From Candidatus Altiarchaeota archaeon (lineage in GTDB: Archaea; Altiarchaeota; Altiarchaeia; IMC4; SCGC-AAA252-I15), in the NCBI GenBank assembly GCA_043804895.1, contig JAZDIN010000004.1, positions 8,887-72,886 of the forward strand: a DNA stretch of 64,000 nt. The letters are read 5' to 3'. Below the pieces are notes generated by a model. The model saw only the letters and a list, made by a program, of their open reading frames with translations, did not search any database and was not told the origin of the DNA. Shown in pieces: positions 1-64,000 of this stretch. The translations under genes were made by a program, and so were the position numbers. How positions within the stretch are numbered: the first letter of the stretch is position 1; every line of letters begins with the position of its first letter.

Positions 1-799
1 TAATCTCGGAGTTCAGTTTCTTCGCAAGCAGCTTAAACGACTTCACCTTCGGATCGTATTTCACAGGGAAGCCGCCGCCGATGTCGAGTATCTTAATCCT
101 CTGCCCCGCCCTCGTCTCAGCCTCCCTTATGATGTTGGCGGAAAGCTGCAGCGCCTGGATGTAGTTCTCGAAGTTCGTGCACTGGCTTCCTACGTGGAAG
201 CTCAACCCCTCAACGACGAGGCCCATGTCGAACGCCGCAAGTATGAGGTCCACCGCTTCGCCTGGGTGTGCCCCGAATTTCGGGGAGAGCTCGACCATGG
301 AGCCGGTGTTCGGGACCCTGAGCCTGAGGGCGATTCCGGTGTTTGGGGCGTGCCTTTTAATCTTCTTCAACTCCTCGATGTTGTCGAATGTGACCAGGGG
401 CTTGTACTTGTCGAGCGCTTCCAGCGTCTCGATGGGTTTTATCGTGTTCGCGTATATTATCTTGTCCCATATCCACTGCTGCCTTTGCCGGGCTGGCATG
501 CGTTTTATGTTCTCGTAGACTATCATGAACTCCGGCATGGACGCAACGTCGAAGCTTGAGCCCATGTCGAAGAGCGTCTTCACAATAGCTGGGTCAGGAT
601 TAGCCTTGACTGCGTAATACGCCTGAACGAGCGGCAGGTACTTTCTGAATTCCCTGTAGTTGCTTCTTATCCTCTCGTGGTCGATTACGAATATGGGGGT
701 CCCGTGTTCCCTTGCCAGATCCTTAAGAAGACTCCGCTTAGCGCGGCCGGCATGGTACACTCCGTTGCCCTCCCCGTTGCTTGTATCCTCAGCCTTCAT
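1..799 (-). CDS. PLP-dependent ornithine/arginine/lysine decarboxylase family (group IV, ODC-like). N-terminal ~266 aa only; the 3' end runs off the window.
   Basis: Absent from the supplied track because it is truncated. My own minus-strand translation from the ATG at 799..797 reads MKAEDTSNGEGNGVYHAGRAKRSLLKDLAREHGTPIFVIDHERIRSNYREFRKYLPLVQAYYAVKANPDPAIVKTLFDMGSSFDVAS...SFHVGSQ...ILDIGGGFP. YAVKAN (PLP lysine), HVGSQ and GGGFP are family motifs. The start lies 18 nt downstream of the hss stop. Confidence 0.8.
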   Translation of the reverse strand, partial: MKAEDTSNGEGNGVYHAGRAKRSLLKDLAREHGTPIFVIDHERIRSNYREFRKYLPLVQAYYAVKANPDPAIVKTLFDMGSSFDVASMPEFMIVYENIKRMPARQRQQWIWDKIIYANTIKPIETLEALDKYKPLVTFDNIEELKKIKRHAPNTGIALRLRVPNTGSMVELSPKFGAHPGEAVDLILAAFDMGLVVEGLSFHVGSQCTNFENYIQALQLSANIIREAETRAGQRIKILDIGGGFPVKYDPKVKSFKLLAKKLNSEI

Positions 800-816
800 T
801 TCCCTATTATTGCCCG

Positions 817-2280
817 TCACTGCACGAACAGGAAGTTCTTGAACTGCCATACATCTTCTGGGTCATATTCGTTTGCCTGGTTCTCCTTGAAGTACACCAG
901 CCTGTTCTTCAGCGGAGTCCAATCGGACGCTCCTGAATGGAATCTGCCCAAGTACGGCTTCGCTATCTTAAGCACGTAGTCGTGGGGGAGGTCGTCAGGA
1001 AGGCAGAACCCCTTCTTCGGATTCTCAATCATCCACATTACCGCCGCTATGACGCCCAACGCAACCTGTATTGTCGTCGCATTCTCCCCTGGAGCGAGCT
1101 TCCTCGACTCCTCTATTGAGAGTATGCTGCCGCACCACCATGAATTGTACGGGTGGCCCATGAGGAGTGCGCCGAGTATGTCCGCGCCGGAGGTTATCTC
1201 CGCATCGTCCATGACCCTCAGCCTCGACTGCATCTCGTAGTTGTTGCACCGAAGCTCATGCAACGACACGATGGTCGCATCACAGGGCATGTAGGCGTAA
1301 TGCACCGTCGGCCTGTAAACGGCTTGGCCCCCCTCCCAGACAGTCCACCTGTCGGAGATTCCGAACGCCTCCCCGTGCCTTATCACCATCCCCACAATTT
1401 CCTGGTTGGGTATCCATGAGCGAACCCACGTGTTCATCCCCATCTGGGCTAGCATAATCTGGTTCTTCGGCCCGGTCTGGGGAGCGTGTGCGAGCCTCGG
1501 GAGCTCATTCTCGTGCGTGCCCCAACCCATCTCCGCAGGGGCGGTGCCCTCCTCCCTGAGGCCTTCGATGCTCCATGTGCCGACGAATTCATCAACCTCC
1601 TTCGGTTTGTCTGATATTTGGGTGTCCCGTTCAGAGCAGTGGATGACTTTCACCCCCACCTCCATTGCGAGTTCCGGGAACCTCCGCTCCTTGATGAGCG
1701 TTCTCATCCTGTCTGGGTCTTTCACCTTCCCGTCCTTTACCATCCTTTCCGCTATGTCGATGAGCCCCTGTTTTGCGAAATGGGAGATGAGGCCTGGGTT
1801 GGCGCCGTGGTCTACGACGAAGGTAGTCGCGTCCTTCCAGTCTTTTGTGAGCTCCCTCAGCTTCATCTGCCTGAAGTAGAGCGACTTCTCATAGGGTGTT
1901 GCGGTGAACCTCTCACCGTACGAGTCCCACACTTCCACGGAGGTGTTGGCGTAAAGCACCTCATGGTCGTGACACCACTTGACTATCTCACAGCAGTCTA
2001 TGTTCCAGGCGAGGTCTATGAGTAGTCCGCCGGGGGACAAATGTTTGGAAAGTTCAGTGTCAAGGTTCTTGGGGGTTATCTTCCGCCTGTAGAATCTGAG
2101 GCCCTTCCTCGTCCACGGCTTCAGCTCCTTCGCTTTGTCCTTGAAGTCTAGTATCGTGACATTTTGGAGGGGCACCTTCACGTGCTTGAGGAGTATGGGC
2201 AGCGCGCACTTGGACACTGCACCGTAGCCGATTATCAGGACCTTGTTCTTGAACCCTATCGTTTTAACTTTTCTTACCAT
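817..2280 (-). CDS. hss: Homospermidine synthase, bacterial type (saccharopine dehydrogenase-like fold)
   Basis: 487-aa ORF with an N-terminal Rossmann motif (IIGYGAVSK). Blocks match my recollection of bacterial HSS: ERDTQ, AVYRPTVHYAYMPC, SLHE, WWCGSILSIEESRKLAPGENATTIQV, and a C-terminal VWQFKNFL. Confidence 0.85.
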   Translation of the reverse strand: MVRKVKTIGFKNKVLIIGYGAVSKCALPILLKHVKVPLQNVTILDFKDKAKELKPWTRKGLRFYRRKITPKNLDTELSKHLSPGGLLIDLAWNIDCCEIVKWCHDHEVLYANTSVEVWDSYGERFTATPYEKSLYFRQMKLRELTKDWKDATTFVVDHGANPGLISHFAKQGLIDIAERMVKDGKVKDPDRMRTLIKERRFPELAMEVGVKVIHCSERDTQISDKPKEVDEFVGTWSIEGLREEGTAPAEMGWGTHENELPRLAHAPQTGPKNQIMLAQMGMNTWVRSWIPNQEIVGMVIRHGEAFGISDRWTVWEGGQAVYRPTVHYAYMPCDATIVSLHELRCNNYEMQSRLRVMDDAEITSGADILGALLMGHPYNSWWCGSILSIEESRKLAPGENATTIQVALGVIAAVMWMIENPKKGFCLPDDLPHDYVLKIAKPYLGRFHSGASDWTPLKNRLVYFKENQANEYDPEDVWQFKNFLFVQ

Positions 2281-2324
2281 CTGTTGTCAAGGTTATGTGT
2301 CTTGAGGATTAATAACGTGTCTTG

Positions 2325-3356
2325 TCATCCCTTGTGCTGTGCTGCTGGTGGCTCGTGACCGTGGGTGAGGTACTCCTCCTTGAACATCTCCAACATTAGG
2401 AACGAATATGAGAGCAGGAGTGGGCCGACTACGATGCCGAGGACTCCGAAGTAGCTGACTCCGATGAAGAATCCTATGAGGGACACGAGTGGGTGCATCC
2501 TCGAGACCTTCAACTGGATGAACGGCCTCATTAGGCTGTCGGCGTTGGTGAGTATGGCTCCCCAGACGAGTATGCCGACTCCGGCGTAGATGTTGCCTGA
2601 GAGTATCTTCAGTATGCCTGCTGGGCCCCATATCATGGGGGTGCCGAAGAAGGGTAGCATGGATAATACGGACCCTACGAACCCCCAGAAAACCGGGTCC
2701 GGGATTCCGAAGAAGTGGAAGCCGGCCGCAAGGAGGGCGCCGTGTCCTATCCCCACAGCCACCTGACCTATGATGGTGCTTTTGGTGACGCTTGACACCT
2801 CCTGTGCGAGCCTCATCGTGTTCTTCTCGTTGAACGGGGATATGGATGCAGCTATCTTTCGGAGGTTGTGGTGGTTCACAAGCATGTAGTAGAAGATGAA
2901 GTACATTATGGTGATGTTGACGATGGTGTGGGTGAATCCAAGTATCATGGAGAATATCTGGTCGCGTATTAACTCCCCGATTTTCGGCAGCTGCCCCTTT
3001 AGCATGTCCCCGAGGTTGATGCCAGGGAACAGGCTGTTCGCCGCATCAAGCGACTTCGTCAGGGCGTCGACGTTGGATACCGCTGTTTTGACTTCGTTTA
3101 CGAGGAGGCCCATCAAGTAGAGGAACGGGAGCGTTATCAGGAATATGGAGAACACTATCACTGAGAGCGCGGAGAATGTTTTCCCCAGCCTCCATTTTTC
3201 AGTGAGCCTGATATAGAGGGGCTTGAAGAGGGTGTAGAGGATTATCGCCCCGAACAGCCCGTTGACGTACGGAATCGCGGCCCAGATGAGGAACGCCACC
3301 AGAGCAACAATCAAGGCGGACGCATACGTCCGTTTCAAGTCCATGCAATCACCCAT
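2325..3356 (-). CDS. AI-2E family transporter (PerM/UPF0118-like membrane protein)
   Basis: 343 aa and highly hydrophobic, with about 8 TM segments. Length and sequence pattern are typical of the AI-2E/PerM family. Confidence 0.7.
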   Translation of the reverse strand: MGDCMDLKRTYASALIVALVAFLIWAAIPYVNGLFGAIILYTLFKPLYIRLTEKWRLGKTFSALSVIVFSIFLITLPFLYLMGLLVNEVKTAVSNVDALTKSLDAANSLFPGINLGDMLKGQLPKIGELIRDQIFSMILGFTHTIVNITIMYFIFYYMLVNHHNLRKIAASISPFNEKNTMRLAQEVSSVTKSTIIGQVAVGIGHGALLAAGFHFFGIPDPVFWGFVGSVLSMLPFFGTPMIWGPAGILKILSGNIYAGVGILVWGAILTNADSLMRPFIQLKVSRMHPLVSLIGFFIGVSYFGVLGIVVGPLLLSYSFLMLEMFKEEYLTHGHEPPAAQHKG

Positions 3357-3436
3357 TACGTTATTATACTATGGACCGCACGACTAAAAGGCAACCTTAT
3401 ATACCCTCCTGCCAAATTATTCTCAGCAGGTGTGCC

Positions 3437-3691
3437 ATGAAAGCTAAGAAAAGTCCAAAGGAGAACAACCCGCCGCTGAAGCCGAAGACGCTGGTGAGCA
3501 TATACAAGGAGCTGGCCTTCGGAGACGATGTGCGCATAATAAAGGCGAAAGTCCCAAGCTACGACAAGAGGGAGAGCTCAATAATCTCAGACGGCCTTTG
3601 GGTCGGCGTCCCGACCGGTAAGGACAGATGGGGCGTGTGGATCTACAGGTACGACAAAAAAGGAGGCCTCACGAAGCTGAAGGACAGGTGA
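3437..3691 (+). CDS. Hypothetical small basic protein (84 aa from the internal ATG; the track ORF starts at 3371)
   Basis: ORF 3371..3691. MKAKKSPKENN at 3437 is the more plausible start. No recognisable motif. Confidence 0.4.
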   Translation: MKAKKSPKENNPPLKPKTLVSIYKELAFGDDVRIIKAKVPSYDKRESSIISDGLWVGVPTGKDRWGVWIYRYDKKGGLTKLKDR

Positions 3692-3695
3692 GGTT

Positions 3696-4040
3696 TCAGC
3701 CGACCCTGAAGTAGTCGTCTTCGACGCGGATTACGTCTTCAAGTTCGGTAGTGCTTACTTCGACTATCCTCGCATTCTCCAGCGCCTCCACCCTGTGTCT
3801 GACGCCTGGTTTTATTGTGACTGAGCTTCCTTCAGGCAGTATTTTTTCCTCTGAGCCTAATGTCAGCTTAACCCGGCCGGAGAGGACGTACATGGTCTCC
3901 TTCTTCTTCTCATGGTATTGTAGGCTGAGCCTGCACCCCCTCTTGACTTCCAGCAGCTTGCCAACGTACTCGCCCTCTAAGGCGAAGTGGACCTCGCGGC
4001 CCCAAGGCTTCTCAACGACCCTGACCCTGTTCAAATCCAT
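3696..4040 (-). CDS. Cupin-domain protein (type II phosphomannose isomerase-like cupin)
   Basis: 114 aa. The pattern KPWGREV...SLQYHEKKKETMYVLSG...PGVRHR matches the PMI-type cupin signature (WG.E, QYH..R.E.W.V..G). Confidence 0.65.
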   Translation of the reverse strand: MDLNRVRVVEKPWGREVHFALEGEYVGKLLEVKRGCRLSLQYHEKKKETMYVLSGRVKLTLGSEEKILPEGSSVTIKPGVRHRVEALENARIVEVSTTELEDVIRVEDDYFRVG

Positions 4041-4254
4041 TGGAATATATTAGGGGGAGGGAAAATAAGAGCCCGAACGGGGCGAATAAGTATAGGGTTA
4101 TGTGTGGGGATTCTTTGTTTAGGCTAAATTCTCTGTCTACTACTCGTCGTTAATGTGGGTGGTTTAAACGTTAATGAGATGTCAAGGAGGAGTTGGAATG
4201 TTGCCTGGCTGAAAAAATACTTTAATGGTCTAATCGGGTAATACTCTAAGAGGT

Positions 4255-5364
4255 TTGAAATTGGATTTGTCAGCTTTTGGATGGGATAATGAGTTTGAAA
4301 ACAGTTTCCAGCTTTTTAGGGAGATGGGACTTTTACCTGCTCGGATCATTGAACCTAACCGGCTTTTTTATAAGTTAATCTCCGAAAAAGGTGAAGTAAA
4401 TGGGAAATTATCCGGAAAATTCATTTACGACTGTCATTCCAAAGCTGATTTCCCTACAGTAGGGGATTGGATTGCGTTCAAACCAGACGTTCATAAGGGA
4501 TTTGTCTCTATTTCGGGGATGCTAGATAGGAGAAGCAAGTTCTCGCGAAAAGTCGCGGGCAAAACCTCACAGGAGCAGGTTATCGCAGCAAACATCGACA
4601 CGATCTTTGTCGTGAGCGGACTGGATAGGGATTTTAACCTAAGACGGCTCGAACGGTACATAGCCCTCGCAGCTGACAGTAACGCAGAACTAGTCTTTAT
4701 CTTAAACAAGGCGGATCTATGCAAGGATTTACGGAAAGTGACTTCAGAGGTTGAGGGACTGTTAAAAGATGCAAAGGTATACGTGTTAAGTGCTCTGAAT
4801 AATGAGGGTATGGCTCAGCTTACACCCCACCTCAAGGCCGGTAAAACAGTTGTTTTTTTAGGCTCTTCTGGAGCGGGCAAATCGACAATCATCAATCGCT
4901 TGTTGGGCGAAGAAAGGCAGAAAACGGGGGATGTCAGTACCCATGATGGGCGGGGAATGCATATTACAACCTCCAGAAGCCTCATATTATTGCCAAGCGG
5001 CGCCATAGTAATCGACACACCGGGTTTAAGAGAACTGCAGCTTCTATGTAGCGGTGAAGGCCTAAAGAACGCATTCTCAGACATCGAACAGTACGCTAGC
5101 GAATGTAAGTACAAAACTTGCACGCACACGAATGAGCAAGGATGCGCTGTCTTATTGGCAGTGTCTGAGGGCCGGATAACTGAGGGGAGATTGATTAACT
5201 ATCACAAATTAAAGCGGGAAATAACGTACAATCTTTCCCGGCATGAGAAACAATTCAAGAATAAGCGAGGGAAACGCTGGAAGACCGTAAGTAAACAATC
5301 GAAACTCCTCAAAAAAGACAAAGGAAGTATCCAAGAGGAATGGTTGGGGGCTGTCGACTATTGA
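4255..5364 (+). CDS. rsgA: Ribosome small-subunit biogenesis GTPase RsgA/YjeQ (circularly permuted GTPase)
   Basis: TTG start preceded by GAGG. Motif order is G4 NKADL, then G1 GSSGAGKST, then G3 DTPG, which is the permuted order. A C-terminal Zn cluster reads CKYKTCTHTNEQGC. The region looks AT-richer by eye. Confidence 0.85.
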   Translation: MKLDLSAFGWDNEFENSFQLFREMGLLPARIIEPNRLFYKLISEKGEVNGKLSGKFIYDCHSKADFPTVGDWIAFKPDVHKGFVSISGMLDRRSKFSRKVAGKTSQEQVIAANIDTIFVVSGLDRDFNLRRLERYIALAADSNAELVFILNKADLCKDLRKVTSEVEGLLKDAKVYVLSALNNEGMAQLTPHLKAGKTVVFLGSSGAGKSTIINRLLGEERQKTGDVSTHDGRGMHITTSRSLILLPSGAIVIDTPGLRELQLLCSGEGLKNAFSDIEQYASECKYKTCTHTNEQGCAVLLAVSEGRITEGRLINYHKLKREITYNLSRHEKQFKNKRGKRWKTVSKQSKLLKKDKGSIQEEWLGAVDY

Positions 5365-5443
5365 CCAGATCCGTGTACCCTATTTCCCCATCCCCAAATC
5401 CCCATGATTTTAAAGTCCTACGACCTACTCAGAAAGAGCATAT

Positions 5444-5528
5444 GACTACAGGCGCAGGGGAGGTAGTCATACAGAGTATCCCCACTTAAACTAAACATAC
5501 TGTCCAACACCTAATCGGGGCGACCTAT
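5444..5528 (+). repeat. R-family repeat, copy R1 (full length, with the 9-bp-stem hairpin)
   Basis: tatgactac (5441-5449) and gtagtcata (5463-5471) form a 9-bp stem around a 13-nt loop. Downstream come tcccc-acttaaa and the core aatcggggcgac (5513-5524). About 80% identical to R4 by eye. Confidence 0.75.
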
Positions 5529-6478
5529 TAAAGGTTTAGCGACTGGACTTTTAGGGTGACTTTATCGTCACTTTTGCATTCGTTTATCTCAATCGTGATA
5601 TGCGTGAGCTCGTGAACCTTCTTTAATCTTTCCTTGTAGTATTTGACAGAGTATTTCCTGGCTGTTACGACAGAGATTATGCTGGCGTATTTTTCATCTG
5701 CCACCTGTAATAGGTGCAAATCGCAGACTTTTGAGTCTCCATCGGATTCTATTATCTCTTTGATGTCATTTGATAAAGAAGAAACCATCTTGTGATCTAG
5801 CAATATACTCGCGGAGTCCCTCAATAGCAATGCCGACCATCGGGCTATTAAAAAAGCGCCAACCAGCCCCATAACAGGGTCCAGCCAGTTAAGGTTATAA
5901 TACTTTGCCCCGAGCAAGGCTGTTATGGCGAATACGGACGTCAATGAATCCGCGATTACGTGAAGGTATGCAGAACGGAAGTTCAAATCGTCATGGTTGT
6001 GATGCTCATGAGTATAGGGTGTTGATCCCCTATTGAGTATGGCTATGCATACAAGGTTGACTATAAGGCCGATTATTGCCACGGCAATTGCCTCGTTGTA
6101 GATAATGTTCAAGGGGTGTATAAGTCGTTCGACTGAAGTATAAGCCATTATCACCGCAACCAATCCAAGAATTAAGGCGCTAGAATAGGCTCCAAGTATC
6201 TCGATTTTCCATGTACCAAATGTGAAGCGAGCATTTTCAGATTGTTTCCTAGCCACTGTGTAAGCTATAACCGATATGCCTAATGCAAACGCATGGGTTC
6301 CCATATGCCAACCATCAGCCAATAAAGCCATGGAGTGAGTAAGCCATCCAAACAGAATTTCGGCAATCATCATCAGGAACGTGATTGCCACCACGATTAA
6401 CGCCACCTTCTCCAGACTTTTCTTGTCCCTATTGAAAGAATGATGATGCTGCCACTCCATTAAATGACTATGGTGCAT
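5528..6478 (-). CDS. Cation diffusion facilitator (CDF) family metal efflux transporter
   Basis: 316 aa with 6 TM segments. It has a His-rich N-terminus (MHHSHLMEWQHHH), a His-rich loop (HEHHNHDD) and a C-terminal cytoplasmic domain, the typical CzcD/ZitB architecture. Confidence 0.85.
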   Translation of the reverse strand: MHHSHLMEWQHHHSFNRDKKSLEKVALIVVAITFLMMIAEILFGWLTHSMALLADGWHMGTHAFALGISVIAYTVARKQSENARFTFGTWKIEILGAYSSALILGLVAVIMAYTSVERLIHPLNIIYNEAIAVAIIGLIVNLVCIAILNRGSTPYTHEHHNHDDLNFRSAYLHVIADSLTSVFAITALLGAKYYNLNWLDPVMGLVGAFLIARWSALLLRDSASILLDHKMVSSLSNDIKEIIESDGDSKVCDLHLLQVADEKYASIISVVTARKYSVKYYKERLKKVHELTHITIEINECKSDDKVTLKVQSLNL

Positions 6479-6537
6479 AACAACAACTTTGAATCAAATA
6501 AAATAAATCATGTATCGCATCGATATGCTTACCTACA

Positions 6538-7221
6538 TCACCTCTTCTCAGCCACGCCACGCACAAATGAAAGAATTCTATTCTTAGTTTGGCCTGTTTC
6601 TATGTGTGTGAACCCAGCTTTCTCGAGCATTGAGGGTAGTTCCCTAATATCGTTATGTTCCATTGTATGGCCAAGTAGGAAAGCGACAATGAGTCTGCCA
6701 CGTACGTTCTTCGGTGGTTCAAAATCTGCTATAAAGATATTCCCTCCAGGTTTCAGGACCCGATAAATTTCGGTAAATGCCTTCTGCTTAAGTTCGTCGC
6801 CGGGCAGGTGATGGATCATCAGGCAGCTGAGGACGATGTCGAAGTAGCTGTCTGGGAAGGTCAAACCTTCCACAACACCAACCTGAAAAGCTACATCTAA
6901 GCCAACTTTAATAGCTTTTTCTTTGGCGACCCCTATCATCTGGGGTGAAGCGTCGACGCCGTGGACTTCCCCACTTGGGCCAACTTTGTGTTTGGCTGCA
7001 ATTGTAAGGGTTCCTGTGCCGCAACCCACGTCGAGTACTTTGATTCCGGCAGATAGTTCGACCTTTTCAATCGCAGCCTCCGCTGTACTCATCTTCTCGC
7101 CGATTAGCCGAAGAAAAAGCGAGTTGAACGAGTCATACATATTAGCCCACTTTATGATCACCCCCTTTGTCTTTGGTGTCTTGGCGAAATTGGGGTTATT
7201 CATGTCTGTGTATCTCCTCAT
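6538..7221 (-). CDS. Class I SAM-dependent methyltransferase (UbiE/COQ5-like)
   Basis: Motif I VLDVGCGTGTL, post-I DASPQM, and LKPGGNIFI. Confidence 0.75.
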   Translation of the reverse strand: MRRYTDMNNPNFAKTPKTKGVIIKWANMYDSFNSLFLRLIGEKMSTAEAAIEKVELSAGIKVLDVGCGTGTLTIAAKHKVGPSGEVHGVDASPQMIGVAKEKAIKVGLDVAFQVGVVEGLTFPDSYFDIVLSCLMIHHLPGDELKQKAFTEIYRVLKPGGNIFIADFEPPKNVRGRLIVAFLLGHTMEHNDIRELPSMLEKAGFTHIETGQTKNRILSFVRGVAEKR

Positions 7222-7325
7222 TCAGGTTAAGTCTATCTAATCTCCATTTCCCACTCTATGGTTATTAGATATTACACTATAAACAAGGAAGTTCAAAGTC
7301 ATGAAAAATGTGCCCCCCCCTCTAG

Positions 7326-7389
7326 GTAGCGTAGTCACATAGAGTATCCCCCACCTAAAACGAACAGATTCTTCTAGTCCCGATCGGAG
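7326..7389 (+). repeat. R-family repeat, copy R2 (degenerate 5' hairpin, intact 3' part)
   Basis: The sequence gcgtagtcacatagagtatcccccacctaaaacgaacagattcttctagtcccgatcggag aligns with R1 and R4. It ends 1 nt before the stop codon of the ABC permease. Confidence 0.7.
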
Positions 7390-8160
7390 TTATACTTTCA
7401 TCTTCTTGAAGGCGTATGTTCCTATGGCTATCATCAGCGCCGAGAATAGGGTTAACGCAGCGAAATCCAATATCATCGGGAATGCTGAGACGCCAAGCAG
7501 CGCGCCCCTGAGGCCGTCGACTGCATAAGTCGCGGGGTCCAACATGGTGAGCGGGGCCAGCCAGGGTGGCAGGTTGTCTATAGGGTAGAGGGCTCCGGAG
7601 AGGAAGAACATTGGGAATATCACGAAGCTTATCACCAGTTGGAATCCTTCGGGGCTTTCCATCTGCGACCCGATGATGAGGCCTACGCTGACCATGCCGG
7701 CGGTCGTCATGAGCATGAACGCCAACGCTATGGGGACTGACACGACATTCATATGTAGGCCGCTCATCATCCCTGTCGCGGACAGTATGAACCCGATGGT
7801 GAGGAGGATGACGGCCTGTATCACCGTCTCGGTTGAGCCGCCGACGACCTTCCCTATGAAGATTGACGTCCTGGACATGGGAGAGACGAGGACTTCCTTC
7901 AGGAAGTCCACCTTCTTGTCCCAGATTATGTACACACCGAAGAAGATGGATGAGAAAAGGACCGCCTGCACCAGCACGCCAGGGTAGATGAACGTCTGGT
8001 AGTCCATTCCGTTGACTGATACGAATGAGCCTATCCCGCCGCCGAGGAGCACGAACCAGAGCAACGGGTTTATGACCGAGGACACGGCCCTCGACTTCTC
8101 CCTCATGAACACCTTGGACTCCCTGTACCAGAGCGCGTAAATCCCCTTAAGCTGTATCAT
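7390..8160 (-). CDS. ABC-2 type transporter permease
   Basis: 256 aa with 6 TM segments, immediately downstream of the ABC ATPase on the same strand. Confidence 0.75.
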   Translation of the reverse strand: MIQLKGIYALWYRESKVFMREKSRAVSSVINPLLWFVLLGGGIGSFVSVNGMDYQTFIYPGVLVQAVLFSSIFFGVYIIWDKKVDFLKEVLVSPMSRTSIFIGKVVGGSTETVIQAVILLTIGFILSATGMMSGLHMNVVSVPIALAFMLMTTAGMVSVGLIIGSQMESPEGFQLVISFVIFPMFFLSGALYPIDNLPPWLAPLTMLDPATYAVDGLRGALLGVSAFPMILDFAALTLFSALMIAIGTYAFKKMKV

Positions 8161-8166
8161 AATCCG

Positions 8167-9108
8167 TCATCCTCCGTTGTGCAGTTCATCCCTTATCGCC
8201 CTCCCAGTGTATTTCATGAAGACGTCGTCAAGGTTCGGGGAGCGCACCTCCACCGACTCGACCCTGCCGGCCGCGGCAAGAACATCCTGCAGGTGTAAGC
8301 CGGCGTCCTCGACAGTGAGGCTGTATCCGCCCTCGAACTTCTTCACGTCAGCGACGTAGTCTAATGCCTCCAGGGCTTTCACATTCAACTTCTTTGCTTT
8401 AAGCTTTATTATGTCTCCGCCGAGGTTCCTCTTCAACCTCTTCGGAGAGTCCAACACTGCGACCTTCCCGTGGTCTATTATCGCCAGCCTGTCGCACAGC
8501 CTGTCGGCCTCCTCCATGTAGTGGGTGGTGATTACGACTGTGATTTTCTCCTTCTTCGCTAGATCTGTTATGAACTCCCAGACGCGGTCCCTCGACTGCG
8601 GGTCCAATCCGATGGTCGGCTCATCAAGTAGCATGACCTTCGGGTGGTGTATCAGTCCCCTTGCGATTTCCAGGCGCCTTCGCATGCCGCCGGAATATTT
8701 TTTAACGATGTCGTCCTTCCTGCCTGTGAGTTCGACAAGCTCCAATGCGTCGGCAATCCTCTCCTCGCTCAACCTCCCTGGCATCCCGTAAAGCCACCCG
8801 TGCAATTTCAGGTTCTCGTATCCTGTGAGAAGCTCGTCTGAGCTTGGCTCCTGGAAGACTATCCCGATGGACTCCCTCACCCTCGATGGCTCTTTGACTA
8901 TGTCGAACCCGTTAACCAACGCAGTCCCTGAAGTCGGAGGAATAAGCGTCGTCAGCATGAGAAGGGCTGTGGTCTTTCCCGCGCCATTCGGACCCAAGAG
9001 GCCGAATATCTCGCCCTCCCTGACCTTAAGGTTGAGGTCGTCGACAGCCGTTATCCCCCCGTACCTCTTCGACAGGCTGACCGTCTCTATAGCGCGCATG
9101 GAAGCCAC
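8167..9108 (-). CDS. ABC transporter ATP-binding protein (DrrA/ABC-2 exporter type)
   Basis: Walker A GPNGAGKTT, signature SGGMRRR, Walker B VMLLDEPTIGLD, and an H-loop TTHYMEE. Confidence 0.9.
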   Translation of the reverse strand: MASMRAIETVSLSKRYGGITAVDDLNLKVREGEIFGLLGPNGAGKTTALLMLTTLIPPTSGTALVNGFDIVKEPSRVRESIGIVFQEPSSDELLTGYENLKLHGWLYGMPGRLSEERIADALELVELTGRKDDIVKKYSGGMRRRLEIARGLIHHPKVMLLDEPTIGLDPQSRDRVWEFITDLAKKEKITVVITTHYMEEADRLCDRLAIIDHGKVAVLDSPKRLKRNLGGDIIKLKAKKLNVKALEALDYVADVKKFEGGYSLTVEDAGLHLQDVLAAAGRVESVEVRSPNLDDVFMKYTGRAIRDELHNGG

Positions 9109-9152
9109 TCACCAGATTAGAACCGACTGATTAATAAGTCTGCCCTCAGATA

Positions 9153-11360
9153 GTGCAAACAAATGGCGAGTCACAGGGAAAGATGAGAGTGTTCGACAGG
9201 GACAGGTTTGTCGTCTTCAGCATATCCCTGACCCTTTTCATGCTGCAGGTACTCTACACGAGGATATTCTCAGTTGCCTTCTGGTACCACCACGTCGCCT
9301 TTGTCGTCAGCTTGAGCCTTCTCGGCCTTGGAGCAGGCGGAATGTTCTACCTGCTATTCCGTGAGAGGCTAGGTGCGGGAGTACTGCGGTGGTTGACGCC
9401 CCTACTCCCAGCCACCATACTCTTCGGCTTAGAGTTCGTCACCAACACCCCGCTCAACCAAGTGCAACCGTTCCGAGACGCCTACATGAACTGGGCGTTA
9501 TACTGTCTCCCAATCTCGCTGACATATGTTATCGGAGGCATGTGCCTCACCAACATATACTCAAAGAAGCCGGATGGGATTGGGCCCTTGTATGCGGCTG
9601 ACATGGCAGGCGCCTGTTTGGCGTGCGTTGCAGTCGTTCTAGCTCTGCCGGTTCTGGGGGGGGAGAACGCGGTGGCTTTCACGTCAATGATAGCATGCGC
9701 GCCTGCCCTGGCAGTGTTCCAGGGTTCGAGGAAGGTGATGTGCATTTTCGCCGCCTTCATGATAGTGACAGCCTTCCTGATGGGAAGCGGCGGTTTTGGA
9801 CTGCAACACCTCAAGGTCCCCATCGGGAAGGAGACGCTACTTGACACTAGATGGAACGTGTTCTCAAGAGTCGATTTGACTACTAAGGGCTATGTCTTCT
9901 GGAGCCCCGCCGACGGTTACAGGGACTTGAACGACAACATACCGAGCTTTGGATTGAGGATTGATGACGCGTCAAGGTCAACTATCCTCAGGAACGTCTC
10001 GGACCTCTCGTTCTTCGAATACGACCTGCCTTACGTGGGCTACAACCTTGGAGGGGGTAAGAGAACGGCGTTGGTGATTGGCTCCGGCGGTGGGGTCGAC
10101 GTCCTCGCAGCCTCGCACTTCAACTACACCGACATAACGGCTGTGGAGATAAACCCAGTCATAGTCGATTACGTGCGTGAGATGAACCCCGCAATCTACG
10201 ACAACCCGAAGGTGACGCTGGAAGTCGACAACGGACGGAGCTTCATCATGCGGACCCCCCGGAAGTTCGACCTGATAGGCCTCACTTTCGTCACAACCTA
10301 TGCTGCGATGAACTCAGGCTCCTACTCGCTCTCAGAGAACTTCGTCTACACTGCCGAGGCGATGGCGGACTACCTGGACCACCTCACGCCAGGAGGCGTG
10401 GTCTCCATCAGCCGCACATCCAGCTTAGGCGGAGCATTCAACGAAAGGTCGCGTCACCTGAGGATTATCGTCGAGACGCTTGGAGGAAGGGACATCGAAC
10501 ATCCTGAGGCTAATGTTATTATAGTGAACCACGGAGGGGCTGACACGATACTCGTGAAGGGGGAGCCTTTCACAAAAGACGAGCTAGAGGAACTGGAGGC
10601 GAGGGCTGGCAGGCTCGGGTTCAATGTGACGGCAGGGGACGACATATCGAAAGAGTTGGCAAACCTAGACCCTTACCTTCCGACCGACGACAGTCCGTTC
10701 TTCTTCAACTCGTGGATTGGAGACAGGCTGCTCTTGTCCCTATTGAAGGCGTCGACTCTGCTTTTTACATTATCCATCCTGGCCCCCCTAATCCTCAAGA
10801 GGGGATTAAGGGTTGTGGAGAACGCGCGGTTCATACTTTACTTCCTCACGATAGGAGCAGGTTATATGCTGCTTGAGATTCCGCTTGTGCAGAGGTTCTC
10901 GCTCCTTTTGGGTTCGCCCACCCTCTCATTCACTGTGATACTTTTCACGCTCCTTGCGTCAACTGGGTTGGGGAGCCTCAAGTCCGAGAAGATGGAGGGG
11001 AGAGCTGGTAGGGTTTTCGCATCCCTGGTTGCGCTCATAACACTCTACTGCCTCTTTTTGCCGTGGGTTGTGAGGGAGCTCTCAATCCTCCCACTTCCAG
11101 GAAGGATACTCGCAACAGCAACCCTACTCTCCCCCCTCGGTTTCCTTTTGGGTTTCTTCTTCCCTGCAGGGATTAGGCGGGCGGGTGGGAAAACAGACCT
11201 GGTGGCTTGGATGTGGGGCGTTAACGCGACCGCTTCGGTCATCGGAGCCAACGCCGCACCATACATCGCGATACAACACGGGTTCACTTCAGTTATGGCA
11301 CTGGCGATCCCAGTGTATACGATAGCCTACCTTATGCTTGGAAGGAAGACACTACTTTGA
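9153..11360 (+). CDS. Membrane protein with a central spermidine-synthase-like (class I MTase fold) domain flanked by polytopic TM domains
   Basis: 735 aa. The soluble middle carries VIGSGGGVDVLAA and ITAVEINP, flanked by multi-TM N- and C-terminal regions. The ATG at 9183 (MRVFDRDRF) may be the true start. Confidence 0.6.
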   Translation: MQTNGESQGKMRVFDRDRFVVFSISLTLFMLQVLYTRIFSVAFWYHHVAFVVSLSLLGLGAGGMFYLLFRERLGAGVLRWLTPLLPATILFGLEFVTNTPLNQVQPFRDAYMNWALYCLPISLTYVIGGMCLTNIYSKKPDGIGPLYAADMAGACLACVAVVLALPVLGGENAVAFTSMIACAPALAVFQGSRKVMCIFAAFMIVTAFLMGSGGFGLQHLKVPIGKETLLDTRWNVFSRVDLTTKGYVFWSPADGYRDLNDNIPSFGLRIDDASRSTILRNVSDLSFFEYDLPYVGYNLGGGKRTALVIGSGGGVDVLAASHFNYTDITAVEINPVIVDYVREMNPAIYDNPKVTLEVDNGRSFIMRTPRKFDLIGLTFVTTYAAMNSGSYSLSENFVYTAEAMADYLDHLTPGGVVSISRTSSLGGAFNERSRHLRIIVETLGGRDIEHPEANVIIVNHGGADTILVKGEPFTKDELEELEARAGRLGFNVTAGDDISKELANLDPYLPTDDSPFFFNSWIGDRLLLSLLKASTLLFTLSILAPLILKRGLRVVENARFILYFLTIGAGYMLLEIPLVQRFSLLLGSPTLSFTVILFTLLASTGLGSLKSEKMEGRAGRVFASLVALITLYCLFLPWVVRELSILPLPGRILATATLLSPLGFLLGFFFPAGIRRAGGKTDLVAWMWGVNATASVIGANAAPYIAIQHGFTSVMALAIPVYTIAYLMLGRKTLL

Positions 11361-11783
11361 ACTACCGAATCGTTCGTCCACGAATTCGCGGACGCTCCTG
11401 TCTTCGTGCGAGTCTTGGTAGAACGGCTTCTTCAGCCACTAAGCGAAATCACTTAGCGCGCCAGCTTTTGATAAGCTTTCCGCCCGCTAGGAGGGGCGAA
11501 ATCTGGGCTTGATGGACTTCCTGGAACTCCTTTTCCATATACTTAACTACGGGTTGCGGAAGCCTATAAATGTGATTTTTATACGCTAAATCTATTATCT
11601 AATTCAATGGAAGGGGGTTCCTACATCTATTGGACGGTTGAAGCAGATGAGTACTCTAGGGGGAATCCTATCCTACAGTTGTTGCTGTTGCTTAGGCTGC
11701 GAGCGTAGATTCGTCTAACATTCTACGGCTCGCATGTGATAAGATGCCAAGATTCTATTTTACACACGGGAGGTATGCGACAT

Positions 11784-11885
11784 CAACGACCAGCGGCCTT
11801 AGCCGCTGGTTTGATAAGCATGAAACCGCAATATTAGATGCATACATTAACCGCCCACCCAAAGGGGGGCGGTTTCATCGCTTAT
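11784..11885 (+). repeat. 102-nt structured element, copy X (divergent copy; its 3' end overlaps the leuA start codon)
   Basis: caacgac-cagcggc-ctta-gccgctg-gtttgataagcatgaaaccg...ccgcccacccaaaggggggcgg-tttcatcgcttat. It has the same length and two-domain fold as copies Y and Z, with compensatory changes. It is flanked by AT (11782-11783) and ends in AT (11884-11885). Confidence 0.75.
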
Positions 11886-13407
11886 GAATCAGTTCTGGTA
11901 CGACAGGAATGTCGAACCTAAGGGGAAGCCGAAGAGGATTCAGGTTTTTGACACCACGTTAAGGGATGGAGAGCAGACGCCGGGAGTCAACTTCACTGCC
12001 GAGGATAAGAAGGAGGTAGCCTCGGCCCTGTCGAAGCTGGGGGTGGACTTTATCGAAGCCGGATTCCCAATCTCAAGCGAGGGGGAGTTCAAGGCAGTTA
12101 AGGGGATAAAGGAGCTGGGACTCAAAAGCAGGATAGTCGGCCTCGCCCGCTGCGTCGGGAAGGACATGGACGCGGCGTTGGACGCTGGCGTAGACATGGT
12201 CCACATTTTCATAGGCACTTCGCCGATTCATAGGGAGTATAAGCTGAAGATGACGAGGGAGGAGATTCTGAAGAGGGCGCAGGAGAGCATACAGTATGTG
12301 AGGGACCACGGGGGTAAGGTGCACTTCAGCCCTGAGGACGCGTGCAGGACTGAGCTCGACTTCCTGAAGGAGGTGTGCGTGATGGCTGAGTCGAATAAGG
12401 TGGAACACATCAACATCCCGGACACAGTTGGCGTTATGACTCCTGCTGCGATGGGATGGCTCATCGCGGAGCTGAAGGGGGTTGTGAAGGTTCCTCTTGC
12501 AGTTCACTGCCACAACGACTTCGGGATGGCAGCAGCGAACACGATAACGGCGGTGATGTCCGGTGCGGTGATACCGCACGTCACAGTCAACGGCCTCGGG
12601 GAGAGGGCGGGCAACGCCGACCTAGAGCAGGTCGTCCTCGGGTGTAAGCTAATACACGGTGTGGAATCGAACGTGAACACGAAGAGAATATGGGAGACCT
12701 CAAGGCTCGTGGAACGGTTGAGCGGCATTAAGGTGATGCCGAACTTCCCGATAGTCGGAGGCAACGCGTTCGCCCACGAGAGCGGAGTCCACGTCCACGG
12801 AGTCCTCGCGAAGGCCGCCACCTACGAGGCCATCAAGCCTGAGATTGTGGGTGCGAAGAGGAAGCTCGTCCTCGGGAAGCTCGTCGGCAAACACGGAGTC
12901 AAGGACAAGCTGAACGCGATGGGGTTGAAGGTCACTGAAGAGCAGGCGAGGGACATAACACAGAAAGTGAAGGACCTAGGAGACAAGGGCAAGAGAGTCA
13001 CAGAGGAAGACCTGGCCGCGATAGCAGAGGACATGGTCGGAAAAGGCTCGAAGAAGGAGAGATTGGTAGAGCTGAAGGATATGACATTGCACATGGAGTA
13101 CGGAGTGAACCCGACAGCCACAGTCGCGCTCCTTGTAAAGGGCAGGGAGAAGTATGCTAGGGCCGTGGGCGTCGGCCCCGTGGATGCGACGTTGAACGCG
13201 ATAAGGGCCGCCCTCGGAGACAAGGACATACAGTTGGACGACTACCACCTCGACGCCATATCAGGAGGGTCAAATGCCCTCGCAGACGTGTCAATCAAAG
13301 TCAGCAAAAACGGGAAAAGCACCATGGCCCGGGGAGTACACGAAGACGTCGTAATGGCATCAGTACTCGCGTTCATCAACGGAGTCAACAGGATAATGAG
13401 AAAATAG
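11884..13407 (+). CDS. leuA: 2-isopropylmalate synthase / (R)-citramalate synthase family (LeuA/CimA)
   Basis: 507 aa. It has the FDTTLRDGEQTPGV catalytic N-terminus, HCHNDFGMA, NGLGERAGNA, and a C-terminal LeuA-dimer regulatory domain. The sequence alone cannot separate LeuA from CimA. Confidence 0.85.
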   Translation: MNQFWYDRNVEPKGKPKRIQVFDTTLRDGEQTPGVNFTAEDKKEVASALSKLGVDFIEAGFPISSEGEFKAVKGIKELGLKSRIVGLARCVGKDMDAALDAGVDMVHIFIGTSPIHREYKLKMTREEILKRAQESIQYVRDHGGKVHFSPEDACRTELDFLKEVCVMAESNKVEHINIPDTVGVMTPAAMGWLIAELKGVVKVPLAVHCHNDFGMAAANTITAVMSGAVIPHVTVNGLGERAGNADLEQVVLGCKLIHGVESNVNTKRIWETSRLVERLSGIKVMPNFPIVGGNAFAHESGVHVHGVLAKAATYEAIKPEIVGAKRKLVLGKLVGKHGVKDKLNAMGLKVTEEQARDITQKVKDLGDKGKRVTEEDLAAIAEDMVGKGSKKERLVELKDMTLHMEYGVNPTATVALLVKGREKYARAVGVGPVDATLNAIRAALGDKDIQLDDYHLDAISGGSNALADVSIKVSKNGKSTMARGVHEDVVMASVLAFINGVNRIMRK

Positions 13408-13411
13408 ACTG

Positions 13412-16400
13412 TCAGTATTTCCTGGGTCCTGACAGCATCTCGTCTGACACCCAGTAGGTTCTGGCTTCCATGTCAGGTTGTTGTTCAAGGATTTTTGCTT
13501 TCTCCAGCCGGTCCACAACGTCTATTATCTCCTTGGGGGTGTGCGGGAGGTCTTCGTTTTCTGAGGGGTTCTGCCAGTAGAGGTGCATGCACAGTCTTTC
13601 CAGGTGTCTTTGCCTTATGGTGTGCCACAGGTTCAGGCGGTGTCCGCTTAAAGTCTCTATGATCTTCACCATTATATCCTTAGTTTCGGCAGTGCCTCTC
13701 ACCTCCTCGCTTAGTATCTTGCCTAGGGTCTCCTGCGCAAGGTTTTCAAGGTTCTCGTCTCCTGGGAACTTTTTCGTCAGCGCGTAGTATCCTCGCGTGC
13801 CGACTGGGATTATTAGTCCCTGTTTCTTTAGGGATTGTACCACGTTGTTAACTTTGCTCTCGTCTATCCCCAGGTCTTGTGCCACTTCCTTGTTTATGCC
13901 CTCGCGTTTCATTATGCCCTGCCCGACGAGGAGCACGTTAGATATGACCTTGAGGACCGCCCTGGCGGCATAGGGGTTAGGGAACCGTGATATGCGTTCC
14001 TCGATCTCCGCCTCTCTGTCCTCCAGGGCAGGGTGTAGGACCATTGCCGGGTTCGGAACAGTAATTTCGTACATGTCCTTCAGTATGTGTACGTCGCGGT
14101 GGTCTTCATAAGACCTTGGCTTTTCCTTCAGGATGTGCGGGCTGATGGCGTCAGTCTCATGGTCTGCCTCCAGCAGTATACCAACGTGGCGTAGCTCGCG
14201 CAGCAAATCCCTCACGTAAGGGTTCATGACATCTTTTGTCTCCGGCAACCCTGGACAACCATTCGTCAGGCAGTCGGTGACGAGGTCATCTCTACCTACC
14301 GTGTGGTTCGGCTTGTTAGAGATTATGTTGATTATTAGACGGGCTGCCTCGAGTTTATCGTCCTTGACATTAAGCAGCAACCTCTCTAGCCTCATTTTAT
14401 TAACATTCTCGTTAGTCTGGTCCCATGAGGTTGTCTTACCATCGTCTGATTTTATGTCTCTGAGGAGGCATCCATCAGATACGCTTGGGCTTGTTTCAGG
14501 GTCGGTTACTACACCAAGCCGAGACAATTCCCTGAGGTCTGCCTTTATCCCTTCGATACGACCAGCTTCGGTGTCTGGGTATATGACCCCAAGTACCGGG
14601 TGTTTTGAGCAGAGTTCTGCCAATTTCTTTATCTCCAGGTGGCCGGTGAAGTGGCTTACAGCTTTTGCCAGCTCCTCCTCCACGTAGCTTAACCTCCTGT
14701 TGTTTATGGTTTCCGCGTTAACGTAGCGTTGGAAAGCGTGGAACGGGTGGGGGAAATCCGGTTGGGGGCGTCTCTTGTACGGGTTCGCAAAGACCTTCCC
14801 GTCCATGAGTATCATGTCCTTTTGCATGAGTTCCTTCCTTGTCATCTTGTGCGTTGATGATGCTGTGGTTGATGGTGTTGTGCTGACTTCTCCCTCGTCT
14901 TCTTCCTCGGGGTCTTTCCCGAGTATTCTTGTATACTCAACATAACTGATCGAGCCTTCTTTGTTAAGCTTTCCCACAACGACCATTGTCTTGTTCACGT
15001 CCTTCAGGTGTCTTGAGTCGATCAGCATCGTCGGGGGAAGCGAACCAGTCTGCCCGTAAAGTTTCTCTGCCCCGATTCTGTTAAGATTTTTGAGAGCATC
15101 AATGCTTGCGAGTCCCCTGTGTTTTCCGGAGCCGACCTTTCTGAGATAGTCTTCGACAAGACCCCACACCTTACTGCTCTTGCGCTCCCATGTGTCGAGA
15201 GTCTGGATCTCGTCTAGTGCCTCCTTCCTCGTTAAAAAGTCTATGAGTATAGGCTGTTTCGCTATCGCCCTGAAGTATTCTGTCGTGTCTATGCCCCTCT
15301 TCTTCAGGTCTTTGGCGTCGATCTTCTGCAGCTTCCTTATGCGCATGTTGACGTTTAGCGTCCCGTACGATTCGGTAAGTGCTCCGAAGTCGCTGGGTCT
15401 CCCAAGGAACACAGCCCTTAGTATGGACTCCTTTGTTGCATCTTCTCCTAGTTCAACGTCCGGCAGTTTTGAAAGGACTTCAGACATCTCCTCCGCTAGT
15501 TTCACCCCCCTGTCTATCCTCCCGAGGTCTGTGCATTCATCGATGTTTTTCGTGTTCTGGAGTATGTGTGTTAGGAATCCCATCTGGAAGTCGGATTCGC
15601 CGACGCCCCCCATTCTTTTGACTGCGGGAATGATCTTCTTTTCGATGTCCCTCGCCGCCGTTTTGCCTGTCATGAAAATCCTGAAGTTGTTGTTCCATTT
15701 CGCCAGATCTAACATCCTAAGGTATGCGTCCTCCCCGAGTTCTTTGCCTAAGTTGAGGGTCCAAATTCTTAGCACCCCCTCTATCACCCTCTCCGCTTCA
15801 ACCACGTCCACCTGTGGGGGGAGTGGTTTTGCTGGGATTTCTTCAGTGGTGGCGCCTTCACCTACTGTGAGAGTCTTATCTTCTGCAGGCTCGGCGGGAG
15901 CGGGCTTCGGAGGCTCGACCATGCCGATTATGACATCAAGCTGGTAGACTATGTCTTCTAAGATAGGCCTTGAGATTCGTTTATGTTCTTCCAGGTCATC
16001 TCTGTATTTTTGTTTTGGGATGAGTTCAGGGTCTATGCGGGGCTCTGATGATTTAAGATCCTTTTCTAATTGTTCTAATTGTGGGCTTAGAAAATGCCAG
16101 GCCGCTGTTTTTTGTCTTTTCTTTCGTGTGTCTGCTGTTAGGAACTCTAGTTGGTCTTGTTTGTCTTGCGGGATGAAGTTGGGGTGTAGGTAGGTGTCGA
16201 CTGATTCGCCGCCTCCTTTAGTCAGGTATGAGGTGGCTAGGATAAACTCGGCATATGCCCAGTCTCCCGCGTTGATGTGGTCTATCAGCCTCTGGGTCCT
16301 CTCCGAGTCACGGGACAGTGTCTTCCACTCTGGGAGTTTTTCTTTTTTTATTAGTTCGGCGCCGGCGGCGGCTCTGAAAGGCCCTTCCTCCTGCCTGAGG

Positions 16401-19400
16401 AGTGATGACAAATTCTCTAGGGTTGTTTTTTCTAGCCCCGCAACTACAGATAGTGTGTTGAACTCATCCTCCCTGCCGTCGGCTTTAAGCCAGAATGCGT
16501 CCTCAAGTACTGCCGTGGACTTCCCGTGCAGCTTCACGATTTCCGTGTGGTGTTCTCTGAGGAACTCGTCTGCGGAGGGGATGCTTCCCCTGTCAGCCCA
16601 GTTATAGTACCAGCCGGCCAATCCGAGGTCGCAGTTTTGAGGTAGTGTGTCCTCGAACTTCCTCTCCCCTTCGGATATGCCATGTAAGGCCGCCATTTTT
16701 TCCCCCATATTTTGTGGCGTCATATCGGTCAATGCTTCTCTGAGATGTGTGAAGTATTCGCCGTCAAGCAGTTGGAACCTGCCGACCTCTCGGATGTCCT
16801 GTGCGAATTGGCCTAGGTTGAGGACTCCCTTGATGACTTCGATTCTGCCCGCACCTACCACAGCCGATCTTAGCGTTTGGAGGGCTCTGACGACCGTCTC
16901 GGGCTTAGTGCCGCTGTGATTCTCTTTGAACTGTTTGATGAACTGTTGCGCTTCGCCGGTTGATGCGAAAAGCTTCGGGTTGTCGGACCAGATTCTGGAG
17001 AATTCCTCCCTGACTCCTCTGTCAAAGTCGCCAAACATCATATTCACTACCCTCGGCCTCTCCTCAGGGTGTATGCCCTCTGCCTCCCAGGAGCGGTCTC
17101 TTGCCTTTGTCAAGTCTGTGATGGTATTTTCCTGGTTCGCTAGTAAGGGCGTAAGGTGTTCGACGCCGGTGACCTTCAGTATGCTGTTGACTTCCCGGAG
17201 TGTGTTATCTCTTTTGGCTTCATCGTCTGAAATCGTTAGGATAACCTGGGCTTTCACACTCTCGTCGCCGCCTTTACCGAGCCTCCTCAATGCCTCCTCT
17301 GCAAGCTGCCACCGATTCTTTGGACCTGACCAGCGGGAGAGTTTTTCAAGATTTTCCGGTGTGAAAAAGTCTCTGTGCTCCCCCCCGACTAGGAGGCCCA
17401 GTATGCCACCCAGTTTACCTGCATTTTTCAGGGCGTGTAGGTGGTCTATTGTCCTTGGTTCCTCTTCGATGAGGTTACTGACAGTGTCGGAGGTGATTGC
17501 AGAGGTGTGTTCCGAGAGTAGGTTCAGATATTTCGCAGCCGACCCCTTCGAGGTCTCCTCAGCCCTCAGCAGGAGGGATGTAGTCCCTTCTGATGCTAGT
17601 AATGCACGCCTGTCAGGTTCAGAGTCCATGAACAGGTCGAAGTAATCTTGCACGTATGGTCTTTTGACCATCTCTTTCAGCGTGTCCCTGTAGTCTGGAT
17701 TGGTTAAACATGAGAAATATTTTAGAGCGTATTCTGCCTCCCTGCTGGAACCCTCTGGCATGTTCTCTGGCTGCTTTAGTTTAGTCCGGCCCTGGGCCGA
17801 CCTTAATAGGCGGTCCATCAACGGGCCCAGTATCTCCGGCTCCGCCTCCACTGTTTGCAGGAAGGCTTTACCAGTCTCTGATGTGGGTATGAGATACTCC
17901 TGCGCCCTCTCAATCCTATAGAAGCCTAATACGGTCTTGGGTGTGTCAGGCCCCATCCTTTCCAGCTGGTCCAAGTATTCTTGTGTTACCACCATGTCAA
18001 GACGGTCCATCCTATCCAGGGGTATCCTGTCAAGGGACTGGACATAGTCCACCATAAATTGTCTTTCAACGTTCCCCTTCTTTGAGATTAGCTCGTATAT
18101 CTCCGCCGGTATGTCCTTTTTTTCGCCTGGCTGGTCTTCTTTAACGAATAGTGTATTGATGTCTATGGATTCATCCCCTAAACCAGTGCCGCCGGTAACT
18201 CCCTCTGTCCAATATGCTGCTGAGAGTGGCTGATTCTCCCTGTTGAGCTTTATTACCCGGTCTATGAACTCGTTGAAGTGGTAGTTCATAGAAAGGCTCA
18301 CCCTGCCCTCCTGGACCTTAGCCAGCTTCTTGTCGACTTCCCTTTCTATGAGTCTCATACCGTCCAGGTTTTTTATATTCGTGGTGGCGGCTGGGAGTTT
18401 AGTCACAGCACCGTTTATCTCCTTAATCCATTTTAGCATCTGCTCCATCGAGTCTATGCTCCCCCACTGGTCCAACTCCTCCAGGGACAGGAGGAACGCG
18501 TTATTCGCTTCTTTCGCGTCTCCGAGTTGTTTTATGAAATTTGGGCTTTCTGGCTCGCCAGCGTTTACCGCGGATATTGCTTCTCTGAGCGAGGTCACAG
18601 GAGCTGAACTCCGTAGGACATAATGGAATTGTTCACGCATCTTTGTCATGTTGTCCGTTAGGCTGCCTAGAGCAATGACCGAATCATATGCCACGTCGAC
18701 AACGGCTGTGGAGTACAGCGTCTGTTGTTCGGGCTTAAGGGACAACACCCCCTTAACAACATCCATGAACTTCGCCGGGTTGATTTCCGATAGGGTATCC
18801 GGATGGAAAAAATCTTCGGGTTTGACTTCGGCTTCTGATTCTATCCCCTTAGTCCGTTCCAACACACCCTCGCGTACCGTCTCGAATGGTACGCCGGCCT
18901 TCAGCTTGGAGGCCATCTCCTCCATCACCTCTATCGCCGATTTGACGGTATCGGAGTCCCTTATTTTCGTCATACCGGCCCTAACGGTCTCCCTGGCGGT
19001 TATGTCCTCTTCTTTGATTGAACGTTCGATGATCTTATCGCTTTTCCAGTATTTCGTTCTTTTCCTCAGGTCCTTTAAGACGTGGTTGATTTCTTCACCG
19101 CCTTCAATCCTCTGGACGAATTCTTTTATCTCCCCGATAGCTGCTAGCACTATTATGTATCGTTCAACGCGGTCGTATGTTTCCTTCATTTGGGAGGAGT
19201 GCGTTCTAACTGCTGCGCTATACCCAAAGGCATCTGTCAGATGTTTCTGGGCCGCGTCAATGTCCTCAAACCCGATGGACGAAAGCGCCTGCTCCCGTAG
19301 GTCAGGTTTTAGGCGTAGGATGTAGGAGGGGTCGAATGACACTATTTTTCCGAGGACTGTCTTATCGTCTTGGGTGATGCTTGGCTCAGCGATTCTGAAG

Positions 19401-21277
19401 AGTAGGGACATGAATCTCCTCCTTGACGTTTCATCAGATTTTTCATGAGAAGTTAACGTATCGGAATAGGTCAGATTCACCCACCGGATTACGTGGTGGT
19501 TGGCTTTGTTTGCTATTTCCAGAGCACTGTCCTTTGTGTATGATTTATTGGTTTCCTGGTCTACTAGCACCCGCTCTTCACCGAATTTTACCCCGCGCAT
19601 CAGGAGGGCATATTCTGCCTGGATGAAAGACAACACCCTCCGCCTCATCTGCTTCTCATCCAACACGTCCACTGTAGGCCCCTCGCCCCCACCAAATGAG
19701 ACGGAGATTGGCATATTATCGCCACCTTCGTGTTCACGTAATTTAATGGTTGACAACAGCGTCTGCTCAGCCAGGCCTTTCTGCCTCGACTCTAATTGGG
19801 CAAGGTTGTCGATTGTCTCCTGCCTCGCGGCTGTAGCAAATTTAGGTTTCATGTGTTCAGGTATGGCAGCCAGCGACCTCACATAGGTTGGCATGAAAGG
19901 GAGCCCGCTGTTTTCTAGTATCAGTCCAAGGACTTCTGGTCGGCACAATCTGTCATCTACAGTCAACGCTGGTTGGCTGGAGGTGTCTATCTTAACAGCC
20001 GACTCCCAAAGTGCCTTAGCAACAAGTGGTGTCATCCTGTCAGAAAGTAACACGCCCATAAGGCTTGACATGTTCTCCTGGGCTTCTTTCAGGGTTACTG
20101 CCTCCCCATGGTCCTTTAAACGTTCTCCCATACCGTCCAGACCACGCTTTATTGACTTGACATAGTCTTCAGTGTCAGGGGGTAAGGGGGAGTCGACAAG
20201 GGCATCGGTTAGATTAGAGGCCCACCCTATCATTTTTAGTATGGGGACACCCATCCCCCATGCATTCAGCTGCCTGGAGACTTTTAAAATCTCCTTATTT
20301 GCAGCATCCAGTATTTTAAGCTTTTTCTGGAACGTCTTCGTCCCAGCTTCCTCGCCCGCAACATCAGTTAAACAGGCAGCCCATTTTTTCAAGATCTCCT
20401 CTTCACCCATATTCGAGGCGATTGTCCCGCCAAGATCTAGCACAGCCAAGGATGCATTTGTCAAGCTCCCCGCAGAATTTATTCCTACACCGAATAGCAG
20501 GGTTGTATAGAACTTTTTCTCCCCTTCCGCTAATTTTCCCTCATTCAGTAATTCGGACATGCGGGTAATAACACCCTTCCTCAAATCAAATACCTGACTG
20601 GGGTTTAGTGCCTCTTCGCTCTGGTTTGACCAGAATTCGGATGGGCTTACCTCCTGACCAGCGTCATACTTGCCTTTTACTTCCCGCATTTTTTTGACAA
20701 TACCGTGACCTGTCCGTTCAAAACGGAATCCGGCCCTCACCGCATCCAGTGCCTTACCTGCCCCATCTTGACTGAAACCAATCGCTTTCAAAGTATCAAC
20801 TGCCTCGTCTTCTTTCAGAAGGAGTAGAGAGTATGCTGATGGCGCAAACCTAAGCTCATCACCCATGAAAGTCGTGTCCAAGAGTAAATTGAACAACTGC
20901 TTGTCAGGTAGGCCCTTGGTTTTTGCACCCAATTCGAGTATTTCACCAACTATCACCTCGGACATTTTCTTGTCCATTTTTTCGGAGGCGAGGGAGTCGC
21001 TGAAACGCCATAAAAGCCATTTCAGATATTTTGGATTGCTCTGCTCAACTGCCTTGAGTACCTGGTCAAGTTTGACATCTGAATATTTTTCCTTAACCTG
21101 AAATTCGCCTTTTTTCACATAAACCGGTAGCGTGCCCTTAACCGGCCCATCTGCTTTTTCGAATACCTTCTGGATGTAGTCTATTATTCTTTTTCTTGTT
21201 TCCATGACTCCATCCATCAGTGGGGGGAGCCCTCCGCCATCACCCCAATGGTAGTACTTTGTAGGGCCTAGTGGCAT
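13412..21277 (-). CDS. Giant hypothetical protein (2621 aa), cytoplasmic and largely alpha-helical, with four C-terminal winged-helix-like modules
   Basis: A single uninterrupted 7.9-kb ORF. All + strand ORFs across it are short shadow ORFs. I see no signal peptide, TM segment, P-loop or HExxH. The C-terminal 450 aa shows a fourfold pattern ending LRELSRLGVV, LRELRHVGILL, VQSLKKQGLIIPVGTRGYYALT and VDRLEKAKILE. Confidence 0.8.
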   Translation of the reverse strand: MPLGPTKYYHWGDGGGLPPLMDGVMETRKRIIDYIQKVFEKADGPVKGTLPVYVKKGEFQVKEKYSDVKLDQVLKAVEQSNPKYLKWLLWRFSDSLASEKMDKKMSEVIVGEILELGAKTKGLPDKQLFNLLLDTTFMGDELRFAPSAYSLLLLKEDEAVDTLKAIGFSQDGAGKALDAVRAGFRFERTGHGIVKKMREVKGKYDAGQEVSPSEFWSNQSEEALNPSQVFDLRKGVITRMSELLNEGKLAEGEKKFYTTLLFGVGINSAGSLTNASLAVLDLGGTIASNMGEEEILKKWAACLTDVAGEEAGTKTFQKKLKILDAANKEILKVSRQLNAWGMGVPILKMIGWASNLTDALVDSPLPPDTEDYVKSIKRGLDGMGERLKDHGEAVTLKEAQENMSSLMGVLLSDRMTPLVAKALWESAVKIDTSSQPALTVDDRLCRPEVLGLILENSGLPFMPTYVRSLAAIPEHMKPKFATAARQETIDNLAQLESRQKGLAEQTLLSTIKLREHEGGDNMPISVSFGGGEGPTVDVLDEKQMRRRVLSFIQAEYALLMRGVKFGEERVLVDQETNKSYTKDSALEIANKANHHVIRWVNLTYSDTLTSHEKSDETSRRRFMSLLFRIAEPSITQDDKTVLGKIVSFDPSYILRLKPDLREQALSSIGFEDIDAAQKHLTDAFGYSAAVRTHSSQMKETYDRVERYIIVLAAIGEIKEFVQRIEGGEEINHVLKDLRKRTKYWKSDKIIERSIKEEDITARETVRAGMTKIRDSDTVKSAIEVMEEMASKLKAGVPFETVREGVLERTKGIESEAEVKPEDFFHPDTLSEINPAKFMDVVKGVLSLKPEQQTLYSTAVVDVAYDSVIALGSLTDNMTKMREQFHYVLRSSAPVTSLREAISAVNAGEPESPNFIKQLGDAKEANNAFLLSLEELDQWGSIDSMEQMLKWIKEINGAVTKLPAATTNIKNLDGMRLIEREVDKKLAKVQEGRVSLSMNYHFNEFIDRVIKLNRENQPLSAAYWTEGVTGGTGLGDESIDINTLFVKEDQPGEKKDIPAEIYELISKKGNVERQFMVDYVQSLDRIPLDRMDRLDMVVTQEYLDQLERMGPDTPKTVLGFYRIERAQEYLIPTSETGKAFLQTVEAEPEILGPLMDRLLRSAQGRTKLKQPENMPEGSSREAEYALKYFSCLTNPDYRDTLKEMVKRPYVQDYFDLFMDSEPDRRALLASEGTTSLLLRAEETSKGSAAKYLNLLSEHTSAITSDTVSNLIEEEPRTIDHLHALKNAGKLGGILGLLVGGEHRDFFTPENLEKLSRWSGPKNRWQLAEEALRRLGKGGDESVKAQVILTISDDEAKRDNTLREVNSILKVTGVEHLTPLLANQENTITDLTKARDRSWEAEGIHPEERPRVVNMMFGDFDRGVREEFSRIWSDNPKLFASTGEAQQFIKQFKENHSGTKPETVVRALQTLRSAVVGAGRIEVIKGVLNLGQFAQDIREVGRFQLLDGEYFTHLREALTDMTPQNMGEKMAALHGISEGERKFEDTLPQNCDLGLAGWYYNWADRGSIPSADEFLREHHTEIVKLHGKSTAVLEDAFWLKADGREDEFNTLSVVAGLEKTTLENLSSLLRQEEGPFRAAAGAELIKKEKLPEWKTLSRDSERTQRLIDHINAGDWAYAEFILATSYLTKGGGESVDTYLHPNFIPQDKQDQLEFLTADTRKKRQKTAAWHFLSPQLEQLEKDLKSSEPRIDPELIPKQKYRDDLEEHKRISRPILEDIVYQLDVIIGMVEPPKPAPAEPAEDKTLTVGEGATTEEIPAKPLPPQVDVVEAERVIEGVLRIWTLNLGKELGEDAYLRMLDLAKWNNNFRIFMTGKTAARDIEKKIIPAVKRMGGVGESDFQMGFLTHILQNTKNIDECTDLGRIDRGVKLAEEMSEVLSKLPDVELGEDATKESILRAVFLGRPSDFGALTESYGTLNVNMRIRKLQKIDAKDLKKRGIDTTEYFRAIAKQPILIDFLTRKEALDEIQTLDTWERKSSKVWGLVEDYLRKVGSGKHRGLASIDALKNLNRIGAEKLYGQTGSLPPTMLIDSRHLKDVNKTMVVVGKLNKEGSISYVEYTRILGKDPEEEDEGEVSTTPSTTASSTHKMTRKELMQKDMILMDGKVFANPYKRRPQPDFPHPFHAFQRYVNAETINNRRLSYVEEELAKAVSHFTGHLEIKKLAELCSKHPVLGVIYPDTEAGRIEGIKADLRELSRLGVVTDPETSPSVSDGCLLRDIKSDDGKTTSWDQTNENVNKMRLERLLLNVKDDKLEAARLIINIISNKPNHTVGRDDLVTDCLTNGCPGLPETKDVMNPYVRDLLRELRHVGILLEADHETDAISPHILKEKPRSYEDHRDVHILKDMYEITVPNPAMVLHPALEDREAEIEERISRFPNPYAARAVLKVISNVLLVGQGIMKREGINKEVAQDLGIDESKVNNVVQSLKKQGLIIPVGTRGYYALTKKFPGDENLENLAQETLGKILSEEVRGTAETKDIMVKIIETLSGHRLNLWHTIRQRHLERLCMHLYWQNPSENEDLPHTPKEIIDVVDRLEKAKILEQQPDMEARTYWVSDEMLSGPRKY

Positions 21278-21328
21278 GTGTTAGTATACGCAGGACAGCT
21301 TAATATCGGGGGACATTGTTTATCCGTT

Positions 21329-21340
21329 CTTTTATTTTTA
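21329..21340 (+). promoter_or_regulatory. Possible TATA-like box for ilvD, inside the 85-bp divergent intergenic region shared with the giant ORF
   Basis: cttttattttta is centred about 28 nt upstream of the ilvD ATG (21363). That spacing fits a leaderless or short-leader archaeal promoter. This is a by-eye call only. Confidence 0.3.
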
Positions 21341-21362
21341 CAGTCGTATATTCTCCCTGAAG

Positions 21363-23012
21363 ATGAGGTCTGACAGGATAAAGAGGGGCGTGGAGAGGAC
21401 TCCGAACAGGGCACTCCTTTATGCCACGGGCGTTAGTAGGAGGAGTATGGGTAAGCCGTTCATAGGCATAGCCTCGTCTTACACTGACCTTGTTCCAGGC
21501 CATGTTGACATGCGGCAGCTTGAGAGGTTCATAGAGCGCGGAGTCGAAGCCGGCGGAGGAACCCCTTTCATATTCGGCGTTCCGGCAATCTGCGATGGGA
21601 TAGCGATGGGCCACCAGGGGATGAAGTATTCTCTGCCGTCTAGGGAACTGATAGCTGATGAGGTCGAGTCGATGGCTGGAGCCAACGCGTTGGACGGGCT
21701 CGTCCTACTCACAAACTGCGACAAGGTAACGCCTGGGATGCTGATGGCTGCAGCGCGATTGGACATACCCTGCATTGTGGTGACTGCGGGGCCGATGTTG
21801 TGCGGGAGGAAAGATGGCGTGCGATTGGACTTGGTGAAGGACACGTTCGAGGCTGTGGGGAGATACCAGGCCGGGAAGCTGTCCGCCGGGGACGTCCACT
21901 CCCTTGAGGTTGAGGCCTGCCCGGGGTGCGGCTCATGCCAGGGACTGTACACCGCGAACACGATGGCATGCCTCACGGAGACAATGGGGATGAGCCTTGT
22001 CGGGTGCGCGACGGCGCTCGCGGTGTCCGCTAAGAAGAAGCGGATAGCGTACGAGAGCGGAGTCAGGATAGTGTCTCTTGTGAGGAAGAATCTCACAGCA
22101 AGGAGGATAATCACAAAGAAGGCTATATACAATGCGGTTGTTGTTGACAATGCGATGGGAGGCTCAACGAACACGACGCTCCACATACCAGCGATAGCGC
22201 ACGAAGCTGGGATAGAGATGGACTTCAACCTGTTCGACAAAGTCTCAAGGAAGACGCCGCACATAACGAACATAAGGCCAGCAGGGGAACACTTCATGGA
22301 AGACGTGGAATACGCAGGCGGAGTGCCGGGAGTACTCAACGTTCTCAAGGAGAGGCTGAAACCGAATCCGACAGTCAGCGGATACAACATAAAAAAGATC
22401 GCGGAAAGGGCGAGGGTAATCAATCACGACGTCATAAGGCCGCTAGCCAGAGCCTACCACAGGGAAGGTGGCATAGCGGTGCTAAAGGGGAACCTCGCAC
22501 CCCTCGGCGCAGTAGTCAAACAGACTGCAGTCACTGAGAAGGCGTTGAGAATCAAAGGCCCAGCCAAAGTCTACGACAGGGAAGAGGATGCAATGGCAGC
22601 CATACTGGGAGGAAAGATAAAGGCAGGCGACGTCGTAGTCATAAGATACGAGGGCCCCAAGGGAGGCCCAGGGATGAGGGAGATGCTCAGTCCCACAGCG
22701 GCCATAGCCGGGATGGGACTTTCCGAATCGGTTGCGCTCATAACAGACGGAAGATTCTCAGGAGGAACGAGAGGCCCCTGCGTCGGACACATAAGCCCGG
22801 AAGCCGCCGACTGCGGGCCGCTAGCGTACGTGCAGAACGGGGACACGATACTAGTGGACATACCCGCGAGGAAGCTGGAACTGCTGGTGCCTGCGAAGGA
22901 GCTGGATAAGAGGAGGAAAACCTGCAAGGTAAAAAAGACAACAGCGAAAGGCTGGCTCCTAAGATACAGCAAAATGGTCCAAAGCGCAGCCAAAGGCGCG
23001 ATACTGGAATAG
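21363..23012 (+). CDS. ilvD: Dihydroxy-acid dehydratase
   Basis: 549 aa with [52 protein letters not shown], and a C-terminal [11 protein letters not shown]. Confidence 0.92.
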
Positions 23013-23435
23013 TCAGAGGTATTTCTCGAACTCGGCCCACTGCTCCGCTGAATATCCCCCGTTCTCCTTCAGCCAGGATAGGGTATAGATATACCCCTCG
23101 ACATTCAGCCACCGACCATAGTCTACTGGCCTGGAAGCCATAATGTATTTACGAGACAGCTGCGATAATAAGACATTCAGTTTCTCACTACCCAGCGGGT
23201 CTAGCATCTCCCTAGCAACTTTTTGAGAAAGGTTTACGTCATGTGTCTTACCTAGCACATGGTAATACAGTATTTTGCTCGGAAGTTCTGACAATAGTAG
23301 TCTATCCTCATCCCCACTGGCTACGGCACCTATATGAGATTTCCCCCTTGTTACATCGTATAGTGGAGAATGTACTGTGTTTTCATCAGTGATGGAAACA
23401 GTATCAATACCCTCATCATACAGTGGCTTTTCCAT
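23013..23435 (-). CDS. Hypothetical protein (140 aa)
   Basis: The ORF abuts the ilvD stop (convergent) and lies 11 nt downstream of the 244-aa ORF. No motif recognised. AT-richer by eye. Confidence 0.5.
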   Translation of the reverse strand: MEKPLYDEGIDTVSITDENTVHSPLYDVTRGKSHIGAVASGDEDRLLLSELPSKILYYHVLGKTHDVNLSQKVAREMLDPLGSEKLNVLLSQLSRKYIMASRPVDYGRWLNVEGYIYTLSWLKENGGYSAEQWAEFEKYL

Positions 23436-23446
23436 ACCCTCGTGAC

Positions 23447-24181
23447 CTATTCCCGGGTTGTTACTACGGCTGCGCCAGGGTTTTTCACCCTGACTTCCTT
23501 TAAAAGTTCCCTGAACTCAGAATCTCTCTTCGAAAGCACTATTGGTGTCCTATCCACAACAGCCCGTAGAGTCTGCATATATCCTCGAATGTCGCCTAAG
23601 AGGGCAATGCGATAGGCTTGGGTTGGCAACACCTCAACCTCCATACACTCTAGCCATGTCTTGAAAGATATGTCCTCGCAGACAGTAGGTAATCCTCTAA
23701 AGCCTTCAGTCAACTCCGAGATATAGGCCCGTTTATACTTCTTTACATGTTCAAATGTCGTTCTCAACTCCGTATCACGTAACCGAGCAGGCAACTTCTG
23801 GACCCTTGTTTTGATATCCTCATACCGGTAAGGGTCTGTGATGACGTCCTCCAAGACTAAGACCGTCTTATCATGTTTCTTTCTTATCTCGTCCATACGT
23901 GCAAACGACCATTCTTCATTTACTCGACCACCATGCGGACCGTAGATGAAGTAGACTGGCTGGTCCAGCTCCTGCAGGAACTTGTCCTGTGTGCCATGAC
24001 TTCGGCGGTAAAAATACTGCGCCTGAAGGGTGCCATTTCTGGCTAGAAGCTCATACAACATGTCCAGCTTCTTCTGGCGCCTAACCTCCCCTACCTCCAT
24101 CGGCTGCCTAAGCCCAACATAATTTTCTTTTCCAAATTCATCTCTGGATAGGCCTGGAACAACTAACTCTTTTTGCCCCAT
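23447..24181 (-). CDS. Hypothetical protein (244 aa)
   Basis: The ORF fills the interval. No motif recognised. Confidence 0.55.
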   Translation of the reverse strand: MGQKELVVPGLSRDEFGKENYVGLRQPMEVGEVRRQKKLDMLYELLARNGTLQAQYFYRRSHGTQDKFLQELDQPVYFIYGPHGGRVNEEWSFARMDEIRKKHDKTVLVLEDVITDPYRYEDIKTRVQKLPARLRDTELRTTFEHVKKYKRAYISELTEGFRGLPTVCEDISFKTWLECMEVEVLPTQAYRIALLGDIRGYMQTLRAVVDRTPIVLSKRDSEFRELLKEVRVKNPGAAVVTTRE

Positions 24182-24214
24182 GTTTAATACAATACATCAT
24201 GTAAATAATATTCA

Positions 24215-25717
24215 ATGGAACACAAGGTCATTCTGGTAATCCGTGACGGTTGGGGTTATCGGGCGGAGTGTGAGGATAATGCGATAGTCCAGACTCCTAC
24301 CCCCAACACGGACAAGCTGATGGCCGAATACCCTAATGTGCTGTTGAACGCCTGCGGCGAGGCGGTCGGCCTCCCGGACGGCTACCAGGGGAACAGCGAG
24401 GTCGGCCACATGACCATCGGCTCAGGGAGGATAATGTTCCAGTCTATGGCACGGATTAACAAGGCCATAAAGGACGGGAGTTTTTTTACATTAGCTGAGT
24501 TGGTGGCTGCTGTAGAGAACTGCAAGAAAAATCACACGCGCCTTCACGTCATCGGACTCCTGCAGGTTGAGGGGGTGCACAGTCACACAGACCACCTGTA
24601 TGCGATACTTGAGTTGTGCAGGAGGATGGAGTTCAAGGACGTTTTGGTCCACGTCATCACAGACGGGAGGGACTCCCCAGTCACAGACAGCCTAAAGCAT
24701 GTGAAGATCTTGGAGGATAAGTTCAATGAACTTGGATTCGGCTCCATCGCCACATTCTCTGGAAGATACTATGCGATGGACAGGGACAAAAGATGGGAGA
24801 GGACGAGGAAGGCCTACGACTGCATCGTGAAAGGGGAGTGTGAGGAGTTCCAGGACGCTGAGGCGCAGATTCGGCAATGCCATGGGAAGGGTGAGACTGA
24901 CGAGTTCATAGTCCCGAGGAGGATGAGAGGGTATGAGGGGGTAAAAGAGAACGACTCGTTCATATTCTACAACTTCAGGACTGATAGGACAAGGCAGCTG
25001 ACGAAAGCCATAGTCGAGGATAAATTCGAAGGGTGGGAGCGGAGGCCGCTCAAGGTCTACTTCGTGGCTATGACGCAGTATTACACTCCGATGAACGCTA
25101 AGGTCGCGTTCAATGAGCAGCCGCTCACCAACCTCCTGGGCGAAGTAATGAGCAGAAAAGGAGTGAAGCAGCTGAGAATCAGCGAGACTGAAAAATACGC
25201 TCATGTCACGTTCTTCTTCAACGGACAGGTTGAGAAACCGTACGATGGAGAGGATAGGGTTCTCATAAACTCACCGAAGGTCGCAACATACGACCTCAAA
25301 CCTGAGATGAGCGTGTATGAGGTGACTGACAAACTGGTGAAGGAGATAAAGACTAGGAGATACGATTTCATCGCAACCAACCTCGTCAACTGCGACATGG
25401 TAGGCCACACCGGGATAGTTGAGGCGATAAAGAAGGCCGTCGCGGCGGTGGATGAGTGTGTGGGGAGGATTGTTGAGGCTGGACTGGAAGGAGGCTATAC
25501 TATCATAATATTCGCAGACCATGGGAACGCTGAAGACCAGACCCCCGAGTGGAGGACAAGCCACACCACCAACCCCGTACCATGCATACTAGTGTCAAGG
25601 TTGGAGAATGTGAAACTGAAAGATGGGAAAGGCCTCAGGGACATCGCCCCCACCGTGCTGGAGTTACTGGGCGTAGAGAAGCCGGCGGAGATGACAGGGG
25701 AAAGCCTACTTGAGTGA
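24215..25717 (+). CDS. gpmI: 2,3-bisphosphoglycerate-independent phosphoglycerate mutase (GpmI type)
   Basis: 500 aa with VILVIRDGWG, GNSEVGHMTIGSGR and ADHGNAE. Length and motifs fit the bacterial-like iPGM rather than the ~410-aa archaeal ApgM. Confidence 0.85.
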   Translation: MEHKVILVIRDGWGYRAECEDNAIVQTPTPNTDKLMAEYPNVLLNACGEAVGLPDGYQGNSEVGHMTIGSGRIMFQSMARINKAIKDGSFFTLAELVAAVENCKKNHTRLHVIGLLQVEGVHSHTDHLYAILELCRRMEFKDVLVHVITDGRDSPVTDSLKHVKILEDKFNELGFGSIATFSGRYYAMDRDKRWERTRKAYDCIVKGECEEFQDAEAQIRQCHGKGETDEFIVPRRMRGYEGVKENDSFIFYNFRTDRTRQLTKAIVEDKFEGWERRPLKVYFVAMTQYYTPMNAKVAFNEQPLTNLLGEVMSRKGVKQLRISETEKYAHVTFFFNGQVEKPYDGEDRVLINSPKVATYDLKPEMSVYEVTDKLVKEIKTRRYDFIATNLVNCDMVGHTGIVEAIKKAVAAVDECVGRIVEAGLEGGYTIIIFADHGNAEDQTPEWRTSHTTNPVPCILVSRLENVKLKDGKGLRDIAPTVLELLGVEKPAEMTGESLLE

Positions 25718-25882
25718 ACCTGCCCTTTCTTTTTTCGCTTGTTCCCAGAGTTTCTGTAGGAGTGGGCTTAGGCCCATTTTGCTCATGGTTTTGAACTGTT
25801 CCTCCGTGAGTTTCAGCACTGACGTTCCGTCTTTGATTAGGATGTAATGTTCGTCCTTGTTCTCGTACAATTCAATCGCCAT
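25706..25882 (-). CDS. Possible small protein (58 aa), below the track cutoff
   Basis: My translation reads MAIELYENKDEHYILIKDGTSVLKLTEEQFKTMSKMGLSPLLQKLWEQAKKERAGSLK. It fills the gap between gpmI and mtnA and overlaps the gpmI 3' end by 12 nt. Confidence 0.3.
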   Translation of the reverse strand: MAIELYENKDEHYILIKDGTSVLKLTEEQFKTMSKMGLSPLLQKLWEQAKKERAGSLK

Positions 25883-25884
25883 TT

Positions 25885-26880
25885 TTATCTCCTTCTTCCT
25901 GGTTTTTTAATGCCGTCCTCGGTTATGAATCCTGTCACGTACCTTGAGGGGGTGACGTCGAAGGCCGGGTTCATGGTGGGGCAGTGGTCGTAGGTGATGC
26001 GAACCTTCGTCACCTGGCCCGTGCCGTCGATTCCCTCAACACAGGATACTTCTTCGGAAGCCCGCTCCTCTATTGGAATCTGCCTGCCGCCTGGGCATTT
26101 CATGTCGAATGTGCTGGATGGAGCGGCCACATAGAATGGGATTTTGTTCTCTTTCGCGAGGACTGCCTTCTCGTATGTGCCGATTTTGTTCGCGAAGTCG
26201 CCGTTCAACGCTATCCTGTCAGCGCCGACGAGGACGAGGTCGACCTTCTCAGATGCCATGAGGTGGCCTGCCGCGTTGTCTGCGATGAGTTTGTGCGGTA
26301 TGCCCTCCTCTTTCAGCTCCCATGCCGTTATCCTCGCGCCTTGGAGGCGCGGTCGTGTCTCGTCAACATATACTGTTATCCTTTTCCCGCCTCTGTGGGC
26401 GACGCGGATGGGTGCGAGGGCTGTGCCCCAGTCTACGCACGCGAGCGCTCCTGCATTGCAGTGGGTGAGTATCCTCATCCCGTCTTTTATGAGTTTCGCG
26501 CCGTGTGCTCCGATTCTCCTGCACCGTTCGGCTGATTCGTCTGCGTATGCGTCCGCCTTCTTGTTAGGAGTACCCTTGTTTTTCATGTAGTAGTCTAGTC
26601 CGTCCTTGAGGTCGTATGCCGTCGGCCGTGTTGAGAGGAGTTTCTTGTACGCTTTTTTGGTTGGGTATCGGGTCAGTTGGGCGAGTGCCATCCCGTAGCA
26701 GCCTGTGGCGCCGATTGCCGGGGCTCCGCGGACTGCCATCGTCTTGATTGCGTCGCATACTTCGTCCACGGTCTTGAGTTTGATTATGCTGAACTTGTGT
26801 GGGAGGAGCCTCTGGTCTATCATCATCACAGCCTTCCCTTCCATCCAAACGCTGCGATAGTTCTTACCCTCGATTTTCAT
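25885..26880 (-). CDS. mtnA: Methylthioribose-1-phosphate isomerase / ribose-1,5-bisphosphate isomerase (aIF-2B-like, MtnA family)
   Basis: 331 aa with IDQRLLPHK, VRGAPAIGATG, THCNAG, VDETRPRLQG and VGADRIA. Confidence 0.8.
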   Translation of the reverse strand: MKIEGKNYRSVWMEGKAVMMIDQRLLPHKFSIIKLKTVDEVCDAIKTMAVRGAPAIGATGCYGMALAQLTRYPTKKAYKKLLSTRPTAYDLKDGLDYYMKNKGTPNKKADAYADESAERCRRIGAHGAKLIKDGMRILTHCNAGALACVDWGTALAPIRVAHRGGKRITVYVDETRPRLQGARITAWELKEEGIPHKLIADNAAGHLMASEKVDLVLVGADRIALNGDFANKIGTYEKAVLAKENKIPFYVAAPSSTFDMKCPGGRQIPIEERASEEVSCVEGIDGTGQVTKVRITYDHCPTMNPAFDVTPSRYVTGFITEDGIKKPGRRR

Positions 26881-26900
26881 CGGTTATTCTTATGGTTATG

Positions 26901-27779
26901 TCATAAAAAACGTAGCACCGTCAGCGCAGCCAGAAGCCATACTACGATGCCTGCTGCGTAGCTGAGTATAACGGCCTCGATTGCGTTCTTTGGTCTGGTC
27001 TGGTAGACTGTGGACACGGAGAGTGCCAGGAGGGCGAAGTTGGATAGGATGAAGATTGTGTGGGCCATGACCTTGACTGTCGAGAGGGTGGATGCCATGA
27101 AGTTTAGGTCAAGCATCTTGGCTGCAAGACCTTTGGAGCCGATAAATAGTACGATTACTAATGCGAGCGCGTAGACTGTTAGGCCCAAGGCAAGGGTGGA
27201 TATTATGCTGGAGGTAACGCATGTGAATGCCTTCTCGACTGCGGCTTCGCGCACTCCGACCGAGTCCGTGGATATGTGGAGGATGAGCGTGAACGCGACT
27301 ATGAAGAATATGACGATGACGGGAAGGGCGACTACGAGGAATGGAGAGCTTAGGAGTAATCCGGCTGCTGAGGATAGGATTGCGAGCGCGGCTGCGGAGA
27401 GGATGGCACGGAGGAGGGTTCGGTCTTCCTCTGAGGGGGTCTTCGGCTTGCCGTATTCCTCGTACTTCTTCGCATCAACGAGGCGTTGGAGGTGGTCGAG
27501 GTATTCTTTGCTTTGGAGGAGGTCGAGCATCTGCCTTTCGGAGTCGATGTCCTTTTTCTTGGCCGTGAGATCGTGACATATTATGGCGTGTTTCTCCTGG
27601 CTTACCCTCCCAGCCTTAAGCTGCCGGTCCGCAGCCTCAAGCGACCTTACAACCCGGGAGAGCTCCCTTTCAAGGAGGATTATGTTGGCTTTCTTCAGGT
27701 CTGACATCTCCTCCTCAGGTTTGTCTTCCAGTTTCAGGAGCCTCTTAGCCTTCTGCATGAACTCCTCATCTGATATCAT
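26901..27779 (-). CDS. Membrane protein with an N-terminal coiled-coil region and about 5 C-terminal TM segments
   Basis: 292 aa. The first 130 aa are charged and heptad-like, followed by hydrophobic helices. Confidence 0.55.
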   Translation of the reverse strand: MISDEEFMQKAKRLLKLEDKPEEEMSDLKKANIILLERELSRVVRSLEAADRQLKAGRVSQEKHAIICHDLTAKKKDIDSERQMLDLLQSKEYLDHLQRLVDAKKYEEYGKPKTPSEEDRTLLRAILSAAALAILSSAAGLLLSSPFLVVALPVIVIFFIVAFTLILHISTDSVGVREAAVEKAFTCVTSSIISTLALGLTVYALALVIVLFIGSKGLAAKMLDLNFMASTLSTVKVMAHTIFILSNFALLALSVSTVYQTRPKNAIEAVILSYAAGIVVWLLAALTVLRFL

Positions 27780-27783
27780 TTAA

Positions 27784-28251
27784 TCACACCAAACCCTTCG
27801 AGAACTGCACGGCCTTTTCCTTGTATCCCCCGCTTGAGAAGTCGGGGGCCTTAAGCTCAAGGGAGGATACCGGCTTGCAGCCGGACGCCTCCTCCATCGC
27901 CTTCAAAGTCCCAGCCCCGCCTGAGCCGCCTTCGGTGCAGTAGAACGCGGTCTTTTTGAACTTCCCCTTGTTTTGGGTGAGGTACGTTCTCACCGGAGTC
28001 GAGACGGTGAACGCCCACAATGGCGTTCCGATTATGACTAGGTCGTATTGGGATGGGTCTTTGACTGTTTCCTTTATCTTCGTCAGCTTCCCTCTCATCG
28101 CATCCCTGCCAGCGATCATGTAGCCTAATACGCCTGAGCGGTCTTTGGTGTCGAATATCTCCTCCACGTCGCATCCGAGCGTCTTGGCAATCTCTTCCCC
28201 GACTTTCTTCGTCAATCCTGTCCGTGAATAATATACTACGAGGGCTTTCAT
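27784..28251 (-). CDS. Flavodoxin-family protein
   Basis: 155 aa. MKALVVYYSRTGLTKK is a typical flavodoxin-like FMN-binding N-terminus. It overlaps the upstream ADH by 4 nt. Confidence 0.7.
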   Translation of the reverse strand: MKALVVYYSRTGLTKKVGEEIAKTLGCDVEEIFDTKDRSGVLGYMIAGRDAMRGKLTKIKETVKDPSQYDLVIIGTPLWAFTVSTPVRTYLTQNKGKFKKTAFYCTEGGSGGAGTLKAMEEASGCKPVSSLELKAPDFSSGGYKEKAVQFSKGLV

Positions 28252-29246
28252 AGTTTTATTACCACCTTCATTGACTTGTCAGCCTCCGCGACTAGCCTGA
28301 ACCCGATGCCTATCTCATCCAGGGTGAGCCTGTGGGTTATCATGCCGTGGACGTTCACTTTCTTCTTCGCAATCAGTTTCAGGGACTCCTCAAGGTCACC
28401 AGGGCCTGCCCCGTATGATGTCATCAGAGTTATCTCATTCCGCCAGAATTCGTTGATGGGAACTGGGAGGCTGTACCCGGGCGCCGGGACTGCAAAGTAC
28501 ATTATCTTCCCGCCTCGGTCCACTGACTTGAGGGCCTGCACCGCAGCTGACTGCGCCCCGGTGCAGACTATGACCTTGTCTGAGGGGTGCTCTTCCGGCT
28601 TGAATCCTCTGGCATCCAACGCCTCGTCTGCTCCGAATTTTTCAGCCATTTTCAACCGGTATCCGCTCACGTCGGTTGCGACTATCCTTTTAGCTCCTTG
28701 GAGTCTGCCGAGCATTATGTGCATCAACCCTGAGATTCCGCTCCCAAGCACCAGTACTCTGTCTCCTTTGCCGACCCCCATCAGCCTCTGCCCCCGGAGA
28801 ACGCATGCGAGGGGTTCTATTAATGTGCCGTCCTCGTATGACATCCCCTTCGGCAGGGGGTAGACTCCGTTTTCCACGTTGATCTTAGGAACACGGATAT
28901 ACTCTGAGAATCCTCCTGGGTCGAAGTTCGTCTTGCGCAGGGTCTCGCAGGATGTGTGGTGTCCTCTCCGGCAGTAATCGCATTTGTTGCATGGGACATG
29001 ATGTGACACGAACACGCGGTCCCCTTTACGATATTTCCTTACCCCCCTGCCTACTTCAACTATCTCGCCAGTGACCTCATGGCCGAGTATCCTCGGCGCA
29101 GTCTTAATCCGATACCATTCCATGACATCTGAGCCGCAGATGCCGGACGCCATAGTCTTCAGCAGTAACTCGCCGTCTCCAACCACGGGCTTAGGCCTCT
29201 CCTCGACCCTCACGTCGCTGTTCTTGTAGTAGACTCCGACACGCAT
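28248..29246 (-). CDS. Zn-dependent alcohol / threonine / sorbitol dehydrogenase family (MDR superfamily)
   Basis: GICGSDV and GHEVTGEIVEVG (catalytic Zn), C..C..C structural Zn (CNKCDYCRRGHHTSC), and VLGSGISG (NAD binding). Confidence 0.8.
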   Translation of the reverse strand: MRVGVYYKNSDVRVEERPKPVVGDGELLLKTMASGICGSDVMEWYRIKTAPRILGHEVTGEIVEVGRGVRKYRKGDRVFVSHHVPCNKCDYCRRGHHTSCETLRKTNFDPGGFSEYIRVPKINVENGVYPLPKGMSYEDGTLIEPLACVLRGQRLMGVGKGDRVLVLGSGISGLMHIMLGRLQGAKRIVATDVSGYRLKMAEKFGADEALDARGFKPEEHPSDKVIVCTGAQSAAVQALKSVDRGGKIMYFAVPAPGYSLPVPINEFWRNEITLMTSYGAGPGDLEESLKLIAKKKVNVHGMITHRLTLDEIGIGFRLVAEADKSMKVVIKL

Positions 29247-29249
29247 AGG

Positions 29250-30026
29250 CTACCCTTTCTTGAAGACTTCCAACGCTTCCTTAGGCTTAGCCTTCTCGTG
29301 GACGACAGCACGCACAGCCTTTATCATCGCGACTGGATTTTCGGACTGGAAGATGTTGCGGCCCATGTCCACGCCAACCGCGCCTGCGTGCATCGCGTCG
29401 TAGGCCATCTTCAGCGCCTCCTCCTCTGGGACCTTCTTCCCTCCTGCAATGACTATTGGGACAGGGCATGTGTCGACGACCCGCTCGAACCCCTCCACAT
29501 AGTATGTCTTCACTATGCTGGCTCCAAGTTCAGCAGCCATCCTCGAGGCGAGGGCCATGTATTTCGCGTCGCGGACCATCTCCTTCCCGACCGCTGTCAC
29601 GGCGATGACGGGGATGCCATATCTCATAGCATCGTCGACGACTTTTGTGAATCCGAGTAGGGTATCGCGTTCGAAGTCAGCCCCCACCAGTATGGAGAAG
29701 GCGACTCCGGCCACGTTCAACCTAATCGCATCCTCCATGGATGCGACAACACCCTCGTGGAGTAGCTCCTTCCCGATTATGCTCGTCCCGCCTGAGACTC
29801 GAAGGACGATTGGCACATCCACATTCGGGTCGACGTAGTTCCTCAACGCACCGCGAGTTAACATCAACGTGTCAGCGTACGGGAGGAGCGGGTCAACCAT
29901 CGCCTTAAAATCATCCAACCCAGTCGTAGGCCCCATGAAGTAGCCGTGATCTACTGCCAGCATCACCGTGCGCCCGGTCTTCGGCTTAATTATCCTTGAC
30001 AAACGATTCCTCAAACCCCAGTCCAT
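29250..30026 (-). CDS. Class I aldolase of the DhnA/FbaB/ADH-synthase (AroA') family
   Basis: 258 aa with MLAVDHGYFMGP, GVAFSILVG, a Schiff-base region IVKTYY, and GVDMGRNIFQ. Confidence 0.8.
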   Translation of the reverse strand: MDWGLRNRLSRIIKPKTGRTVMLAVDHGYFMGPTTGLDDFKAMVDPLLPYADTLMLTRGALRNYVDPNVDVPIVLRVSGGTSIIGKELLHEGVVASMEDAIRLNVAGVAFSILVGADFERDTLLGFTKVVDDAMRYGIPVIAVTAVGKEMVRDAKYMALASRMAAELGASIVKTYYVEGFERVVDTCPVPIVIAGGKKVPEEEALKMAYDAMHAGAVGVDMGRNIFQSENPVAMIKAVRAVVHEKAKPKEALEVFKKG

Positions 30027-30027
30027 A

Positions 30028-30231
30028 TCAACCCTCCTTCCTCACTATAACGTATCCCCTCCCATCCAGCCAGTGGTGGAACTGCCAGGCCATGCACTTC
30101 CTGCACTCGGCCCTCGTCCTCTCATACTCGACCGAACCCTCCTTATGATGGTTCATCTTAAGCTGCACAGGACATTTAATGTCCCTACAGTACTCCCTCT
30201 TCTGATAGTCAACGTAACCTGAGATAGGCAT
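30028..30231 (-). CDS. Small Cys-rich (putative Zn-binding) protein, 67 aa. The track ORF extends to 30327 through a repeat.
   Basis: MPISGYVDYQKREYCRDIKCPVQLK...AECRKCMAWQF. The upstream 32 codons of the track ORF (MDFMLSNISEGTRLTIPPKRSKELCPQLYLSK) are encoded by repeat module M3, which recurs at 45365-45426. I therefore take the start as the ATG at 30231. Confidence 0.5.
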   Translation of the reverse strand: MPISGYVDYQKREYCRDIKCPVQLKMNHHKEGSVEYERTRAECRKCMAWQFHHWLDGRGYVIVRKEG

Positions 30232-30242
30232 TTTCGAGAGAT

Positions 30243-30304
30243 ATAGCTGAGGGCATAACTCTTTAGACCTCTTAGGGGGTATAGTGAGCCTTGTGCCCTC
30301 AGAT
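30243..30304 (-). repeat. Hairpin module M3 (62 nt), copy B
   Basis: Its reverse complement aligns with 45365-45426: atctgagggcacaaggc...ttatgccctcagctat. The terminal arms ctgagggca and tgccctcag pair. Confidence 0.75.
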
Positions 30305-30351
30305 ATATTCGAGAGCATAAAATCCAAGTCAAGAAGGTTATGCTCTCGACT
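30305..30351 (-). repeat. Hairpin module M1 (47 nt), copy B
   Basis: The reverse complement, agtcgagagcataaccttcttgacttggattttatgctctcgaatat, has a perfect 12-bp stem (tcgagagcataa / ttatgctctcga). It aligns with 45264-45310. Confidence 0.75.
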
Positions 30352-30397
30352 ATAATATAGTAAGGACGGTTACGTTAAAAATAGGCGACCACAGCCT

Positions 30398-30452
30398 GTG
30401 ACTGAGAGCCGCTGCTCTCAGACACATTCAGCAACCATTGGCTGCTGAATAT
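30398..30452 (+). repeat. Hairpin module M2 (55 nt), copy B
   Basis: gtgactgagagccgctgctctcagacacattcagcaaccattggctgctgaatat forms two hairpins joined by the conserved acacattc. It aligns with 45311-45364, with compensatory changes in both stems. Confidence 0.75.
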
Positions 30453-30554
30453 CAACGACTGCCGGCTAAAGCCGGCAGTTTGATACGCCGGAAACTACCT
30501 AGTCGAGAGGACTCCCTGAGGGTGTCCCCTGAAGGGGACAGTTTCCGAGCGTAT
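30453..30554 (+). repeat. 102-nt structured element, copy Y (intergenic, directly abutting M2)
   Basis: caacgactgccggctaaagccggcagtttgatacgccggaaact...gtcccctgaaggggacagtttccgagcgtat. The first 45 nt or so and the last 25 nt or so are near-identical to copy Z. It is preceded by TAT and ends in TAT. Confidence 0.8.
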
Positions 30555-30766
30555 AAAGGCTGCGGTATTCTCGGATTCAGCAAGTATGCACTCACGCAAC
30601 ATACTGCCGAATCCTCGAACGGGACGACCCCCATATTTTCCTCAGTCTAGGTGGTCTTAGCTTCGTTCTATTAAAGATAGCGTAAGATTGTTAGGAGATT
30701 CCAGGATATACCTATTGATGGTTTTGATTTACCCTACCAACAGAAAAGGACAGCGATCAACAGAAA

Positions 30767-31339
30767 CTATGTTCTCATTAGAAATAGGAGTAGGAGTATT
30801 GGTGAAAAAATTATTATGACAAGACAAATATCCCCCAGAACATATGCAAGGAACGATCGCCAAAAGCTTATTTGATGCAATTTACTTAGCCCAATGATTT
30901 GAAGCACTCCCATATATGCGTAGGATATGTGACTCACATAGGGTATGCTCATCAACAAAAGGTGGGGGGTCGCACCATAACTGAATGCTTTATAAGTCTC
31001 CGAAAAGTTACCACTCCCACCTAGAATTCTTGTAAAAACGTGTATCAACCCCGATGTGAAGAACGTGGCGATAAAAAATACAATATATAAAAAAGAGGTG
31101 TTAATTAACACGATTATAGTGACGTGACCACTACTGCTGAAATTTTGGACAATCACAGTTACTACAAAGTCGATCAACATAGCGATCGGCAATAAAACAA
31201 ACAAATAGCTGACGGCTTTTTTTATACCCTCCTCTGAATGAATCTCAGTCCAACAAGTGTTTGGTTCAAACAATATTGATTTAACTCTTGGAATAAAAGC
31301 CATAACAGTAGAGTGCTTTGCTTTGCCTTTAGTTTTCAC
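30767..31339 (-). CDS. Yip1-domain-like polytopic membrane protein
   Basis: 190 aa, or 178 aa from MAFIPRV at 31303. A short N-terminal segment is followed by 5 TM helices, and the pattern resembles the Yip1/DUF1282 family. AT-rich. Confidence 0.5.
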   Translation of the reverse strand: MKTKGKAKHSTVMAFIPRVKSILFEPNTCWTEIHSEEGIKKAVSYLFVLLPIAMLIDFVVTVIVQNFSSSGHVTIIVLINTSFLYIVFFIATFFTSGLIHVFTRILGGSGNFSETYKAFSYGATPHLLLMSIPYVSHISYAYMGVLQIIGLSKLHQISFWRSFLAYVLGDICLVIIIFSPILLLLFLMRT

Positions 31340-31546
31340 GATAAATACTTGTGTTCTTATATTTTAGTACCTGTGTGTTTATGAGGTGTTTCTAAATGAG
31401 TTTTCAGCACGATCTCCTGAAACTCCGCTATTCTCCCTTTGCTAGAATAGTCCGGCTACTTCTTACCGCCTTTTTCCCATCCTCCGTCACTCACTTTTTA
31501 TCCTCTTAGGATAGAGGTTAAAAACGATTATTTCATTTTCTTGAGG

Positions 31547-31594
31547 TTCCCCCACCTAAATCGAACAGAGTGTTCTAGTCCCGGTCGGGGCGAA
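31547..31594 (+). repeat. R-family repeat, copy R3 (3' part only)
   Basis: ttcccccacctaaatcgaacagagtgttctagtcccggtcggggcgaa aligns with the 3' half of R4. Confidence 0.7.
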
Positions 31595-31714
31595 GTTATC
31601 CAATTCCCTAATATATGTCGGTTATGACGTCCTTAGCTTGTACTGTCTGAGCCTCCTGAGAGATTTGAACACTTTGTACGAGGTAATGTTTTTACCCCTA
31701 CAAAATGCCTAATT

Positions 31715-31757
31715 TGTAGTCATATTTTTGTAGTCATATTTAAACTTGTAGTCATAT
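31715..31757 (+). promoter_or_regulatory. Three direct copies of tgtagtcatat immediately upstream of the Fic ORF
   Basis: Copies lie at 31715-31725, 31729-31739 and 31747-31757. The 9-mer gtagtcata is the 3' arm of the R-family hairpin, and its complement tatgactac overlaps the Fic stop at 32705-32713. Confidence 0.6.
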
Positions 31758-31758
31758 A

Positions 31759-32709
31759 GTGTTATTGATGCACATTGAGGTTCAGGAGCGCGGCGGGAAG
31801 AAGTTCATTTATGTGGCTCATTCCTTCCGTCATGGGGGTAAAGTTAGGAAGTTGAGGAAATATCTAGGAGTCAACCTTAGTGGAAAGGAGATATCTTCTT
31901 TGAGGCCTGCTGCTGAGAAGGCGCTGATGTGGCGGGCTGAGGCGAGTAAGAGCATCCGCGACCCCCTGAAGACTGTTTTGTCTCCTCAGGAGATGGCGTC
32001 TATCAAGTCCTTGATTGGAAAGCACGACATTAAGATAAGCCATCTGTCTGAAAAACAGTGGGTTAGATTCACCGAACTCTTCGCATATGATACTAACGCC
32101 ATAGAAGGGTCAACAGTGGATTTGGCCGAAGTCAAAGGCATATTGGAGAGAGATAAGTGGCCTGACAAGGCGAAGGATGAGATTGCTGAGACATATGGGG
32201 TGTCTGACGCAGTCAAGTTGATTAGGAGGACTAAAGAACACCTGTCAATCGAGTTGATAATGGAACTACACAAAATTGTTTTCAAGAACTCTAAAGGGTT
32301 CGCGGGTAGGCTGCGCCCACCTGGAGTAGAAGTAGTGGTCACAAACCGTTTTGGAGAGATCATCCATAGAGGCGCACCCCAAAAACATGTCTTGAAACTT
32401 CTAAAGGAACTCGTGGAATGGTACGCAGAAAACAAGAAACGATACCACCCTATTGTCCTTGCAGCTGTCGTCCACAACCACTTCGAAAACATCCACCCAT
32501 TTGAGGATGGAAACGGGAGGGTTGGAAGACTCCTATTGAACAACATACTACTTAAGCACGACCTCCCCCCAGTTAACATTGAATTAAAAAACAGAAAAGG
32601 GTACTACGCTTCTTTACAAGCGTACGAAAAGGCGGGTAATCTCAGACCAAGTATAGAGTTGGTATTAACGTCCTATGACAGACTCAAGAAAACCCTGAGG
32701 AGTATATGA
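31759..32709 (+). CDS. Fic-domain protein (AMPylase / Fido family)
   Basis: Carries the canonical Fic motif HPFEDGNGRVGRLL. The ATG at 31768 (MHIEVQERGG) is the more likely start; the track starts at the GTG at 31759. Confidence 0.85.
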   Translation: MLLMHIEVQERGGKKFIYVAHSFRHGGKVRKLRKYLGVNLSGKEISSLRPAAEKALMWRAEASKSIRDPLKTVLSPQEMASIKSLIGKHDIKISHLSEKQWVRFTELFAYDTNAIEGSTVDLAEVKGILERDKWPDKAKDEIAETYGVSDAVKLIRRTKEHLSIELIMELHKIVFKNSKGFAGRLRPPGVEVVVTNRFGEIIHRGAPQKHVLKLLKELVEWYAENKKRYHPIVLAAVVHNHFENIHPFEDGNGRVGRLLLNNILLKHDLPPVNIELKNRKGYYASLQAYEKAGNLRPSIELVLTSYDRLKKTLRSI

Positions 32710-32789
32710 CTACATGCCCCAGAGGCGTAGTCATACAGAGTTTCCCCCACCTAAACCGAACAAACTGTTCGAGTCCCGATCGGGGCGAC
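32708..32789 (+). repeat. R-family repeat, copy R4 (best-preserved copy)
   Basis: tatgactac (32705-32713) and gtagtcata (32727-32735) form the hairpin. Then come tttcccccacctaaa, the hairpin cgaaca-aac-tgttcg, and gagtcccgatcggggcgac followed by a T6 run. Confidence 0.8.
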
Positions 32790-32930
32790 TTTTTTCAAGG
32801 GGGTACTAGTTCTGTTATAATTTATTTTTAGCTTATTTGGTTAGGGTTCATTTGTTAATGTGAGGGGGTTTGAACCTTAAAGTTGTAGTCTTGATGTAAT
32901 TACCGCTTGCCAGCAGTGCAAACACGCCTG

Positions 32931-34520
32931 TTAGGAGTGGATGATGTTGGCTGCCAAAACCCCGAAGCCCACCATTGTGCAGATTATTATTGTTAAGACG
33001 GTTAAAGTCACCAGCGCAATTCCCAGTATTATGATTTTTACCTTGTTTATTCTTTTTTTAGGGGGTAAAAGGTAGTAGGTACCGATGACAGTTGTCAGAA
33101 ATATCGATACACCGAAGACGATCGTCGCAACCACAAAAACCAATCCCCCGAATATCATGGTGTTAGTGTTTGGACCGTTGGGGACCTCAACGATCGCAAA
33201 TGTGCTCAAATGAGGAGCAAGCGCAGCATAACGGCATATGTTGCTGTCACAACTAATCTTCCAACTAGGAAGTTTTTCCCAGGATTTTTTATCCTCATTA
33301 TATATTGCAACAGCAACCCCTTTTGCATTAGCAGCGTCTGAGGCTTGCTTACCTAAAAGAAGTTTAGTAAATGAATCCCAGCTATAACCTTGAGGCTTAT
33401 ATTTGGCAGCATCAGATTTTGTTTCTAAGTATTTAAATAAATCTTGCTGGGATTTAAGCTGCTCTGCAGTAACCTTAGACTCAGATTCAGAGTAGGCATA
33501 ACTATGTCTTGTCGTTGAGAATTCTATAAGTGCCTGCGAATAATCTTCATAAGGCTGATCATTATTCTTAGTGTTCACAACAAGCATCTTATCAACCTGC
33601 TCGCCATTTTTACTAGGATAATCAGGAGCTCTGTTTGCGCCCCTATAATTCTGCCAATCTTTTCCATAAATAACAGAAACATCCATGGTAGCATCATCAG
33701 TAGGTTGTTTTAAAGTAGTGGTAATCCGGGTGACTGTTGCACCCTCAGGCAATGTGGCGCTTACATCGTCCCCTGATTTTCTATTTTTTATATTATATTC
33801 TACATTAATCTTTGGCAAAGATTCTCCAATACCTTGCTGTTTTAAAGTGTCTGCTGAAACTGAATTTCCATCTTCATCTGAAATCTTTCCAGCAGGCAAT
33901 TGAACTGCTTGCCCCACCCAGTCATCTATTGCAGAGCCAATAATTTGCTGAGCCTGAGCTATTTGTTGTTCCTGTTCTTCCTGAGATGCAATTCTCTTTA
34001 TGCACCGGCTATTTTCCCAGGAGCAGATATAGAATGTGGCGCAACTGTTGAGGCATTTCTGCTTTGCATCATCTTGTTGCTGCGATTGCGTCGTGGTGGT
34101 TCTGGGTTGGGTTGTTGTGGTCTTAAACAAGGTAGTGCTAGGCGGTTGCGGCTGTGTTGAGGTGGTGGTCCTGATCCTTTTTATGCACTGGTGATTCTCC
34201 CAGGAACAGACATAGAATGATGCGCAGCTGTTGATGCATTTAGTCCGATCATAATTTTCATCATAGGTGCAGCCCCCGGTTATGCTGTACCTGGCCCCAT
34301 ATTCTGCCGCACCAGCCCGACACTGCGCAACACCGTTAGCAACCAATTGTTGACATGAAGCTTGGTCAGGGAAATATTTCGGCCCCCAGCATTCCTTGTA
34401 ACCCTGTATAAAACAACAGCCTTCGAATTTCCACGGCCCCTCTCCAGAAACGGCAGAAAAACCTCCACTCATTAAAAGTCCAAACACAACTATGATGGAA
34501 AAAAGTTTTTTCTGTTTCAT
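32931..34520 (-). CDS. Secreted / membrane-anchored Cys-rich surface protein
   Basis: Signal peptide MKQKKLFSIIVVFGLLMSGGFSAVSG. The module C.NSCA.FY.CSWEN..CIKRI is duplicated, separated by T/Q-rich linkers (TTTSTQPQPPSTT, TTTTQPRTTTTQ). There are two C-terminal TM helices. Confidence 0.7.
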   Translation of the reverse strand: MKQKKLFSIIVVFGLLMSGGFSAVSGEGPWKFEGCCFIQGYKECWGPKYFPDQASCQQLVANGVAQCRAGAAEYGARYSITGGCTYDENYDRTKCINSCASFYVCSWENHQCIKRIRTTTSTQPQPPSTTLFKTTTTQPRTTTTQSQQQDDAKQKCLNSCATFYICSWENSRCIKRIASQEEQEQQIAQAQQIIGSAIDDWVGQAVQLPAGKISDEDGNSVSADTLKQQGIGESLPKINVEYNIKNRKSGDDVSATLPEGATVTRITTTLKQPTDDATMDVSVIYGKDWQNYRGANRAPDYPSKNGEQVDKMLVVNTKNNDQPYEDYSQALIEFSTTRHSYAYSESESKVTAEQLKSQQDLFKYLETKSDAAKYKPQGYSWDSFTKLLLGKQASDAANAKGVAVAIYNEDKKSWEKLPSWKISCDSNICRYAALAPHLSTFAIVEVPNGPNTNTMIFGGLVFVVATIVFGVSIFLTTVIGTYYLLPPKKRINKVKIIILGIALVTLTVLTIIICTMVGFGVLAANIIHS

Positions 34521-34609
34521 ATCTGCTTTCTAGCCACAATTACCTATTAAACTACACTATTAAAAACAATCTTAATCTCATGAAACTGTGAAACCACATT
34601 ATGACATAT

Positions 34610-34714
34610 GACTACAAAAACCTAAGAGGTAGTCATACAAACTCAAATGTCACCAGTTTGCGTCTATCGTTTTCTTTGGGGATTCGAACAAACAATTCGA
34701 GTCCCAATCGGGGC
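34610..34714 (+). repeat. R-family repeat, copy R5 (hairpin and 3' core conserved, middle diverged or expanded)
   Basis: tatgactac (34607-34615) and gtagtcata (34629-34637), then cgaacaaacaattcgagtcccaatcggggc ending 1 nt before the stop of the class II aldolase gene. Confidence 0.7.
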
Positions 34715-35263
34715 TCATCGACAGTATACCCTTTGTATCAGTTTGAACGCCTCCTCGAGTGTGGCGCCTACTGCGACGACTCCGTGCCGTCGTATCACAA
34801 TGTAATTTGATTTTCCGAGAGCCTCCACGACGTCCCTCGCCTGACTTAGTGTTCCGTAGGGGTGGACCCGGTCTGTGACGACGAGGCCTAGGGGGTTTTT
34901 GACTGCCAGGCTGTCGTGGGCGTGTATCACCGCGTTCACCTTCGGATACTTCTGGTATATGAGCCAGTGCATCGGAACCTCAGAGGACGGCTCAACTGAA
35001 CCCACCACATGGGCGGTCCTGTTTTTGAATTCGCGGACTTCGACTATACCCCCCGGAGTTAACTGGCCTTTGTTTTTTCCGCCGGGGGTGATTAACATCC
35101 CCTTCTCTGTTCTGACGCTGATGTTGCCTGCGTTCTCGGGGGTGAGGCCCATCTCGTTCAGCTTCCTGCCTACGGCGACGATGGATTCGGCTGCACTGCC
35201 ACCAGCTGAGAATTTACTTAGGAACTTTGTCCTGAACTTCCTGCCAACGTACTCCTCAGCCAT
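34715..35263 (-). CDS. Class II aldolase/adducin-family protein (FucA / MtnB-like)
   Basis: 182 aa with GNISVR, SSEVPMH and AVIHAHD (Zn-binding His pattern). Confidence 0.8.
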   Translation of the reverse strand: MAEEYVGRKFRTKFLSKFSAGGSAAESIVAVGRKLNEMGLTPENAGNISVRTEKGMLITPGGKNKGQLTPGGIVEVREFKNRTAHVVGSVEPSSEVPMHWLIYQKYPKVNAVIHAHDSLAVKNPLGLVVTDRVHPYGTLSQARDVVEALGKSNYIVIRRHGVVAVGATLEEAFKLIQRVYCR

Positions 35264-35302
35264 CGTAGTTATTAATGGGATAGTCTTAATACATTCTCCA
35301 AA

Positions 35303-36547
35303 ATGAGCGAAGTAAAGGATATGAAGCTAGCTGGGAGCGGCCGCCTGAACATCGAATGGGCTGAAGCTCACATGCCGGTATTGATGGGCATAAGGGAGGA
35401 GTTTGAGAAGAAGAAGCCACTGAAGGGAGTCAACGTCGGGTTCGCGCTGCATGTGACTAAGGAGACTGCAGTTTTAGTCGAGACCCTCATCGCAGGCGGC
35501 GCTAAGGTCTCAATCACCGGATGCAATCCCCTGTCAACCCAAGATGACGTCGCGGCAGCCCTTGCGAAGGCCGGAGTCGACGTGTACGCATGGCGCGGCG
35601 AGACGACCGAGGAGTATTACGCTAACATCAACAAGGTATTGGACCACAAGCCGAACATCACCATAGACGACGGGGCTGACTTGATATTCACGATACACAA
35701 GAGCAGGACTGACTTATTAAAAAACATCAAGGGAGGTTGCGAGGAGACGACGACTGGGATAATACGACTCCGCGCGATGGAGAAGGACGGCGTACTAAAG
35801 TACCCTGTGATGGCGACAAACGACGCTGACACGAAACACATGTTCGACAACCACTACGGCACAGGCCAGTCCACAATCGATGGCATACTGCGCGCGACGA
35901 GTATGCTGTTCGCAGGCAAAGTCGTCGTAGTCGCAGGATACGGATGGTGCGGCCGCGGAGTCACGACAAGGGCGAAAGGCATGGGCTCACAGGTCATAGT
36001 CACTGAAGTCGACCCGATACTCGCATTGAGGGCTGCCATGGACGGATACGGCGTCATGACCATGGACGACGCATCATGCATGGGAGACCTCTTCATCACA
36101 ACAACGGGGGACAGGGATGTAATAGTCAAAAGACACTTCCAGAAGATGAAATCCGGGGCGATAGTCTGCAACTCAGGCCACTTCAACATCGAAATAGACA
36201 TAGCTTCATTGGAGTCGCTTGCGAAGAGCAAGAAGACCATAAGAAACAACGTCGAAAAGTACCAGCTGAAGGACGGCAGACACATCTACCTGCTCGCCGA
36301 AGGCCGCCTAGTGAACCTAGCAGCCGCGGAAGGCCACCCCTCAGAGGTCATGGACATGTCCTTCGCAAACCAGGCCATGGCATGCAAATACATCAACGAG
36401 AACAAGCTGAAAGCCGGAGTCCACAAGATACCGAGGGAAATCGACGAGATGGTAGCCAGGATGAAACTCAAGACCATGGGCATCAACATCGACCAACTAA
36501 CCGAGAAACAGAAGGAATACCTCAGCTCATGGGATGAAGGAACCTAA
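35303..36547 (+). CDS. ahcY: S-adenosyl-L-homocysteine hydrolase
   Basis: 414 aa with [35 protein letters not shown] (NAD binding), GHFNIEID and [13 protein letters not shown]. Confidence 0.93.
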
Positions 36548-36555
36548 GGTTACTC

Positions 36556-38895
36556 TCAGACGACTGAAGGCCCGTTTTGCTTTTGCAGTTCCCTGAAGAA
36601 GGAGTCTATCTTCCCCAAGTCAACGCCATCAGAGAAGTACTTATCAAACAACGGCTCAACCTGGCCTTTGGCGCCGTGATAGTCCGAATCGCCCCCATGT
36701 TGCCAGGAGTCATATCCAGCTGATTTGAAACGGTCATGGTGAAGCATTCTGTCTACTGTATACCCCTCCTGCCACTTAGGGATGCCATACTCCTGGATTT
36801 TTGGTTCAAGCTGCAGGCGCATGGTATCCCGGGCGAGCATATCCCTCAACTCCTCGGGGCTCTTATGTTCCCCGGCAGAACTGAGTTCCCTGAAGAATGC
36901 ATCTATCTTTCCCAGGTCGACTCCGTCAGCGAAGTATTTATCAAACAGCGGGTCTACCTGGGCTTTGGCGCCGTGATAATCAAAACCTTCCGGACCCTGC
37001 CAGCGGGGTTTACCTGTTTTCAGGCCCGTATAATCTGTGGACTGGAACTTCTCGACTATCATCTTGTCGACTACATACTCCTTTTGCCACTGAGGGATTT
37101 TATAGTCCTGTATGAATTTTTCAAGTTGCAAATGCATGGTTTCGTGGACTATCGTGTTCTTCAACTCCTTTGGAGTTTTCAACTCCCCATTAGAATTGTA
37201 GAGGTTATCAAGTATCTGGCGAGTCTTCAGGTTATAACTACCGCCCACCCCATAGTCAGTTAGAACGATTTCAGAGGGGAGTACAACCTTTTCCCCGAAT
37301 ATACCGGCTAAATCCTTGAAGTATTTGCCCAGGGTCGCCCAATATTCCTGCGTTATCTTTGATTCCTCAGCTAAGAACTTGTTAGAGTCATGCTCTTTCT
37401 TTATTGCAGCCTCTATTTCAGGCGTTGTCGACTGCTTACTAACTCCGGAAGGCAGCTTAAGGCCTAAACCTTTGCCATATACTTCTTCTTTCCCGAATAC
37501 TTCGGCCAATTCGTCGATGTATTCGCCCAAATTCTGCCCATACTGCTGCATCATCTTTGATTCAGCATCCAAGAATCTGTTGGGAGTATACTCGCCTTCA
37601 AGAGGCAGGTTGGGAGGTGGGTCCCAGAAGTATCTGTTCTGGGCGTAGAGCATGTTCTTTACAACCCCTATTTGACTTTCTAAATCTGATTTAAAATTAA
37701 GCCCAACTGCAGCTTCGTTCTTTCCCTGGGGATTGTTGATGCCCGCAAACTCGGCGAAGTTTTTGTCCTTCCTGTGCTCGAACAGCTCTACGATGCCGAT
37801 AAGACCTTTATTGCCGTCTACGTCATACGGTCTGCAAAGCGTCCCGACCAGTTGGTCGACACCTATCCCCTTCTCCTTCGCGTTGTCAACCACGGACTCC
37901 CACATCTTAAGGCCTAGGAAGTATAGGGGGTGATCCTCACGATAGTTTAACTGCGGTTCCAAACCCAGTTTCCGTATGATTGTCTCGTCCATGTATGATG
38001 CGAAGCCCTCATGGGTGAGGCTCGAGTCGGAGAGGCCGTTGGGGTGGTCCTTGTTTAGCCGGACTATTGTATGTTCGTCCTCCAGTATTATCCTCTTTTC
38101 ACTCCGGAGTTCACTGTAGATTGAACGGACCCGCCTATCATCAAGTTTGACTTCAGACCCTTCAAAGTTCTTCGGTACGTTTTTTTTATTTTCCGCCTCT
38201 ATTGCGTTATTCCGGATGTGGCTTCCCTCATGGATAAACCCGTCAAGGACGCCAACCAATGGCTGTTCCTCATTAGGCCTGTAGAAGACAGCCTCCCCGT
38301 CTGCAGCTACACCGTGTTTCGCTGCGAATTCTGCTGTCCGGTCACGCGTACCCCGGATACTTTGGGCTATGTCGGTCAGGCCGTATTTTTCATTCCCAAG
38401 GAGTTCGGCCATGTCTGTTAGCCGCTGGAGGAAGGTGCTGTTGATTACCTCTCCTCCACTATGGCTTGCTTTTTCGCCTTCCGCATACCATAGTCTTCTA
38501 AGATTATCCTTGTCTTTGAGCATTCTCTCTAGGGTCCCTTTGTATGATTCTCCTTCCTTCATTTCCCGTATGAGTCTAACATGGAATAGAGAAACGTGGA
38601 AATCCTCTTTTGAAGCCGTGTACATGCCGATATCCAAGCCGCTTTCATCCTTGAGGAGGCGATTTGCTATGGCAGGGATGACCTCCAATGCCTGCTCACG
38701 TGGTAGACAGAGTATATTCTTAACCAATTCTGGTAATTTGTCCGTAGGAGTCGTATCTGGAGAAGTAACTCGCTGTATGGCATCAGCAATCTTCAATTTC
38801 CTGCTCCTCTCATCCAGTTCATCGATTAGGGGGTTTCTAGCTGTTATATTGGAATCACCCTCTTTATGGGGGTTTTCTATTACTTTCGGGCTCAT
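36556..38895 (-). CDS. Large hypothetical protein with two HExxH motifs (putative Zn-metallopeptidase-like) and a C-terminal tandem duplication
   Basis: 779 aa, with FIHEGSHI near aa 230 and IVHETMHL near aa 588. The last ~190 aa are two ~95-aa repeats (PKELKNTIVHETMHLQLEKFIQDYKIPQWQ...DYHGAKAQVDPLFDKYFADGVDLGKIDAFFREL versus PEELRDMLARDTMRLQLEPKIQEYGIPKWQ...DYHGAKGQVEPLFDKYFSDGVDLGKIDSFFREL). The duplication is also visible in the DNA (36560-36880 versus 36880-37200). Confidence 0.7.
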   Translation of the reverse strand: MSPKVIENPHKEGDSNITARNPLIDELDERSRKLKIADAIQRVTSPDTTPTDKLPELVKNILCLPREQALEVIPAIANRLLKDESGLDIGMYTASKEDFHVSLFHVRLIREMKEGESYKGTLERMLKDKDNLRRLWYAEGEKASHSGGEVINSTFLQRLTDMAELLGNEKYGLTDIAQSIRGTRDRTAEFAAKHGVAADGEAVFYRPNEEQPLVGVLDGFIHEGSHIRNNAIEAENKKNVPKNFEGSEVKLDDRRVRSIYSELRSEKRIILEDEHTIVRLNKDHPNGLSDSSLTHEGFASYMDETIIRKLGLEPQLNYREDHPLYFLGLKMWESVVDNAKEKGIGVDQLVGTLCRPYDVDGNKGLIGIVELFEHRKDKNFAEFAGINNPQGKNEAAVGLNFKSDLESQIGVVKNMLYAQNRYFWDPPPNLPLEGEYTPNRFLDAESKMMQQYGQNLGEYIDELAEVFGKEEVYGKGLGLKLPSGVSKQSTTPEIEAAIKKEHDSNKFLAEESKITQEYWATLGKYFKDLAGIFGEKVVLPSEIVLTDYGVGGSYNLKTRQILDNLYNSNGELKTPKELKNTIVHETMHLQLEKFIQDYKIPQWQKEYVVDKMIVEKFQSTDYTGLKTGKPRWQGPEGFDYHGAKAQVDPLFDKYFADGVDLGKIDAFFRELSSAGEHKSPEELRDMLARDTMRLQLEPKIQEYGIPKWQEGYTVDRMLHHDRFKSAGYDSWQHGGDSDYHGAKGQVEPLFDKYFSDGVDLGKIDSFFRELQKQNGPSVV

Positions 38896-38981
38896 TGTTA
38901 GTTATCGGGAGGGTCTTGGATAAAAGCGCAGTGAGGCTGTTTTTATACCAATATTCAGTATTATATGGGAGTGTGATTTTG

Positions 38982-39542
38982 ATGGCTGATGATAAGGTTA
39001 TGATTGGTGAGTATTTGGGGACTATCGAGGAGTTCATGCCCGGGGAGGGCACTTACGCTGAGGATGGGAAGATTTACGCTGCTAAGATGGGTCATAAGGC
39101 CGTGGATCCGGCCAGGCATGTTGCCGAGGTTAAGGGCAAGGATTTGCCGAGCCTGAAGGTGGGCCAGACTGTCTTCGGGGAGGTGGCGACCGTGAAGACC
39201 AGCACGGTTACTGTTATTGTCGGCAAGATTCAGGCTCAGAAGGGCATCATAGACGAGAAGACGCTGATTTATGTCTCAAACATCTCTGACAAGTATGTGG
39301 ACAAGCCTGAGGACTATTTCGCAATAGGCGACATAGTGAAGGCTAGGGTGATTAGGATGGACCCGGGGCTCATAGACATTTCGACCAAAGGCGACTTCGG
39401 GGTTGTGAAGGCCTTTTGCAAGAGCTGCAGGCACCCGCTTGCGAAATCCAAGAAGCATGAGGAGAGGCTAGAGTGTCCGTCGTGCGGCCGCGTTGAGAAG
39501 CGGAAGATGGCAGTGGATTACGGTAATGTGAGTGAGTTTTAA
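38982..39542 (+). CDS. csl4: Exosome complex RNA-binding protein Csl4
   Basis: MADDKVMIGEYLGTIEEFMPGEGTY..., an S1-like centre, and a C-terminal zinc ribbon (CKSCRHPL...CPSCG). It is followed by rpoL, as is typical in archaea. The track ORF starts earlier, at 38895. Confidence 0.8.
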   Translation: MADDKVMIGEYLGTIEEFMPGEGTYAEDGKIYAAKMGHKAVDPARHVAEVKGKDLPSLKVGQTVFGEVATVKTSTVTVIVGKIQAQKGIIDEKTLIYVSNISDKYVDKPEDYFAIGDIVKARVIRMDPGLIDISTKGDFGVVKAFCKSCRHPLAKSKKHEERLECPSCGRVEKRKMAVDYGNVSEF

Positions 39543-39543
39543 G

Positions 39544-39801
39544 ATGGAATTCAAGATTGTTGAGAAGAAGAAGGATGTTGTGGTTTTAGAGTTCGATGAG
39601 AAGGACGTTCCTGTCGCGTTGGTTGGGGCGCTCTTGAGGAACGACGTTGACGCGTACTGGTATGAGCCGCACCCGCTGAAGAAGGGTTTCAGGGTGCACA
39701 TCGAGGCTGAGGACGCGATGAAGGAGCTGAAGAAGGCCGTGTCAGACCTTGATTCTGAGTGGACGCAGTTTAGGAAGGCTGTGGAATCCAAACTTAAATA
39801 G
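39544..39801 (+). CDS. rpoL: DNA-directed RNA polymerase subunit L (Rpo11)
   Basis: MEFKIVEKKKDVVVLEFDEKDVPVALVGALLRNDVD...HPLKKGFRVHIEA is the typical RpoL pattern. An alternative start lies at 39532. Confidence 0.75.
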   Translation: MEFKIVEKKKDVVVLEFDEKDVPVALVGALLRNDVDAYWYEPHPLKKGFRVHIEAEDAMKELKKAVSDLDSEWTQFRKAVESKLK

Positions 39802-39819
39802 CTTCTGCTATGTATTATC

Positions 39820-40161
39820 ATGGAGGGGAAGGAACACCGACATATGGTGGAGGACATTGTGGTCACCCCGTTTTTCAGAAGGTATAGGGGCCACATGCCT
39901 GCGACCATAAAGCTCCATGCGGAGGTCAGGGAGGAGAAGAGGGACGTTGTCCTTGAGTCGAGGATTGCAGGCTATGATGAAGGGGATGTGAGCGTGTCGG
40001 CGACGCCGAACACGATTGATGTGACGCTTGTCCTTGAGAAGAATTCTACTGGGGATATCAAGTTCCACAACAGTTATTTCACTCCTTGCCCGATTGATGC
40101 TGATAGGATTAGGGTGGAACATAAGAACGGGCTGTTGAGGGTTGTCGCGCCTAAGAAGTAA
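39820..40161 (+). CDS. Small heat-shock protein-like (alpha-crystallin / Hsp20 domain)
   Basis: 113 aa. The C-terminal half, ...DVSVSATPNTIDVTLVLEK...DADRIRVEHKNGLLRVVAPKK, resembles the Hsp20 beta-sandwich and its end motif. Confidence 0.5.
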   Translation: MEGKEHRHMVEDIVVTPFFRRYRGHMPATIKLHAEVREEKRDVVLESRIAGYDEGDVSVSATPNTIDVTLVLEKNSTGDIKFHNSYFTPCPIDADRIRVEHKNGLLRVVAPKK

Positions 40162-40201
40162 CTTATATACCATTGGATATATGTTTTAATGTGGTGACGT
40201 C

Positions 40202-40537
40202 ATGGACGAGCGCAACATAGTCAACCTACTACTGCACGAGAAACCGGCAGGAATAATACTCAGCCTCAAGGCTAAGGAGAAGAAGTATCCGACCGTGCTC
40301 TCAAAGGAAAACGACTGCACTTACACCCACACCCTGAAGATAGTGGAGGAGCTGAGGGTATACGGCCTCGTCGAATTCGAAAAGGACGGGAGGATAAAGT
40401 ACGTGAAGCTGACCGAACTTGGAGAAGACGTGGCCCACGAGCTTGAAGGACTCGTAAGGTACCTTGAGAGGATATCCAAAGCGCCGAAAGCGGAAAAATG
40501 GAAGGCCAACCCTGCTTCTGAGGAGAAGGATGAATAG
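40202..40537 (+). CDS. Winged-helix DNA-binding protein
   Basis: 111 aa. YPTVLSKENDCTYTHTLKIVEELRVYGLVEFEKDGRIKYVKLTELG follows an HTH-plus-wing pattern. Confidence 0.6.
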   Translation: MDERNIVNLLLHEKPAGIILSLKAKEKKYPTVLSKENDCTYTHTLKIVEELRVYGLVEFEKDGRIKYVKLTELGEDVAHELEGLVRYLERISKAPKAEKWKANPASEEKDE

Positions 40538-41078
40538 CACGCAAACGACGCTCCCCCCACTATCGGTAGACTCTGGGTTAGAATCACTGGGGGTCACGGC
40601 ACTAATTCTCGGAGCCATAGCACTGGTGTACGCATACCGCCTCACAAACACGAAAAACGGGCTCGAATCCCAGATACTCAAGGACAAGGCGCTTTTGAAC
40701 AGGATACGCCAGGAAATAAAGGCTGAGAGGGAGACATTGGACAGGCTGAGAGCCGACGCGAAACAGTTCTTGGATGACAGGGTCGGGCAGGAGATGAAAA
40801 AGACCGGCTCAGCCAAAGAAGTGAAAAAGGAAGGCCTCAGGCAGGAGTATTGGGGTCGCATCAGCCAGATGAGCGGAAAGGTTGAGGATCCGGAGCTGAA
40901 GAGGCTTATGGGCGAGAAGGCTGAGATACAAAGCATGATAGAGATCACGAAGACGAAATACCACACGAGGGCGATAGACGAGAAGAGCTTCAGCAACATA
41001 ACCGAAGGTTACCAGAAGAGGCTAATCGAGATTGAGGCTAGGATAAGCAAGCTTAAGGATGGAGAAAACAGAAGCTGA
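40530..41078 (+). CDS. Single-pass membrane protein with a long coiled coil
   Basis: MNSTQTT..., then the TM segment LGVTALILGAIALVYAY, then about 140 aa of charged heptad-like sequence. It overlaps the wHTH gene by 8 nt and the KaiC-like gene by 20 nt. Confidence 0.55.
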   Translation: MNSTQTTLPPLSVDSGLESLGVTALILGAIALVYAYRLTNTKNGLESQILKDKALLNRIRQEIKAERETLDRLRADAKQFLDDRVGQEMKKTGSAKEVKKEGLRQEYWGRISQMSGKVEDPELKRLMGEKAEIQSMIEITKTKYHTRAIDEKSFSNITEGYQKRLIEIEARISKLKDGENRS

Positions 41079-41820
41079 GCGCTGCCCGACAGGCGTCGAC
41101 GGATTGGACGAGCTCATTGACGGCGGCTTCCCGCGCGGGAGGGTGATACTCGTCGCAGGAGACTGCGGGACCGGCAAGAGCATACTCGCGACCCAGTTCC
41201 TGGTGAACGGCATCTTAAAGTACGGGGAACCTGGGATACTCGTGAGCCTAGAGCAGACGCCGAAACTAATAAAAGTAGACATGGAGTCGATGGGGTTCGA
41301 CCTCCAAAAACTAGAAGACGACGGCAAGCTCATCATAATAGACGCGAGCCTCTCGGGGATGGCGTTCAAGGAGAAGAGCAAGTACATGCTCACCCCAGAG
41401 CAGTTCAGCATAGACAGCATAACCGCACTCATAAACGACTCAGCGAAGGAGATAAACGCGAAAAGGGCGGTTGTGGACAGCTTCTCCGCCTTGGACACGC
41501 TCCTTGAGACGAAGAGAAGCCAGGTTGGAATCAGCCTGAAGGAGGACGTGAGGAGGGCGATACTCGGCATCAACTACAAGCTCCAGAGCATGGGTCTGAC
41601 CTCGATACTGATAAGCGACATAGTCGATGACGGAAAACTAAGCAAACACGGCATAGAGGAGTTCATGGTCGACGGCGTCATCACACTACACTACAACACC
41701 ACAGGCCCGGATGCGGGCAGGCACCTCATAATCAAGAAGATGAGGAACACGAAACACAACGAGAACATAAACACCATAGAGTTCGTGAAAGGTAAGGGCA
41801 TAAAAATCAAGGGGTTTTGA
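41059..41820 (+). CDS. KaiC-like / RecA-superfamily ATPase (single domain)
   Basis: GVDGLDELIDGGFPRGRVILVAGDCGTGKS (Walker A) and a Walker B-like LIIIDA. 253 aa. Confidence 0.8.
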   Translation: MEKTEAERCPTGVDGLDELIDGGFPRGRVILVAGDCGTGKSILATQFLVNGILKYGEPGILVSLEQTPKLIKVDMESMGFDLQKLEDDGKLIIIDASLSGMAFKEKSKYMLTPEQFSIDSITALINDSAKEINAKRAVVDSFSALDTLLETKRSQVGISLKEDVRRAILGINYKLQSMGLTSILISDIVDDGKLSKHGIEEFMVDGVITLHYNTTGPDAGRHLIIKKMRNTKHNENINTIEFVKGKGIKIKGF

Positions 41821-42289
41821 CCTTCTTCTTCCTGCTCGTGCTCACGAGCATGTTCCAACCGAACCCCACACGCTCCAGATAGTTGCTGAACGTGAGGGAA
41901 TCGGAGAGTATCAGGGCGCGGCCCTTCCCAAGCCCCGCAGTTATCTCACGCTCCCTCTTCAAAAGGCCGAATCGTACGAGCTTCGGGATGATTTTGTTCT
42001 CTAGGGTGCTTTTGCTGTATTTGTTCCTGTCAAGGAAATCGTGTATCTCCTTCTTCGTCACCCAGTCCCGCTCCAAAACGAGCGCTATGAAATCGCAGGC
42101 GACCTTATGGTACACGGGCTGATACCTTCGGGGGAATATGAAGTCGACGACCTCGCCCACATCCCAGAACACCGCCTTATCCAAGCCGCCCTTCTTCTTC
42201 AACTCCACCCCATAATGCGGCGGAAGCCACAAACTCTCAGAAGCGGGAATACCGCTGCTGGCCGGAGGCTTCGGAGCCGGATTAGCCAT
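41807..42289 (-). CDS. Hypothetical protein with a winged-helix-like C-terminal half
   Basis: The track ORF extends to 42343, but that ATG overlaps head-to-head with the ATG of the divergent gene at 42342. MANPAPKPP at 42289 is the more plausible start. TKKEIHDFLDRNKYSKSTLENKIIPKLVRFGLLKRE looks like a wHTH. Confidence 0.5.
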   Translation of the reverse strand: MANPAPKPPASSGIPASESLWLPPHYGVELKKKGGLDKAVFWDVGEVVDFIFPRRYQPVYHKVACDFIALVLERDWVTKKEIHDFLDRNKYSKSTLENKIIPKLVRFGLLKREREITAGLGKGRALILSDSLTFSNYLERVGFGWNMLVSTSRKKKVKTP

Positions 42290-42341
42290 GAAATGAATTA
42301 ACTGCTGCCAGTATTTAATCACGTGATACGGGAGTATTAAC

Positions 42342-43013
42342 ATGCCCAGACAGAAGAGTAGAGGAATAAACGATGACTTGGACGGGCTTGTCGGAGAAAT
42401 GGGAGGAGTAATTCAACAACTTGAGTTCATAGAAAGGAAACTCGGCCTTCCGAGGGACAGTTGCGCTGCACATGAGCTTGTTGTGATTCCTACTGAAGAG
42501 CTGAAAGAACGGATGGGCAACGCTGATGACTTAATGAAACGGTCGAGGGGCAGGCTTCGTGTAGGATACCGGAAACCTACGAAGGGAGATAAAGAAAAGG
42601 GAATAAACCCGGAAAGTTGGCGGTGGGATATATTGACTGTGCCACCTAAAACCCTCGAAGCCAATGTCAAGACAGCAAACATCGTGAAACTGGTTTATTC
42701 AGGCCCGGGCGTGCATGAAAACAGGAGCAACTTCCTAGTAGCTGACCCGGAACGGGTGAAACTCAACCTCCTGTTCCTCAATTTCGAGTTCAAAGAGGGG
42801 AGATGGCCTTTCGATATAAGAGACTGCGGAGACCTGGCAGCAGAAAACCCTGATAAGATTCAGGCGGTGATGCACCCGATATACAGGGGGAGGGCACACA
42901 GAGAGGATACCACGCTGGACACCGTCCGGACGGATTTGGAAAAACTCACGGTGGAGGAAGCCAAAGAATTCCTGGAAAAATTCCCCAGGCACCTAAAGTT
43001 CGAACTGGATTAG
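42342..43013 (+). CDS. Hypothetical protein (223 aa)
   Basis: The ORF fills the interval. No motif recognised. Confidence 0.5.
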   Translation: MPRQKSRGINDDLDGLVGEMGGVIQQLEFIERKLGLPRDSCAAHELVVIPTEELKERMGNADDLMKRSRGRLRVGYRKPTKGDKEKGINPESWRWDILTVPPKTLEANVKTANIVKLVYSGPGVHENRSNFLVADPERVKLNLLFLNFEFKEGRWPFDIRDCGDLAAENPDKIQAVMHPIYRGRAHREDTTLDTVRTDLEKLTVEEAKEFLEKFPRHLKFELD

Positions 43014-44719
43014 GCACCACCCGAGATCTCGTATAGAATGAATCCTTCTCCTGTCGTTGCGTCGGTTTCTGTTCTTATTATCTTAAGGTGTTCGTCCTCT
43101 TGGCCGCGGGTTATCTTGTAGGATGCCATGTCGTTGACGATTGTCCCGACTGGGATGCCTTCTGGCCTGAGGATTAGGCCACGGGAGGATTGTGTCAATC
43201 CTGTGACGTCTTTGGTTTCGCTCGGGTCCGCAGCCCTTATCATGATGTACTTGACTCCTTCTTGGGAGAGTTTTGCTGAGGATTCTCCTGAAGGCATCCA
43301 CAGTAGGTTGTGTATTCCGGTGTTTATCTTGTTAGGGGTTGAGACTGCCTTAAGGCCTGAGACGACTTCGGCCATGTACCCGCGGTCCCATGCTGTGAGT
43401 ATGGTGCCGCCTTTGTTGTTTCCGCCGAGCCATTTTAGCAGGGAATACTCCGCTTCCGTGACTATCCTGTCAGCATCGACCGAGTATGTGTAGGCTGCGT
43501 TCACTGCCGCCCCGACGAGGAGGACTGTCACCAGGAGGGGAAGCATCTTGTCCTGCTTTTTCCCAGCCCACAAGAGGTAGAGCAACACGGAGCCTCCTGT
43601 TAGGAATACGGCGGCGTATACGAGCCTGGTGGTTGTGAGAATTAGCATGAGGGCGAAGACTGATATAGAGAAGGCCAGGGTCGCCTTGAATTTGGCTTTG
43701 TTTTTCCAGGCGCCCCAGTCAGCGATGGCATACGCGACTAGTATTGCGACTCCGATGTCTGAGATTCTGGTTCCGCGGTCCATGACAGACGCTATCAACA
43801 GGCCCACCACTGTCAAGGTGATGCCGATTGTGTCCTTGCGCTTGTAGGCTGCGACGGCAGCGAATGGCATGAGGAAGATTAGTATGTTGCACCTCAGCCA
43901 TATGTTGAGTAGGTTGGTTGGCAGCACATCCCCGCTCCCCATCCTACCTTGAGGTAGGCCTTTCAATGCGCCCTCAACCAAGGAGGGGACCATGAACTGT
44001 CCGACTGTGAGCATTCCGATGGCGAGGAGGAGTAGGAATACTTTATAGGCTGAGTCCTTGCTGTGCGTGCGCCATATTTTAGGCGACATATGCTCAAGTA
44101 GCCTGTAACCGACATATACCGCTGCGACACCGACCGCAACCTTAATGGACTCGTTGATGTAGAGCGCATGGTAGATTAACGCCGCATAAGCTGCGGCGCA
44201 GAGGATGGCGCCCCGACAACCGGACTTGAAGGCCTTGACTGTAAGCACCAGGCTTGCGACAACAAGCGCAAGTTGTAGGTGGTCGTGCGTGAATCCTACG
44301 AGTGAGATTGCCAGCGGCTCGACCATGCCACCGTATACGATTCCTGCTGCGAAGCCAGTCCTCTGGTCGTAGAGTTCCCTCACAAGGAAGTAGAGTAGAG
44401 CGGCAGTCAACGCCGATAGGGCTGCTGAGGTGAGGAGTACGCCGTACAATGACGCTCCATAGGGCAATAACGCGCCAACAGCTCGCAAAATCCACACCGT
44501 CGGGTCAGCCAACTTATAGGCAGGCAGTTTCGTGCCTTCCATGACGCCGACATAAAACCAGGTCTCAACAGAGTTCACAGCATGCCATCCGAAACGCAAC
44601 TGGAACAGGAGATCCAACAGGAGCCTGACAACAAACGATGCGATGAACACTACAAGAGCAGCAACCAATGCACCCTTCCCTAAAAGACCATCAAGTATTG
44701 ACGTGACCTTAGGCTTCAC
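43010..44719 (-). CDS. Polytopic GT-C-fold-like membrane glycosyltransferase (possibly a short AglB/STT3-like or PMT-like enzyme)
   Basis: 569 aa with about 12 TM helices and a soluble C-terminal domain. TAWDRGYM resembles the WWDYG motif of oligosaccharyltransferases. The assignment is tentative. Confidence 0.45.
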   Translation of the reverse strand: MKPKVTSILDGLLGKGALVAALVVFIASFVVRLLLDLLFQLRFGWHAVNSVETWFYVGVMEGTKLPAYKLADPTVWILRAVGALLPYGASLYGVLLTSAALSALTAALLYFLVRELYDQRTGFAAGIVYGGMVEPLAISLVGFTHDHLQLALVVASLVLTVKAFKSGCRGAILCAAAYAALIYHALYINESIKVAVGVAAVYVGYRLLEHMSPKIWRTHSKDSAYKVFLLLLAIGMLTVGQFMVPSLVEGALKGLPQGRMGSGDVLPTNLLNIWLRCNILIFLMPFAAVAAYKRKDTIGITLTVVGLLIASVMDRGTRISDIGVAILVAYAIADWGAWKNKAKFKATLAFSISVFALMLILTTTRLVYAAVFLTGGSVLLYLLWAGKKQDKMLPLLVTVLLVGAAVNAAYTYSVDADRIVTEAEYSLLKWLGGNNKGGTILTAWDRGYMAEVVSGLKAVSTPNKINTGIHNLLWMPSGESSAKLSQEGVKYIMIRAADPSETKDVTGLTQSSRGLILRPEGIPVGTIVNDMASYKITRGQEDEHLKIIRTETDATTGEGFILYEISGGA

Positions 44720-45234
44720 TCTAACCCGACAACCCCACCGCTGTTGAAAATTGCATTGAATGTCGCCTCCCTGACAGCAGCCAGGTACTTCTCCCGTTCG
44801 GCTGTCTTCTCTATCTGGAGAGCGTACAACGCGTCAGTGACCCCGGCATCGATTATGAGGGCTTCTATGTTCGCCAGCATCTCAATGTACAGTTTACGCT
44901 CTATCGAGGCCTTCTGCATCACTGAGAGAGGCCTTAAACCCTCACCCAAAGCGGAGGGTATGAGGGAGACGCTGAGTATCTCCGCGTCGTCTGTGCTGGA
45001 GCCTGAGCCTGCGAGCGTTGTGCCGTACTTCTTCCACTCGAGGATGGATAGGTTGTTGACGCCGAGATTCTTCAGAGACTTCAACACCTCATCCAGGTTC
45101 TCGCTCCTAATCTGGAGGCTCACCTCCCTACCGACGAGAGAGAACTGGAGTATGCCCTCATGGGGTATGCTCTTGAATAGGTCGCACGAGTCCCCTGAGA
45201 ATGAGCCGCCCAAGGCGACCTTATGGCCTTTCAC
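44716..45234 (-). CDS. Hypothetical protein (172 aa), overlapping the start of the GT-C-like gene by 4 nt
   Basis: The ORF fills the interval. No motif recognised. Confidence 0.5.
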   Translation of the reverse strand: MKGHKVALGGSFSGDSCDLFKSIPHEGILQFSLVGREVSLQIRSENLDEVLKSLKNLGVNNLSILEWKKYGTTLAGSGSSTDDAEILSVSLIPSALGEGLRPLSVMQKASIERKLYIEMLANIEALIIDAGVTDALYALQIEKTAEREKYLAAVREATFNAIFNSGGVVGLE

Positions 45235-45263
45235 GCTATCCTATAGGGGGTGCAGGGTATTAT

Positions 45264-45310
45264 ATTCGAGAGCATAACCTTTTTGACTTGGATTTTATAC
45301 TCCCGAATAT
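45264..45310 (+). repeat. Hairpin module M1 (47 nt), copy A
   Basis: attcgagagcataacctttttgacttggattttatactcccgaatat. Its stem has 2 mismatches relative to copy B. It is preceded by tattat. Confidence 0.75.
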
Positions 45311-45364
45311 GTGGCTGAGACATATGTCTCAGACACATTCGACAGCCAATAGGCTGTCGCATAT
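45311..45364 (+). repeat. Hairpin module M2 (54 nt), copy A, lying between M1 and M3
   Basis: gtggctgagacatatgtctcagacacattcgacagccaataggctgtcgcatat, with hairpins ctgagac/gtctcag and cgacagcc/ggctgtcg. In the other locus M1 and M3 are directly adjacent. Confidence 0.8.
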
Positions 45365-45426
45365 ATCTGAGGGCACAAGGCTTATGATACCCCCTAGGAA
45401 TTCTAAAGAATTATGCCCTCAGCTAT
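45365..45426 (+). repeat. Hairpin module M3 (62 nt), copy A
   Basis: atctgagggcacaaggcttatgataccccctaggaattctaaagaattatgccctcagctat, with terminal arms that pair. Confidence 0.75.
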
Positions 45427-45440
45427 AAATCCGGCCGACT

Positions 45441-46040
45441 TCACAGCGCGGAGGCCGCAATGGTCAGTATCCCCTTCTTTATGAACTCGACCGCTATCGC
45501 GGCGAGGAGTAGACCCATTATCCTTGATGATATTGCCATCCCCTTCTCGCCTAGGAGAATTCGCAGCGGCTCTGACATCTTCAGGATAAGCCAGACCACG
45601 ACAATGGCGAATATTGCGGCAATGAGCGAGGGTATGTAACCGTATTCGGCCACCATTATCATCGTAGTGGTTAGGACCCCAGGCCCGGTTATCAGCGGCA
45701 CTCCGATAATCATGATGGACGCGTCAACGTCAACCTCACGCTTCTTGTCGTAGAGGTTGCCGAGTATGAAGTTAATTGAGATGACCAGGAGGACTATGCC
45801 GCCTGCCACTTGGAAGCTTGAGATGCTTACCCCAAGGATTGAGAGGAGCACAGGGCCTATCACTAGGAACACGAGCATGGTGATTCCCGCAATCTCGGTC
45901 GCATGATTTATGGCATCAGCCTTCTCCTTATCTGTGAATTTCTTGGATATGCCAAGGAAGTAGGCCACGCTTGTGAAAGGGTTCATGATAACCAGGAACG
46001 ATATGAAGATGTGGCCTAGTTCGTGAGACATGAAATCCAT
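45441..46040 (-). CDS. MarC-family (UPF0056) integral membrane protein
   Basis: 199 aa with 6 TM segments and an N-terminal FLVIMNPF motif typical of MarC. Confidence 0.8.
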   Translation of the reverse strand: MDFMSHELGHIFISFLVIMNPFTSVAYFLGISKKFTDKEKADAINHATEIAGITMLVFLVIGPVLLSILGVSISSFQVAGGIVLLVISINFILGNLYDKKREVDVDASIMIIGVPLITGPGVLTTTMIMVAEYGYIPSLIAAIFAIVVVWLILKMSEPLRILLGEKGMAISSRIMGLLLAAIAVEFIKKGILTIAASAL

Positions 46041-46094
46041 AGCCTAATTACATGTCAGAACGCCTTATTAAGCTGTCTTTGAGAGTATTAGGCG

Positions 46095-46688
46095 ATGGCC
46101 TACCATTACAGGAACCTTGTTTTGGAGACCTCTGAGGACGTCTACAAGCCTGCTGAGGACTCCCTGCTTTTAGCCGGGAACGTTGTTGTAGAGGGGGGTT
46201 CAGTGCTTGACATTGGGACCGGGACAGGCATACAGGCCCTGAACGCGGCTAAGGACGCTGAGTACGTCGTCGGAGTCGACATCAACCCCGCTGCTGTCGA
46301 GCTGGCGAGGAGGAACGCGCAAGCCAACGGCATAGGGAATGTTAAGTTCATTGTAAGCGACCTGTTTGAGAACGTCGAAGGCAGGTTCGACACAGTCATA
46401 TTCAACCCCCCATACCTCCCAGTAAGCGAGGATGGGAGCCTCGCGAAAGCCTGGAGCGGAGGACACGACGGCGTGGAAGTCATCGACAGGTTCATCAAAC
46501 AAGTCAAAGGCCACCTCAACCAAAGGGGGAGGGTATTCCTCCTTGCATCTTCAGTGAACAACCTAGACGACGTGCTGGTGGAGTTTGGAGGGGAATGCCT
46601 TCAAGCGAGGGTCATTGCAAAGGAGAAGTTGTTCTTCGAGGAGCTGTGCGTCGTGTCCGCCTTTTTAAGCGGCGGGAATAATGTTTAG
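46095..46688 (+). CDS. HemK/PrmC-like N5-glutamine (or related) methyltransferase
   Basis: VLDIGTGTGIQAL (motif I) and the catalytic motif VIFNPPY. Confidence 0.75.
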   Translation: MAYHYRNLVLETSEDVYKPAEDSLLLAGNVVVEGGSVLDIGTGTGIQALNAAKDAEYVVGVDINPAAVELARRNAQANGIGNVKFIVSDLFENVEGRFDTVIFNPPYLPVSEDGSLAKAWSGGHDGVEVIDRFIKQVKGHLNQRGRVFLLASSVNNLDDVLVEFGGECLQARVIAKEKLFFEELCVVSAFLSGGNNV

Positions 46689-48264
46689 CATGGAAAAATA
46701 TCTTTTTTCTCTTGGAGTGATTTTACTGCTGGCATCTAACGCGTGCGCTGACGAGTACCTCAAATCCACATGTCAGTCGATACTCACGAACGACTACATC
46801 AACCTGATAAGGGTCGACGACGCGAACAATGACGGGAAACCGGACATCCTAGTGGGTACGTCAGTGAACGGCATACTATATGATTATATTTACCAGGGTG
46901 CCGAGTGCACAGGCGACTGGAGCGCAAGAAACAACGGAGGATGGAGCTTCGACACCCCCGGCGACGTTAAAAGCTTCCAAGTCACCGACCTAGACAACGA
47001 CGGGGTAAAGGATATCGTGATGAACTCAGCACCATCGACGCGCTCAAAAAGCGGCCCCAGACCAACAGAATACGTGATGGTTATCAAGGCCATCAAAGGC
47101 AACTACGCCGAATTCTGGAACTTCAACACAGAGTGCGGACTCACAAACAGCGTGTATGCTGCTGACGTGGACGGAAGCGGCAAAGGCAATGTCATAATGG
47201 GTACTCAGAGTAACAAGGTCTGCGTCCTACAGGACAACACCAAACAGAAAAACCCAGTCCTTTGGAGCTACCTCACCCCTTACCAGGGCATGATGGTCAA
47301 CTTTGTGAAAGCCACCGACATAGACGGCGACGGGAACATTGAAACCGTAGCGCTCTCAAGCAAATACCTGGACGCCTACATCTACGCGCTCGATAAGAGC
47401 GGGAAATTGAAGTGGGAGTCGAGGATAGACAAGGGAGTCCATAAGGCAGCCCTGCCTTCGAACATAATGGATGTCGCAGACCTGGACGCAGACAACCAAT
47501 ATGAGACCATAGTCGGCACATACGGGAACGGCGTTGTAGTCCTAGACAGCAAAGGCGCGGTAAAATGGAGCTACAATACCCCGACCCTAGTGTCAAGCAT
47601 ACTCGTAACAGACATAGAAGGAGATGGAAAAAAGGACGTCATGGTGGGTTCAGCCCCGAACGTCATCGCACTCGACTGGAGCGGAGCAGTAAAGTGGACG
47701 TGGACTAGCCCAATCAAAAACGGCACAATAAACAGCATGTCAGCCTATGACGTCGACGGCGACGGCAAACAGGAGATAGCAGTCGGCACAACCAAGTACC
47801 TGTACGTCATCGACCACGACGGCACACTGAAGGGAAGCTGGAAGTACACCATCGAAATACAGGGGATAACGAAAGCCTACGAGGAACGAGACGCGGACGC
47901 GGCCGCAGTCTACATGGGCGACCTAGACTCAGACGGCGAGGTTGAGATAACAGCAGCCTGGAACTGGGAGCAGGGGACGATAGTAGGCAACCAGTACAGC
48001 ACCACACTACGCGTGTACGAGATAAACAAGGACTACCAGCCAACAACGACCGAAACCCTGCCTAAGGCGACGGTAACGACGTTAGCTAAGCAGCAGATTA
48101 TAACAGAGGAAGAAGATACGACAACCAGCACAATCGCAGAAGAGACGCAACCCGAAGAAGAAGAGGAGAAGGGAGGGATATGCGGCCTACCGATGCTGCT
48201 CGCAGTCCTGGCGTTAGCAGCGGCAGTCATGATGAAAGTTCCACTGGCTATAAGGAGGGATTGA
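46681..48264 (+). CDS. Secreted FG-GAP/VCBS-like beta-propeller repeat protein with a C-terminal TM anchor
   Basis: Signal peptide LFSLGVILLLASNACA. There are repeated D.DGDG / D.N.DGK.D Ca-binding-like loops (DANNDGKPD, DLDNDGVKD, DVDGSGKG, DIDGDGNIE, DIEGDGKKD, DVDGDGKQE, DLDSDGEVE). A T/E-rich linker leads to the tail GGICGLPMLLAVLALAAAVMMKVPLAIRRD. Confidence 0.75.
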   Translation: MFSMEKYLFSLGVILLLASNACADEYLKSTCQSILTNDYINLIRVDDANNDGKPDILVGTSVNGILYDYIYQGAECTGDWSARNNGGWSFDTPGDVKSFQVTDLDNDGVKDIVMNSAPSTRSKSGPRPTEYVMVIKAIKGNYAEFWNFNTECGLTNSVYAADVDGSGKGNVIMGTQSNKVCVLQDNTKQKNPVLWSYLTPYQGMMVNFVKATDIDGDGNIETVALSSKYLDAYIYALDKSGKLKWESRIDKGVHKAALPSNIMDVADLDADNQYETIVGTYGNGVVVLDSKGAVKWSYNTPTLVSSILVTDIEGDGKKDVMVGSAPNVIALDWSGAVKWTWTSPIKNGTINSMSAYDVDGDGKQEIAVGTTKYLYVIDHDGTLKGSWKYTIEIQGITKAYEERDADAAAVYMGDLDSDGEVEITAAWNWEQGTIVGNQYSTTLRVYEINKDYQPTTTETLPKATVTTLAKQQIITEEEDTTTSTIAEETQPEEEEEKGGICGLPMLLAVLALAAAVMMKVPLAIRRD

Positions 48265-48788
48265 TGTCAGAGCGAGGACTAGTTGAGTCGGCCTTGTTCG
48301 TTGCTGGGGGGAACCTCACCCCTGAGAAGCTGGGTAAGATCTGCAACATAGACCCGAAGAGGGTGAGGGAGATTGCAGATGACCTTGCGCGAGAGTATTC
48401 GCAGCGCGACGGCGGCGTGGAGGTGTTCAAATCAGAAAAAGCCTACGGGATGCGAATGAAACCCGAATACGAGGAGTCAGTCACCCAACTCATACCAGAG
48501 ACGGACATGCCGAAGGCCATGCTCAAGACCCTAGCCATGATAGCCTACGAGCAGCCGATAAAACAATCCTACCTCGTGAAAATACGCGGCAACCGCGTCT
48601 ACGACTACATGAAAAAACTGGAGGAAATCGGATTCATAGAACGCAAAGACGAAGGCCACACGAAGATACTCACCACAACAGTGAAATTCAGGCAGTATTT
48701 CAGGATAAACGACGCCAAAGAACTCGTCAAAAAGACCCCCGAACCCGAGGAGCCACAGCAGACGAAACTCGAAGAGACGGTTAAATAG
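48264..48788 (+). CDS. scpB: Segregation and condensation protein B
   Basis: MSERGLVESALFVAGGNLTPEKL...LKTLAMIAYEQPIKQSYLVKIRG...FIERKDEGHT is the tandem wHTH ScpB pattern. The start overlaps the upstream stop (TGATG). Confidence 0.8.
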   Translation: MSERGLVESALFVAGGNLTPEKLGKICNIDPKRVREIADDLAREYSQRDGGVEVFKSEKAYGMRMKPEYEESVTQLIPETDMPKAMLKTLAMIAYEQPIKQSYLVKIRGNRVYDYMKKLEEIGFIERKDEGHTKILTTTVKFRQYFRINDAKELVKKTPEPEEPQQTKLEETVK

Positions 48789-48812
48789 GGCTTATGCGTA
48801 TTATTTAGTTGG

Positions 48813-49406
48813 GTGATGTTGATGATACTTGCTGCGTTAGGTTTGATGGGCGTTTTGCTTTTAGGCGTTGTCGGATTAGTGGTGGTTTTCGGCGTAGCTG
48901 TTGTGATTATCTACAACGGCCTCGTCGGCCTCAGGAACCAGTGTGAGAACGCTTGGAGCCAGATTGACGTTCAGTTGAAGAGGAGGAACGACCTGATACC
49001 GAACCTAATAGAGACTGTCAAAGGCTACGCGAAGCATGAGAGGGAGACGTTCGAGCTCGTCACCCAGGCGAGAGCCTCCATGGCGAACGCGAAGACAGTG
49101 AAGGAGAAGTCCGCTGCCAACAACATCCTAACCGGGGCGCTGAAAACCCTGTTCGCCGTCGCTGAGAACTATCCGCAACTGAAGGCTAACGAGAACTTCA
49201 TCCAGTTGCAGGAGGAGCTGACGACCACTGAGAACAAGATATCGTATGCGAGGCAGTTCTACAACGACTCTGTGATGCGATACGACACCAAGAGGCAGAC
49301 GTTCCCGAGCAACATCGTAGCCGGGATGTTCCGCTTCGTTGACAAAGACTACTTCGAAACCGCAGAAGCAGAGAAGGCCGTTCCGAAGGTCGACTTCAGC
49401 AAGTAA
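48813..49406 (+). CDS. lemA: LemA-family protein
   Basis: An N-terminal TM segment, then [32 protein letters not shown]...[13 protein letters not shown]...EN.ISYAR..YN. Confidence 0.85.
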
Positions 49407-50323
49407 TGGAAAAGATAAGCTTCTACGACCAGATTGAGAGGAACAAGAGGTACTCCTGGGCGCTGGTCATAGCGGTGCTAGCCATGTTGGCCGTGATGTC
49501 GGTGGTGTTCTCGCTAGTATTCGCGAGAGCCTACGGCATAGGGGGCATGTTCCTGTTCCTCATGTTCTCCACCCTCTTCAACATAGGGTACATACTCGTC
49601 ACCTACTACAAGTCCGCTGAAATCGCCCTAATGTCCGTGAACGCGCAGCCAGCGGAGGGGGAGAAGTACAAGCAACTGAACAACATCGTAGACGAGATGA
49701 CCATCGCGGGGGGAGTCCCGAAGCCGAAGGTCTACGTGATGCCCTCACCTGACATAAACGCGTTCGCAACAGGAAGGGACCCCCAGCACAGCGTAGTGTG
49801 CGTGACAGAAGGGTGCCTTACAAAGCTTAACAGGCAGGAGCTCCAAAGCGTCATAGCCCATGAGATGACCCACGTAAGAAACTACGACATAAGGTTCGTG
49901 ACCCTCGTCGCAGTCATGGTCGGCCTGGTGTCGATAATGGCCCACCTCTTCCTCAGGAGCATGTGGTACTCCGGAGGCGGCGGCAGGAGGGACAGAGGAG
50001 GCGGACTCATGATAGTCCTCATGCTCGCTGGGGTGATTCTATCGATTGTGGCGCCGCTTATTGTGAAGCTCGTGCAACTGGCCATCTCAAGGAAGAGGGA
50101 GTACATGGCCGACGCCGGAGCAGTCGAACTGACCAGATACCCGGCAGGGATGATAGGAGCACTGGAGAAGATAAGAGACAATTACAAGGCCGGATTGAAG
50201 ACGAAGGTCGACGAGACCGTCGCCCCCATGTTCCTCGCCGACCCCACCAAAGGCAGATTCTGGGACATGTTAGAAACCCACCCACCAATAGAAGACAGGA
50301 TAAAAGTGCTGAAAGCGATGTAG
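49406..50323 (+). CDS. M48-family (HtpX-like) zinc metallopeptidase, translationally coupled to lemA
   Basis: HEMTHV (HExxH) and a downstream REYMAD glutamate. There are 4 TM segments, and the start codon overlaps the lemA stop. Confidence 0.8.
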   Translation: MEKISFYDQIERNKRYSWALVIAVLAMLAVMSVVFSLVFARAYGIGGMFLFLMFSTLFNIGYILVTYYKSAEIALMSVNAQPAEGEKYKQLNNIVDEMTIAGGVPKPKVYVMPSPDINAFATGRDPQHSVVCVTEGCLTKLNRQELQSVIAHEMTHVRNYDIRFVTLVAVMVGLVSIMAHLFLRSMWYSGGGGRRDRGGGLMIVLMLAGVILSIVAPLIVKLVQLAISRKREYMADAGAVELTRYPAGMIGALEKIRDNYKAGLKTKVDETVAPMFLADPTKGRFWDMLETHPPIEDRIKVLKAM

Positions 50324-50363
50324 AGGATTCAAACACGCAGTCCCAAGGATTAACTGATAAGCT

Positions 50364-50732
50364 ATGTTCTACGGGAGGAATATACCAGCAGCGTTGATGA
50401 GAAGTGGGTTAGAGGATAGGCTGCTTAGGGTGTGCGAGGAGGAGGACTTGTCCTACCTGGCATTGTTCGGCTCCTATGCTAGGGGGAAGGCGAAACCAAG
50501 GAGCGATTTGGACATAGCGATAGAGTATGAGAAAGGCGCGGATAAGACACTCTTTGACTTGATTTCATTGGAGGAGAGGTTGCGGAGGCCTTTCAGGAGG
50601 AAAGTCGACCTTGGGATTCACGATACCATAAGCCCGCACGTGATAGATAACGTCAGGAAGGACATGAGGGTCATATATCAACGACTGCCGGCTAAAGCCG
50701 GCAGTTTGATACGCCGGAAACTGCCTAGTTGA
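50364..50732 (+). CDS. Minimal nucleotidyltransferase (MNT antitoxin); its C-terminus is extended by insertion of element Z
   Basis: LFGSYARGKAKPRSDLDIAIE matches the GS...D.D NTase motif. The last 17 aa, QRLPAKAGSLIRRKLPS, are encoded by the 102-nt element and recur in the spurious ORF 30438..30650. Confidence 0.75.
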   Translation: MFYGRNIPAALMRSGLEDRLLRVCEEEDLSYLALFGSYARGKAKPRSDLDIAIEYEKGADKTLFDLISLEERLRRPFRRKVDLGIHDTISPHVIDNVRKDMRVIYQRLPAKAGSLIRRKLPS

Positions 50733-50780
50733 GTGGAGTACATGCAACTGTCCCTTGGAAGGGACAGTTTCCGAGCGTAT
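50679..50780 (+). repeat. 102-nt structured element, copy Z (inserted at the MNT/HEPN junction)
   Basis: caacgactgccggctaaagccggcagtttgatacgccggaaact...gtcccttggaagggacagtttccgagcgtat. It is flanked by TAT (50676-50678) and ends in TAT (50778-50780). Removing it restores an overlapping gene pair. Confidence 0.85.
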
Positions 50781-51111
50781 GAGAAACGATAAGGCCTACA
50801 TCAAACACATATATGATACGATAATTGATTTGGAGGGGTTCACAAAGGACGCGACCCTAACGGATTTCCTTAAAGACACGGAGAAACAATACGCTGTGAT
50901 ACGGGCCTTTGAGGTCATAGGCGAGGCCTCCAAGAACATAAGCGCTGAATTCAAAAAGAAGCATCCTGGTGTGCCGTGGACGAAGATGTCTGCGATGAGA
51001 GATAATTTGATACACGGATACTTCGGAGTCAACCTTGAGTTGGTCTGGAGCACAGTGAAGGTGAACATACCAGAGATAAAGAACAGGATAAAAGCGCTGA
51101 AGGCGAGGTGA
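50779..51111 (+). CDS. HEPN-domain protein (DUF86 type), toxin partner of the MNT
   Basis: MRNDKAYIKHIYDTI... with the R(x)4-6H motif RDNLIHGY. The track ORF starts 24 nt upstream, inside the element. Confidence 0.75.
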   Translation: MRNDKAYIKHIYDTIIDLEGFTKDATLTDFLKDTEKQYAVIRAFEVIGEASKNISAEFKKKHPGVPWTKMSAMRDNLIHGYFGVNLELVWSTVKVNIPEIKNRIKALKAR

Positions 51112-51162
51112 ACTGAACTAAGGCACATGACTTGTGCCAGCGCTTCGTGGGCGGTATTTATT

Positions 51163-51181
51163 CATGTATTTGCATGTATTT
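51163..51181 (+). promoter_or_regulatory. Tandem direct repeat catgtattt x2 (10-bp period) just upstream of the RHH gene; operator-like
   Basis: ttCATGTATTTgCATGTATTTatgcaATG, with copies at 51163-51171 and 51173-51181. The ATG is at 51187. Confidence 0.35.
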
Positions 51182-51186
51182 ATGCA

Positions 51187-51333
51187 ATGGTTAGGATGAC
51201 TTTCGCCATACCGGACGACTTGAAGAGGAGACTGGATAGGAGGAAGGATATCAACTGGCCTGAGGTGTTTAGGGAGGCTATGGAGAGGCGGCTGGACACC
51301 CTGGAGAAGATGCGCAGCAGAGAGGGTGTGTGA
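51187..51333 (+). CDS. Ribbon-helix-helix (CopG-like) small protein
   Basis: MVRMTFAIPDDLKRRLDRRKDINWPEVFREAMERRL follows the RHH beta-strand-plus-helix pattern. The track ORF starts at 51127. Confidence 0.5.
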   Translation: MVRMTFAIPDDLKRRLDRRKDINWPEVFREAMERRLDTLEKMRSREGV

Positions 51334-51638
51334 ATATGGCCTGTATCACGGTTAACGTTGACCAGTCGCTGAAGGAGAGGATGGAACGGTTCAGCTGGAT
51401 AAACTGGTCTGAGGTAGGCAGGCAGGAAGCCTTAAAACGGGACATCCTCGAAGGATACATACAAAACGGGAAAGTCTCGGCCGAAGACCTCCGATTCTGC
51501 GAGACAATAGACTGGCACCCGGTGGATGAACTGCCCATCAAAGGAGAATACGCCAAAAAACTGAAAGAAATCGAAAGAGGCCCCCACAGTCGGGGCATGA
51601 ACGTGAAGGAGTTGAAGGAGTGGGTTGAGGCCCGATAA
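51330..51638 (+). CDS. RHH-like putative antitoxin (paralogous N-terminus to the preceding gene)
   Basis: ITVNVDQSLKERMERFSWINWSEVGRQEALKR parallels FAIPDDLKRRLDRRKDINWPEVFREAMERR. It overlaps both neighbouring genes by 1-4 nt. Confidence 0.5.
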   Translation: MNMACITVNVDQSLKERMERFSWINWSEVGRQEALKRDILEGYIQNGKVSAEDLRFCETIDWHPVDELPIKGEYAKKLKEIERGPHSRGMNVKELKEWVEAR

Positions 51639-51913
51639 TGTTTGAGTTCTCAGTCTCCGACGAACTCTCCGAGAAATTAGGGGTTATAAAAAAGAAAGAC
51701 AAGGCCCTGTTTCTGGCTGTTGGAAAGAAGATGCTCCAAATAGCATCATCAGACCCGGCCACAGTACAACACTACAAGAACCTCCGGGGCGACCTAAGCC
51801 ACCTGAAGAGAGTGCACGTTGGCAGTTTCATCCTCACCTTCAAAGTAAAAGATGACTTAATCATCTTCGAGGACTTGGAACACCACGACAAAGCATACGA
51901 GAGAGGCGGGTAG
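51638..51913 (+). CDS. RelE/ParE-family toxin
   Basis: 91 aa. The pattern ...YKNLRGDLSHLKRVHVGSFILTFKVKDDLIIFEDLEHHDKAY matches the RelE/StbE C-terminal consensus (L.G.L.G..R.RVG.YR..Y......I.I....HR...Y). Confidence 0.65.
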   Translation: MFEFSVSDELSEKLGVIKKKDKALFLAVGKKMLQIASSDPATVQHYKNLRGDLSHLKRVHVGSFILTFKVKDDLIIFEDLEHHDKAYERGG

Positions 51914-51948
51914 TATTTATACATCATCTGTCCTTTCTATAATCTGCT

Positions 51949-52773
51949 ATGAGGATTGGTCTTGCGACGTACGCGTTCCCGGATTTGAGTGTGGTTGATG
52001 CTGTTAAGATGTGCCTCAGGTACAGCGATCATGTGCACATCTCCCCGATTTACCCGAAAGTAACGGATGATGAGATGGATGAGCTCATCGAACTTCGCGA
52101 ATACTTCGGCGCGGATTTCTCTGTGCATGCCCCGTTCCCGACGCAGGGGGAGATGGCAGACCTCGGGACGAAAAAAGGGCACGAACTGTTCAAAAGCTCC
52201 GTAGAGTTCGCCTCAAGGCTGGAGTCTGACAGGATAGTCTTCCACAGCTCAGACAGGGACAGGAAGGATGACATGATAAGGCACTCCAGGGAGCTTGTGA
52301 AGATGTGCGCAGAGTACGGGATGCTGGCGTGCTTCGAGAACAGGGCTGAACAAGAGAGCCACATAAGGAACAGAGACGACTTCCTCAGCTTCATAGAGGA
52401 CGTGCCTGGGGCGAAATTCTGCTTTGACACAAGCCACTACTACATGTGGAACAAGGACATTAACTCGCTCGCGAAGACGATAGGCGATATCGCAGACCAC
52501 ATAGGCATAATACACCTAGTCGACACGTTCCCAGGCCAGGATGCCCACATGCTCCCAGGCTACGGGGAGATATCCCTCCGGCACCTGACGCCAGTGTTCA
52601 TGAAAATCCCAGACCTCGTAAACACACCATTCATCTTCGAAGACCAGGAACCGTACGAGTACGAGAAGGGCATACTCAACCTCAGGCATGCATTCGTCAG
52701 CAAAAAAGGCATGATGGACCGAAACAAAGACGCCAGCAAAGAAGCTCTAAGAGGAGAGGGAAAACTAGATTAG
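51949..52773 (+). CDS. Sugar phosphate isomerase/epimerase (xylose-isomerase-like TIM barrel) family
   Basis: 274 aa. The distribution of VHAP, FHS, ENR and HLVD is typical of the AP-endonuclease-2/TIM-barrel family. Tentative. Confidence 0.6.
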   Translation: MRIGLATYAFPDLSVVDAVKMCLRYSDHVHISPIYPKVTDDEMDELIELREYFGADFSVHAPFPTQGEMADLGTKKGHELFKSSVEFASRLESDRIVFHSSDRDRKDDMIRHSRELVKMCAEYGMLACFENRAEQESHIRNRDDFLSFIEDVPGAKFCFDTSHYYMWNKDINSLAKTIGDIADHIGIIHLVDTFPGQDAHMLPGYGEISLRHLTPVFMKIPDLVNTPFIFEDQEPYEYEKGILNLRHAFVSKKGMMDRNKDASKEALRGEGKLD

Positions 52774-52818
52774 GTATTTAAGACTTTATGCGCTATTTTG
52801 TTGTAGTTGAGGTGATTT

Positions 52819-53787
52819 GTGATGATTGCAGTTTCTGGTTTGGGCAGGCTCAGGGTGATACAGTATTTCACCATGTCGTTGGTCTTCGGCGTCATAGCTG
52901 GCATACTCGCCCTAGTCCTTTGGTACAGCGGAGCTAGCGGCCTTGGGGGCCTCACGTTCGCGATAGTGCTGTCGTTCATCATGCTTTTCGTTCAGTGGCT
53001 AATCGGCCCCTGGCTTATCAAGATGATGACGAAGATGAAAGAGGTTAAGCCTGAGGAGGCTCCTGAGTTGCATGAGATTGTGGGTAGACTCGCCAAACAG
53101 GCTGGGGTACCGAAGCCGACCCTGTACGCCGTCAACGACCCGACCCCAAACGCGTTCGCATTCGGTAGGACGCAGAAGTCAGCAGGAATAGCAGTGCACA
53201 CCGGCCTCATGAGCATCCTCAACAAGGATGAAGTTGAGGGAGTATTAGCCCATGAGATAGGGCATATCAAACACCGCGACGTCCTCGTTATGACGATGGC
53301 GAGCGTCCTGCCCATAATGCTATACTTTATCGTAATAGTTATGGGGTCTGGGAGGGATAGGGACCGCGGAATCGGCGGCTCGCTCTTCGTATTCCTCGGC
53401 GCGCAGTTCGCAAGCTTCCTAGGCCAGCTTCTGGTGATGTGGCTTTCAAGGCAGAGGGAATACTACGCTGACGCGTACAGCGCCTACGCGACAGGGAAGC
53501 CGACCGCTCTCATGAGCAGCTTAGCCAAGATTACTTACACAATGCCAGCTAACGTGGAAAAGAATCCTGCGATGTCAGCCTTCTACATCAGCGACCCGAA
53601 ACCTGAGGAGAAGAAAGGCATGGCAGAGATAATCAACGCCATAGGCCAGGGGAACGAGCGGATGCTCGTGCAGAGTATTGAGAAGGAGAAGAAACACGGA
53701 TTCATGGAAGTCTTCATGACCCACCCGATGACAGCGAAGAGACTAGACGCGCTCATGAAAATACGAAAGGATATGGCAGTGTCCTAG
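52819..53787 (+). CDS. htpX: Protease HtpX homolog (M48 zinc metallopeptidase)
   Basis: HEIGHIKHRD (HExxH), QREYYADAY, and 4 TM segments. The ATG at 52822 is an alternative start. Confidence 0.85.
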   Translation: MMIAVSGLGRLRVIQYFTMSLVFGVIAGILALVLWYSGASGLGGLTFAIVLSFIMLFVQWLIGPWLIKMMTKMKEVKPEEAPELHEIVGRLAKQAGVPKPTLYAVNDPTPNAFAFGRTQKSAGIAVHTGLMSILNKDEVEGVLAHEIGHIKHRDVLVMTMASVLPIMLYFIVIVMGSGRDRDRGIGGSLFVFLGAQFASFLGQLLVMWLSRQREYYADAYSAYATGKPTALMSSLAKITYTMPANVEKNPAMSAFYISDPKPEEKKGMAEIINAIGQGNERMLVQSIEKEKKHGFMEVFMTHPMTAKRLDALMKIRKDMAVS

Positions 53788-55085
53788 TATCTGACCAACT
53801 CCTGATACATCGCCATATACCTTTCCGCCAGCTTTTGAGGGGAGTATTCAGAAATGACAAGCTGCCTACCGTTCTCGCCAAGACGACGTGACAACTCAGG
53901 GTCGCCAAGGAGCCTCAACATGCCCTCAGATAGTCCACTTACGTCACCTTTTTCAACTAGGATTCCTGTCTCAAGGTGCCTTACTATTTCAGGTATGCCA
54001 CCAGTCGCGTACGCGACCACAGCCTTCTTCATGGCAAGAGACTCCAATCCAACCAAACCAAGGGCCTCGCTGTATGATGGGAAGACCACATGGTCGGATG
54101 CTGCGTACATATTCCTGAGGCGTTTTTTATCTGCTGTGGGCAAAACCAGGACAATATCATCCAGCTTGTTCTGGTGTATGAAGTCAATCAGCTCTTCATA
54201 GTATTGTGTGCCGTGATCTGGTCCGACAATCACCGCCTTGAATGTGCCCCCGAATTTTTCCCTCAGAGATATGCACGCCTTGACGAAATCCAACTGCCCC
54301 TTAGGTCTGACTATCCTCGACGGATACAGTATTATCTTCTCATCCTTGACGCCTATCTCCCCCTTGAAGGATAGAGCATCCACGCCGGGCGCGTCCGGGT
54401 CGAAGAATGTGGAGTCGCACATGCTACCAATAACGACTGTATCTGAGCCTAATAGTCTGGCTGAGGGTATACTAACTCCCGTCTTACGGTCTGCAAGCTT
54501 TAGGATGGCCGAGGTTAATATTTTAGTCGCGAAAGCCATGAGACTTCTGCCAGTATATGGCGGAGTCTCAGCGTGAGAAGTGACCACGAGGGGAACGTGC
54601 TTTAGCAATGCAGGGATACAGGACGCGCTGATTGTCGGATTCACTACTGAATGGAGATTCACGACATCGATTTCCTCCTCTCTGAGCACGTCGTTTATCC
54701 GTCTGCTTAATATAACAGTCCTTCGAATACGGTTGGAAAAATCCCTATCAGTCATGTAAACTGGATGCAATGTAAGAGAGCTCCCCCCAAGAGATTCAGT
54801 CCTCCCTTCCGAGGTCGGGTCATTAGTCCTGTAGACTAAGTGTATGTTGACGCTGTTGTCCTTTAACAAAGCCGCGTTGAGGCCTTTAAGATAGGTTTCT
54901 GTACCGCCGACTCTTTCAAATGACGCCACAACCTCGAGTATGTTCATGTGCAGTTTCTGCTTGTGGCCCATGAGTTTCGCCCATTCCCTACCAGCCGGTT
55001 CGGGGAGTATCGTGAAGTCCAGCTGATCCCCATCCTTTGGTATCTGGACCGGCACATCCAACCGCTTATGGGCCATAACAGTCAA
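53784..55085 (-). CDS. Glycosyltransferase family 4 (GT-B)
   Basis: 433 aa. The C-terminal E(x)7E region reads FPSYSEALGLVGLESLAMKKAVVAYATGGIPE. Confidence 0.8.
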   Translation of the reverse strand: MTVMAHKRLDVPVQIPKDGDQLDFTILPEPAGREWAKLMGHKQKLHMNILEVVASFERVGGTETYLKGLNAALLKDNSVNIHLVYRTNDPTSEGRTESLGGSSLTLHPVYMTDRDFSNRIRRTVILSRRINDVLREEEIDVVNLHSVVNPTISASCIPALLKHVPLVVTSHAETPPYTGRSLMAFATKILTSAILKLADRKTGVSIPSARLLGSDTVVIGSMCDSTFFDPDAPGVDALSFKGEIGVKDEKIILYPSRIVRPKGQLDFVKACISLREKFGGTFKAVIVGPDHGTQYYEELIDFIHQNKLDDIVLVLPTADKKRLRNMYAASDHVVFPSYSEALGLVGLESLAMKKAVVAYATGGIPEIVRHLETGILVEKGDVSGLSEGMLRLLGDPELSRRLGENGRQLVISEYSPQKLAERYMAMYQELVRY

Positions 55086-55233
55086 TTATTGGGAATTGTA
55101 AGGAGAAATATGAGGATACATCCATGGTTTTGAAGATCACTAGGAGGAGTCATGAATAGCTTAAAACAAGTTATGTGACTTTCTCATTAGGATAGGAAGG
55201 GAGATGGCAGCATCCTGAGAATATCTTATTTTT

Positions 55234-55261
55234 ATAGTTATATTTAATAGTTATAGTTATG
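55234..55261 (+). promoter_or_regulatory. Three copies of ATAGTTAT directly upstream of, and overlapping, the vapB start; operator-like
   Basis: tttttATAGTTATAtttaATAGTTATAGTTATGg, with copies at 55234, 55247 and 55253. Confidence 0.4.
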
Positions 55262-55459
55262 GCAACTAGTGTAATGGTTAACGAGAGCACCCTCCAAATG
55301 CTTAGGGAATTGAAGGCTAGATTCCATGCCAAAAGCTATGATGAAACGCTCATGAAACTGGTGATGGAAACGACTAATGTCCCGGACTCAAAGTTCGGCA
55401 CGCACCCAAAGTTAAGGCCTTTCACGAAAGAGGACCGGAGCGTATTCCATGAGCTCTAG
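55259..55459 (+). CDS. vapB: VapB-type antitoxin
   Basis: 66 aa, overlapping the downstream PIN gene by 11 nt. Confidence 0.6.
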   Translation: MATSVMVNESTLQMLRELKARFHAKSYDETLMKLVMETTNVPDSKFGTHPKLRPFTKEDRSVFHEL

Positions 55460-55838
55460 ATACGTCATAGACTCATACGCCTGGATAGAGTACTTCAGGG
55501 GAAGCAAGGCCGGAGGGGCATCAAGGGAATACATCGAAAGCGGAGGCGCTATGACACCCACAATCGTGTTGGCGGAACTGTCAGACAAATACCGCAGGGA
55601 AAAAATAGACTCCTTAGATGAAGACCTGTTTTTCATAAAATCCAAGTCGCAGATACTCTCCTTAGATGAGGAAACAGCGATACTGGCCGGAGGACTGAAC
55701 AGTTCAATGAAGAAGGAAGTCAACGGCTGGGGCATGGCCGACTCGATAATCCTGGCCACGACCAGAAAACACAAAGCCAAAGTAGTGACCGGAGACGAAC
55801 ACTTCAGAAAACAGACGGAAGCCGTCATGATAGAGTAG
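55449..55838 (+). CDS. vapC: PIN-domain ribonuclease toxin VapC
   Basis: VIDSYAWIEY (first acidic residue), ...AELSDKY..., DSIILATTRKHKAKVVTGDEHF (third and fourth acidic residues). Confidence 0.8.
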   Translation: MSSRYVIDSYAWIEYFRGSKAGGASREYIESGGAMTPTIVLAELSDKYRREKIDSLDEDLFFIKSKSQILSLDEETAILAGGLNSSMKKEVNGWGMADSIILATTRKHKAKVVTGDEHFRKQTEAVMIE

Positions 55839-55850
55839 GAGGATACGCTC

Positions 55851-56160
55851 TACCTGTCTCGGCCGCGCCCCTCGGGGAGGGGGTCAGGAAGATGTGGCCG
55901 AGACAATGGTCTCGGACACACGCCAGAGAGGCAAGGCCAGTTAGAGGCATTTATACAGGGTAATGCATTAGTGCCGTCGAAGACGGCACAATCCGTTTCG
56001 GGAGGGTCAGGAAGAACTTGAAACTGGGGATGTGGCCTAGCGCTTTGCGCTAGGACATCAGACAGGAGCGATAATATCGCTCCTGCTGAGGGCGGTAGCC
56101 CTCCGCGGTTAAGGTGTGAGGGGGGGTTCGTGCGTTTTAACATATTTGTCCGCCCCACCG
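55851..56160. ncRNA. Candidate structured non-coding RNA(s), class unassigned (SRP RNA, RNase P RNA or novel); strand undetermined
   Basis: About 300 nt, GC-rich, between vapC and lhr. At least 7 local hairpins: ccgagac/gtctcgg, gcatt/aatgc, gtgccgtc/gacggcac, cctagcg/cgctagg, caggagcgat/atcgctcctg, gaggg/ccctc and cccctc/gagggg. A tandem internal motif occurs. The only ORF (55850..56158, minus) has a low-complexity P/G/R/L-rich translation. Confidence 0.35.
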
Positions 56161-56310
56161 GTGTTCCCTCATCGAGTGACTCGGGCTGCCGGTCGCCAGA
56201 CTTGTTTAGTCATTGTTGACGGCAGAACCATCACCCCTCAAATAGTTATGTGTTTTACCCTATTTTAATTTGTCGGTTTACTTGGGGTAACTGAGCGAGC
56301 GGGTGTTTAT

Positions 56311-58905
56311 TTGCTTGGAGTTTCCTATTTTGACGTTATGGTTGAGGTGCAGGGAGAGCCGTATGCTCGTGAGGATATTCTGAGGGAGTTGCATCCTTTG
56401 GTGAGGGAGTGGTTCAAGAGGAAGCATGGGGAGTTCTCGCTGCCGCAGCTTTATGCGATCCCTAACATCATGCATGGGAGGAGCACTCTGGTGTCGGCGC
56501 CGACTGGTAGTGGGAAGACGTTAACTGCTTTCATGAGCGTGTTGAACAAGCTGGTGGAGTTTTCGCTTATCGGTGATTTGGAGGAGAGAGTATACTGCGT
56601 CTATGTGTCGCCTTTGAAGGCTTTGAACAACGACATACGGAGGAACTTGGAGGAGCCGCTTCGGGAGTTGAATGAGTTGCACGGCAGCGACTTGGGCATT
56701 AGGGTGATGGTGAGAACTGGTGACACGCCGACTAGCCAGAGGGCTGCGATGTTGAAGAAGCCGCCGCACATACTCATTACCACCCCTGAGAGTCTGGCGT
56801 TGATTCTGTCCTCCCCGAAGTTCAGCCTGAAGCTTCAGGGTTTGAAGTGGCTTATAGTTGATGAGGTTCATGCGTTGGCTGAGAACAAGAGGGGGGTTCA
56901 ACTGAGTCTTACCATGGAGCGGCTTCAGAATCTGGCTGGGAGGTTCACGCGCATCGGTTTGAGCGCGACCATACACCCCCTGGAGAGGGTGGCCGAGTTT
57001 GTGGTCGGTTGTGAGGGGGGTAAGGTGAGGGATTGTAGGGTCGTTGACGTGAGGTACATGAAGGGTTTGGACATTAAGGTGTTGTGCCCGGTTAGGAATC
57101 TTGTTTCCGCGTCGCAGGATGAGGCTCACCACGCGTTGTATTCGCTTTTGGATAGTCTGATTCAGGAGCATAAGACGACGCTTGTTTTCACGAACACACG
57201 CGCTGCGACTGAGAGGGTGATAAACCATTTGAAGACGAAGTATCCTGGCAGGTATATGGGTGATATTGGGGCGCACCACAGTTCGTTGAGCGCTGAGCAC
57301 AGGCTTGACGTTGAGGAGAGGTTGAAGAGGGGGGAGTTGAAGGTTGTGGTGTCGTCGACTAGCCTTGAGCTTGGGATAGACATCGGTTACATCGATTTGG
57401 TGGTCCTGCTCGGTTCGCCGAAGAGCGTGGCGAGGGCGCTGCAGAGGATTGGGCGCTCGGGGCATAAGCTGCATGACAAGGCTAAGGGGAGGATTGTCGT
57501 GATGGACAGGGACGACCTTGTCGAGTGTTCGGTGCTTTTGAAGAACGCTGTTGAGGGGAAGATTGATGAGATACACATACCCGAGAACTGCCTTGACGTC
57601 CTGGCTCAGGAGCTTTATGCGACAGCGATAGCGAACGTCGAGAATATTGATAACGTTTATGAGATGGTGAGGAGGAGCTTCTGTTTCAGGAGCCTCAAGA
57701 GGGAGGAGTTCGACTCGGTACTGCATTATCTTTCCGGAGAGTACGTCACCCTTGAGGAGAGGAACGTGTATGCGAAGATTTGGGTAGATGAGGGAAGGAT
57801 GCTGATGGGGAAGAGGGGGAGGATGGCTCTGCCGATTTATGCGATGAACCAGGGCACGATACCTGAGGAGTCGTACGTCACAGTGAAGGTCGGCGACATC
57901 CCGGTCGGGAAATTGGATGAGGGGTTCGTGGAGAGGCTGAAGAGGGGGGACATATTCACGCTCGGTGGGAACCTCTACAGGTTCAACTTCTGCAGGGGGA
58001 TGGTGTGCCAGGTCGCTCCAGACAGCGGGCCGCCGACTGTGCCTTCGTGGTCGAGCGAGTCGCTGCCTTTAAGCTACGGGCTCGCTCTGGAGATTCAGAG
58101 GTTCAGGCGGCTTATGGAGGAGAGGATGGGCAAGCCGAAAGATGAGGTGATGTCGTGGCTTAAGTCTTACCTCTATGCCGACGACAACGCTGTCGGGAGC
58201 ATATACGATTATTTCAGGGAGCAGTACAGGTATTCCCTCATACCTCATGATGGGAGGATTCTCATAGAGTATAACCAGGCGTTCAAGAAGAGGTATATAA
58301 TATTCCACACGCTCTACGGCAGGAGGGTGAACGATGCCCTCTCCAGGGCGATAGCTTATGTTATTTCGAAGAAGGAGCGCAAGAACGTCATGATAGGCTT
58401 ATCAGACAACGGATTCTACCTGAGCATCCAGGGGAAGGTGCAGGCTTATAATGCGTTCAAGAGCCTGAAGAGCGGGGATTTGAGGGGAGTTCTCGTCGAG
58501 GCCGTAGACAAGACGGACGTCCTGTCCAGGAGGTTCCGCCACTGCGCTGTGAGGAGCATGATGATGCTTAGGAATTATAAGGGGTTGAGGAAGTCCGTGG
58601 GGAGGCAGCAGATGGGGGGGAAGATTCTCCTCAGCTTCGTTAAGAAGCTAGACCAGAAGTTCCCGATACTTGAGGAGGCGAGGAGGGAGGTCCTCGAGGA
58701 CCTCATGGACGAGGAGAACGCCAGGGGCGTGCTGTCAGGGATTGAGGAGGGGAGGATTGGGGTCGTGGAGGTCAATACCGACATACCGACACCGTTTGCC
58801 ATGGACCTCATAGGCCGCGGATACATGGACGTTCTGCGGGCAGAGGAGAGGCATGAGTTCATAAGGAGGATGCACGAGGCATTGCTTGAGAGGATTAGGG
58901 AATGA
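56311..58905 (+). CDS. lhr: Lhr-type ATP-dependent DEAD/DEAH-box helicase (Lhr-core)
   Basis: SAPTGSGKT (Walker A), IVDEVHAL (DEVH), SATI, VFTNTR, HHSSLS, and QRIGRSGH (motif VI). 864 aa with the Lhr WH/domain-4 length. An alternative start is at 56338. Confidence 0.85.
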   Translation: MLGVSYFDVMVEVQGEPYAREDILRELHPLVREWFKRKHGEFSLPQLYAIPNIMHGRSTLVSAPTGSGKTLTAFMSVLNKLVEFSLIGDLEERVYCVYVSPLKALNNDIRRNLEEPLRELNELHGSDLGIRVMVRTGDTPTSQRAAMLKKPPHILITTPESLALILSSPKFSLKLQGLKWLIVDEVHALAENKRGVQLSLTMERLQNLAGRFTRIGLSATIHPLERVAEFVVGCEGGKVRDCRVVDVRYMKGLDIKVLCPVRNLVSASQDEAHHALYSLLDSLIQEHKTTLVFTNTRAATERVINHLKTKYPGRYMGDIGAHHSSLSAEHRLDVEERLKRGELKVVVSSTSLELGIDIGYIDLVVLLGSPKSVARALQRIGRSGHKLHDKAKGRIVVMDRDDLVECSVLLKNAVEGKIDEIHIPENCLDVLAQELYATAIANVENIDNVYEMVRRSFCFRSLKREEFDSVLHYLSGEYVTLEERNVYAKIWVDEGRMLMGKRGRMALPIYAMNQGTIPEESYVTVKVGDIPVGKLDEGFVERLKRGDIFTLGGNLYRFNFCRGMVCQVAPDSGPPTVPSWSSESLPLSYGLALEIQRFRRLMEERMGKPKDEVMSWLKSYLYADDNAVGSIYDYFREQYRYSLIPHDGRILIEYNQAFKKRYIIFHTLYGRRVNDALSRAIAYVISKKERKNVMIGLSDNGFYLSIQGKVQAYNAFKSLKSGDLRGVLVEAVDKTDVLSRRFRHCAVRSMMMLRNYKGLRKSVGRQQMGGKILLSFVKKLDQKFPILEEARREVLEDLMDEENARGVLSGIEEGRIGVVEVNTDIPTPFAMDLIGRGYMDVLRAEERHEFIRRMHEALLERIRE

Positions 58906-59606
58906 TGGACTCTGTTGAGATTCTGCCCGGTTTTCACGCGGTCGGCCTCACGTTGCACGTTCCAGAGCATGAGGCCCTTGCCTTCGCTGACTTGCACCTC
59001 GGATTCGAGGAGGCATTGAACAGGCAGGGCGTGCTGGTGCCCAGGTTCCAGTACGCTGACATCGAAGCGCAACTTAGGGAGGCATTGGATAAGACAAGAC
59101 CGCGGACGGTGATAATCGACGGCGACTTAAAGCATGAGTTCGGGCCTGTGAGCCCACGGGAGTGGGCTGAGGTGGTGAGGTTTCTCGGAGAGGTTGGAGA
59201 TTATGAGTCAGTGCTTGTGAGAGGCAACCATGACAGGGTCATCGGGCCTGTCGCAGGGAGGGTGAGGGTGGTCGAGAGCCTCAAGTTAGGCACTACGCTC
59301 TTCGTTCATGGCCACGAAGTCCCGAAGGAGATTAAGGGAGTCAGGACTTTAGTGGTGGGCCACGAGCATCCGTGCATCAGCCTCAGGGAGGAGGGCCGCA
59401 TCGAAAAGGTGAAGTGCTTCCTTGTTGGAAGATGGAAGAGTAGGAACTTGATTGTGCTGCCTTCGATGAACTTCGTTACTGAAGGAACTGACGTGCTCAC
59501 TGAGAGGCCGCTGAGTCCACTCCTCCAGGAGGATATTGGGAAGTTCAAAGCATACGGGGTGGATAAAGGGGAGATACTCTACTTCGGCAGACTCGAAGAA
59601 ATCTAG
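58902..59606 (+). CDS. Metallophosphoesterase (Lhr-associated MPE)
   Basis: DLHLG, GDLKHEF, GNHD, and HGHEV...GHEHP. It overlaps the lhr stop by 4 nt. Confidence 0.75.
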   Translation: MMDSVEILPGFHAVGLTLHVPEHEALAFADLHLGFEEALNRQGVLVPRFQYADIEAQLREALDKTRPRTVIIDGDLKHEFGPVSPREWAEVVRFLGEVGDYESVLVRGNHDRVIGPVAGRVRVVESLKLGTTLFVHGHEVPKEIKGVRTLVVGHEHPCISLREEGRIEKVKCFLVGRWKSRNLIVLPSMNFVTEGTDVLTERPLSPLLQEDIGKFKAYGVDKGEILYFGRLEEI

Positions 59607-59740
59607 GTTCTGCCGAGCAAGCAAGACTTACAGGCCCCCCTTACCGTGATGCAGTCTTTGCAGCACCGTTTACCGCACATGGTGCACGAATAGGAGGCTC
59701 CGACCTTCCCGCAGACGTCGCAGAGTCCGGCCACTTCCAT
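59603..59740 (-). CDS. Small Cys-rich zinc-ribbon protein (45 aa), below the track cutoff
   Basis: My translation is MEVAGLCDVCGKVGASYSCTMCGKRCCKDCITVRGACKSCLLGRT, with four CxxC pairs. It fills an otherwise empty gap. Confidence 0.5.
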   Translation of the reverse strand: MEVAGLCDVCGKVGASYSCTMCGKRCCKDCITVRGACKSCLLGRT

Positions 59741-59755
59741 TTTAAGAAAGAACTA

Positions 59756-60178
59756 TTATTGAGCCTTGGCGAACTTCATCTTCTCAGCCTTCACCGTAAC
59801 GGTGGGGAGCTGCATCGGCGAGGGGAGCTGCAGTTTCCTTGAGAGTGCCAGCGCCTCGACTATGCTCTCCTGTATCACGGAGTTGGAGAGTTCGCGTATT
59901 ACTTCGTTGTTTATCTCTATCTTGTCCTTCAGGTCTGAGACGACGGTGTCCAGTTTAGGGTGGGTGTACCACATCGACCCCTCAAGGTGGATGCTCCCTA
60001 TTTCAGGCTCGAACCTCACGTCGTAGCTGAAGTTCACGTGGAGGTATTCGCCTATCCTCTTGTCCTTCCCCCTCTTCATGGAAAGGAGGGTGGAATTGGC
60101 CTTCACCTCTATGCTCTTCACGTCCTTGTCCTTGCGTTCCCCGCTCAGTTTGTTCAGCTTAACGTTGAAAACCGTCAT
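59756..60178 (-). CDS. Hypothetical protein (140 aa)
   Basis: The ORF fills the interval. No motif recognised. Confidence 0.55.
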   Translation of the reverse strand: MTVFNVKLNKLSGERKDKDVKSIEVKANSTLLSMKRGKDKRIGEYLHVNFSYDVRFEPEIGSIHLEGSMWYTHPKLDTVVSDLKDKIEINNEVIRELSNSVIQESIVEALALSRKLQLPSPMQLPTVTVKAEKMKFAKAQ

Positions 60179-60215
60179 CGTACAACTTAATATGCAACCA
60201 TCATTTAAAAATGCG

Positions 60216-60917
60216 TCAGGCAGGCCGTATGTATATCTCCCCGAAAAGCTGCTCCTGGGTCAGAATCACCCTCTGGCTGTTGGAGAGGTGGAGGATGCTC
60301 ATGAACGTGTACAGTATCTCATCCCTGGTCTTCGCCATCTCGCTGAAGAGGGCTACGTCCCTTCCGGACAGTATGCCCATAATCTTACTGTAAGTGTCCT
60401 CTATGAGCTCGATTATGTTCACCTCAGACTCTAGGATTAGTTCGGTGACGCCAACCTCCTGCTTGTTTGAAGCCCTCAATGTCATGCGCTCGAAGGTCTT
60501 CGTCCGCTCTGTGAGGGCGTCCTGTATCGCCTCAATAAGCTCGTTCGCAGTTATGCGCCTAGTCAGTACCCTCGCAGGCTTGATTGAGATGGGGTAAGGC
60601 TCCACGTCCCCGCCCAGGAGCGCAGCCACGGGATAGTCTGAGTTGAATATGAAGTTCAACGATGTTGCGAAGTCGGCATACTCCTCCTTGTCTGGCGTGA
60701 GAATCTCGGCCTTCATCCTAAGCAGGACGGAGCAGACGAGGACGACGTTCGCAGGAATCCGGAAGTTCATCTCCCTCATCTCGTCAACCGTCTGGGAGTA
60801 TCTTGTCGCAAGCTCGAGTATGTCAACATTCCAGGGGTCCATCCCTTTGAGGACTCCATAGAGTATGTCCCTCCACGCCACGTCCTCCGATCCCATCAGT
60901 TCGTCAAGATTATCCAT
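60216..60917 (-). CDS. scpA: Segregation and condensation protein A (kleisin)
   Basis: MDNLDELMGSEDVAWRDILYGVLKGMDPWNVDILELATRYSQTVDEM...FRIPANVVLVCSVLLRMKAE, with a C-terminal wHTH (VALFSEMAKTRDEILYTFMSILHLSN). The track ORF begins 23 codons upstream. Confidence 0.75.
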   Translation of the reverse strand: MDNLDELMGSEDVAWRDILYGVLKGMDPWNVDILELATRYSQTVDEMREMNFRIPANVVLVCSVLLRMKAEILTPDKEEYADFATSLNFIFNSDYPVAALLGGDVEPYPISIKPARVLTRRITANELIEAIQDALTERTKTFERMTLRASNKQEVGVTELILESEVNIIELIEDTYSKIMGILSGRDVALFSEMAKTRDEILYTFMSILHLSNSQRVILTQEQLFGEIYIRPA

Positions 60918-61040
60918 GGCCAAAACCATATAAAAGCCAACACACCCCTGTGGAATAATATATGGCGAAAGGACAATAAAAACCATCTAAAGTCGCCGGT
61001 TTTATAAACCAGAAAGAGCCAAGGGCACGGAGTAAAAGGC

Positions 61041-61958
61041 TTAGATCTCTATATTTACTCCCATCGTTAGATTACGCAAAGAACTAGCACTAAGGTATCT
61101 GCCCAGTTCATCAAGCCTATCTAAACTTGCGCGTAGTTCTACTTCACTCACATTAATTTCTCTAACTGTCGGCTTGGCTAATAGTTGGGTAAAATTTATA
61201 CCCCGGGTGGTTGGCCCCTTTTCAGAGCTAAATTCTTTTAAGATGGCACGATCCACTAGCGCTTTTCTTCTTGCATCGTCGTTAGTACGTAGGGTATAAA
61301 CAGTGTTTTGCACCAGATGGGGGGCCGACAAGCCAGGTAATTGGCAGCTGAGCATGATTTTCTTAGAGTCGACAGTAGTTCCGTAAAGTCTCTCCATTAG
61401 CGAGAGGTCTGGGAGCGGGTTCCATTTGCGAACTTCGTGGTAAATGAGGAATGCGCCGCGATTGTTCAAGAGCGCACCCATAAGCGCGAATGGAAGGGTG
61501 CCACGATGTAGAGGAACTGGCTCAAAAGACGCACTCCAATCATATTGGAAGGGATGCTCAGGCCCTAAAGCAGCATCTCTTAGTGAAAAGGAAGTAACAC
61601 CGGTCCCTTTTTCCTTCGCATGGTCAGTGATTGATTCGGAGATGTCAGTATAGTGCACCCTGTTGCCAGCGCTTGCGAGAGCTTGCGCGACTTCTCCAGA
61701 GCCTCCAGCGAAAAAGAGTATTGTGCTGCGCTCTATTCCGAGTTTTTCATTTAAGTCGGGGTCTACGGGGTGAATGTTTTGACTATCGGAAAAATATAGA
61801 ATCCTAGTGCCATCCTCCCAGCTAGTGCCTCTCCCATGTCGGAGGATTAGATTAAGGTCTGGAATTTTTAGCAAACGCTCGCGGTTAGTGACATTGCCTT
61901 CTAATACCCCTGGGAGGTAATCAATCAAAAACTCGCGTACAGGTCTTTGACTTGCCAT
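61041..61958 (-). CDS. Putative class I SAM-dependent methyltransferase-like protein
   Basis: 305 aa. ILFFAGGSGEVAQALASAGNRVHYTDIS resembles motif I plus the acidic post-I residue. AT-richer by eye. Confidence 0.5.
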   Translation of the reverse strand: MASQRPVREFLIDYLPGVLEGNVTNRERLLKIPDLNLILRHGRGTSWEDGTRILYFSDSQNIHPVDPDLNEKLGIERSTILFFAGGSGEVAQALASAGNRVHYTDISESITDHAKEKGTGVTSFSLRDAALGPEHPFQYDWSASFEPVPLHRGTLPFALMGALLNNRGAFLIYHEVRKWNPLPDLSLMERLYGTTVDSKKIMLSCQLPGLSAPHLVQNTVYTLRTNDDARRKALVDRAILKEFSSEKGPTTRGINFTQLLAKPTVREINVSEVELRASLDRLDELGRYLSASSLRNLTMGVNIEI

Positions 61959-62088
61959 ACTATAATGATAAATATGCCTTGGAGGTATAAATGACAGGCA
62001 GGTAGTCTGCCGTCCACTAACCTTGTTAGCGCCAGTCTACATCCGACTAACGGTTTTTATTTGCCTTCTACAATACATTACCCATTGA

Positions 62089-63083
<995 letters not shown>

Positions 63084-63084
<1 letters not shown>

Positions 63085-64000
63085 TGGATAGGACCGGCCT
63101 AGTCTACCATCAGGGGTGCCTTAGGCACATACCGGCGAGAGGCAACCCGGAGGTTCCTGAGCGTATCTCAGGGACGTTCGATTACTTCAGGGAGAGTGGA
63201 CTCCTCGGCAGGCTCACGCTCCTGACTCCTGAACCCGCCTCTGTCGAGGACATCCTGAGAGTCCACAGCCAGGAGCACCTTGACTACGTGAGAAACACGA
63301 GCGAGTTAGGGTATGGGGAAGAGGACCTTGTGAACAGCGACATATACATCAGCCAGTACACGTACGAGGCCGCCCTACTTGCCGCGGGTGGGGTGATACT
63401 CGGAGCAGAATCAGTATGGGAGAAAACAGTGGAAAACTGCTTCTGCCTTGTGAGGCCCCCCGGCCATCATGCATCCAGCTTCCCGTCAGGGTTCTGCTAT
63501 TTCAACAACGTCGCAGTCGCGGTAAGGCATGTGCAAGGGGGGTATGGCATCAAGAGAGTCGCAATCTTCGACTGGGATGCGCACGCAGGCAACGGGACGA
63601 TGAGGCTCTTCTACCAGGACCCGAGTGTGCTCACAATCTCAGTGCACCGCGACCCCAACTACTTCTACCCAGGGGAGGGATTCGCAGACCAGATAGGCGA
63701 GGGAGAAGGCCGAGGATATTGCATGAACATCCCAGTACAGTATGGCACCGGGGATGCGGACTACATGTTCGCACTCGATGACTTCGTCCTGCCAGTGTTG
63801 CGAAAATACAAGCCTGAGATGATTTTCGTCTCAGCAGGCCAGGACAGCCGGGTCGACGACACACTCGGCGGATTGAACGTCACAGACGACGGCTACGTGA
63901 CGATGACGAGTAAGCTCATGGAAGCTGCGGCCGAACTTTGCGAAGGCAAACTCATCCTCACCCTAGAGGGCGGATATAATCTAGATGCCCTCCCCAAAAC
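63084..64000 (+). CDS. Histone deacetylase-family amidohydrolase (AcuC / acetylpolyamine amidohydrolase-like); the 3' end runs off the window
   Basis: Absent from the track because it is truncated. My translation reads [15 protein letters not shown]...[10 protein letters not shown]...[10 protein letters not shown]...[12 protein letters not shown]...SAGQDS. The start overlaps the gap stop (TGATG). Confidence 0.85.

Follow-up and report, generated by a model that had tools for sequence, protein, structure and literature searches.

CIMEs and MGIs, such as the CIMEs of Streptococcus ICESt1/3 and the MGIs of SXT/R391, are bacterial units that are bounded by att sites and have no integrase of their own. 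They accrete in tandem with an element of the same att, which moves them; they are larger than the units described here, occur in small numbers per site and lie beside the attB of the helper. The tycheposon islands of Prochlorococcus hold flexible genes and are partitioned by partial tRNA copies, which are att sites (Hackl et al., doi 10.1101/2020.12.28.424599). The archaeal SSV- and pNOB8-type elements have as their att the 3' portion of a tRNA gene, and tandem integration is also documented for archaea (PMC8371274). The locus analyzed here lies in a 64-kb stretch of DNA (the whole of which is called the window below) from a Candidatus Altiarchaeota archaeon; the host archaea are uncultured and few mobile elements have been described from them. 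We think that island 1 of the window probably consists of two integrase-less cassettes and that these were inserted in succession, through site-specific recombination, at an att site that goes back to the 3' end of tRNA-Asp(GUC).

Organization and composition of the islands

Island 1 (window 4087-7389, 3.3 kb) comprises two cassettes that are bounded and divided by copies of a short core. By Pfam, it is flanked on the left by a cupin gene (3696-4040, minus strand) and on the right by an ABC-2 permease gene (ABC2_membrane; 7390-8160, minus strand). The left, attL-like junction (4069-4086, plus strand) consists of host flank followed by the core CCCGAACGGGGCGA (4072-4085), without an upstream arm. 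The core-only site, gagcccgaacggggcgaa, occupies 4069-4086 and lies 28-29 nt upstream of the start codon of the cupin gene (4040), very much where an earlier note on this DNA had put it (about 29 nt). The same note had given its identity to the repeat core as 17/19; the match is real, but that figure needs one indel and the ungapped shared block is a 14-mer. An exact 14-nt sequence, CCCGAWCGGGGCGA, was found twice in the window (4072 and 32775) against 0.00 times expected from 100 shuffles.

The left-junction core coincides with a drop in GC. It is followed by a conserved, non-coding leader (4086-4254, plus strand), which is a candidate P' arm and promoter, and by rsgA (ribosome small-subunit-dependent GTPase A; 4255-5364, plus strand; PF03193, E = 9e-49), the cargo of cassette 1. 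The internal site R1 (5410-5524, plus strand) joins cassette 1 to cassette 2. A remnant of about 35 nt within R1 is homologous to the 3' end of the Fic gene; R1 also contains the hairpin ATATGACTAC-N13-GTAGTCATA, a type-A arm in degraded form and, at its end (5523/5524), the core CCTAATCGGGGCGA (5510-5523). The R1 region is 73.6% identical over 125 nt to window 32663-32792. Cassette 2 carries a DmeF-type CDF gene (Co/Ni efflux; 5528-6478, minus strand; PF01545 Cation_efflux, E = 4e-36), to whose product an identical protein bears the NCBI name DmeF, and a class I SAM-dependent methyltransferase gene (6538-7221, minus strand; PF13649, PF08241 and PF01209). Since the CDF stop codon is only 4 nt away from the R1 core, cassette 2 has no P' arm. 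The right, attR-like junction R2 (7304-7389, plus strand; nhmmer E = 2e-13) comprises a degraded hairpin, a type-A arm (TCCCCCACCTAAAACGAACAGATTCTTCTAGT) and a truncated core, CCCGATCGGAG, and its end at 7389 directly abuts the stop codon of the host ABC-2 permease gene (7390-7392). The ends proposed earlier for R1 (about 5524) and R2 (7389, beside the permease stop) thus hold, as do the two units described between the cores, of 1.4 kb (rsgA) and 1.9 kb (CDF and methyltransferase).

The AT-richness of this DNA, previously noticed by eye, was confirmed by calculation. The GC content of island 1 is 0.443 versus 0.523 in the remainder of the window (z = -4.8), which is below every window of the same size in that remainder, and its tetranucleotide distance is an outlier (z = 8.7). 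The GC3 values of the island genes are 0.48-0.51 and those of the flanking genes 0.69-0.78. By its composition, island 1 looks foreign.

A sister array, island 2 (30606-34716, plus strand; GC 0.421), is present in the same window. Its order is a possible left core (CCGAATCCTCGAACGGGACGA), Yip1 (minus strand), R3, Fic (plus strand), R4, a gene for a 529-aa secreted protein (minus strand) and R5, which directly adjoins a class II aldolase gene at its stop codon. An nhmmer search with the 55-nt repeat profile detected five R copies in the window, all on the plus strand, at 5473-5524, 7339-7389, 31542-31594 (R3, a truncated copy), 32736-32789 and 34670-34716. Both islands are asymmetric in the manner of attL and attR, the left end having the core only and the right end an arm and a truncated core. 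The repeats of GTAGTCATA occur as two inverted copies in P arms and as three direct copies in the P' region of the Fic cassette.

The core and its arrays in other contigs

A related sediment contig, L025, was found by ARAGORN to contain a tRNA-Asp(gtc) gene at 4157-4232 with the 3' end ...GGTTCGAATCCCGATCGGGGCG. The core CCCGATCGGGGCG is identical to the last 13 nt of this gene (13/13), and R4, TGTTCGAGTCCCGATCGGGGCG, agrees with its last 22 nt at 20 positions; moreover, the prediction of the 5' acceptor strand GCCCCGA, made with R as the sole basis, preceded the discovery of the tRNA. To judge from this identity, the core derives from the last 13-22 or so bases of a tRNA-Asp gene, and a match to the 3' end of tRNA-Asp(GTC) is the classic att-site signature of a tRNA-targeting integrase. 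Of the features of a tRNA-targeting element, direct repeats at the boundaries with the sequence of a tRNA 3' portion were found; an intact flanking tRNA and a carried integrase were not. ARAGORN detected no tRNA gene in the 64-kb window or in L006, L012, L016 and L020, and none of the arrays seen is flanked by a tRNA gene; the primary attB was therefore inferred from another contig, L025. The array of L020 may run on past the end of its contig. The sequence CCCGATCGGGGCG was not found in the literature searched.

Arrays of the core were found in at least four other contigs, namely L020, from another Altiarchaeota MAG (assembly GCA_043800705.1), and the sediment metagenome contigs L006, L012 and L016, with 0.6-4 kb of cargo between sites. 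There are six core sites in L020 (919, 2554, 3508, 5979, 7314 and 8973), five in L006 (1130, 2965, 5134, 7078 and 8156), three in L012 and two in L016, and every array keeps to one strand throughout its contig. Arrays with this core thus exist in other genomes. Their cargo (AbiE, MazE-PIN, HEPN/NTase, PIN, histidine kinase and pntAB) is typical of flexible gene pools.

Window 4072-5307 aligns to L020 5976-7211, and the homology sets in with base 1 of the core and does not extend leftward. The whole rsgA cassette is about 76% identical between the two, and the leader (alignment A2, which also spans the core and the first 45 nt or so of rsgA) is 86% identical to L020 5989-6164. The left side of L006 junction 1130 matches L020 junction 2554 and its right side L020 junction 7314, the two tracts overlapping only in the core. 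The match of L006 7074-7196 to L020 3504-3626 again opens at the core. According to these alignments, cassette homology starts or stops at the core in three independent comparisons, that of the rsgA cassette included. The tandem site-specific accretion suggested in the earlier note is therefore supported by the tRNA-Asp-derived core, by an rsgA unit that is core-bounded in L020 and by the arrays in at least four contigs.

These breakpoints also bear on the idea that R is a non-mobile intergenic repeat (REP-like, a terminator or a small RNA) and that the cassettes came by homologous recombination between R copies. R is located after stop codons, a T-run follows R4, and the long forms of R4 and L009 fold far below shuffled controls (z = -3.2 to -5.4), all of which would suit such a repeat. 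However, the breakpoints land on a block of 10-13 nt, the left junction of island 1 has only 14 nt in common with R, too short for homologous recombination, and the identity to tRNA-Asp would be left unexplained. Folding of the 55-nt unit alone was not better than that of shuffled sequences, and covariation is absent: two pairs changed on both sides, a number also reached in 45 of 500 shuffles, and in 6 of the 14 sequences two pairs of the hairpin cannot form. Rfam gave no match at the gathering threshold over the 64 kb and nothing relevant even at E <= 5 (island 2 and the L020 array). An RNA or ribozyme was thus ruled out, with neither an Rfam match nor covariation, and we consider the whole idea highly improbable.

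Recurrent P' arms of about 100 nt were found with differing cargo. The P arm after rsgA is of type A in the window and of type B in L020; arms are therefore not strictly linked to cargo. GTTATA and GGTTAT are present in 24% and 19%, respectively, of the regions downstream of junctions versus 1.5-3% of background windows, and the rsgA leader of the window includes GGGTTAT; as this 7-16-fold enrichment concerns fewer than half of the 21 junctions, it is a lead only. A search of genome contigs of species representatives for CGAACANNNNNTTCNAGTCCCRRTCGG gave only three matches, all bacterial and all without the rest of R, so either the source lineage is missing from the representatives or these have no R. 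Nothing real was found in IMG/VR with three patterns, and there was no match in the plasmid or phage collections.

Recombinase search, junction types and model of insertion

By Pfam, no integrase, transposase or recombinase domain was detected in window ORFs of at least 90 aa, nor any of the three in the L006 and L012 ORFs of at least 80 aa scanned or in the L020 genes on record; none of the approximately 18 units seen has an integrase or a recognizable fragment of one. The L020 gene at 1334-2338 (minus strand), beside the first clear core, was rejected as an integrase and encodes a secreted cysteine-rich protein. Likewise, reading of the sequences of three unannotated ORFs (window 61041-61958 and 26901-27779; L020 3846-5054) revealed nothing recombinase-like. 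Stop codons are present in all six frames in 17 of the 21 junctions, and a split SSV-type int gene around att was rejected because the junctions are non-coding.

The units might instead be what decay has left of full-size integrative elements (plasmids or viruses) that entered one after another, each once with its own integrase, as in tRNA-anchored islands; they would then not move as cassettes in their own right. Tandem integration followed by decay does yield tRNA-derived direct repeats that partition islands (doi 10.1101/2020.12.28.424599; PMC8371274), and the truncated R3 and a decayed arm after rsgA in L019 point the same way. Against this origin, which we hold to be unlikely, stand the integrase-free units and non-coding junctions described above, the recurrence of the P' arms beside differing cargo, and the same minimal rsgA unit of 1.3-1.4 kb, core-bounded in two genomes with unrelated neighbours.

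The junctions were also compared with other site types. In a true integron platform, an integron-like integrase elsewhere in the genome would recombine folded single-stranded sites, imperfect hairpins that are conserved in structure and variable in sequence, and R would be attC. The site is mostly at the 3' end of its unit, the 0.6-4 kb units form arrays, toxin-antitoxin cargo is common, and integrons and CALINs are known from archaeal MAGs (PMC9668308). Nevertheless, R''/R' boxes (RYYYAAC...GTTRRRY) were found at none of the 21 junctions, nor GTTRRRY at the boundary, which in attC lies within R'; here GGGGCG is followed by AATAAG, ACCTAT, TCTGGC, ATACTC and others, so that attC is ruled out by its defining motifs. 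The hairpin pairs are invariant or broken, without covariation, the arms of types A, B and C have no common fold, and what is conserved is a primary sequence, identical to that of a tRNA 3' end. The genes do not all face the same way, several array loci rather than a single attI occur in one 64-kb window, and no IntI with attI was found beside an array by Pfam (window ORFs of at least 90 aa; those genes of L006, L012 and L020 that were scanned or on record). We give this origin hardly any credence, and the earlier note had already argued against a true integron from the lack of attC boundaries, the mixed orientations and the lack of a visible integrase. A dif-type site is 28 bp long and has an 11-bp inverted repeat on either side of a 6-bp spacer (PMC2958812, PMC8371274); inspection of the junctions gave only the palindromes CGAACA-N3-TGTTCG (6-3-6, poorly conserved) and CCCGATCGGG, and a dif/Xer module was ruled out. 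Nor do the units fit a transposon, MITE or IS200-IS605-type element, which has conserved sequences at its two ends (terminal inverted repeats or end hairpins), with or without a target-site duplication: there is only one conserved site per unit, and no listed inverted-repeat pair brackets a cassette.

Under the preferred reading, the successive insertion of integrase-less cassettes, a circular cassette would carry one composite site made up of a P arm, the core and, in many cassettes, a P' arm of about 100 nt. The P arm (40-130 nt) occurs in at least three sequence types, that of the window (type A) being TCCCCCACCTAAA-CGAACA-N5-TTCKAGT, and the core, (CC)CGATCGGGGCG, corresponds to tRNA positions of about 61-73. 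Recombination of the cassette site with any chromosomal core copy would produce a left junction that keeps only host DNA and core, as at 4069-4086, and a right junction that keeps arm, core and host DNA, as in R2; a second integration at either junction would then give a full internal site such as R1. The cassettes may have entered a secondary, core-like pseudo-attB, GAGCCCGAACGGAGTTA, in the spacer of about 45 nt that separates the cupin start codon from the stop codon of the permease gene. Their putative circular intermediates would be acted on in trans, presumably by a tyrosine integrase from a larger element that targets tRNA-Asp. Such insertion would account for the two compositionally foreign islands in the window. 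Against it count the lack of a recombinase domain in the ORFs scanned, of a tRNA gene beside any array seen and of a recovered empty site, the different arm types after rsgA in the window and L020, the missing P' arm of cassette 2 and the coreless rsgA homologues of L021-L024.

As a tentative extension, the arrays may represent an archaeal cassette-capture system of its own, parallel to integrons in function and separate from them in evolution, in Altiarchaeota and neighbouring sediment archaea. An integrase in trans would shuffle promoter-bearing cassettes of one to four genes among many loci, including non-tRNA sites, by way of a modular, lambda-like attP with interchangeable P and P' arms, the GTAGTCATA repeats being putative arm-type binding sites.

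Relatives of the cargo and comparison with known systems

NCBI has a protein that shares 100% identity with the window RsgA and comes from a MAG under the label Candidatus Altiarchaeota archaeon; a Thermococcales origin, which the GC content had suggested, was rejected because identical proteins bear this label. The window RsgA belongs to a clade of about 42 sequences (56-85% identity) that takes in every Altiarchaeota-labelled homologue. Bacterial RsgA proteins (Acidobacteria, Zixibacteria) reach an identity of at most about 51% and are separated by a long branch. The clade and the branch indicate that the immediate donor pool of rsgA is related archaea and that any bacterial origin would be older; the bacterial acquisition suggested earlier is thus borne out in part only. 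The DmeF-type CDF, for which a donor check had also been proposed, grades more smoothly into Desulfobacterota homologues (60-65% identity). The neighbourhood of rsgA differs in every genome examined. The rsgA and CDF/methyltransferase units are adjacent in contig P0246 in an order different from that of the window, and in L025 the CDF gene adjoins the methyltransferase gene, as it does here. The rsgA homologues in L021-L024 have no core at all, and a supposed cassette polymorphism between L022 and L023 (DNA 99.95% identical) proved to be a difference in gene calling only. No empty site was recovered: relatives with cupin and ABC permease genes around a single core copy, which the earlier note had proposed to look for, were not found. 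In the closest permease orthologues (71-77% amino acid identity), synteny with the cupin is lacking, the neighbouring genes are others and no core follows the stop codon.

The arrays would provide a concrete mechanism by which single genes, among them rsgA and those for a Co/Ni efflux pump or a toxin-antitoxin pair, move between these genomes, and integron-like cassette economies could then come from ordinary tRNA-targeting integration. With the core and arm profiles as a search key, metagenomes may be screened for arrays, for the pool of cargo genes and for the integrase that is missing here.

Integron arrays and CALINs, including the archaeal ones (Ghaly et al. 2022, PMC9668308), likewise consist of one- or two-gene units each ending in a recombination site; CALINs also have no neighbouring integrase, mobilization in trans being assumed for them, and commonly carry toxin-antitoxin cargo. 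In contrast to theirs, the sites here are not attC, having neither RYYYAAC/GTTRRRY nor a conserved fold, but a core that is conserved in sequence and identical to the 3' end of a tRNA, and the genes lie in both directions with their own upstream regions at several insertion loci instead of one attI. Unlike the SSV- and pNOB8-type elements, the units have no int gene, intact or split, their junctions are non-coding and they are far below plasmid or virus size. Tycheposons resemble the arrays in repeated integration at the same site, whereby newer elements push older ones along, and in niche or defence cargo; they differ in bringing a tyrosine or large serine recombinase of their own, frequently together with replication genes, and an intact tRNA gene stands at the start of their islands, whereas the Altiarchaeota cassettes are 0.6-4 kb units in an archaeal host without a recombinase or an intact flanking tRNA. 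Compared with CIMEs and MGIs, the Altiarchaeota arrays are distinguished by their many very small units, their modular arms and their occurrence in archaea.

Layout and composition of islands 1 and 2

The earlier note had described island 1 (window 4087-7389) as cassette-like units separated by one core, the conserved 13-14-nt block at the 3' end of the about 55-nt repeat R, and its coordinates and layout agree with the sequence. With gene identities taken from Pfam, the island is preceded by a cupin gene (3696-4040, - strand) and, upstream of that gene, a core-only site, gagCCCGAACGGGGCGAa (4069-4086); then follow rsgA (4255-5364, + strand), the repeat copy R1 (+ strand, ending at 5523/5524), a CDF gene (5528-6478, - strand), a SAM methyltransferase (MTase) gene (6538-7221, - strand) and R2 (+ strand, ending at 7389), next to which lies an ABC-2 permease gene (7390-8160, - strand), 7390 being the first base of the permease stop codon. 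Exactly 5 copies of R, each on the + strand, were detected in the window by a profile of the 55-nt repeat; 2 of them bound island 1 and 3 lie in a second low-GC island (island 2, about 30.6-34.7 kb). The 14-mer CCCGAWCGGGGCGA occurs exactly at 4072 and 32775, with 0 occurrences expected (100 shuffles). The AT-richness that had been judged by eye is real: the GC content of island 1 is 0.443 versus 0.523 for the rest of the window (z = -4.8), lower than in every same-size window of the rest, against which the tetranucleotide distance also stands out (z = 8.7), and GC3 is 0.48-0.51 versus 0.69-0.78 in the flanking genes.

Island 2 ends on the right as island 1 does, here at an aldolase stop codon. 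At the GC drop opening island 2 lies CCGAATCCTCGAACGGGACGA (30606-30627), which in a by-eye alignment resembles the T-loop and 3' end of tRNA-Asp (about 17/20, with one indel) and is probably the left att remnant of this island. Two inverted copies of an about 115-nt two-hairpin element (CTGAGGGCA..TGCCCTCAG, then CGAGAGCATAA..TTATGCTCTCG), 87-92% identical, were observed at 30242-30357, on the left edge of island 2, and at 45258-45427; the element has no match in Rfam and may represent a small RNA gene or else a MITE-like repeat. The segment 30449-30554 is 88% identical to 50675-50780, which spans the junction of an MNT/HepT pair (nucleotidyltransferase and toxin genes, 50364-51111); since the 30.4-kb copy lacks intact genes, we consider it a toxin-antitoxin remnant beside island 2. 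Near small unannotated ORFs adjoining the MNT/HepT pair, a region containing no R copy (51744-51849) is 78% identical over about 100 nt to cassette-borne DNA on a sediment contig (L010 1578-1678). Elsewhere in the window, a 2621-aa ORF (13412-21277, - strand) has no Pfam match at E <= 1e-4.

Exchange point, junction anatomy and origin of the core

The exchange point lies within (CC)CGATCGGGGCG, according to three independent mosaics. The window segment 4072-5307 aligns with 5976-7211 of L020, an Altiarchaeota metagenome-assembled genome (GCA_043800705.1), with the alignment starting on the first core base; to the left, where host DNA in the window faces an R arm in L020, similarity is nil. At junction 1130 of the comparison contig L006, the left side corresponds to L020 junction 2554 (L006 1032-1141, L020 2456-2565) and the right side to L020 junction 7314 (L006 1129-1234, L020 7313-7418), and the two tracts overlap in the core only. 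The third is L006 7074-7196, which aligns with L020 3504-3626 from the core onward. These alignments point to the core as the place where recombination occurs.

The arms upstream of the core (P arms) are of at least three sequence types, unrelated to one another: type A (GTYTCCCCCACCTAAA-CGAACA-N5-TTCKAGT), found in all window copies, in L007, L009, L010, L012 and L016 and at L020-5979; type B (GAACACGG..GTAAC..GG-ATG); and type C (GAACCCGNYCGCCT as two direct repeats). The invariant part of the junctions is GATCGGGGCG. About 100 nt 3' of the core recurs with differing cargo, one such downstream (P') type being common to L006-7078, L020-3508 and the window Fic cassette; identity between the window and L020 is 86% in an alignment made up mostly of the rsgA leader (170 nt), compared with about 76% over the entire cassette. 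Because of these upstream types and the recurrent downstream tract, we read each junction as P arm, core and P' arm, the P arm being part of the unit upstream and the P' arm part of the one downstream. A lambda-type attP split by integration has the same look. In its long form (about 130 nt), R in the window also contains the terminal about 35 nt of the Fic gene, together with a hairpin, ATATGACTAC-N13-GTAGTCATA. There are 10 copies of GTAGTCATA in the window versus 0.3 expected, 9 of them in or near R junctions. Three direct repeats (31716-31756) lie just 5' of the Fic start codon, in the P' region of the Fic cassette, and inverted pairs constitute the 5' hairpin of R1, R4 and R5 (5441-5471, 32705-32735 and 34607-34637), as likewise in L009. 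These copies could serve either as arm-type sites for an integrase or as a Fic operator.

The core derives from tRNA-Asp. Read from R alone, GTTCGAGTCCCGATCGGGGCG resembles tRNA positions 53-73, and a 5' acceptor strand GCCCCGA was therefore implied. On L025, a contig chosen for its CDF, which is 81% identical to that of the window, ARAGORN called a tRNA-Asp(gtc) (4157-4232) that starts with GCCCCGA and finishes with GGTTCGAATCCCGATCGGGGCG; since this 3' end matches, the core is the final 13 nt of tRNA-Asp, and with type-A arms the identity grows to 20/22 nt. Matches of this kind are the standard signature of integrases with attP/attB overlapping a tRNA gene at its 3' end.

Two other features of L025 were observed. 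Just upstream of tRNA-Asp, 3918-4105 is a probable intron-containing tRNA gene that ARAGORN did not call (acceptor strands CCCGTCT and AGACGGG, T-loop GTTCAAATC). About 3 kb from tRNA-Asp, a Fic protein is encoded beside a CDF-MTase pair (246-1160, - strand), with a weak C-terminal match to HTH_17, an excisionase-type helix-turn-helix (E = 3e-4, under the Pfam cut-off).

Arrays in other genomes and their cargo

R is also present outside the source genome: a metagenome scan detected true relatives in contigs from freshwater sediment. Among species-representative genomes, scanning gave only 3 bacterial matches, all without the remainder of R; IMG/VR, a plasmid collection and a phage collection gave no match, and no occurrence of the core was found in the literature searched. 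By relaxed searches, core arrays were obtained in L006 (1130, 2965, 5134, 7078 and 8156, + strand), L012 (7180, 3172 and 1098, - strand), L016 (2 sites, + strand) and L020 (919, 2554, 3508, 5979, 7314 and 8973, + strand), all sites within each array being on the same strand. The units between core sites are 0.6-4 kb long, vary in GC from one to the next and carry genes in both directions, including AbiEii/AbiEi, HEPN/nucleotidyltransferase, PIN, MazE-PIN, a DUF4215 protein, a histidine kinase, pntAB with a thioredoxin-reductase-like gene, SHOCT and rsgA.

About 42 sequences (56-85% identity), among them all Altiarchaeota-labelled homologues, make up the clade in which the window RsgA lies, and bacterial RsgA proteins, at most about 51% identical, lie across a long branch. 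Within the clade, the rsgA copies that have a core or an arm remnant (those of the window, L020 and L019, the last with a decayed arm) group together, and the core-free ones (L021 and L022) fall in the sister group; the rsgA neighbourhood is different in every genome examined. For the DmeF-type CDF, the relatives are Altiarchaeales-labelled and metagenomic (77-81%) or Nanoarchaeota-labelled (72%), grading onward to Desulfobacterota homologues (60-65%). On one metagenome contig, rsgA adjoins a MarR-MTase-MTase-CDF block arranged unlike the window; this reordering, seen in gene order alone, is consistent with shuffling of units.

Integration model and relation to known systems

The left end of island 1 is a core only, on host DNA, and the right end is an arm with a shortened core (CCCGATCGGAG|TTA), an asymmetry that fits attL and attR. 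Since an A in the left core takes the place of the T found in cassette cores (GAAC versus GATC) and the match of the right copy stops past CGG, the crossover is placed within about CGG. The same differences imply an ancestral pseudo-site of about GAGCCCGAACGGAGTTA, which would have lain in an about 45-nt spacer from the cupin start to the permease stop. The permease C-terminus (..AFKKMKV) is its natural end, because relatives finish with ..KKMKL and ..KKMKI.

A recombinase domain was found neither in the window ORFs of at least 90 aa (64 kb) nor in the L006, L012 and L020 arrays; none of the arrays seen has a flanking tRNA gene, and no empty site was found among the nearest relatives, which are too distant. 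The enzyme, a circular intermediate and a primary attB are therefore what we infer.

Several known identities were ruled out. The junctions are not attC sites, as they lack a conserved fold, covariation and the RYYYAAC/GTTRRRY boundaries whose absence the earlier note had held against an integron. Nor are they dif-like, the 11-6-11 inverted repeat that defines a dif site (PMC2958812, PMC8371274) being absent, or a known RNA (no Rfam match at the gathering threshold or E <= 5). A transposon is dismissed by the single conserved site per unit rather than two ends. The junctions are also non-coding, 17/21 having stop codons in every one of the six frames, which excludes split SSV-type integrase genes.

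The finding itself is real, and accretion, which had been proposed beside integron-like cassettes, is the right reading. What is new is that the core originates from tRNA-Asp, that the P and P' arms are modular, that integrase-less cassette arrays of the same kind exist in other Altiarchaeota-like genomes and that arrays occur at non-tRNA loci. We classify the islands as a variant of tRNA-targeted site-specific accretion; the arrays work like those of an integron or CALIN, yet stand outside that family.

Follow-up and report, generated by a model that had tools for sequence, protein, structure and literature searches.

Transposase-less derivatives of IS200/IS605-type elements, termed PATEs (palindrome-associated transposable elements), were described in Haloquadratum walsbyi (PMC3119063) and have also been seen in other genomes that are rich in IS200/IS605 elements (PMC10055086). 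By definition, they have no inverted terminal repeats, carry near-terminal palindromes, cause no target duplication, are too short to encode a transposase, and possess ends related to those of IS605-type elements (PMC3119063). REP/BIME sequences are structured palindromic repeats that are likewise tied to HUH Y1 enzymes (RAYT, TnpA-REP), and REPs are single hairpins of 20-40 bp that occur in high copy number and mostly downstream of genes (PMC8266576). Rickettsia palindromic elements (RPEs) are small repeated palindromes, some of which are inserted in frame within protein-coding genes, where the reading frame stays open (PMC10969869). In the 64,000-nucleotide stretch of Altiarchaeota DNA analyzed here (hereafter, the window), an element termed X abuts the start codon of leuA (Table 1). 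X is very probably a PATE-like, non-autonomous, transposase-less derivative of an IS200/IS605 element, which lies beside an intact start codon as a passenger and does not act as a regulator of leuA.

Like PATEs, X lacks terminal inverted repeats (its ends, (AT)CAACGAC... and ...GCTTAT, show none in 10/10 aligned copies), has hairpins at or near both termini, and is too short to encode a protein such as a transposase. It also adjoins a short fixed motif, its candidate target, of which a duplication is not apparent. Homology links one of its ends to that of Y1-transposase elements from its own lineage, and the copies of its family are heterogeneous and modular, with other small hairpin modules inserted into them. 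Unlike PATEs, X is found in an Altiarchaeota host and is only 102 nt long, with two hairpins that cover it from one end to the other and make up the whole element. Moreover, its left part is unlike the left end of the identified transposase-bearing elements in sequence, the metagenome-assembled genome (MAG) that carries it has no detectable transposase, and it targets the complement of ATGAA, which leads to a pile-up of copies on start codons. The X family resembles REP/BIME sequences in being structured, palindromic, Y1-linked and co-transcribed with neighboring genes, whereas X consists of two hairpins, its ends are defined, and its copies number about 14. Two siblings of X, on contigs C19 and C62, are RPE-like in that each lengthens an otherwise intact protein by 34 residues, but there is no sequence relationship with RPEs, and X itself lies outside coding sequence, in the 5' UTR of leuA.

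Table 1. Coordinates of element X, its sibling copies in the window and the features of the leuA leader.
Feature	Position	Strand	Description
Element X	11782..11883	minus (top strand in the IS200/IS605-type parse)	102 nt
Hairpin 1 of X	11782..11815	+	ATCAacGACCAGCGGC-CTTA-GCCGCTGGTtTGAT; -20.2 kcal/mol (fold, covariation)
Hairpin 2 of X	11814..11885	+	-28.4 kcal/mol; basal 15-bp helix and apical hairpin
Apical hairpin of X	11850-11873	+	ACCGCCCaCCC/GGGgGGCGGT
Copy Y	30451..30552	-	subfamily B, intergenic
Copy Z	50677..50778	-	subfamily B, abuts ATG of HepT-like gene
leuA	11884..13407	+	2-isopropylmalate synthase family, 507 aa
Ancestral Shine-Dalgarno (SD) sequence	11768..11774	+	GGGAGGT; read from sequence, relatives' leaders compared
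Conserved small ORF	11607..11708	+	MEGGSYIYWTVEADEYSRGNPILQLLLLLRLRA-stop; 33 codons, ending LLLLLRLRA-stop
Conserved leader hairpin	11698..11734	+	TGCGAGCGTAGA / TCTACgGCTCGCA; arms 11698-11709 and 11722-11734
TATA-like box	11576..11584	+	TTTTTATAC; ~23 nt before small-ORF ATG, read from sequence
Echo of X	11467..11501	+	TTTGATAAGCTTTCCGCCCGCTAGGAGGGGCGAAA; exact 10-mer match; 0.6 bits, E = 3

The initial annotation had placed a copy of the element against the leuA ATG, with the A and T of the start codon included in a 15-bp helix, and both are seen in the sequence. The 5' arm of this basal helix, ATAAGCATGAAACCG(C) at 11814-11829, pairs with (G)CGGTTTCAT-c-GCTTAT at 11869-11885, with a single bulged C and with the A and T of the ATG as its terminal two paired bases. 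As was also described, the G-rich stretch upstream of the start codon, GGGGGGCGG at 11864-11872, supplies the 3' arm of the apical hairpin, the removal of 11784-11885 gives gcgacATGaatcag, and the insertion geometry of copy Z is that of X. The interval 11784-11885 is an alternative parse of X, and the sole difference between it and 11782-11883 comes from the AT present at both ends. Folding of X alone recovered the helix with a minimum free energy of -48.6 kcal/mol, and the 131-nt region around X gave a folding z-score of -4.6 against shuffled sequences. Compensatory changes across copies, found at 12 of the 27 consensus pairs and also between subfamilies, back the helix. X scored 103.8 bits against the covariance model R1, although X itself is in the seed of that model. 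Because ACCGC occurs twice in X, at 11825-11829 and 11850-11854, GCGGT at 11869-11873 is able to form either of two alternative helices. No Rfam family matched X or the leader, either at gathering thresholds over the whole window or at E <= 1 over 11361-11900; the lone match, sR19, is at chance level (13.5 bits against a cut-off of 45). A promoter inside X was considered on inspection of the AT-rich center of subfamily A, which lies ~50 nt from the ATG, and was rejected, subfamily B having no equivalent.

The host MAG, which is 88.7% complete and ~90% coding, contains ~14 copies of the X family. The distribution of the family among relatives is patchy: it occurs in 12 of 61 genomes, several of which have 6-11 copies, while most of the 61 have none. 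The copies are 71-92% identical and keep their stems, which could also reflect selection on RNA structure and is a point against the passenger reading of X. Their flanks are unrelated to one another, with AT at both ends of nearly all copies, and longer copies of 156 and 207 nt differ by extra hairpins only. Lengths of 102, 156, and 207 nt are suggestive of a multiple-of-three rule for the family, but the other copies measure 97-103 nt and the rule was discarded. X-like geometry is found also at the start codons of HepT, HicB-like, pyrophosphatase-like, GatE, and FtsZ-like genes. The start region is empty in 8 of the 9 GatE orthologues fetched, the ninth being unreadable. The copies on contigs C19 and C62 lie in frame within coding genes, and both use the single frame that is open, for 34 codons, through the element; orthologues of the spermidine-synthase-like protein encoded around the C19 copy lack exactly those 34 inserted residues. 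Subfamily A, which carries GGAGGG 15 nt before the ATG, is located at start codons in 5/6 cases, as opposed to 1/8 for the other copies (Fisher P = 0.026).

Hairpin 1 of X has a homologue in the right-end hairpin of IS200-type elements that encode a Y1 transposase in the Altiarchaeota genomes G024, G032, and G021. The hairpins were located beside tnpA with model R1 (E = 1.5e-5, 1.1e-4, and 8e-4, respectively, over 22.9 kb), and in all three genomes the common motif AUnAAynACC-stem-CUnAAG-stem closely follows tnpA on its downstream side and keeps the same orientation relative to it. The left part of X, that is, hairpin 2, has no sequence homology to the transposase-bearing elements and is like them only in being a GC-rich hairpin. 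The left ends of these elements all directly follow TTCAT, beyond which the sequences are unrelated. In transposon orientation, 11/11 TAT-ended copies in the host genome follow NYYAT, in the forms TTCAT, CTCAT, TCCAT, GTCAT, and TTTAT, and the first five bases of leuA, ATGAA, are the reverse complement of TTCAT. The AT at both ends of X is, from sequence alone, equally compatible with a 2-bp target duplication by another mechanism, and its presence at both ends of nearly all copies would suit a classical MITE moved by a DDE transposase, e.g., of the IS630/Tc1-like type, with duplication of AT or TA. Such an origin is highly unlikely because X has no terminal inverted repeats, because hairpin 1 has its homologue at the end of Y1-transposase elements, and because those elements share the TTCAT left flank. 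No gene for a Y1 transposase (PF01797) or a TnpB-type protein (PF07282) was found in the host MAG at its completeness of 88.7%, but Y1 transposases are present in 21 of the 61 relatives. Insertion sequences are often lost from MAGs. The presence or absence of a cognate TnpA in the same genome bears only on current mobility and is not part of the published definition of PATEs.

The target motif also accounts for most of the start-codon bias of the family, given that the genome is 90% coding. About one-third of the non-coding ATGR sites in the host genome are start codons, and with ATGR on the gene strand as the target, the location of 6/7 copies at start codons gives a P value of about 0.005 (range, 0.005-0.03), an association somewhat above the expectation from the motif alone. 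This excess, the confinement of the homology to the right end, the ambiguous AT, and the lack of a detectable transposase weigh against the preferred reading of X. An initial estimate of P = 2e-6, obtained with TAT as the target, was too generous, as the real motif of the element is ATGR on the gene strand, and was abandoned.

If X is an IS200/IS605 derivative, its insertion can be considered as follows. A Y1 (HUH) transposase would recognize the subterminal hairpins of family members, and cut and paste them as single strands, with insertion immediately 3' of a short target, TTCAT or, more loosely, NYYAT, which is not duplicated. Because the ATGAA at the start of leuA complements TTCAT, X would have landed antisense to leuA, between the spacer of the SD sequence and the intact ATG, and the AT at both ends would represent the final two bases of the target and the final two of the right end of the element. 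Siblings would reach other start codons by the same target logic. The initial annotation had offered, as one reading, an insertion tolerated because it rebuilds the start codon. The tolerated insertion is supported by the 11 empty leuA leaders described below and the dispersed, patchy family, but the ATG would not be rebuilt: read in the orientation of the related transposase-bearing elements, X directly follows TTCAT, the complement of the pre-existing ATGAA, and the start codon would thus be the untouched target motif.

The leuA of genome G001, one of the empty sites described below, begins with ATGAATCAG, as does that of the host genome of X. No start codon lies between the preceding stop and the ATG at 11884-11886 of the 507-aa ORF, the alignment with orthologues begins at residue 1, and the product has HMGL-like, HCS_D2, and LeuA_dimer domains, scoring 654 bits against NF002085 (cut-off, 517). 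Before the insertion, GGGAGGT stood 7 nt before the ATG; it is now 109 nt upstream, while the genome-wide spacer of GGAGG peaks at 6-8 nt. X was not found in any of the 11 orthologous leuA leaders fetched from relatives, including four of the same genus, and 11/11 have an SD sequence (GGAGGT/GAGGTG) 6-8 nt before the ATG. Among three further Altiarchaeota leuA records, the spacing is as short as at an empty site in two, and LacPavin has different TAT-ended hairpins. X is thus not conserved in related leuA leaders, as would be expected of a cis-regulatory leader RNA such as a riboswitch, attenuator, or thermometer. As a passenger in the 5' UTR, X might still permit translation of leuA in several ways: its end-to-end hairpins might loop out and hold the SD sequence and the AUG close together, its own G-rich stretch (GGAGGG in siblings) might weakly substitute for the SD sequence, or initiation might just be less efficient.

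The structure of X also invites the idea that it has been co-opted as a translational gate, in which the basal helix hides the AUG and the apical hairpin hides the G-rich, SD-like stretch, so that translation of leuA would need X to be melted or remodeled by temperature, a protein, or a metabolite. In favor of a gate, the helix does exist and is very stable when X is folded alone, the GGAGGG of subfamily A is associated with start codons, and GCGGT can pair with either of the two ACCGC sequences. The sequestration of the start codon that had been proposed is, however, correct only insofar as the A and T are paired; they form just two terminal A-U pairs, and in the predicted ensemble of the 341-nt natural context the AUG is mostly unpaired (probabilities unpaired, 0.85/0.58/0.77 at 37 C). 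A spacing of 15 nt for the SD-like sequence is atypical of the host genome, no Rfam family corresponds to the structure, the relatives' leuA leaders do without X, and like geometry is shared by functionally unrelated genes. The gate is thus quite improbable, and its suggested role in the control of branched-chain amino-acid synthesis found no support.

Removal at the RNA level would instead render the insertion silent for protein synthesis, with X excised like an intron or cleaved at its 3' end so that the leuA mRNA would be leaderless. Precise loss of X would give back GGGAGGT-N7-ATG, and such a process would agree with the copies at the starts of the essential-looking GatE and FtsZ-like genes and within two otherwise intact coding genes. 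In the predicted folds, however, each junction is at the base of its own hairpin, with ~100 nt between the two, and a bulge-helix-bulge motif (two 3-nt bulges 4 bp apart) cannot form. The flanks differ between copies and provide no conserved pairing, and the Rfam search returned no ribozyme or intron family. Both in-gene copies occupy the sole open frame, which is needed for translation but not for splicing. RNA-level removal is, accordingly, a most unlikely explanation, and the passenger reading is preferred.

The leader upstream of X, 523 nt long, was originally taken to be non-coding, but it contains a conserved 33-codon ORF with five consecutive Leu codons at 11679-11693. This small ORF makes bacterial leucine leader peptides (leu operon attenuators; Rfam Leu_leader) relevant to the locus, which X does not. 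It is present in 14 Altiarchaeota leuA leaders, where its Leu codons vary synonymously, and across Altiarchaeota it has 31-35 codons, with 4-7 consecutive Leu codons ahead of a terminal RLR(A/E)-stop. A genome scan for small ORFs with homopolymer runs returned it as the sole Leu-run ORF. The bulged 12-bp hairpin reported at about 11697-11742 does exist and is conserved, although its arms are those listed in Table 1; RNAalifold on 14 sequences gave 13 pairs, 7 with double-sided changes. This covarying hairpin lies about 70 nt before leuA in the conserved Altiarchaeota arrangement, and the stop codon of the small ORF, TAG at 11706-11708, falls within its 5' arm. The TATA-like box, judged from its sequence, might be the promoter of a transcript that starts at the small ORF, and the arrangement TTTTTATAC-N23-24-ATG is found also in genomes G002, G015, and G013. 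As in the bacterial systems, a leucine-biosynthesis gene is closely preceded by a small Leu-run ORF whose end overlaps a conserved RNA hairpin. The locus differs from them in its archaeal host, in the probably leaderless small ORF, in the conservation of the N-terminal part of the peptide as well, in the lack of a conserved U-tract terminator after the hairpin, and in the lack of an Rfam match. An intrinsic terminator after the hairpin was rejected because the T4 runs seen in several genomes are not fixed in position and some genomes have none, and so was pairing of the 3' flank of the hairpin with the SD sequence, for which CCUCU occurs in three genomes but is not conserved. The partial echo of the element noted at about 11466-11478 is an exact TTTGATAAGC within 11467-11501 but not a scoring copy; it could be the remnant of a copy that has decayed or lost an internal part, without statistical significance.

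The small ORF and the hairpin upstream of X are a plausible leucine-related control element and a better candidate than X for leucine-responsive control. One possibility, which we put forward tentatively and at somewhat less than even chance, is that the progress of the ribosome through the Leu run sets leuA expression, and that X was inserted between this archaeal leucine leader-peptide sensor and its output gene. No archaeal case of a leucine leader peptide was found in a literature search. The small ORF and hairpin are the more valuable by-product of the analysis of X and, if functional, would show that archaea, too, can sense amino-acid supply through leader peptides.

As for X itself, the findings of the present study indicate that the target motif of a single-strand transposon can mimic a purpose-built regulator: since TTCAT is the complement of ATGAA, copies gather on start codons. 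Annotators of structured leaders in Altiarchaeota and similar MAGs should, therefore, subtract the X family first. X and its siblings at start codons are natural tests of how archaeal ribosomes deal with stable hairpins that fill ~100 nt between the SD sequence and the AUG, and the in-gene siblings are natural tests of 34-codon palindromic inserts in proteins.

Comparison with the leuA orthologues of 11 relatives, four of them from the same genus and all with proteins that align from residue 1, indicates that X, the 102-nt two-hairpin element lying against the leuA start codon, is an insertion. X is absent from all 11 leuA start regions, in each of which GGAGGT or GAGGTG is placed 6-8 nt upstream of the ATG. 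The order in this genome is GGGAGGT (11768-11774), ATGCGAC, X and the leuA ATG, and the start in the related genome G001, ATGAATCAG, is the same except that X is missing. The start codon of the GatE orthologues is without the element at eight of nine fetched loci, the ninth (G007) being unreadable, and the orthologues, from four relatives, of the protein that hosts the copy on contig C19 lack exactly the inserted residues. The 507-aa leuA ORF encodes a product with HMGL-like, HCS_D2 and LeuA_dimer domains, which clears the NCBIfam cut-off for 2-isopropylmalate synthase.

The genome, a 1.58-Mb, 71-contig Altiarchaeota MAG, contains about 14 copies of the family, as judged from a pattern search used alongside a covariance model (R1) seeded with 10 copies. 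The first hairpin is identical in type in every copy, while the second defines three subfamilies, the C26 copy being left unassigned. Double-sided compensatory changes occur at 12 of 27 consensus pairs of the family, and identity within subfamily A is only 71-92%. Among 60 relatives the distribution is patchy, with 6-11 copies in some and none in most. In three copies the two hairpins are separated by one or more additional hairpin modules, placed exactly between ..TTTGAT and AAGC.. and again bounded by AT, and one such module is common to copies with subfamily-A and subfamily-B second hairpins. A stretch farther upstream in the window (11467-11501, TTTGATAAGCTTTCCGCCCGCTAGGAGGGGCGAAA) looks like a subfamily-A copy minus its centre, but it was rejected because of its chance-level score with R1. 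In a related genome, 10 nt separate the end of a copy (G016:C12:144256-144358, locus L027) from the start codon of an acetolactate-synthase-like gene (MKGSEAIVRSLQAEGV...), whose GAGGG Shine-Dalgarno (SD) sequence lies downstream of the copy. With leuA, this makes two branched-chain pathway genes that have a family copy in the leader, for which chance is the simplest account.

The element has no terminal inverted repeats, and no Y1 (HUH) transposase was found in this MAG; such transposases are found in 21 of 61 relatives. In one of them, G024, weak R1 matches adjoin Y1 transposase genes. When eight transposase loci were rescanned with R1 at full sensitivity, a hairpin like the first hairpin of X (AUnAAynACC-stem-CUnAAG-stem-GGU) was found in G024, G032 and G021, immediately 3' of tnpA and in constant relative orientation. 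In tnpA orientation, these IS200-like elements have conserved left ends, TACAyyTT.GCAAGGATA-CTGCGGGC-TTTA-GCCCGCAG..., that follow TTCAT in all three, the sequences beyond it being unrelated, and right ends of ...GGTTGTTTAT or ...GGTCATTCAT. X read in the same orientation is TTCAT|AAGCGATG...GGTCGTTGAT|GTCGC, and the 11 TAT-ended copies of this genome are preceded by TTCAT, CTCAT, TCCAT, GTCAT or TTTAT. Several IS200-like copies in G024 are themselves interrupted by other small hairpin inserts. Elements of the IS200/IS605 family transpose by single-strand cut-and-paste; they are recognised by their subterminal hairpins and enter on the 3' side of a 4-5-nt target, which is not duplicated. The features of X are compatible with this mode. 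They also agree with the published definition of palindrome-associated transposable elements (PMC3119063). X is a member of an already known kind of selfish element.

The first bases of leuA, ATGAA, are the complement of TTCAT. The empty orthologous sites support the tolerated insertion proposed in the initial annotation, but on this reading the ATG would be the intact target rather than a rebuilt codon, with the element proper spanning 11782-11883. Six copies abut start codons, those of LeuA, HepT, HicB-like, pyrophosphatase-like, GatE and FtsZ-like proteins. Because gene starts make up 31% of non-coding ATGR sites (from crude gene calls, 90% coding), six of seven copies at start codons is only modestly above expectation (P about 0.005, or 0.03 counting copies Y and C7). 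Five of six subfamily-A copies are at start codons versus one of eight others (P = 0.026), and subfamily A has GGAGGG (GGGGGG in X) 15 nt upstream of the ATG, which hints that this internal SD-like motif helps tolerance; its spacing far exceeds the 6-8 nt usual in the genome. In several copies the other end abuts an opposite-strand CAT (..catAT|CAAC..), possibly the start codon of a divergent gene, so that contact with gene starts may involve either end of the element. Two subfamily-B copies are located within genes, where both use the sole frame open across the element (YQRP...SFRAY) and add 34 residues to an otherwise intact host.

The basal helix described initially is present, and the A and T of the leuA ATG are its final two paired bases. 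X folded in isolation adopts this helix (-48.6 kcal/mol), and the 131-nt region around it is predicted to be much more stable than shuffled sequences (z = -4.6). In a 341-nt context, however, competing pairings leave the AUG mostly unpaired by prediction, and sequestration of the start codon is therefore only softly suggested, by two terminal A-U pairs. As for how leuA is expressed at present, we infer three possible routes. The two hairpins cover the insert from first base to last and, folded in the mRNA, would loop out to bring the original SD sequence and the AUG near each other again; alternatively, the G-rich stretch of X may serve as a poor SD sequence, or initiation may simply be weaker. 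Removal of X as a bulge-helix-bulge intron is unlikely because each junction is at the foot of a separate hairpin and the flanks of the copies are not conserved. The proposal that X acts as a translational gate for branched-chain amino-acid biosynthesis finds no support, and X is missing from the relatives' leuA starts.

Element copies, related elements and leuA leader features (window positions unless a contig or locus is named)
Feature	Location	Remarks
Basal helix of X, 5' arm	11814-11829	ATAAGCATGAAACCGC
Basal helix of X, 3' arm	11869-11885	GCGGTTTCAT-c-GCTTAT
leuA ATG	11884-11886	first start codon after a stop
Small ORF	11607-11708	MEGGSYIYWTVEADEYSRGNPILQLLLLLRLRA*; 33 codons
Small ORF with leader hairpin	11607-11734	stop codon within 5' arm of hairpin
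Subfamily A	X, C3, C7, C24, C38, C35	by second hairpin
Subfamily B	Y, Z, C19, both C62 copies	by second hairpin
Subfamily C	C20, C25	by second hairpin
Long copies (156 and 207 nt)	C3:50417-50574, C7:32884-33092, C62:2046-2203	one or more added hairpin modules
In-gene copy, subfamily B	C19:13441-13544 (L004/L022)	in 529-aa membrane spermidine-synthase-like protein
In-gene copy, subfamily B	C62:28160-28263 (L006/L042)	in 451-aa coiled-coil protein
Other end at opposite-strand CAT	L024, L025, L026, L044 (relatives); C20:26472, C62:2046 (this genome)	
IS200-like elements	L148 (G024), L145 (G032), L149 (G021)	Y1 transposase ~150-190 aa; right-end hairpin homologous to hairpin 1
LacPavin spacer modules	L061	TATATGCGATGCA..TGCATCGCATAT and ACGGGAGGA..TCCTCCCGTAT; different from X, independently acquired

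The 523-nt leuA leader, regarded initially as non-coding, holds a conserved small ORF that ends in LLLLLRLRA-stop. A similar peptide, ...(F/Y)x(F/Y)xTV...GNP(I/L)Lx-L(4-7)-RLR(A/E)-stop, is encoded in 14 Altiarchaeota leuA leaders (13 others and this genome), among which the Leu codons differ synonymously. The leader hairpin noticed earlier is real and conserved, covariation being seen at 7 of its 13 pairs. A TTTTTATAC box is found about 23 nt upstream of the small ORF's ATG, both here and in several relatives, and the transcript therefore probably starts at this ORF, which would be leaderless; in that case the transcript would include X as part of the leuA 5' UTR. In the LacPavin Altiarchaeota MAG, which represents another lineage, the spacer between the leader hairpin and leuA holds two different TAT-ended hairpin modules, which bring its length to 175 nt, coincidentally matching the spacer here. 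Neither a conserved U-tract nor anti-SD pairing was found 3' of the hairpin across the compared leaders, no Rfam family matches the leuA leader, and a literature search found no archaeal leucine leader peptide. A genome scan for small ORFs with homopolymer runs returned this ORF as the only one with a Leu run, and the small ORF and hairpin together are a candidate archaeal leader-peptide sensor of leucine.

Follow-up and report, generated by a model that had tools for sequence, protein, structure and literature searches.

The 7.9-kb gene that lies between leuA and ilvD in an uncultured archaeon is, as judged by homology, one of the few members of a protein family, and other genomes carry its parts as individual genes. 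We tentatively propose that its 2621-aa product represents the single-chain ‘Rosetta-stone’ form of a helical multi-protein scaffold that is restricted to a few lineages of archaea.

MAGs abound in giant hypothetical proteins, and this one carries the NCBI entry ‘hypothetical protein V1744_00915 [Candidatus Altiarchaeota archaeon]’; a search of the literature on giant proteins in Altiarchaeota found nothing relevant. All coordinates given here refer to the window, i.e. the whole 64,000-nt stretch of DNA that was analysed, in which the locus is arranged as follows:

11884..13407, plus strand: leuA, with HMGL-like, HCS_D2 and LeuA_dimer domains (NF002085, 654 bits), convergent with the giant ORF
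13412..21277, minus strand: giant ORF, 2621 aa, ATG start, with the stop codon at 13412-13414 included
21278..21362, no strand: divergent spacer of 85 nt between the giant ORF and ilvD
21363..23012, plus strand: ilvD (TIGR00110, 743 bits), its protein 70-72% identical to the ilvD product of a relative

An earlier, sequence-only reading of this DNA had described a single 7.9-kb minus-strand ORF of 2621 aa between leuA and ilvD, 4 nt between the giant and leuA stops and an 85-bp divergent region shared with ilvD, and all three hold. The leuA stop (TAG) occupies 13405-13407 and that of the giant (TGA, or TCA on the plus strand) 13412-13414, which therefore leaves 4 nt between them, and the divergent region runs from 21278 to 21362. 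Read by eye, the 85-nt spacer contains candidate TATA-like A-T-rich boxes about 25-30 nt 5' of both ATGs. A candidate bidirectional terminator hairpin (CTGTCAG...CTGACAG) over both stop codons was rejected, its fold being no better than that of shuffled sequence (z -0.8 and -1.4).

The giant ORF is a genuine protein-coding gene. The frame stays open for 2621 codons in DNA of 51% GC, the GC content by codon position is coding-like (GC1 > GC2, GC3 0.50-0.63) in six of six 500-aa segments, and the order of parts within the protein agrees with that of loci which were assembled independently, in other organisms. The protein is indeed rich in K, E and L (L 10.8%, E 9.5%, K 7.7%) and, as also predicted, lacks TM-like segments (Kyte-Doolittle mean over 19 residues at most 1.35). 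Equally correct was the statement that it has no Walker A, DEAD or HExxH signature, since a motif scan for Walker A, DEAD/DEAH, HExxH and CxxC motifs found none. No catalytic domain (NTPase, nuclease and protease included) was detected in the giant in any library searched. Far from being composed of well-known domains throughout, the protein received no named match from Pfam, NCBIfam, PHROGs, PADLOC or PDB sequences, except for a sub-threshold winged helix at aa 2441-2503; PHROGs recognised the winged helix only, and a PDB sequence search with the whole protein returned nothing but a weak MarR match in the third unit of its C-terminal tail.

The giant had also been called an ORFan, which in the strict sense it is not, because distant homologs exist. 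An exhaustive HMMER search with aa 1-1200 against 1.84 billion representatives, the phyletic census that the sequence-only reading had proposed, recovered 7 distant clusters from only 3 other contig sets (phmmer E 2e-12 to 1e-4 in this library), the M region and tail described below being searched by word index. These clusters delimit a unit of ~730 aa, here named U, and the U family comprises P0002-P0008, P0010, P0011, P0013, P0016, P0017 and P0020. Homologs of 723-863 aa can be aligned over their full length with aa 531-1336 of the giant, which thereby has the end-to-end homology to the ~730-aa unit that defines membership of the family. Functional annotation exists for no family member.

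A profile from which the giant was left out matches it twice, at aa 582-1335 (E 1.5e-87) and again at aa 25-425, where profile positions 27-435 are covered (E 2.8e-23). Concordantly, BLASTP aligns aa 26-473 with aa 543-1086 at 24% identity (E 3e-10), revealing a tandem duplication inside the N-terminal ~1090 aa. This duplication is absent from the earlier reading. We accordingly divide the N-terminal half of the protein into three parts:

19790..21205, minus strand: U', a truncated first copy representing about the first two thirds of U (aa 25-496, with a weak continuation to aa 496)
19676..19789, minus strand: linker between the unit copies, the Gly-rich SFGGGEGPT included (aa 497-534, between both profile matches)
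17270..19675, minus strand: U, the complete unit (aa 535-1336; end-to-end alignment, profile match and AlphaFold2 model)

Relative to its homologs the complete U of the giant has an insertion of ~110 aa (aa ~706-815). Conserved positions of the family are mostly aromatic or aliphatic, with no invariant His, Cys, Glu or Lys. We also looked in aa 1337-2621 for a third, cryptic copy of U and rejected it, as the profile yields one insignificant stretch only. Further searches did not enlarge the family. Word-index protein searches with the whole giant and with L003 ORF2 returned the query alone or nothing, genome contigs searched with three U paralogs gave only the previously found contig, PDB sequences gave no match to either the U or the M profile, and metagenome contig scans with the U and M alignments gave no match in a collection evidently lacking samples of the known JGI contigs.

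Downstream of U the giant continues with a conserved region of ~750 aa, named M (aa ~1337-2083), which is divided by a Pro-rich linker and whose first part, X, changes partner between genomes:

16868..17269, minus strand: X, the ‘swing’ segment (aa 1337-1470; alignments, BLASTP)
15926..16867, minus strand: M1, first conserved half of M (aa ~1471-1784), matched by L003 ORF2 and the eighth L001 gene
15788..15925, minus strand: Pro-rich variable linker (aa ~1785-1830); the L003 homolog has a Pro-rich linker at the equivalent place
15029..15787, minus strand: M2, second conserved half of M (aa ~1831-2083), colinear with L003 ORF2 until the contig end

L003 ORF2 matches aa 1481-2083 of the giant at 28% identity (E 1e-50), and the match of the eighth L001 gene covers aa 1353-1718 (25% identity, E 2e-31). 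In L003 the X segment forms the C-terminal extension of the U gene (P0013, whose BLASTP match reaches aa 1453), and in L001 it forms the N-terminus of the M gene (match beginning at aa 1353).

Comparison of the four loci reveals a pattern of fission and fusion. In the relative represented by L001 and L005, whose ilvD is 72% identical to that of the window, ilvD points away from a tandem series of seven separate U genes, all of full length and 25-35% identical to one another, each copy evidently being maintained, and in L001 an M-type gene comes after them as the eighth gene. In L003 a U gene with the aa 1337-1453 extension overlaps the M-type gene downstream. An M-type gene thus stands directly downstream of U in L001 and L003, and in the window the two are fused, the order being U' (truncated), U, X, M and tail in one chain. 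The P0007 contig likewise has an overlapping pair, a U gene of 744 aa and a gene of 1238 aa that is putatively of M type, its length being near that of M plus tail (1285 aa in the giant). The L001 and L003 contigs end before the position of the tail. Of the non-family genes, ilvD alone is seen next to the locus in two genomes. Recent horizontal transfer of the giant was considered and rejected, as its GC3 is only moderately below that of its neighbours, the offset recurs in the relative, and the flanks of the locus carry no mobile-element genes.

That the same parts are separate genes in relatives could also be taken as a sign that the giant is an artefact, i.e. an assembly chimera or the product of errors erasing the stops between separate U, U and M genes, the more so as the source is a single MAG and the exact protein occurs on one contig only, with no independent assembly on record. 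We regard this as highly improbable. Three in-frame junctions, each losing a stop and a spacer by chance, would be required; the U-to-X junction is unbroken also in the independent L003 gene P0013; and the junctions are linker-like, being Gly-rich, Pro-rich and acidic/Ser-Thr in turn. Moreover, U' is truncated at the protein level and is not a mere run-on into the next gene, and composition is uniform along the whole ORF.

To see what kind of protein U might be, we turned to structure prediction, a check that the sequence-only reading had recommended. The AlphaFold2 model of aa 531-1336, computed with 13 sequences in the alignment, is all-alpha (pLDDT 76). A small alpha/beta cap at the N-terminus is followed by a bundle of very long helices (53, 39 and 47 residues) and by a C-terminal solenoid of ~20 short helices. 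Foldseek found no significant match to this model in either PDB or BFVD (best PDB E 0.23, TM <=0.13), a result that argues only weakly for a new fold, the model being long, helical and multi-domain. A single-sequence AlphaFold2 model of aa 1422-2621, spanning M and tail, had a mean pLDDT of 34 and gave no usable fold.

The C-terminal end of the giant had been read as a tandem array of four winged helices, each ending in a similar motif and preceded by an acidic/Ser-Thr linker. Both the linker, at aa 2124, and the four motifs (aa 2248, 2359, 2480 and 2588) are found in place:

14852..15028, minus strand: junction and acidic/Ser-Thr linker (aa 2084-2142; EEEDEGEVSTTPSTTASST starts at aa 2124)
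13415..14851, minus strand: C-terminal tail (aa 2143-2621, ~480 aa), which holds the four motifs
13769..13957, minus strand: candidate winged helix-turn-helix, tail unit 3 (aa 2441-2503, net charge +6; profile matches)

The array itself finds no such support. Pairwise Smith-Waterman comparisons among the four ~100-aa units, which had been called similar, score at chance level (z -0.5 to 2.0), and only unit 3 has winged-helix profile matches, all of them below curated cut-offs. Units 1, 2 and 4 have no Pfam match at E up to 10 and no PDB winged-helix match, and they are acidic (net charge -3 to -4), so that DNA binding by an array is not favoured. Unit 3 is another matter. More than 10 winged-helix families have matches (E 1e-4 to 0.1) on one and the same stretch of 30-60 residues, every one below its gathering score, including in Pfam TrmB (E 1.2e-4; 22.3 bits versus a gathering score of 25.6), MCM_C (3.7e-4), NirdL-like_HTH (8e-4) and HTH_24 (3e-3; 17.6 versus 21.9), as well as MCM_WH_arc, RPA_C and MarR_2, all in one register. 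PADLOC matches the segment to the C-terminal winged helices of CARF/CasR/Csa3, PHROGs also match it as a winged helix, and the PDB offers a weak match to the MarR protein 2eth (E 0.016-0.28); the single-sequence model draws three helices near the site, at an untrustworthy pLDDT of 34. Judging from these profile matches, aa 2441-2503 is probably a winged helix, and putatively binds nucleic acid.

In the winged helices of the TrmB, MarR and MCM C-terminal type (PF01978, PF12802, PF21100, PF13412) it is the helix-2, recognition-helix and wing portion that the candidate matches, in one register. Unlike these proteins the giant devotes to it only 63 of 2621 residues, with all matches below the gathering score, and it has neither the dimerisation or ligand domain of TrmB/MarR regulators nor the MCM or AAA+ core of MCM. 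The comparisons with Orc/Cdc6, ESCRT-II and cullin that had been suggested depend on the four-module array, and fall with it: the giant has no Pfam match to cullin, ESCRT-II (Vps22/25/36) or ORC, no Walker A or DExx motif, and no AAA+ match in Pfam or NCBIfam of the kind expected for Orc1/Cdc6 and MCM, and Foldseek places the U model no nearer than E 8.0 to CAND1-SCF and E 8.3 to APC/C. The likeness to ESCRT-II, cullin C-termini and Orc/Cdc6 is confined to the idea of winged helices as scaffolding modules that end a helical protein.

A winged helix of TrmB/MarR-type, leuA on one side of the gene and ilvD on the other across a short divergent spacer in two genomes (85 nt in the window, 63 nt in the same arrangement in L005) might together suggest a very large branched-chain amino-acid regulator, whose winged helix would bind the ilvD promoter region and whose helical body would sense a signal. 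We find this very unlikely. The two ilvD-linked genomes are related (their ilvD is 72% identical), because of which the position may simply be inherited; ilvD is the only flanking gene common to the window and the relative's locus, L005 sharing no other gene with the window; and neither ilvD nor leuA occurs within 10 kb of the P0007 locus. Seven paralogs of 740 aa plus an M-type gene also far exceed any known ilv/leu regulator, and no ligand-binding domain was detected.

Somewhat less remote, yet still unlikely in our judgment, is a part in a system of inter-genomic conflict, such as antiviral defence, in which the U paralogs would be specificity or sensor modules and M-tail a shared hub or regulator. 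The distribution is narrow and patchy (four contig sets among 1.84 billion representatives in the aa 1-1200 search), the tandem paralogs are strongly diverged, in both genomes GC3 is ~0.1 below that of the housekeeping genes nearby, the relative's locus adjoins a further array of large, uncharacterised paralogs, and the best PADLOC matches are the winged-helix ends of CARF/CasR/Csa3 regulators. However, those matches are limited to generic winged helix, and a search of PADLOC-DB 2.0 with 13 family members gave one homing-endonuclease match (E 0.045) and otherwise none. No part contains an effector-type domain (nuclease, NTPase, protease, TIR, SIR2 etc.), the flanks examined hold no known defence genes, and no relatives were found by tblastn in phage (50,697 records) or plasmid (72,556 records) collections or by pattern scans of IMG/VR. 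The same length and conserved core in 7 of 7 paralogs are also more subunit-like than an arms race would lead one to expect.

The single-chain scaffold remains the reading that we tentatively prefer. U, X and M are separate or otherwise joined in L001, L003 and P0007 and lie on one chain in the window, as in Rosetta-stone fusions; such a fusion is an evolutionary pattern and not a protein family, and the interaction that it implies is here inferred from sequence. In this scheme U would associate with M-tail, and together they would make up a large helical scaffold or adaptor of non-enzymatic nature, which the winged helix at aa 2441-2503 may attach to nucleic acid or perhaps to another protein. 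The earlier proposal of a soluble scaffold with a nucleic-acid-binding tail pointed in the right direction with respect to the all-alpha U, the missing enzymatic signature and one winged-helix module, but not with respect to the four-module array. The predicted U, in which long helices run antiparallel ahead of a solenoid of short ones, calls to mind spectrin/alpha-catenin bundles and nucleoporin or tethering subunits, and the ~7 equal-sized paralogous subunits of the relative likewise recall rod/solenoid scaffolds, although with no significant structural match and no sequence relationship the likeness is one of style and not of membership.

A bolder version, which we consider a long shot, is that U and M-tail constitute a new archaeal multi-subunit helical machine, in which a hub and up to seven ~740-aa rod-and-solenoid paralogs perhaps organise the chromosome, or else a structure associated with the envelope, in Altiarchaeota-like archaea. 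The likening of such a machine to eukaryotic tethering, coat or nucleoporin-type scaffolds concerns organisation, not ancestry. Were it to exist, the giant gene would be its natural single-chain minimal version and handy for structural work.

If the single-chain scaffold reading is true, the locus represents a protein family not described before, and probably also a novel multi-subunit assembly, limited to a handful of uncultured archaeal lineages, with a helical architecture of ~800 aa that is without counterpart in PDB or BFVD and a family without entry in Pfam, NCBIfam, PHROGs or PADLOC. The pattern of fission and fusion predicts binding partners, namely U with X/M-tail, for which the fused form would present the parts in a defined order on a single chain and the seven-paralog array would provide natural variation.

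The giant open frame runs unbroken between two genes for branched-chain amino acid synthesis:

11884-13407, plus strand: leuA, left of the giant, with HMGL-like, HCS_D2 and LeuA_dimer domains (NF002085, 654 bits)
13412-21277, minus strand: the giant, a single frame of 2621 codons with an ATG start
21363-23012, plus strand: ilvD, right of the giant (TIGR00110, 743 bits)

Only 4 nt separate the stop codons of leuA (TAG, 13405-13407) and the giant (13412-13414), and 85 nt lie between the giant and ilvD; coordinates and domain matches thus confirm the arrangement described in the sequence-only reading. Its remarks on composition and topology also hold, as the protein is rich in Leu, Glu and Lys by count, no membrane segment is evident (the 19-residue hydropathy mean peaks at 1.35), and Walker A, DEAD and HExxH motifs, as well as CxxC, are absent from the sequence. 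GC by codon position is of the coding type in all six 500-aa segments, and NCBI annotates the protein as hypothetical, from a Candidatus Altiarchaeota MAG. Between the convergent genes, a 7-bp inverted repeat (CTGTCAG ... CTGACAG, window 13409-13435) runs across the stop codon of the giant; the stability predicted for its fold does not exceed that of shuffled sequence (z -0.8 and -1.4).

The first 1090 residues comprise two tandem copies of one module, as indicated by a windowed Smith-Waterman scan, in which aa ~20-480 and aa ~540-1090 score as similar (z above 12), and by a BLASTP self-match (24% identity, E 3e-10). A word-index search returned the giant itself as its sole match. The protein had been called an ORFan, a description refuted when aa 1-1200 were run exhaustively with HMMER against 1.84 billion cluster representatives: seven further clusters were recovered (571-863 aa, 24-33% identical, E 2e-12 to 1e-4). 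These homologs align over their full length with aa 531-1336 and so define a unit of ~730 aa, here termed U; they carry neither a Pfam, NCBIfam or PADLOC assignment nor any informative name. When the giant was left out of a U profile, that profile picked up aa 582-1335 (E 1.5e-87) and aa 25-425 (E 2.8e-23), the truncated first copy (U') ending about two thirds along the unit.

Five of the seven clusters lie on a single 32.5-kb JGI contig. At the JGI locus of a relative (L001/L005), an ilvD 72% identical to that of the window over 294 residues compared (70% over 553) is divergent from, and 63 nt off, seven tandem full-length U genes (723-863 aa) sharing only 25-35% mutual identity; an eighth gene, cut by the contig end, is not a U and matches giant aa 1353-1718 (25% identity, E 2e-31). 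Two further assemblies have the same array: an NCBI MAG titled 'uncultured archaeon' and one from ENA, in which the first unit is in two pieces. In the latter (L006:2893-5109; ERZ23498639, SUTE22-1 scaffold_28464) this paralog appears as 461-aa and 210-aa genes, either a frameshift/pseudogene variant or an assembly error, and it is unbroken (738 aa) in the JGI contig. On a 56%-GC contig (L003), the U gene is extended at its C-terminus by a segment corresponding to giant aa 1337-1453, and an overlapping downstream gene, with a Pro-rich linker at the giant's linker position, matches aa 1481-2083 to the contig end (28% identity, E 1e-50). In a fourth lineage (the contig of P0007), the U gene (744 aa) and a second gene of 1238 aa overlap; compared by length alone, the second gene comes near the stretch downstream of U in the giant (1285 aa). 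Taken together, these loci yield the following architecture of the giant:

aa 25-496: U', truncated unit
aa 497-534: Gly-rich linker
aa 535-1336: U, complete unit
aa 1337-1470: X, swing segment
from X to aa ~1784: M1, conserved middle region
aa ~1785-1830: Pro-rich linker
from the Pro-rich linker to aa ~2083: M2, conserved middle region
aa 2124-2142: acidic/Ser-Thr linker
aa 2143-2621: tail

Its parts are found as separate genes elsewhere, with a gene boundary on either side of X. There is little room for doubt that the giant is a real gene of a tiny, narrowly distributed family, fused from neighbouring genes that are separate elsewhere. An assembly artefact is extremely improbable, since the junctions resemble genuine linkers and one of them is fused in L003 too.

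The spacer separating ilvD from the U locus is short and A-T-rich both in the window (21278-21362) and in the relative (L005:7694-7756), and every start codon has a TATA-like box, read by eye, at a distance of ~25-30 nt. Such a layout would fit divergent transcripts that are leaderless or nearly so, and no conservation between the two spacers is obvious by eye. A regulator tied to the ilv/leu genes is a quite improbable role for the giant, as ilvD linkage was seen only in two related genomes and is lacking at the P0007 locus. Directly downstream of ilvD in the window (23013-24181, minus strand) are ORFs of 140 and 244 aa with no Pfam match; the equivalent position in the relative holds a DUF835 gene, which matches the window only over a short stretch, in an ORF at 40458-41075. 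Beyond DUF835 and ilvD, the relative has a further set of large uncharacterised paralogs arranged in tandem (825+, 713 and 793 aa; L005:1-4969, JGI 3300009008 Ga0115649_1006640), unrelated to the giant, with no Pfam match and no homolog in the window; the latter two are 38% identical, and the C-terminal tails are extremely Lys-rich (e.g. KKKKKKKKKKK). Elsewhere in the window, a 735-aa ORF (9153-11360, plus strand) has a weak spermidine-synthase-like match at aa 302-376 (22.3 bits versus a cut-off of 22.9) and no assignment over the rest of its length. Two stretches, 4001-8000 and 30001-34000, have a GC of 0.42-0.48 versus 0.51-0.55 elsewhere and genes with a GC3 of ~0.5 versus ~0.7; one contains genes for an RsgA-type GTPase, a cation-efflux protein and a methyltransferase, the other one for a Fic/DOC protein, and both may be acquired islands.

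An AlphaFold2 model of aa 531-1336 from a 13-sequence alignment (mean pLDDT 76, pTM 0.56) predicts a short N-terminal cap (helix, two strands, helix), a bundle with helices of 53, 39 and 47 residues, a small beta element and a solenoid of ~twenty short helices. The modelled part of the giant is predicted to be all-alpha, with no catalytic signature found. Foldseek returned nothing at E <=0.001 against the PDB (best E 0.23, TM <=0.13) or BFVD (best E 0.1).

Across all 2621 residues, Pfam, NCBIfam, PHROGs, PADLOC and PDB sequences recognised no part except aa ~2441-2503. This stretch (net charge +6) is matched in one register by TrmB, MCM_C, MCM_WH_arc, HTH_24, MarR_2, RPA_C, HrcA and Rrf2, by CARF/CasR/Csa3 C-termini and by the PDB MarR structure 2eth, all under their curated cut-offs. 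Four tandem wing-like modules had been proposed for the tail, and the other quoted motifs are indeed present (aa 2248, 2359 and 2588). However, similarity among the four units is at the level of shuffled sequence (z -0.5 to 2.0), and units 1, 2 and 4 are acidic and have no profile or PDB support. One probable winged helix, at aa ~2441-2503, is therefore suggested by the profile matches, and four in tandem are not demonstrated. The proposed analogies to Orc/Cdc6, cullins and ESCRT-II fail, as every defining feature of those systems that could be tested is absent from the giant. A single-sequence model of aa 1422-2621 (pLDDT 34) was set aside.

Gene fusion points to protein interaction (the Rosetta-stone principle), and by this principle U and the M-tail portion would be physical partners in a large helical scaffold, which the winged helix may tether to nucleic acid. 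We regard such an anchored scaffold as a tentative reading, somewhat short of an even chance. The relative's seven paralogs, divergent yet uniformly intact, resemble separate subunits or exchangeable adaptors of a single hub. Their divergence, together with the patchy distribution and lower GC3, could also speak for a role in conflict or defence, which is unlikely given that neither an effector domain nor a mobile-element link was found. U and M match no described family by sequence (aa 1-1200 searched exhaustively, M and the tail with a word index), nor does U by predicted fold (PDB, BFVD), which would place the giant outside known kinds; its only known element is a generic winged helix. Compared with 'a giant ORFan', the protein is now more clearly defined and easier to test.
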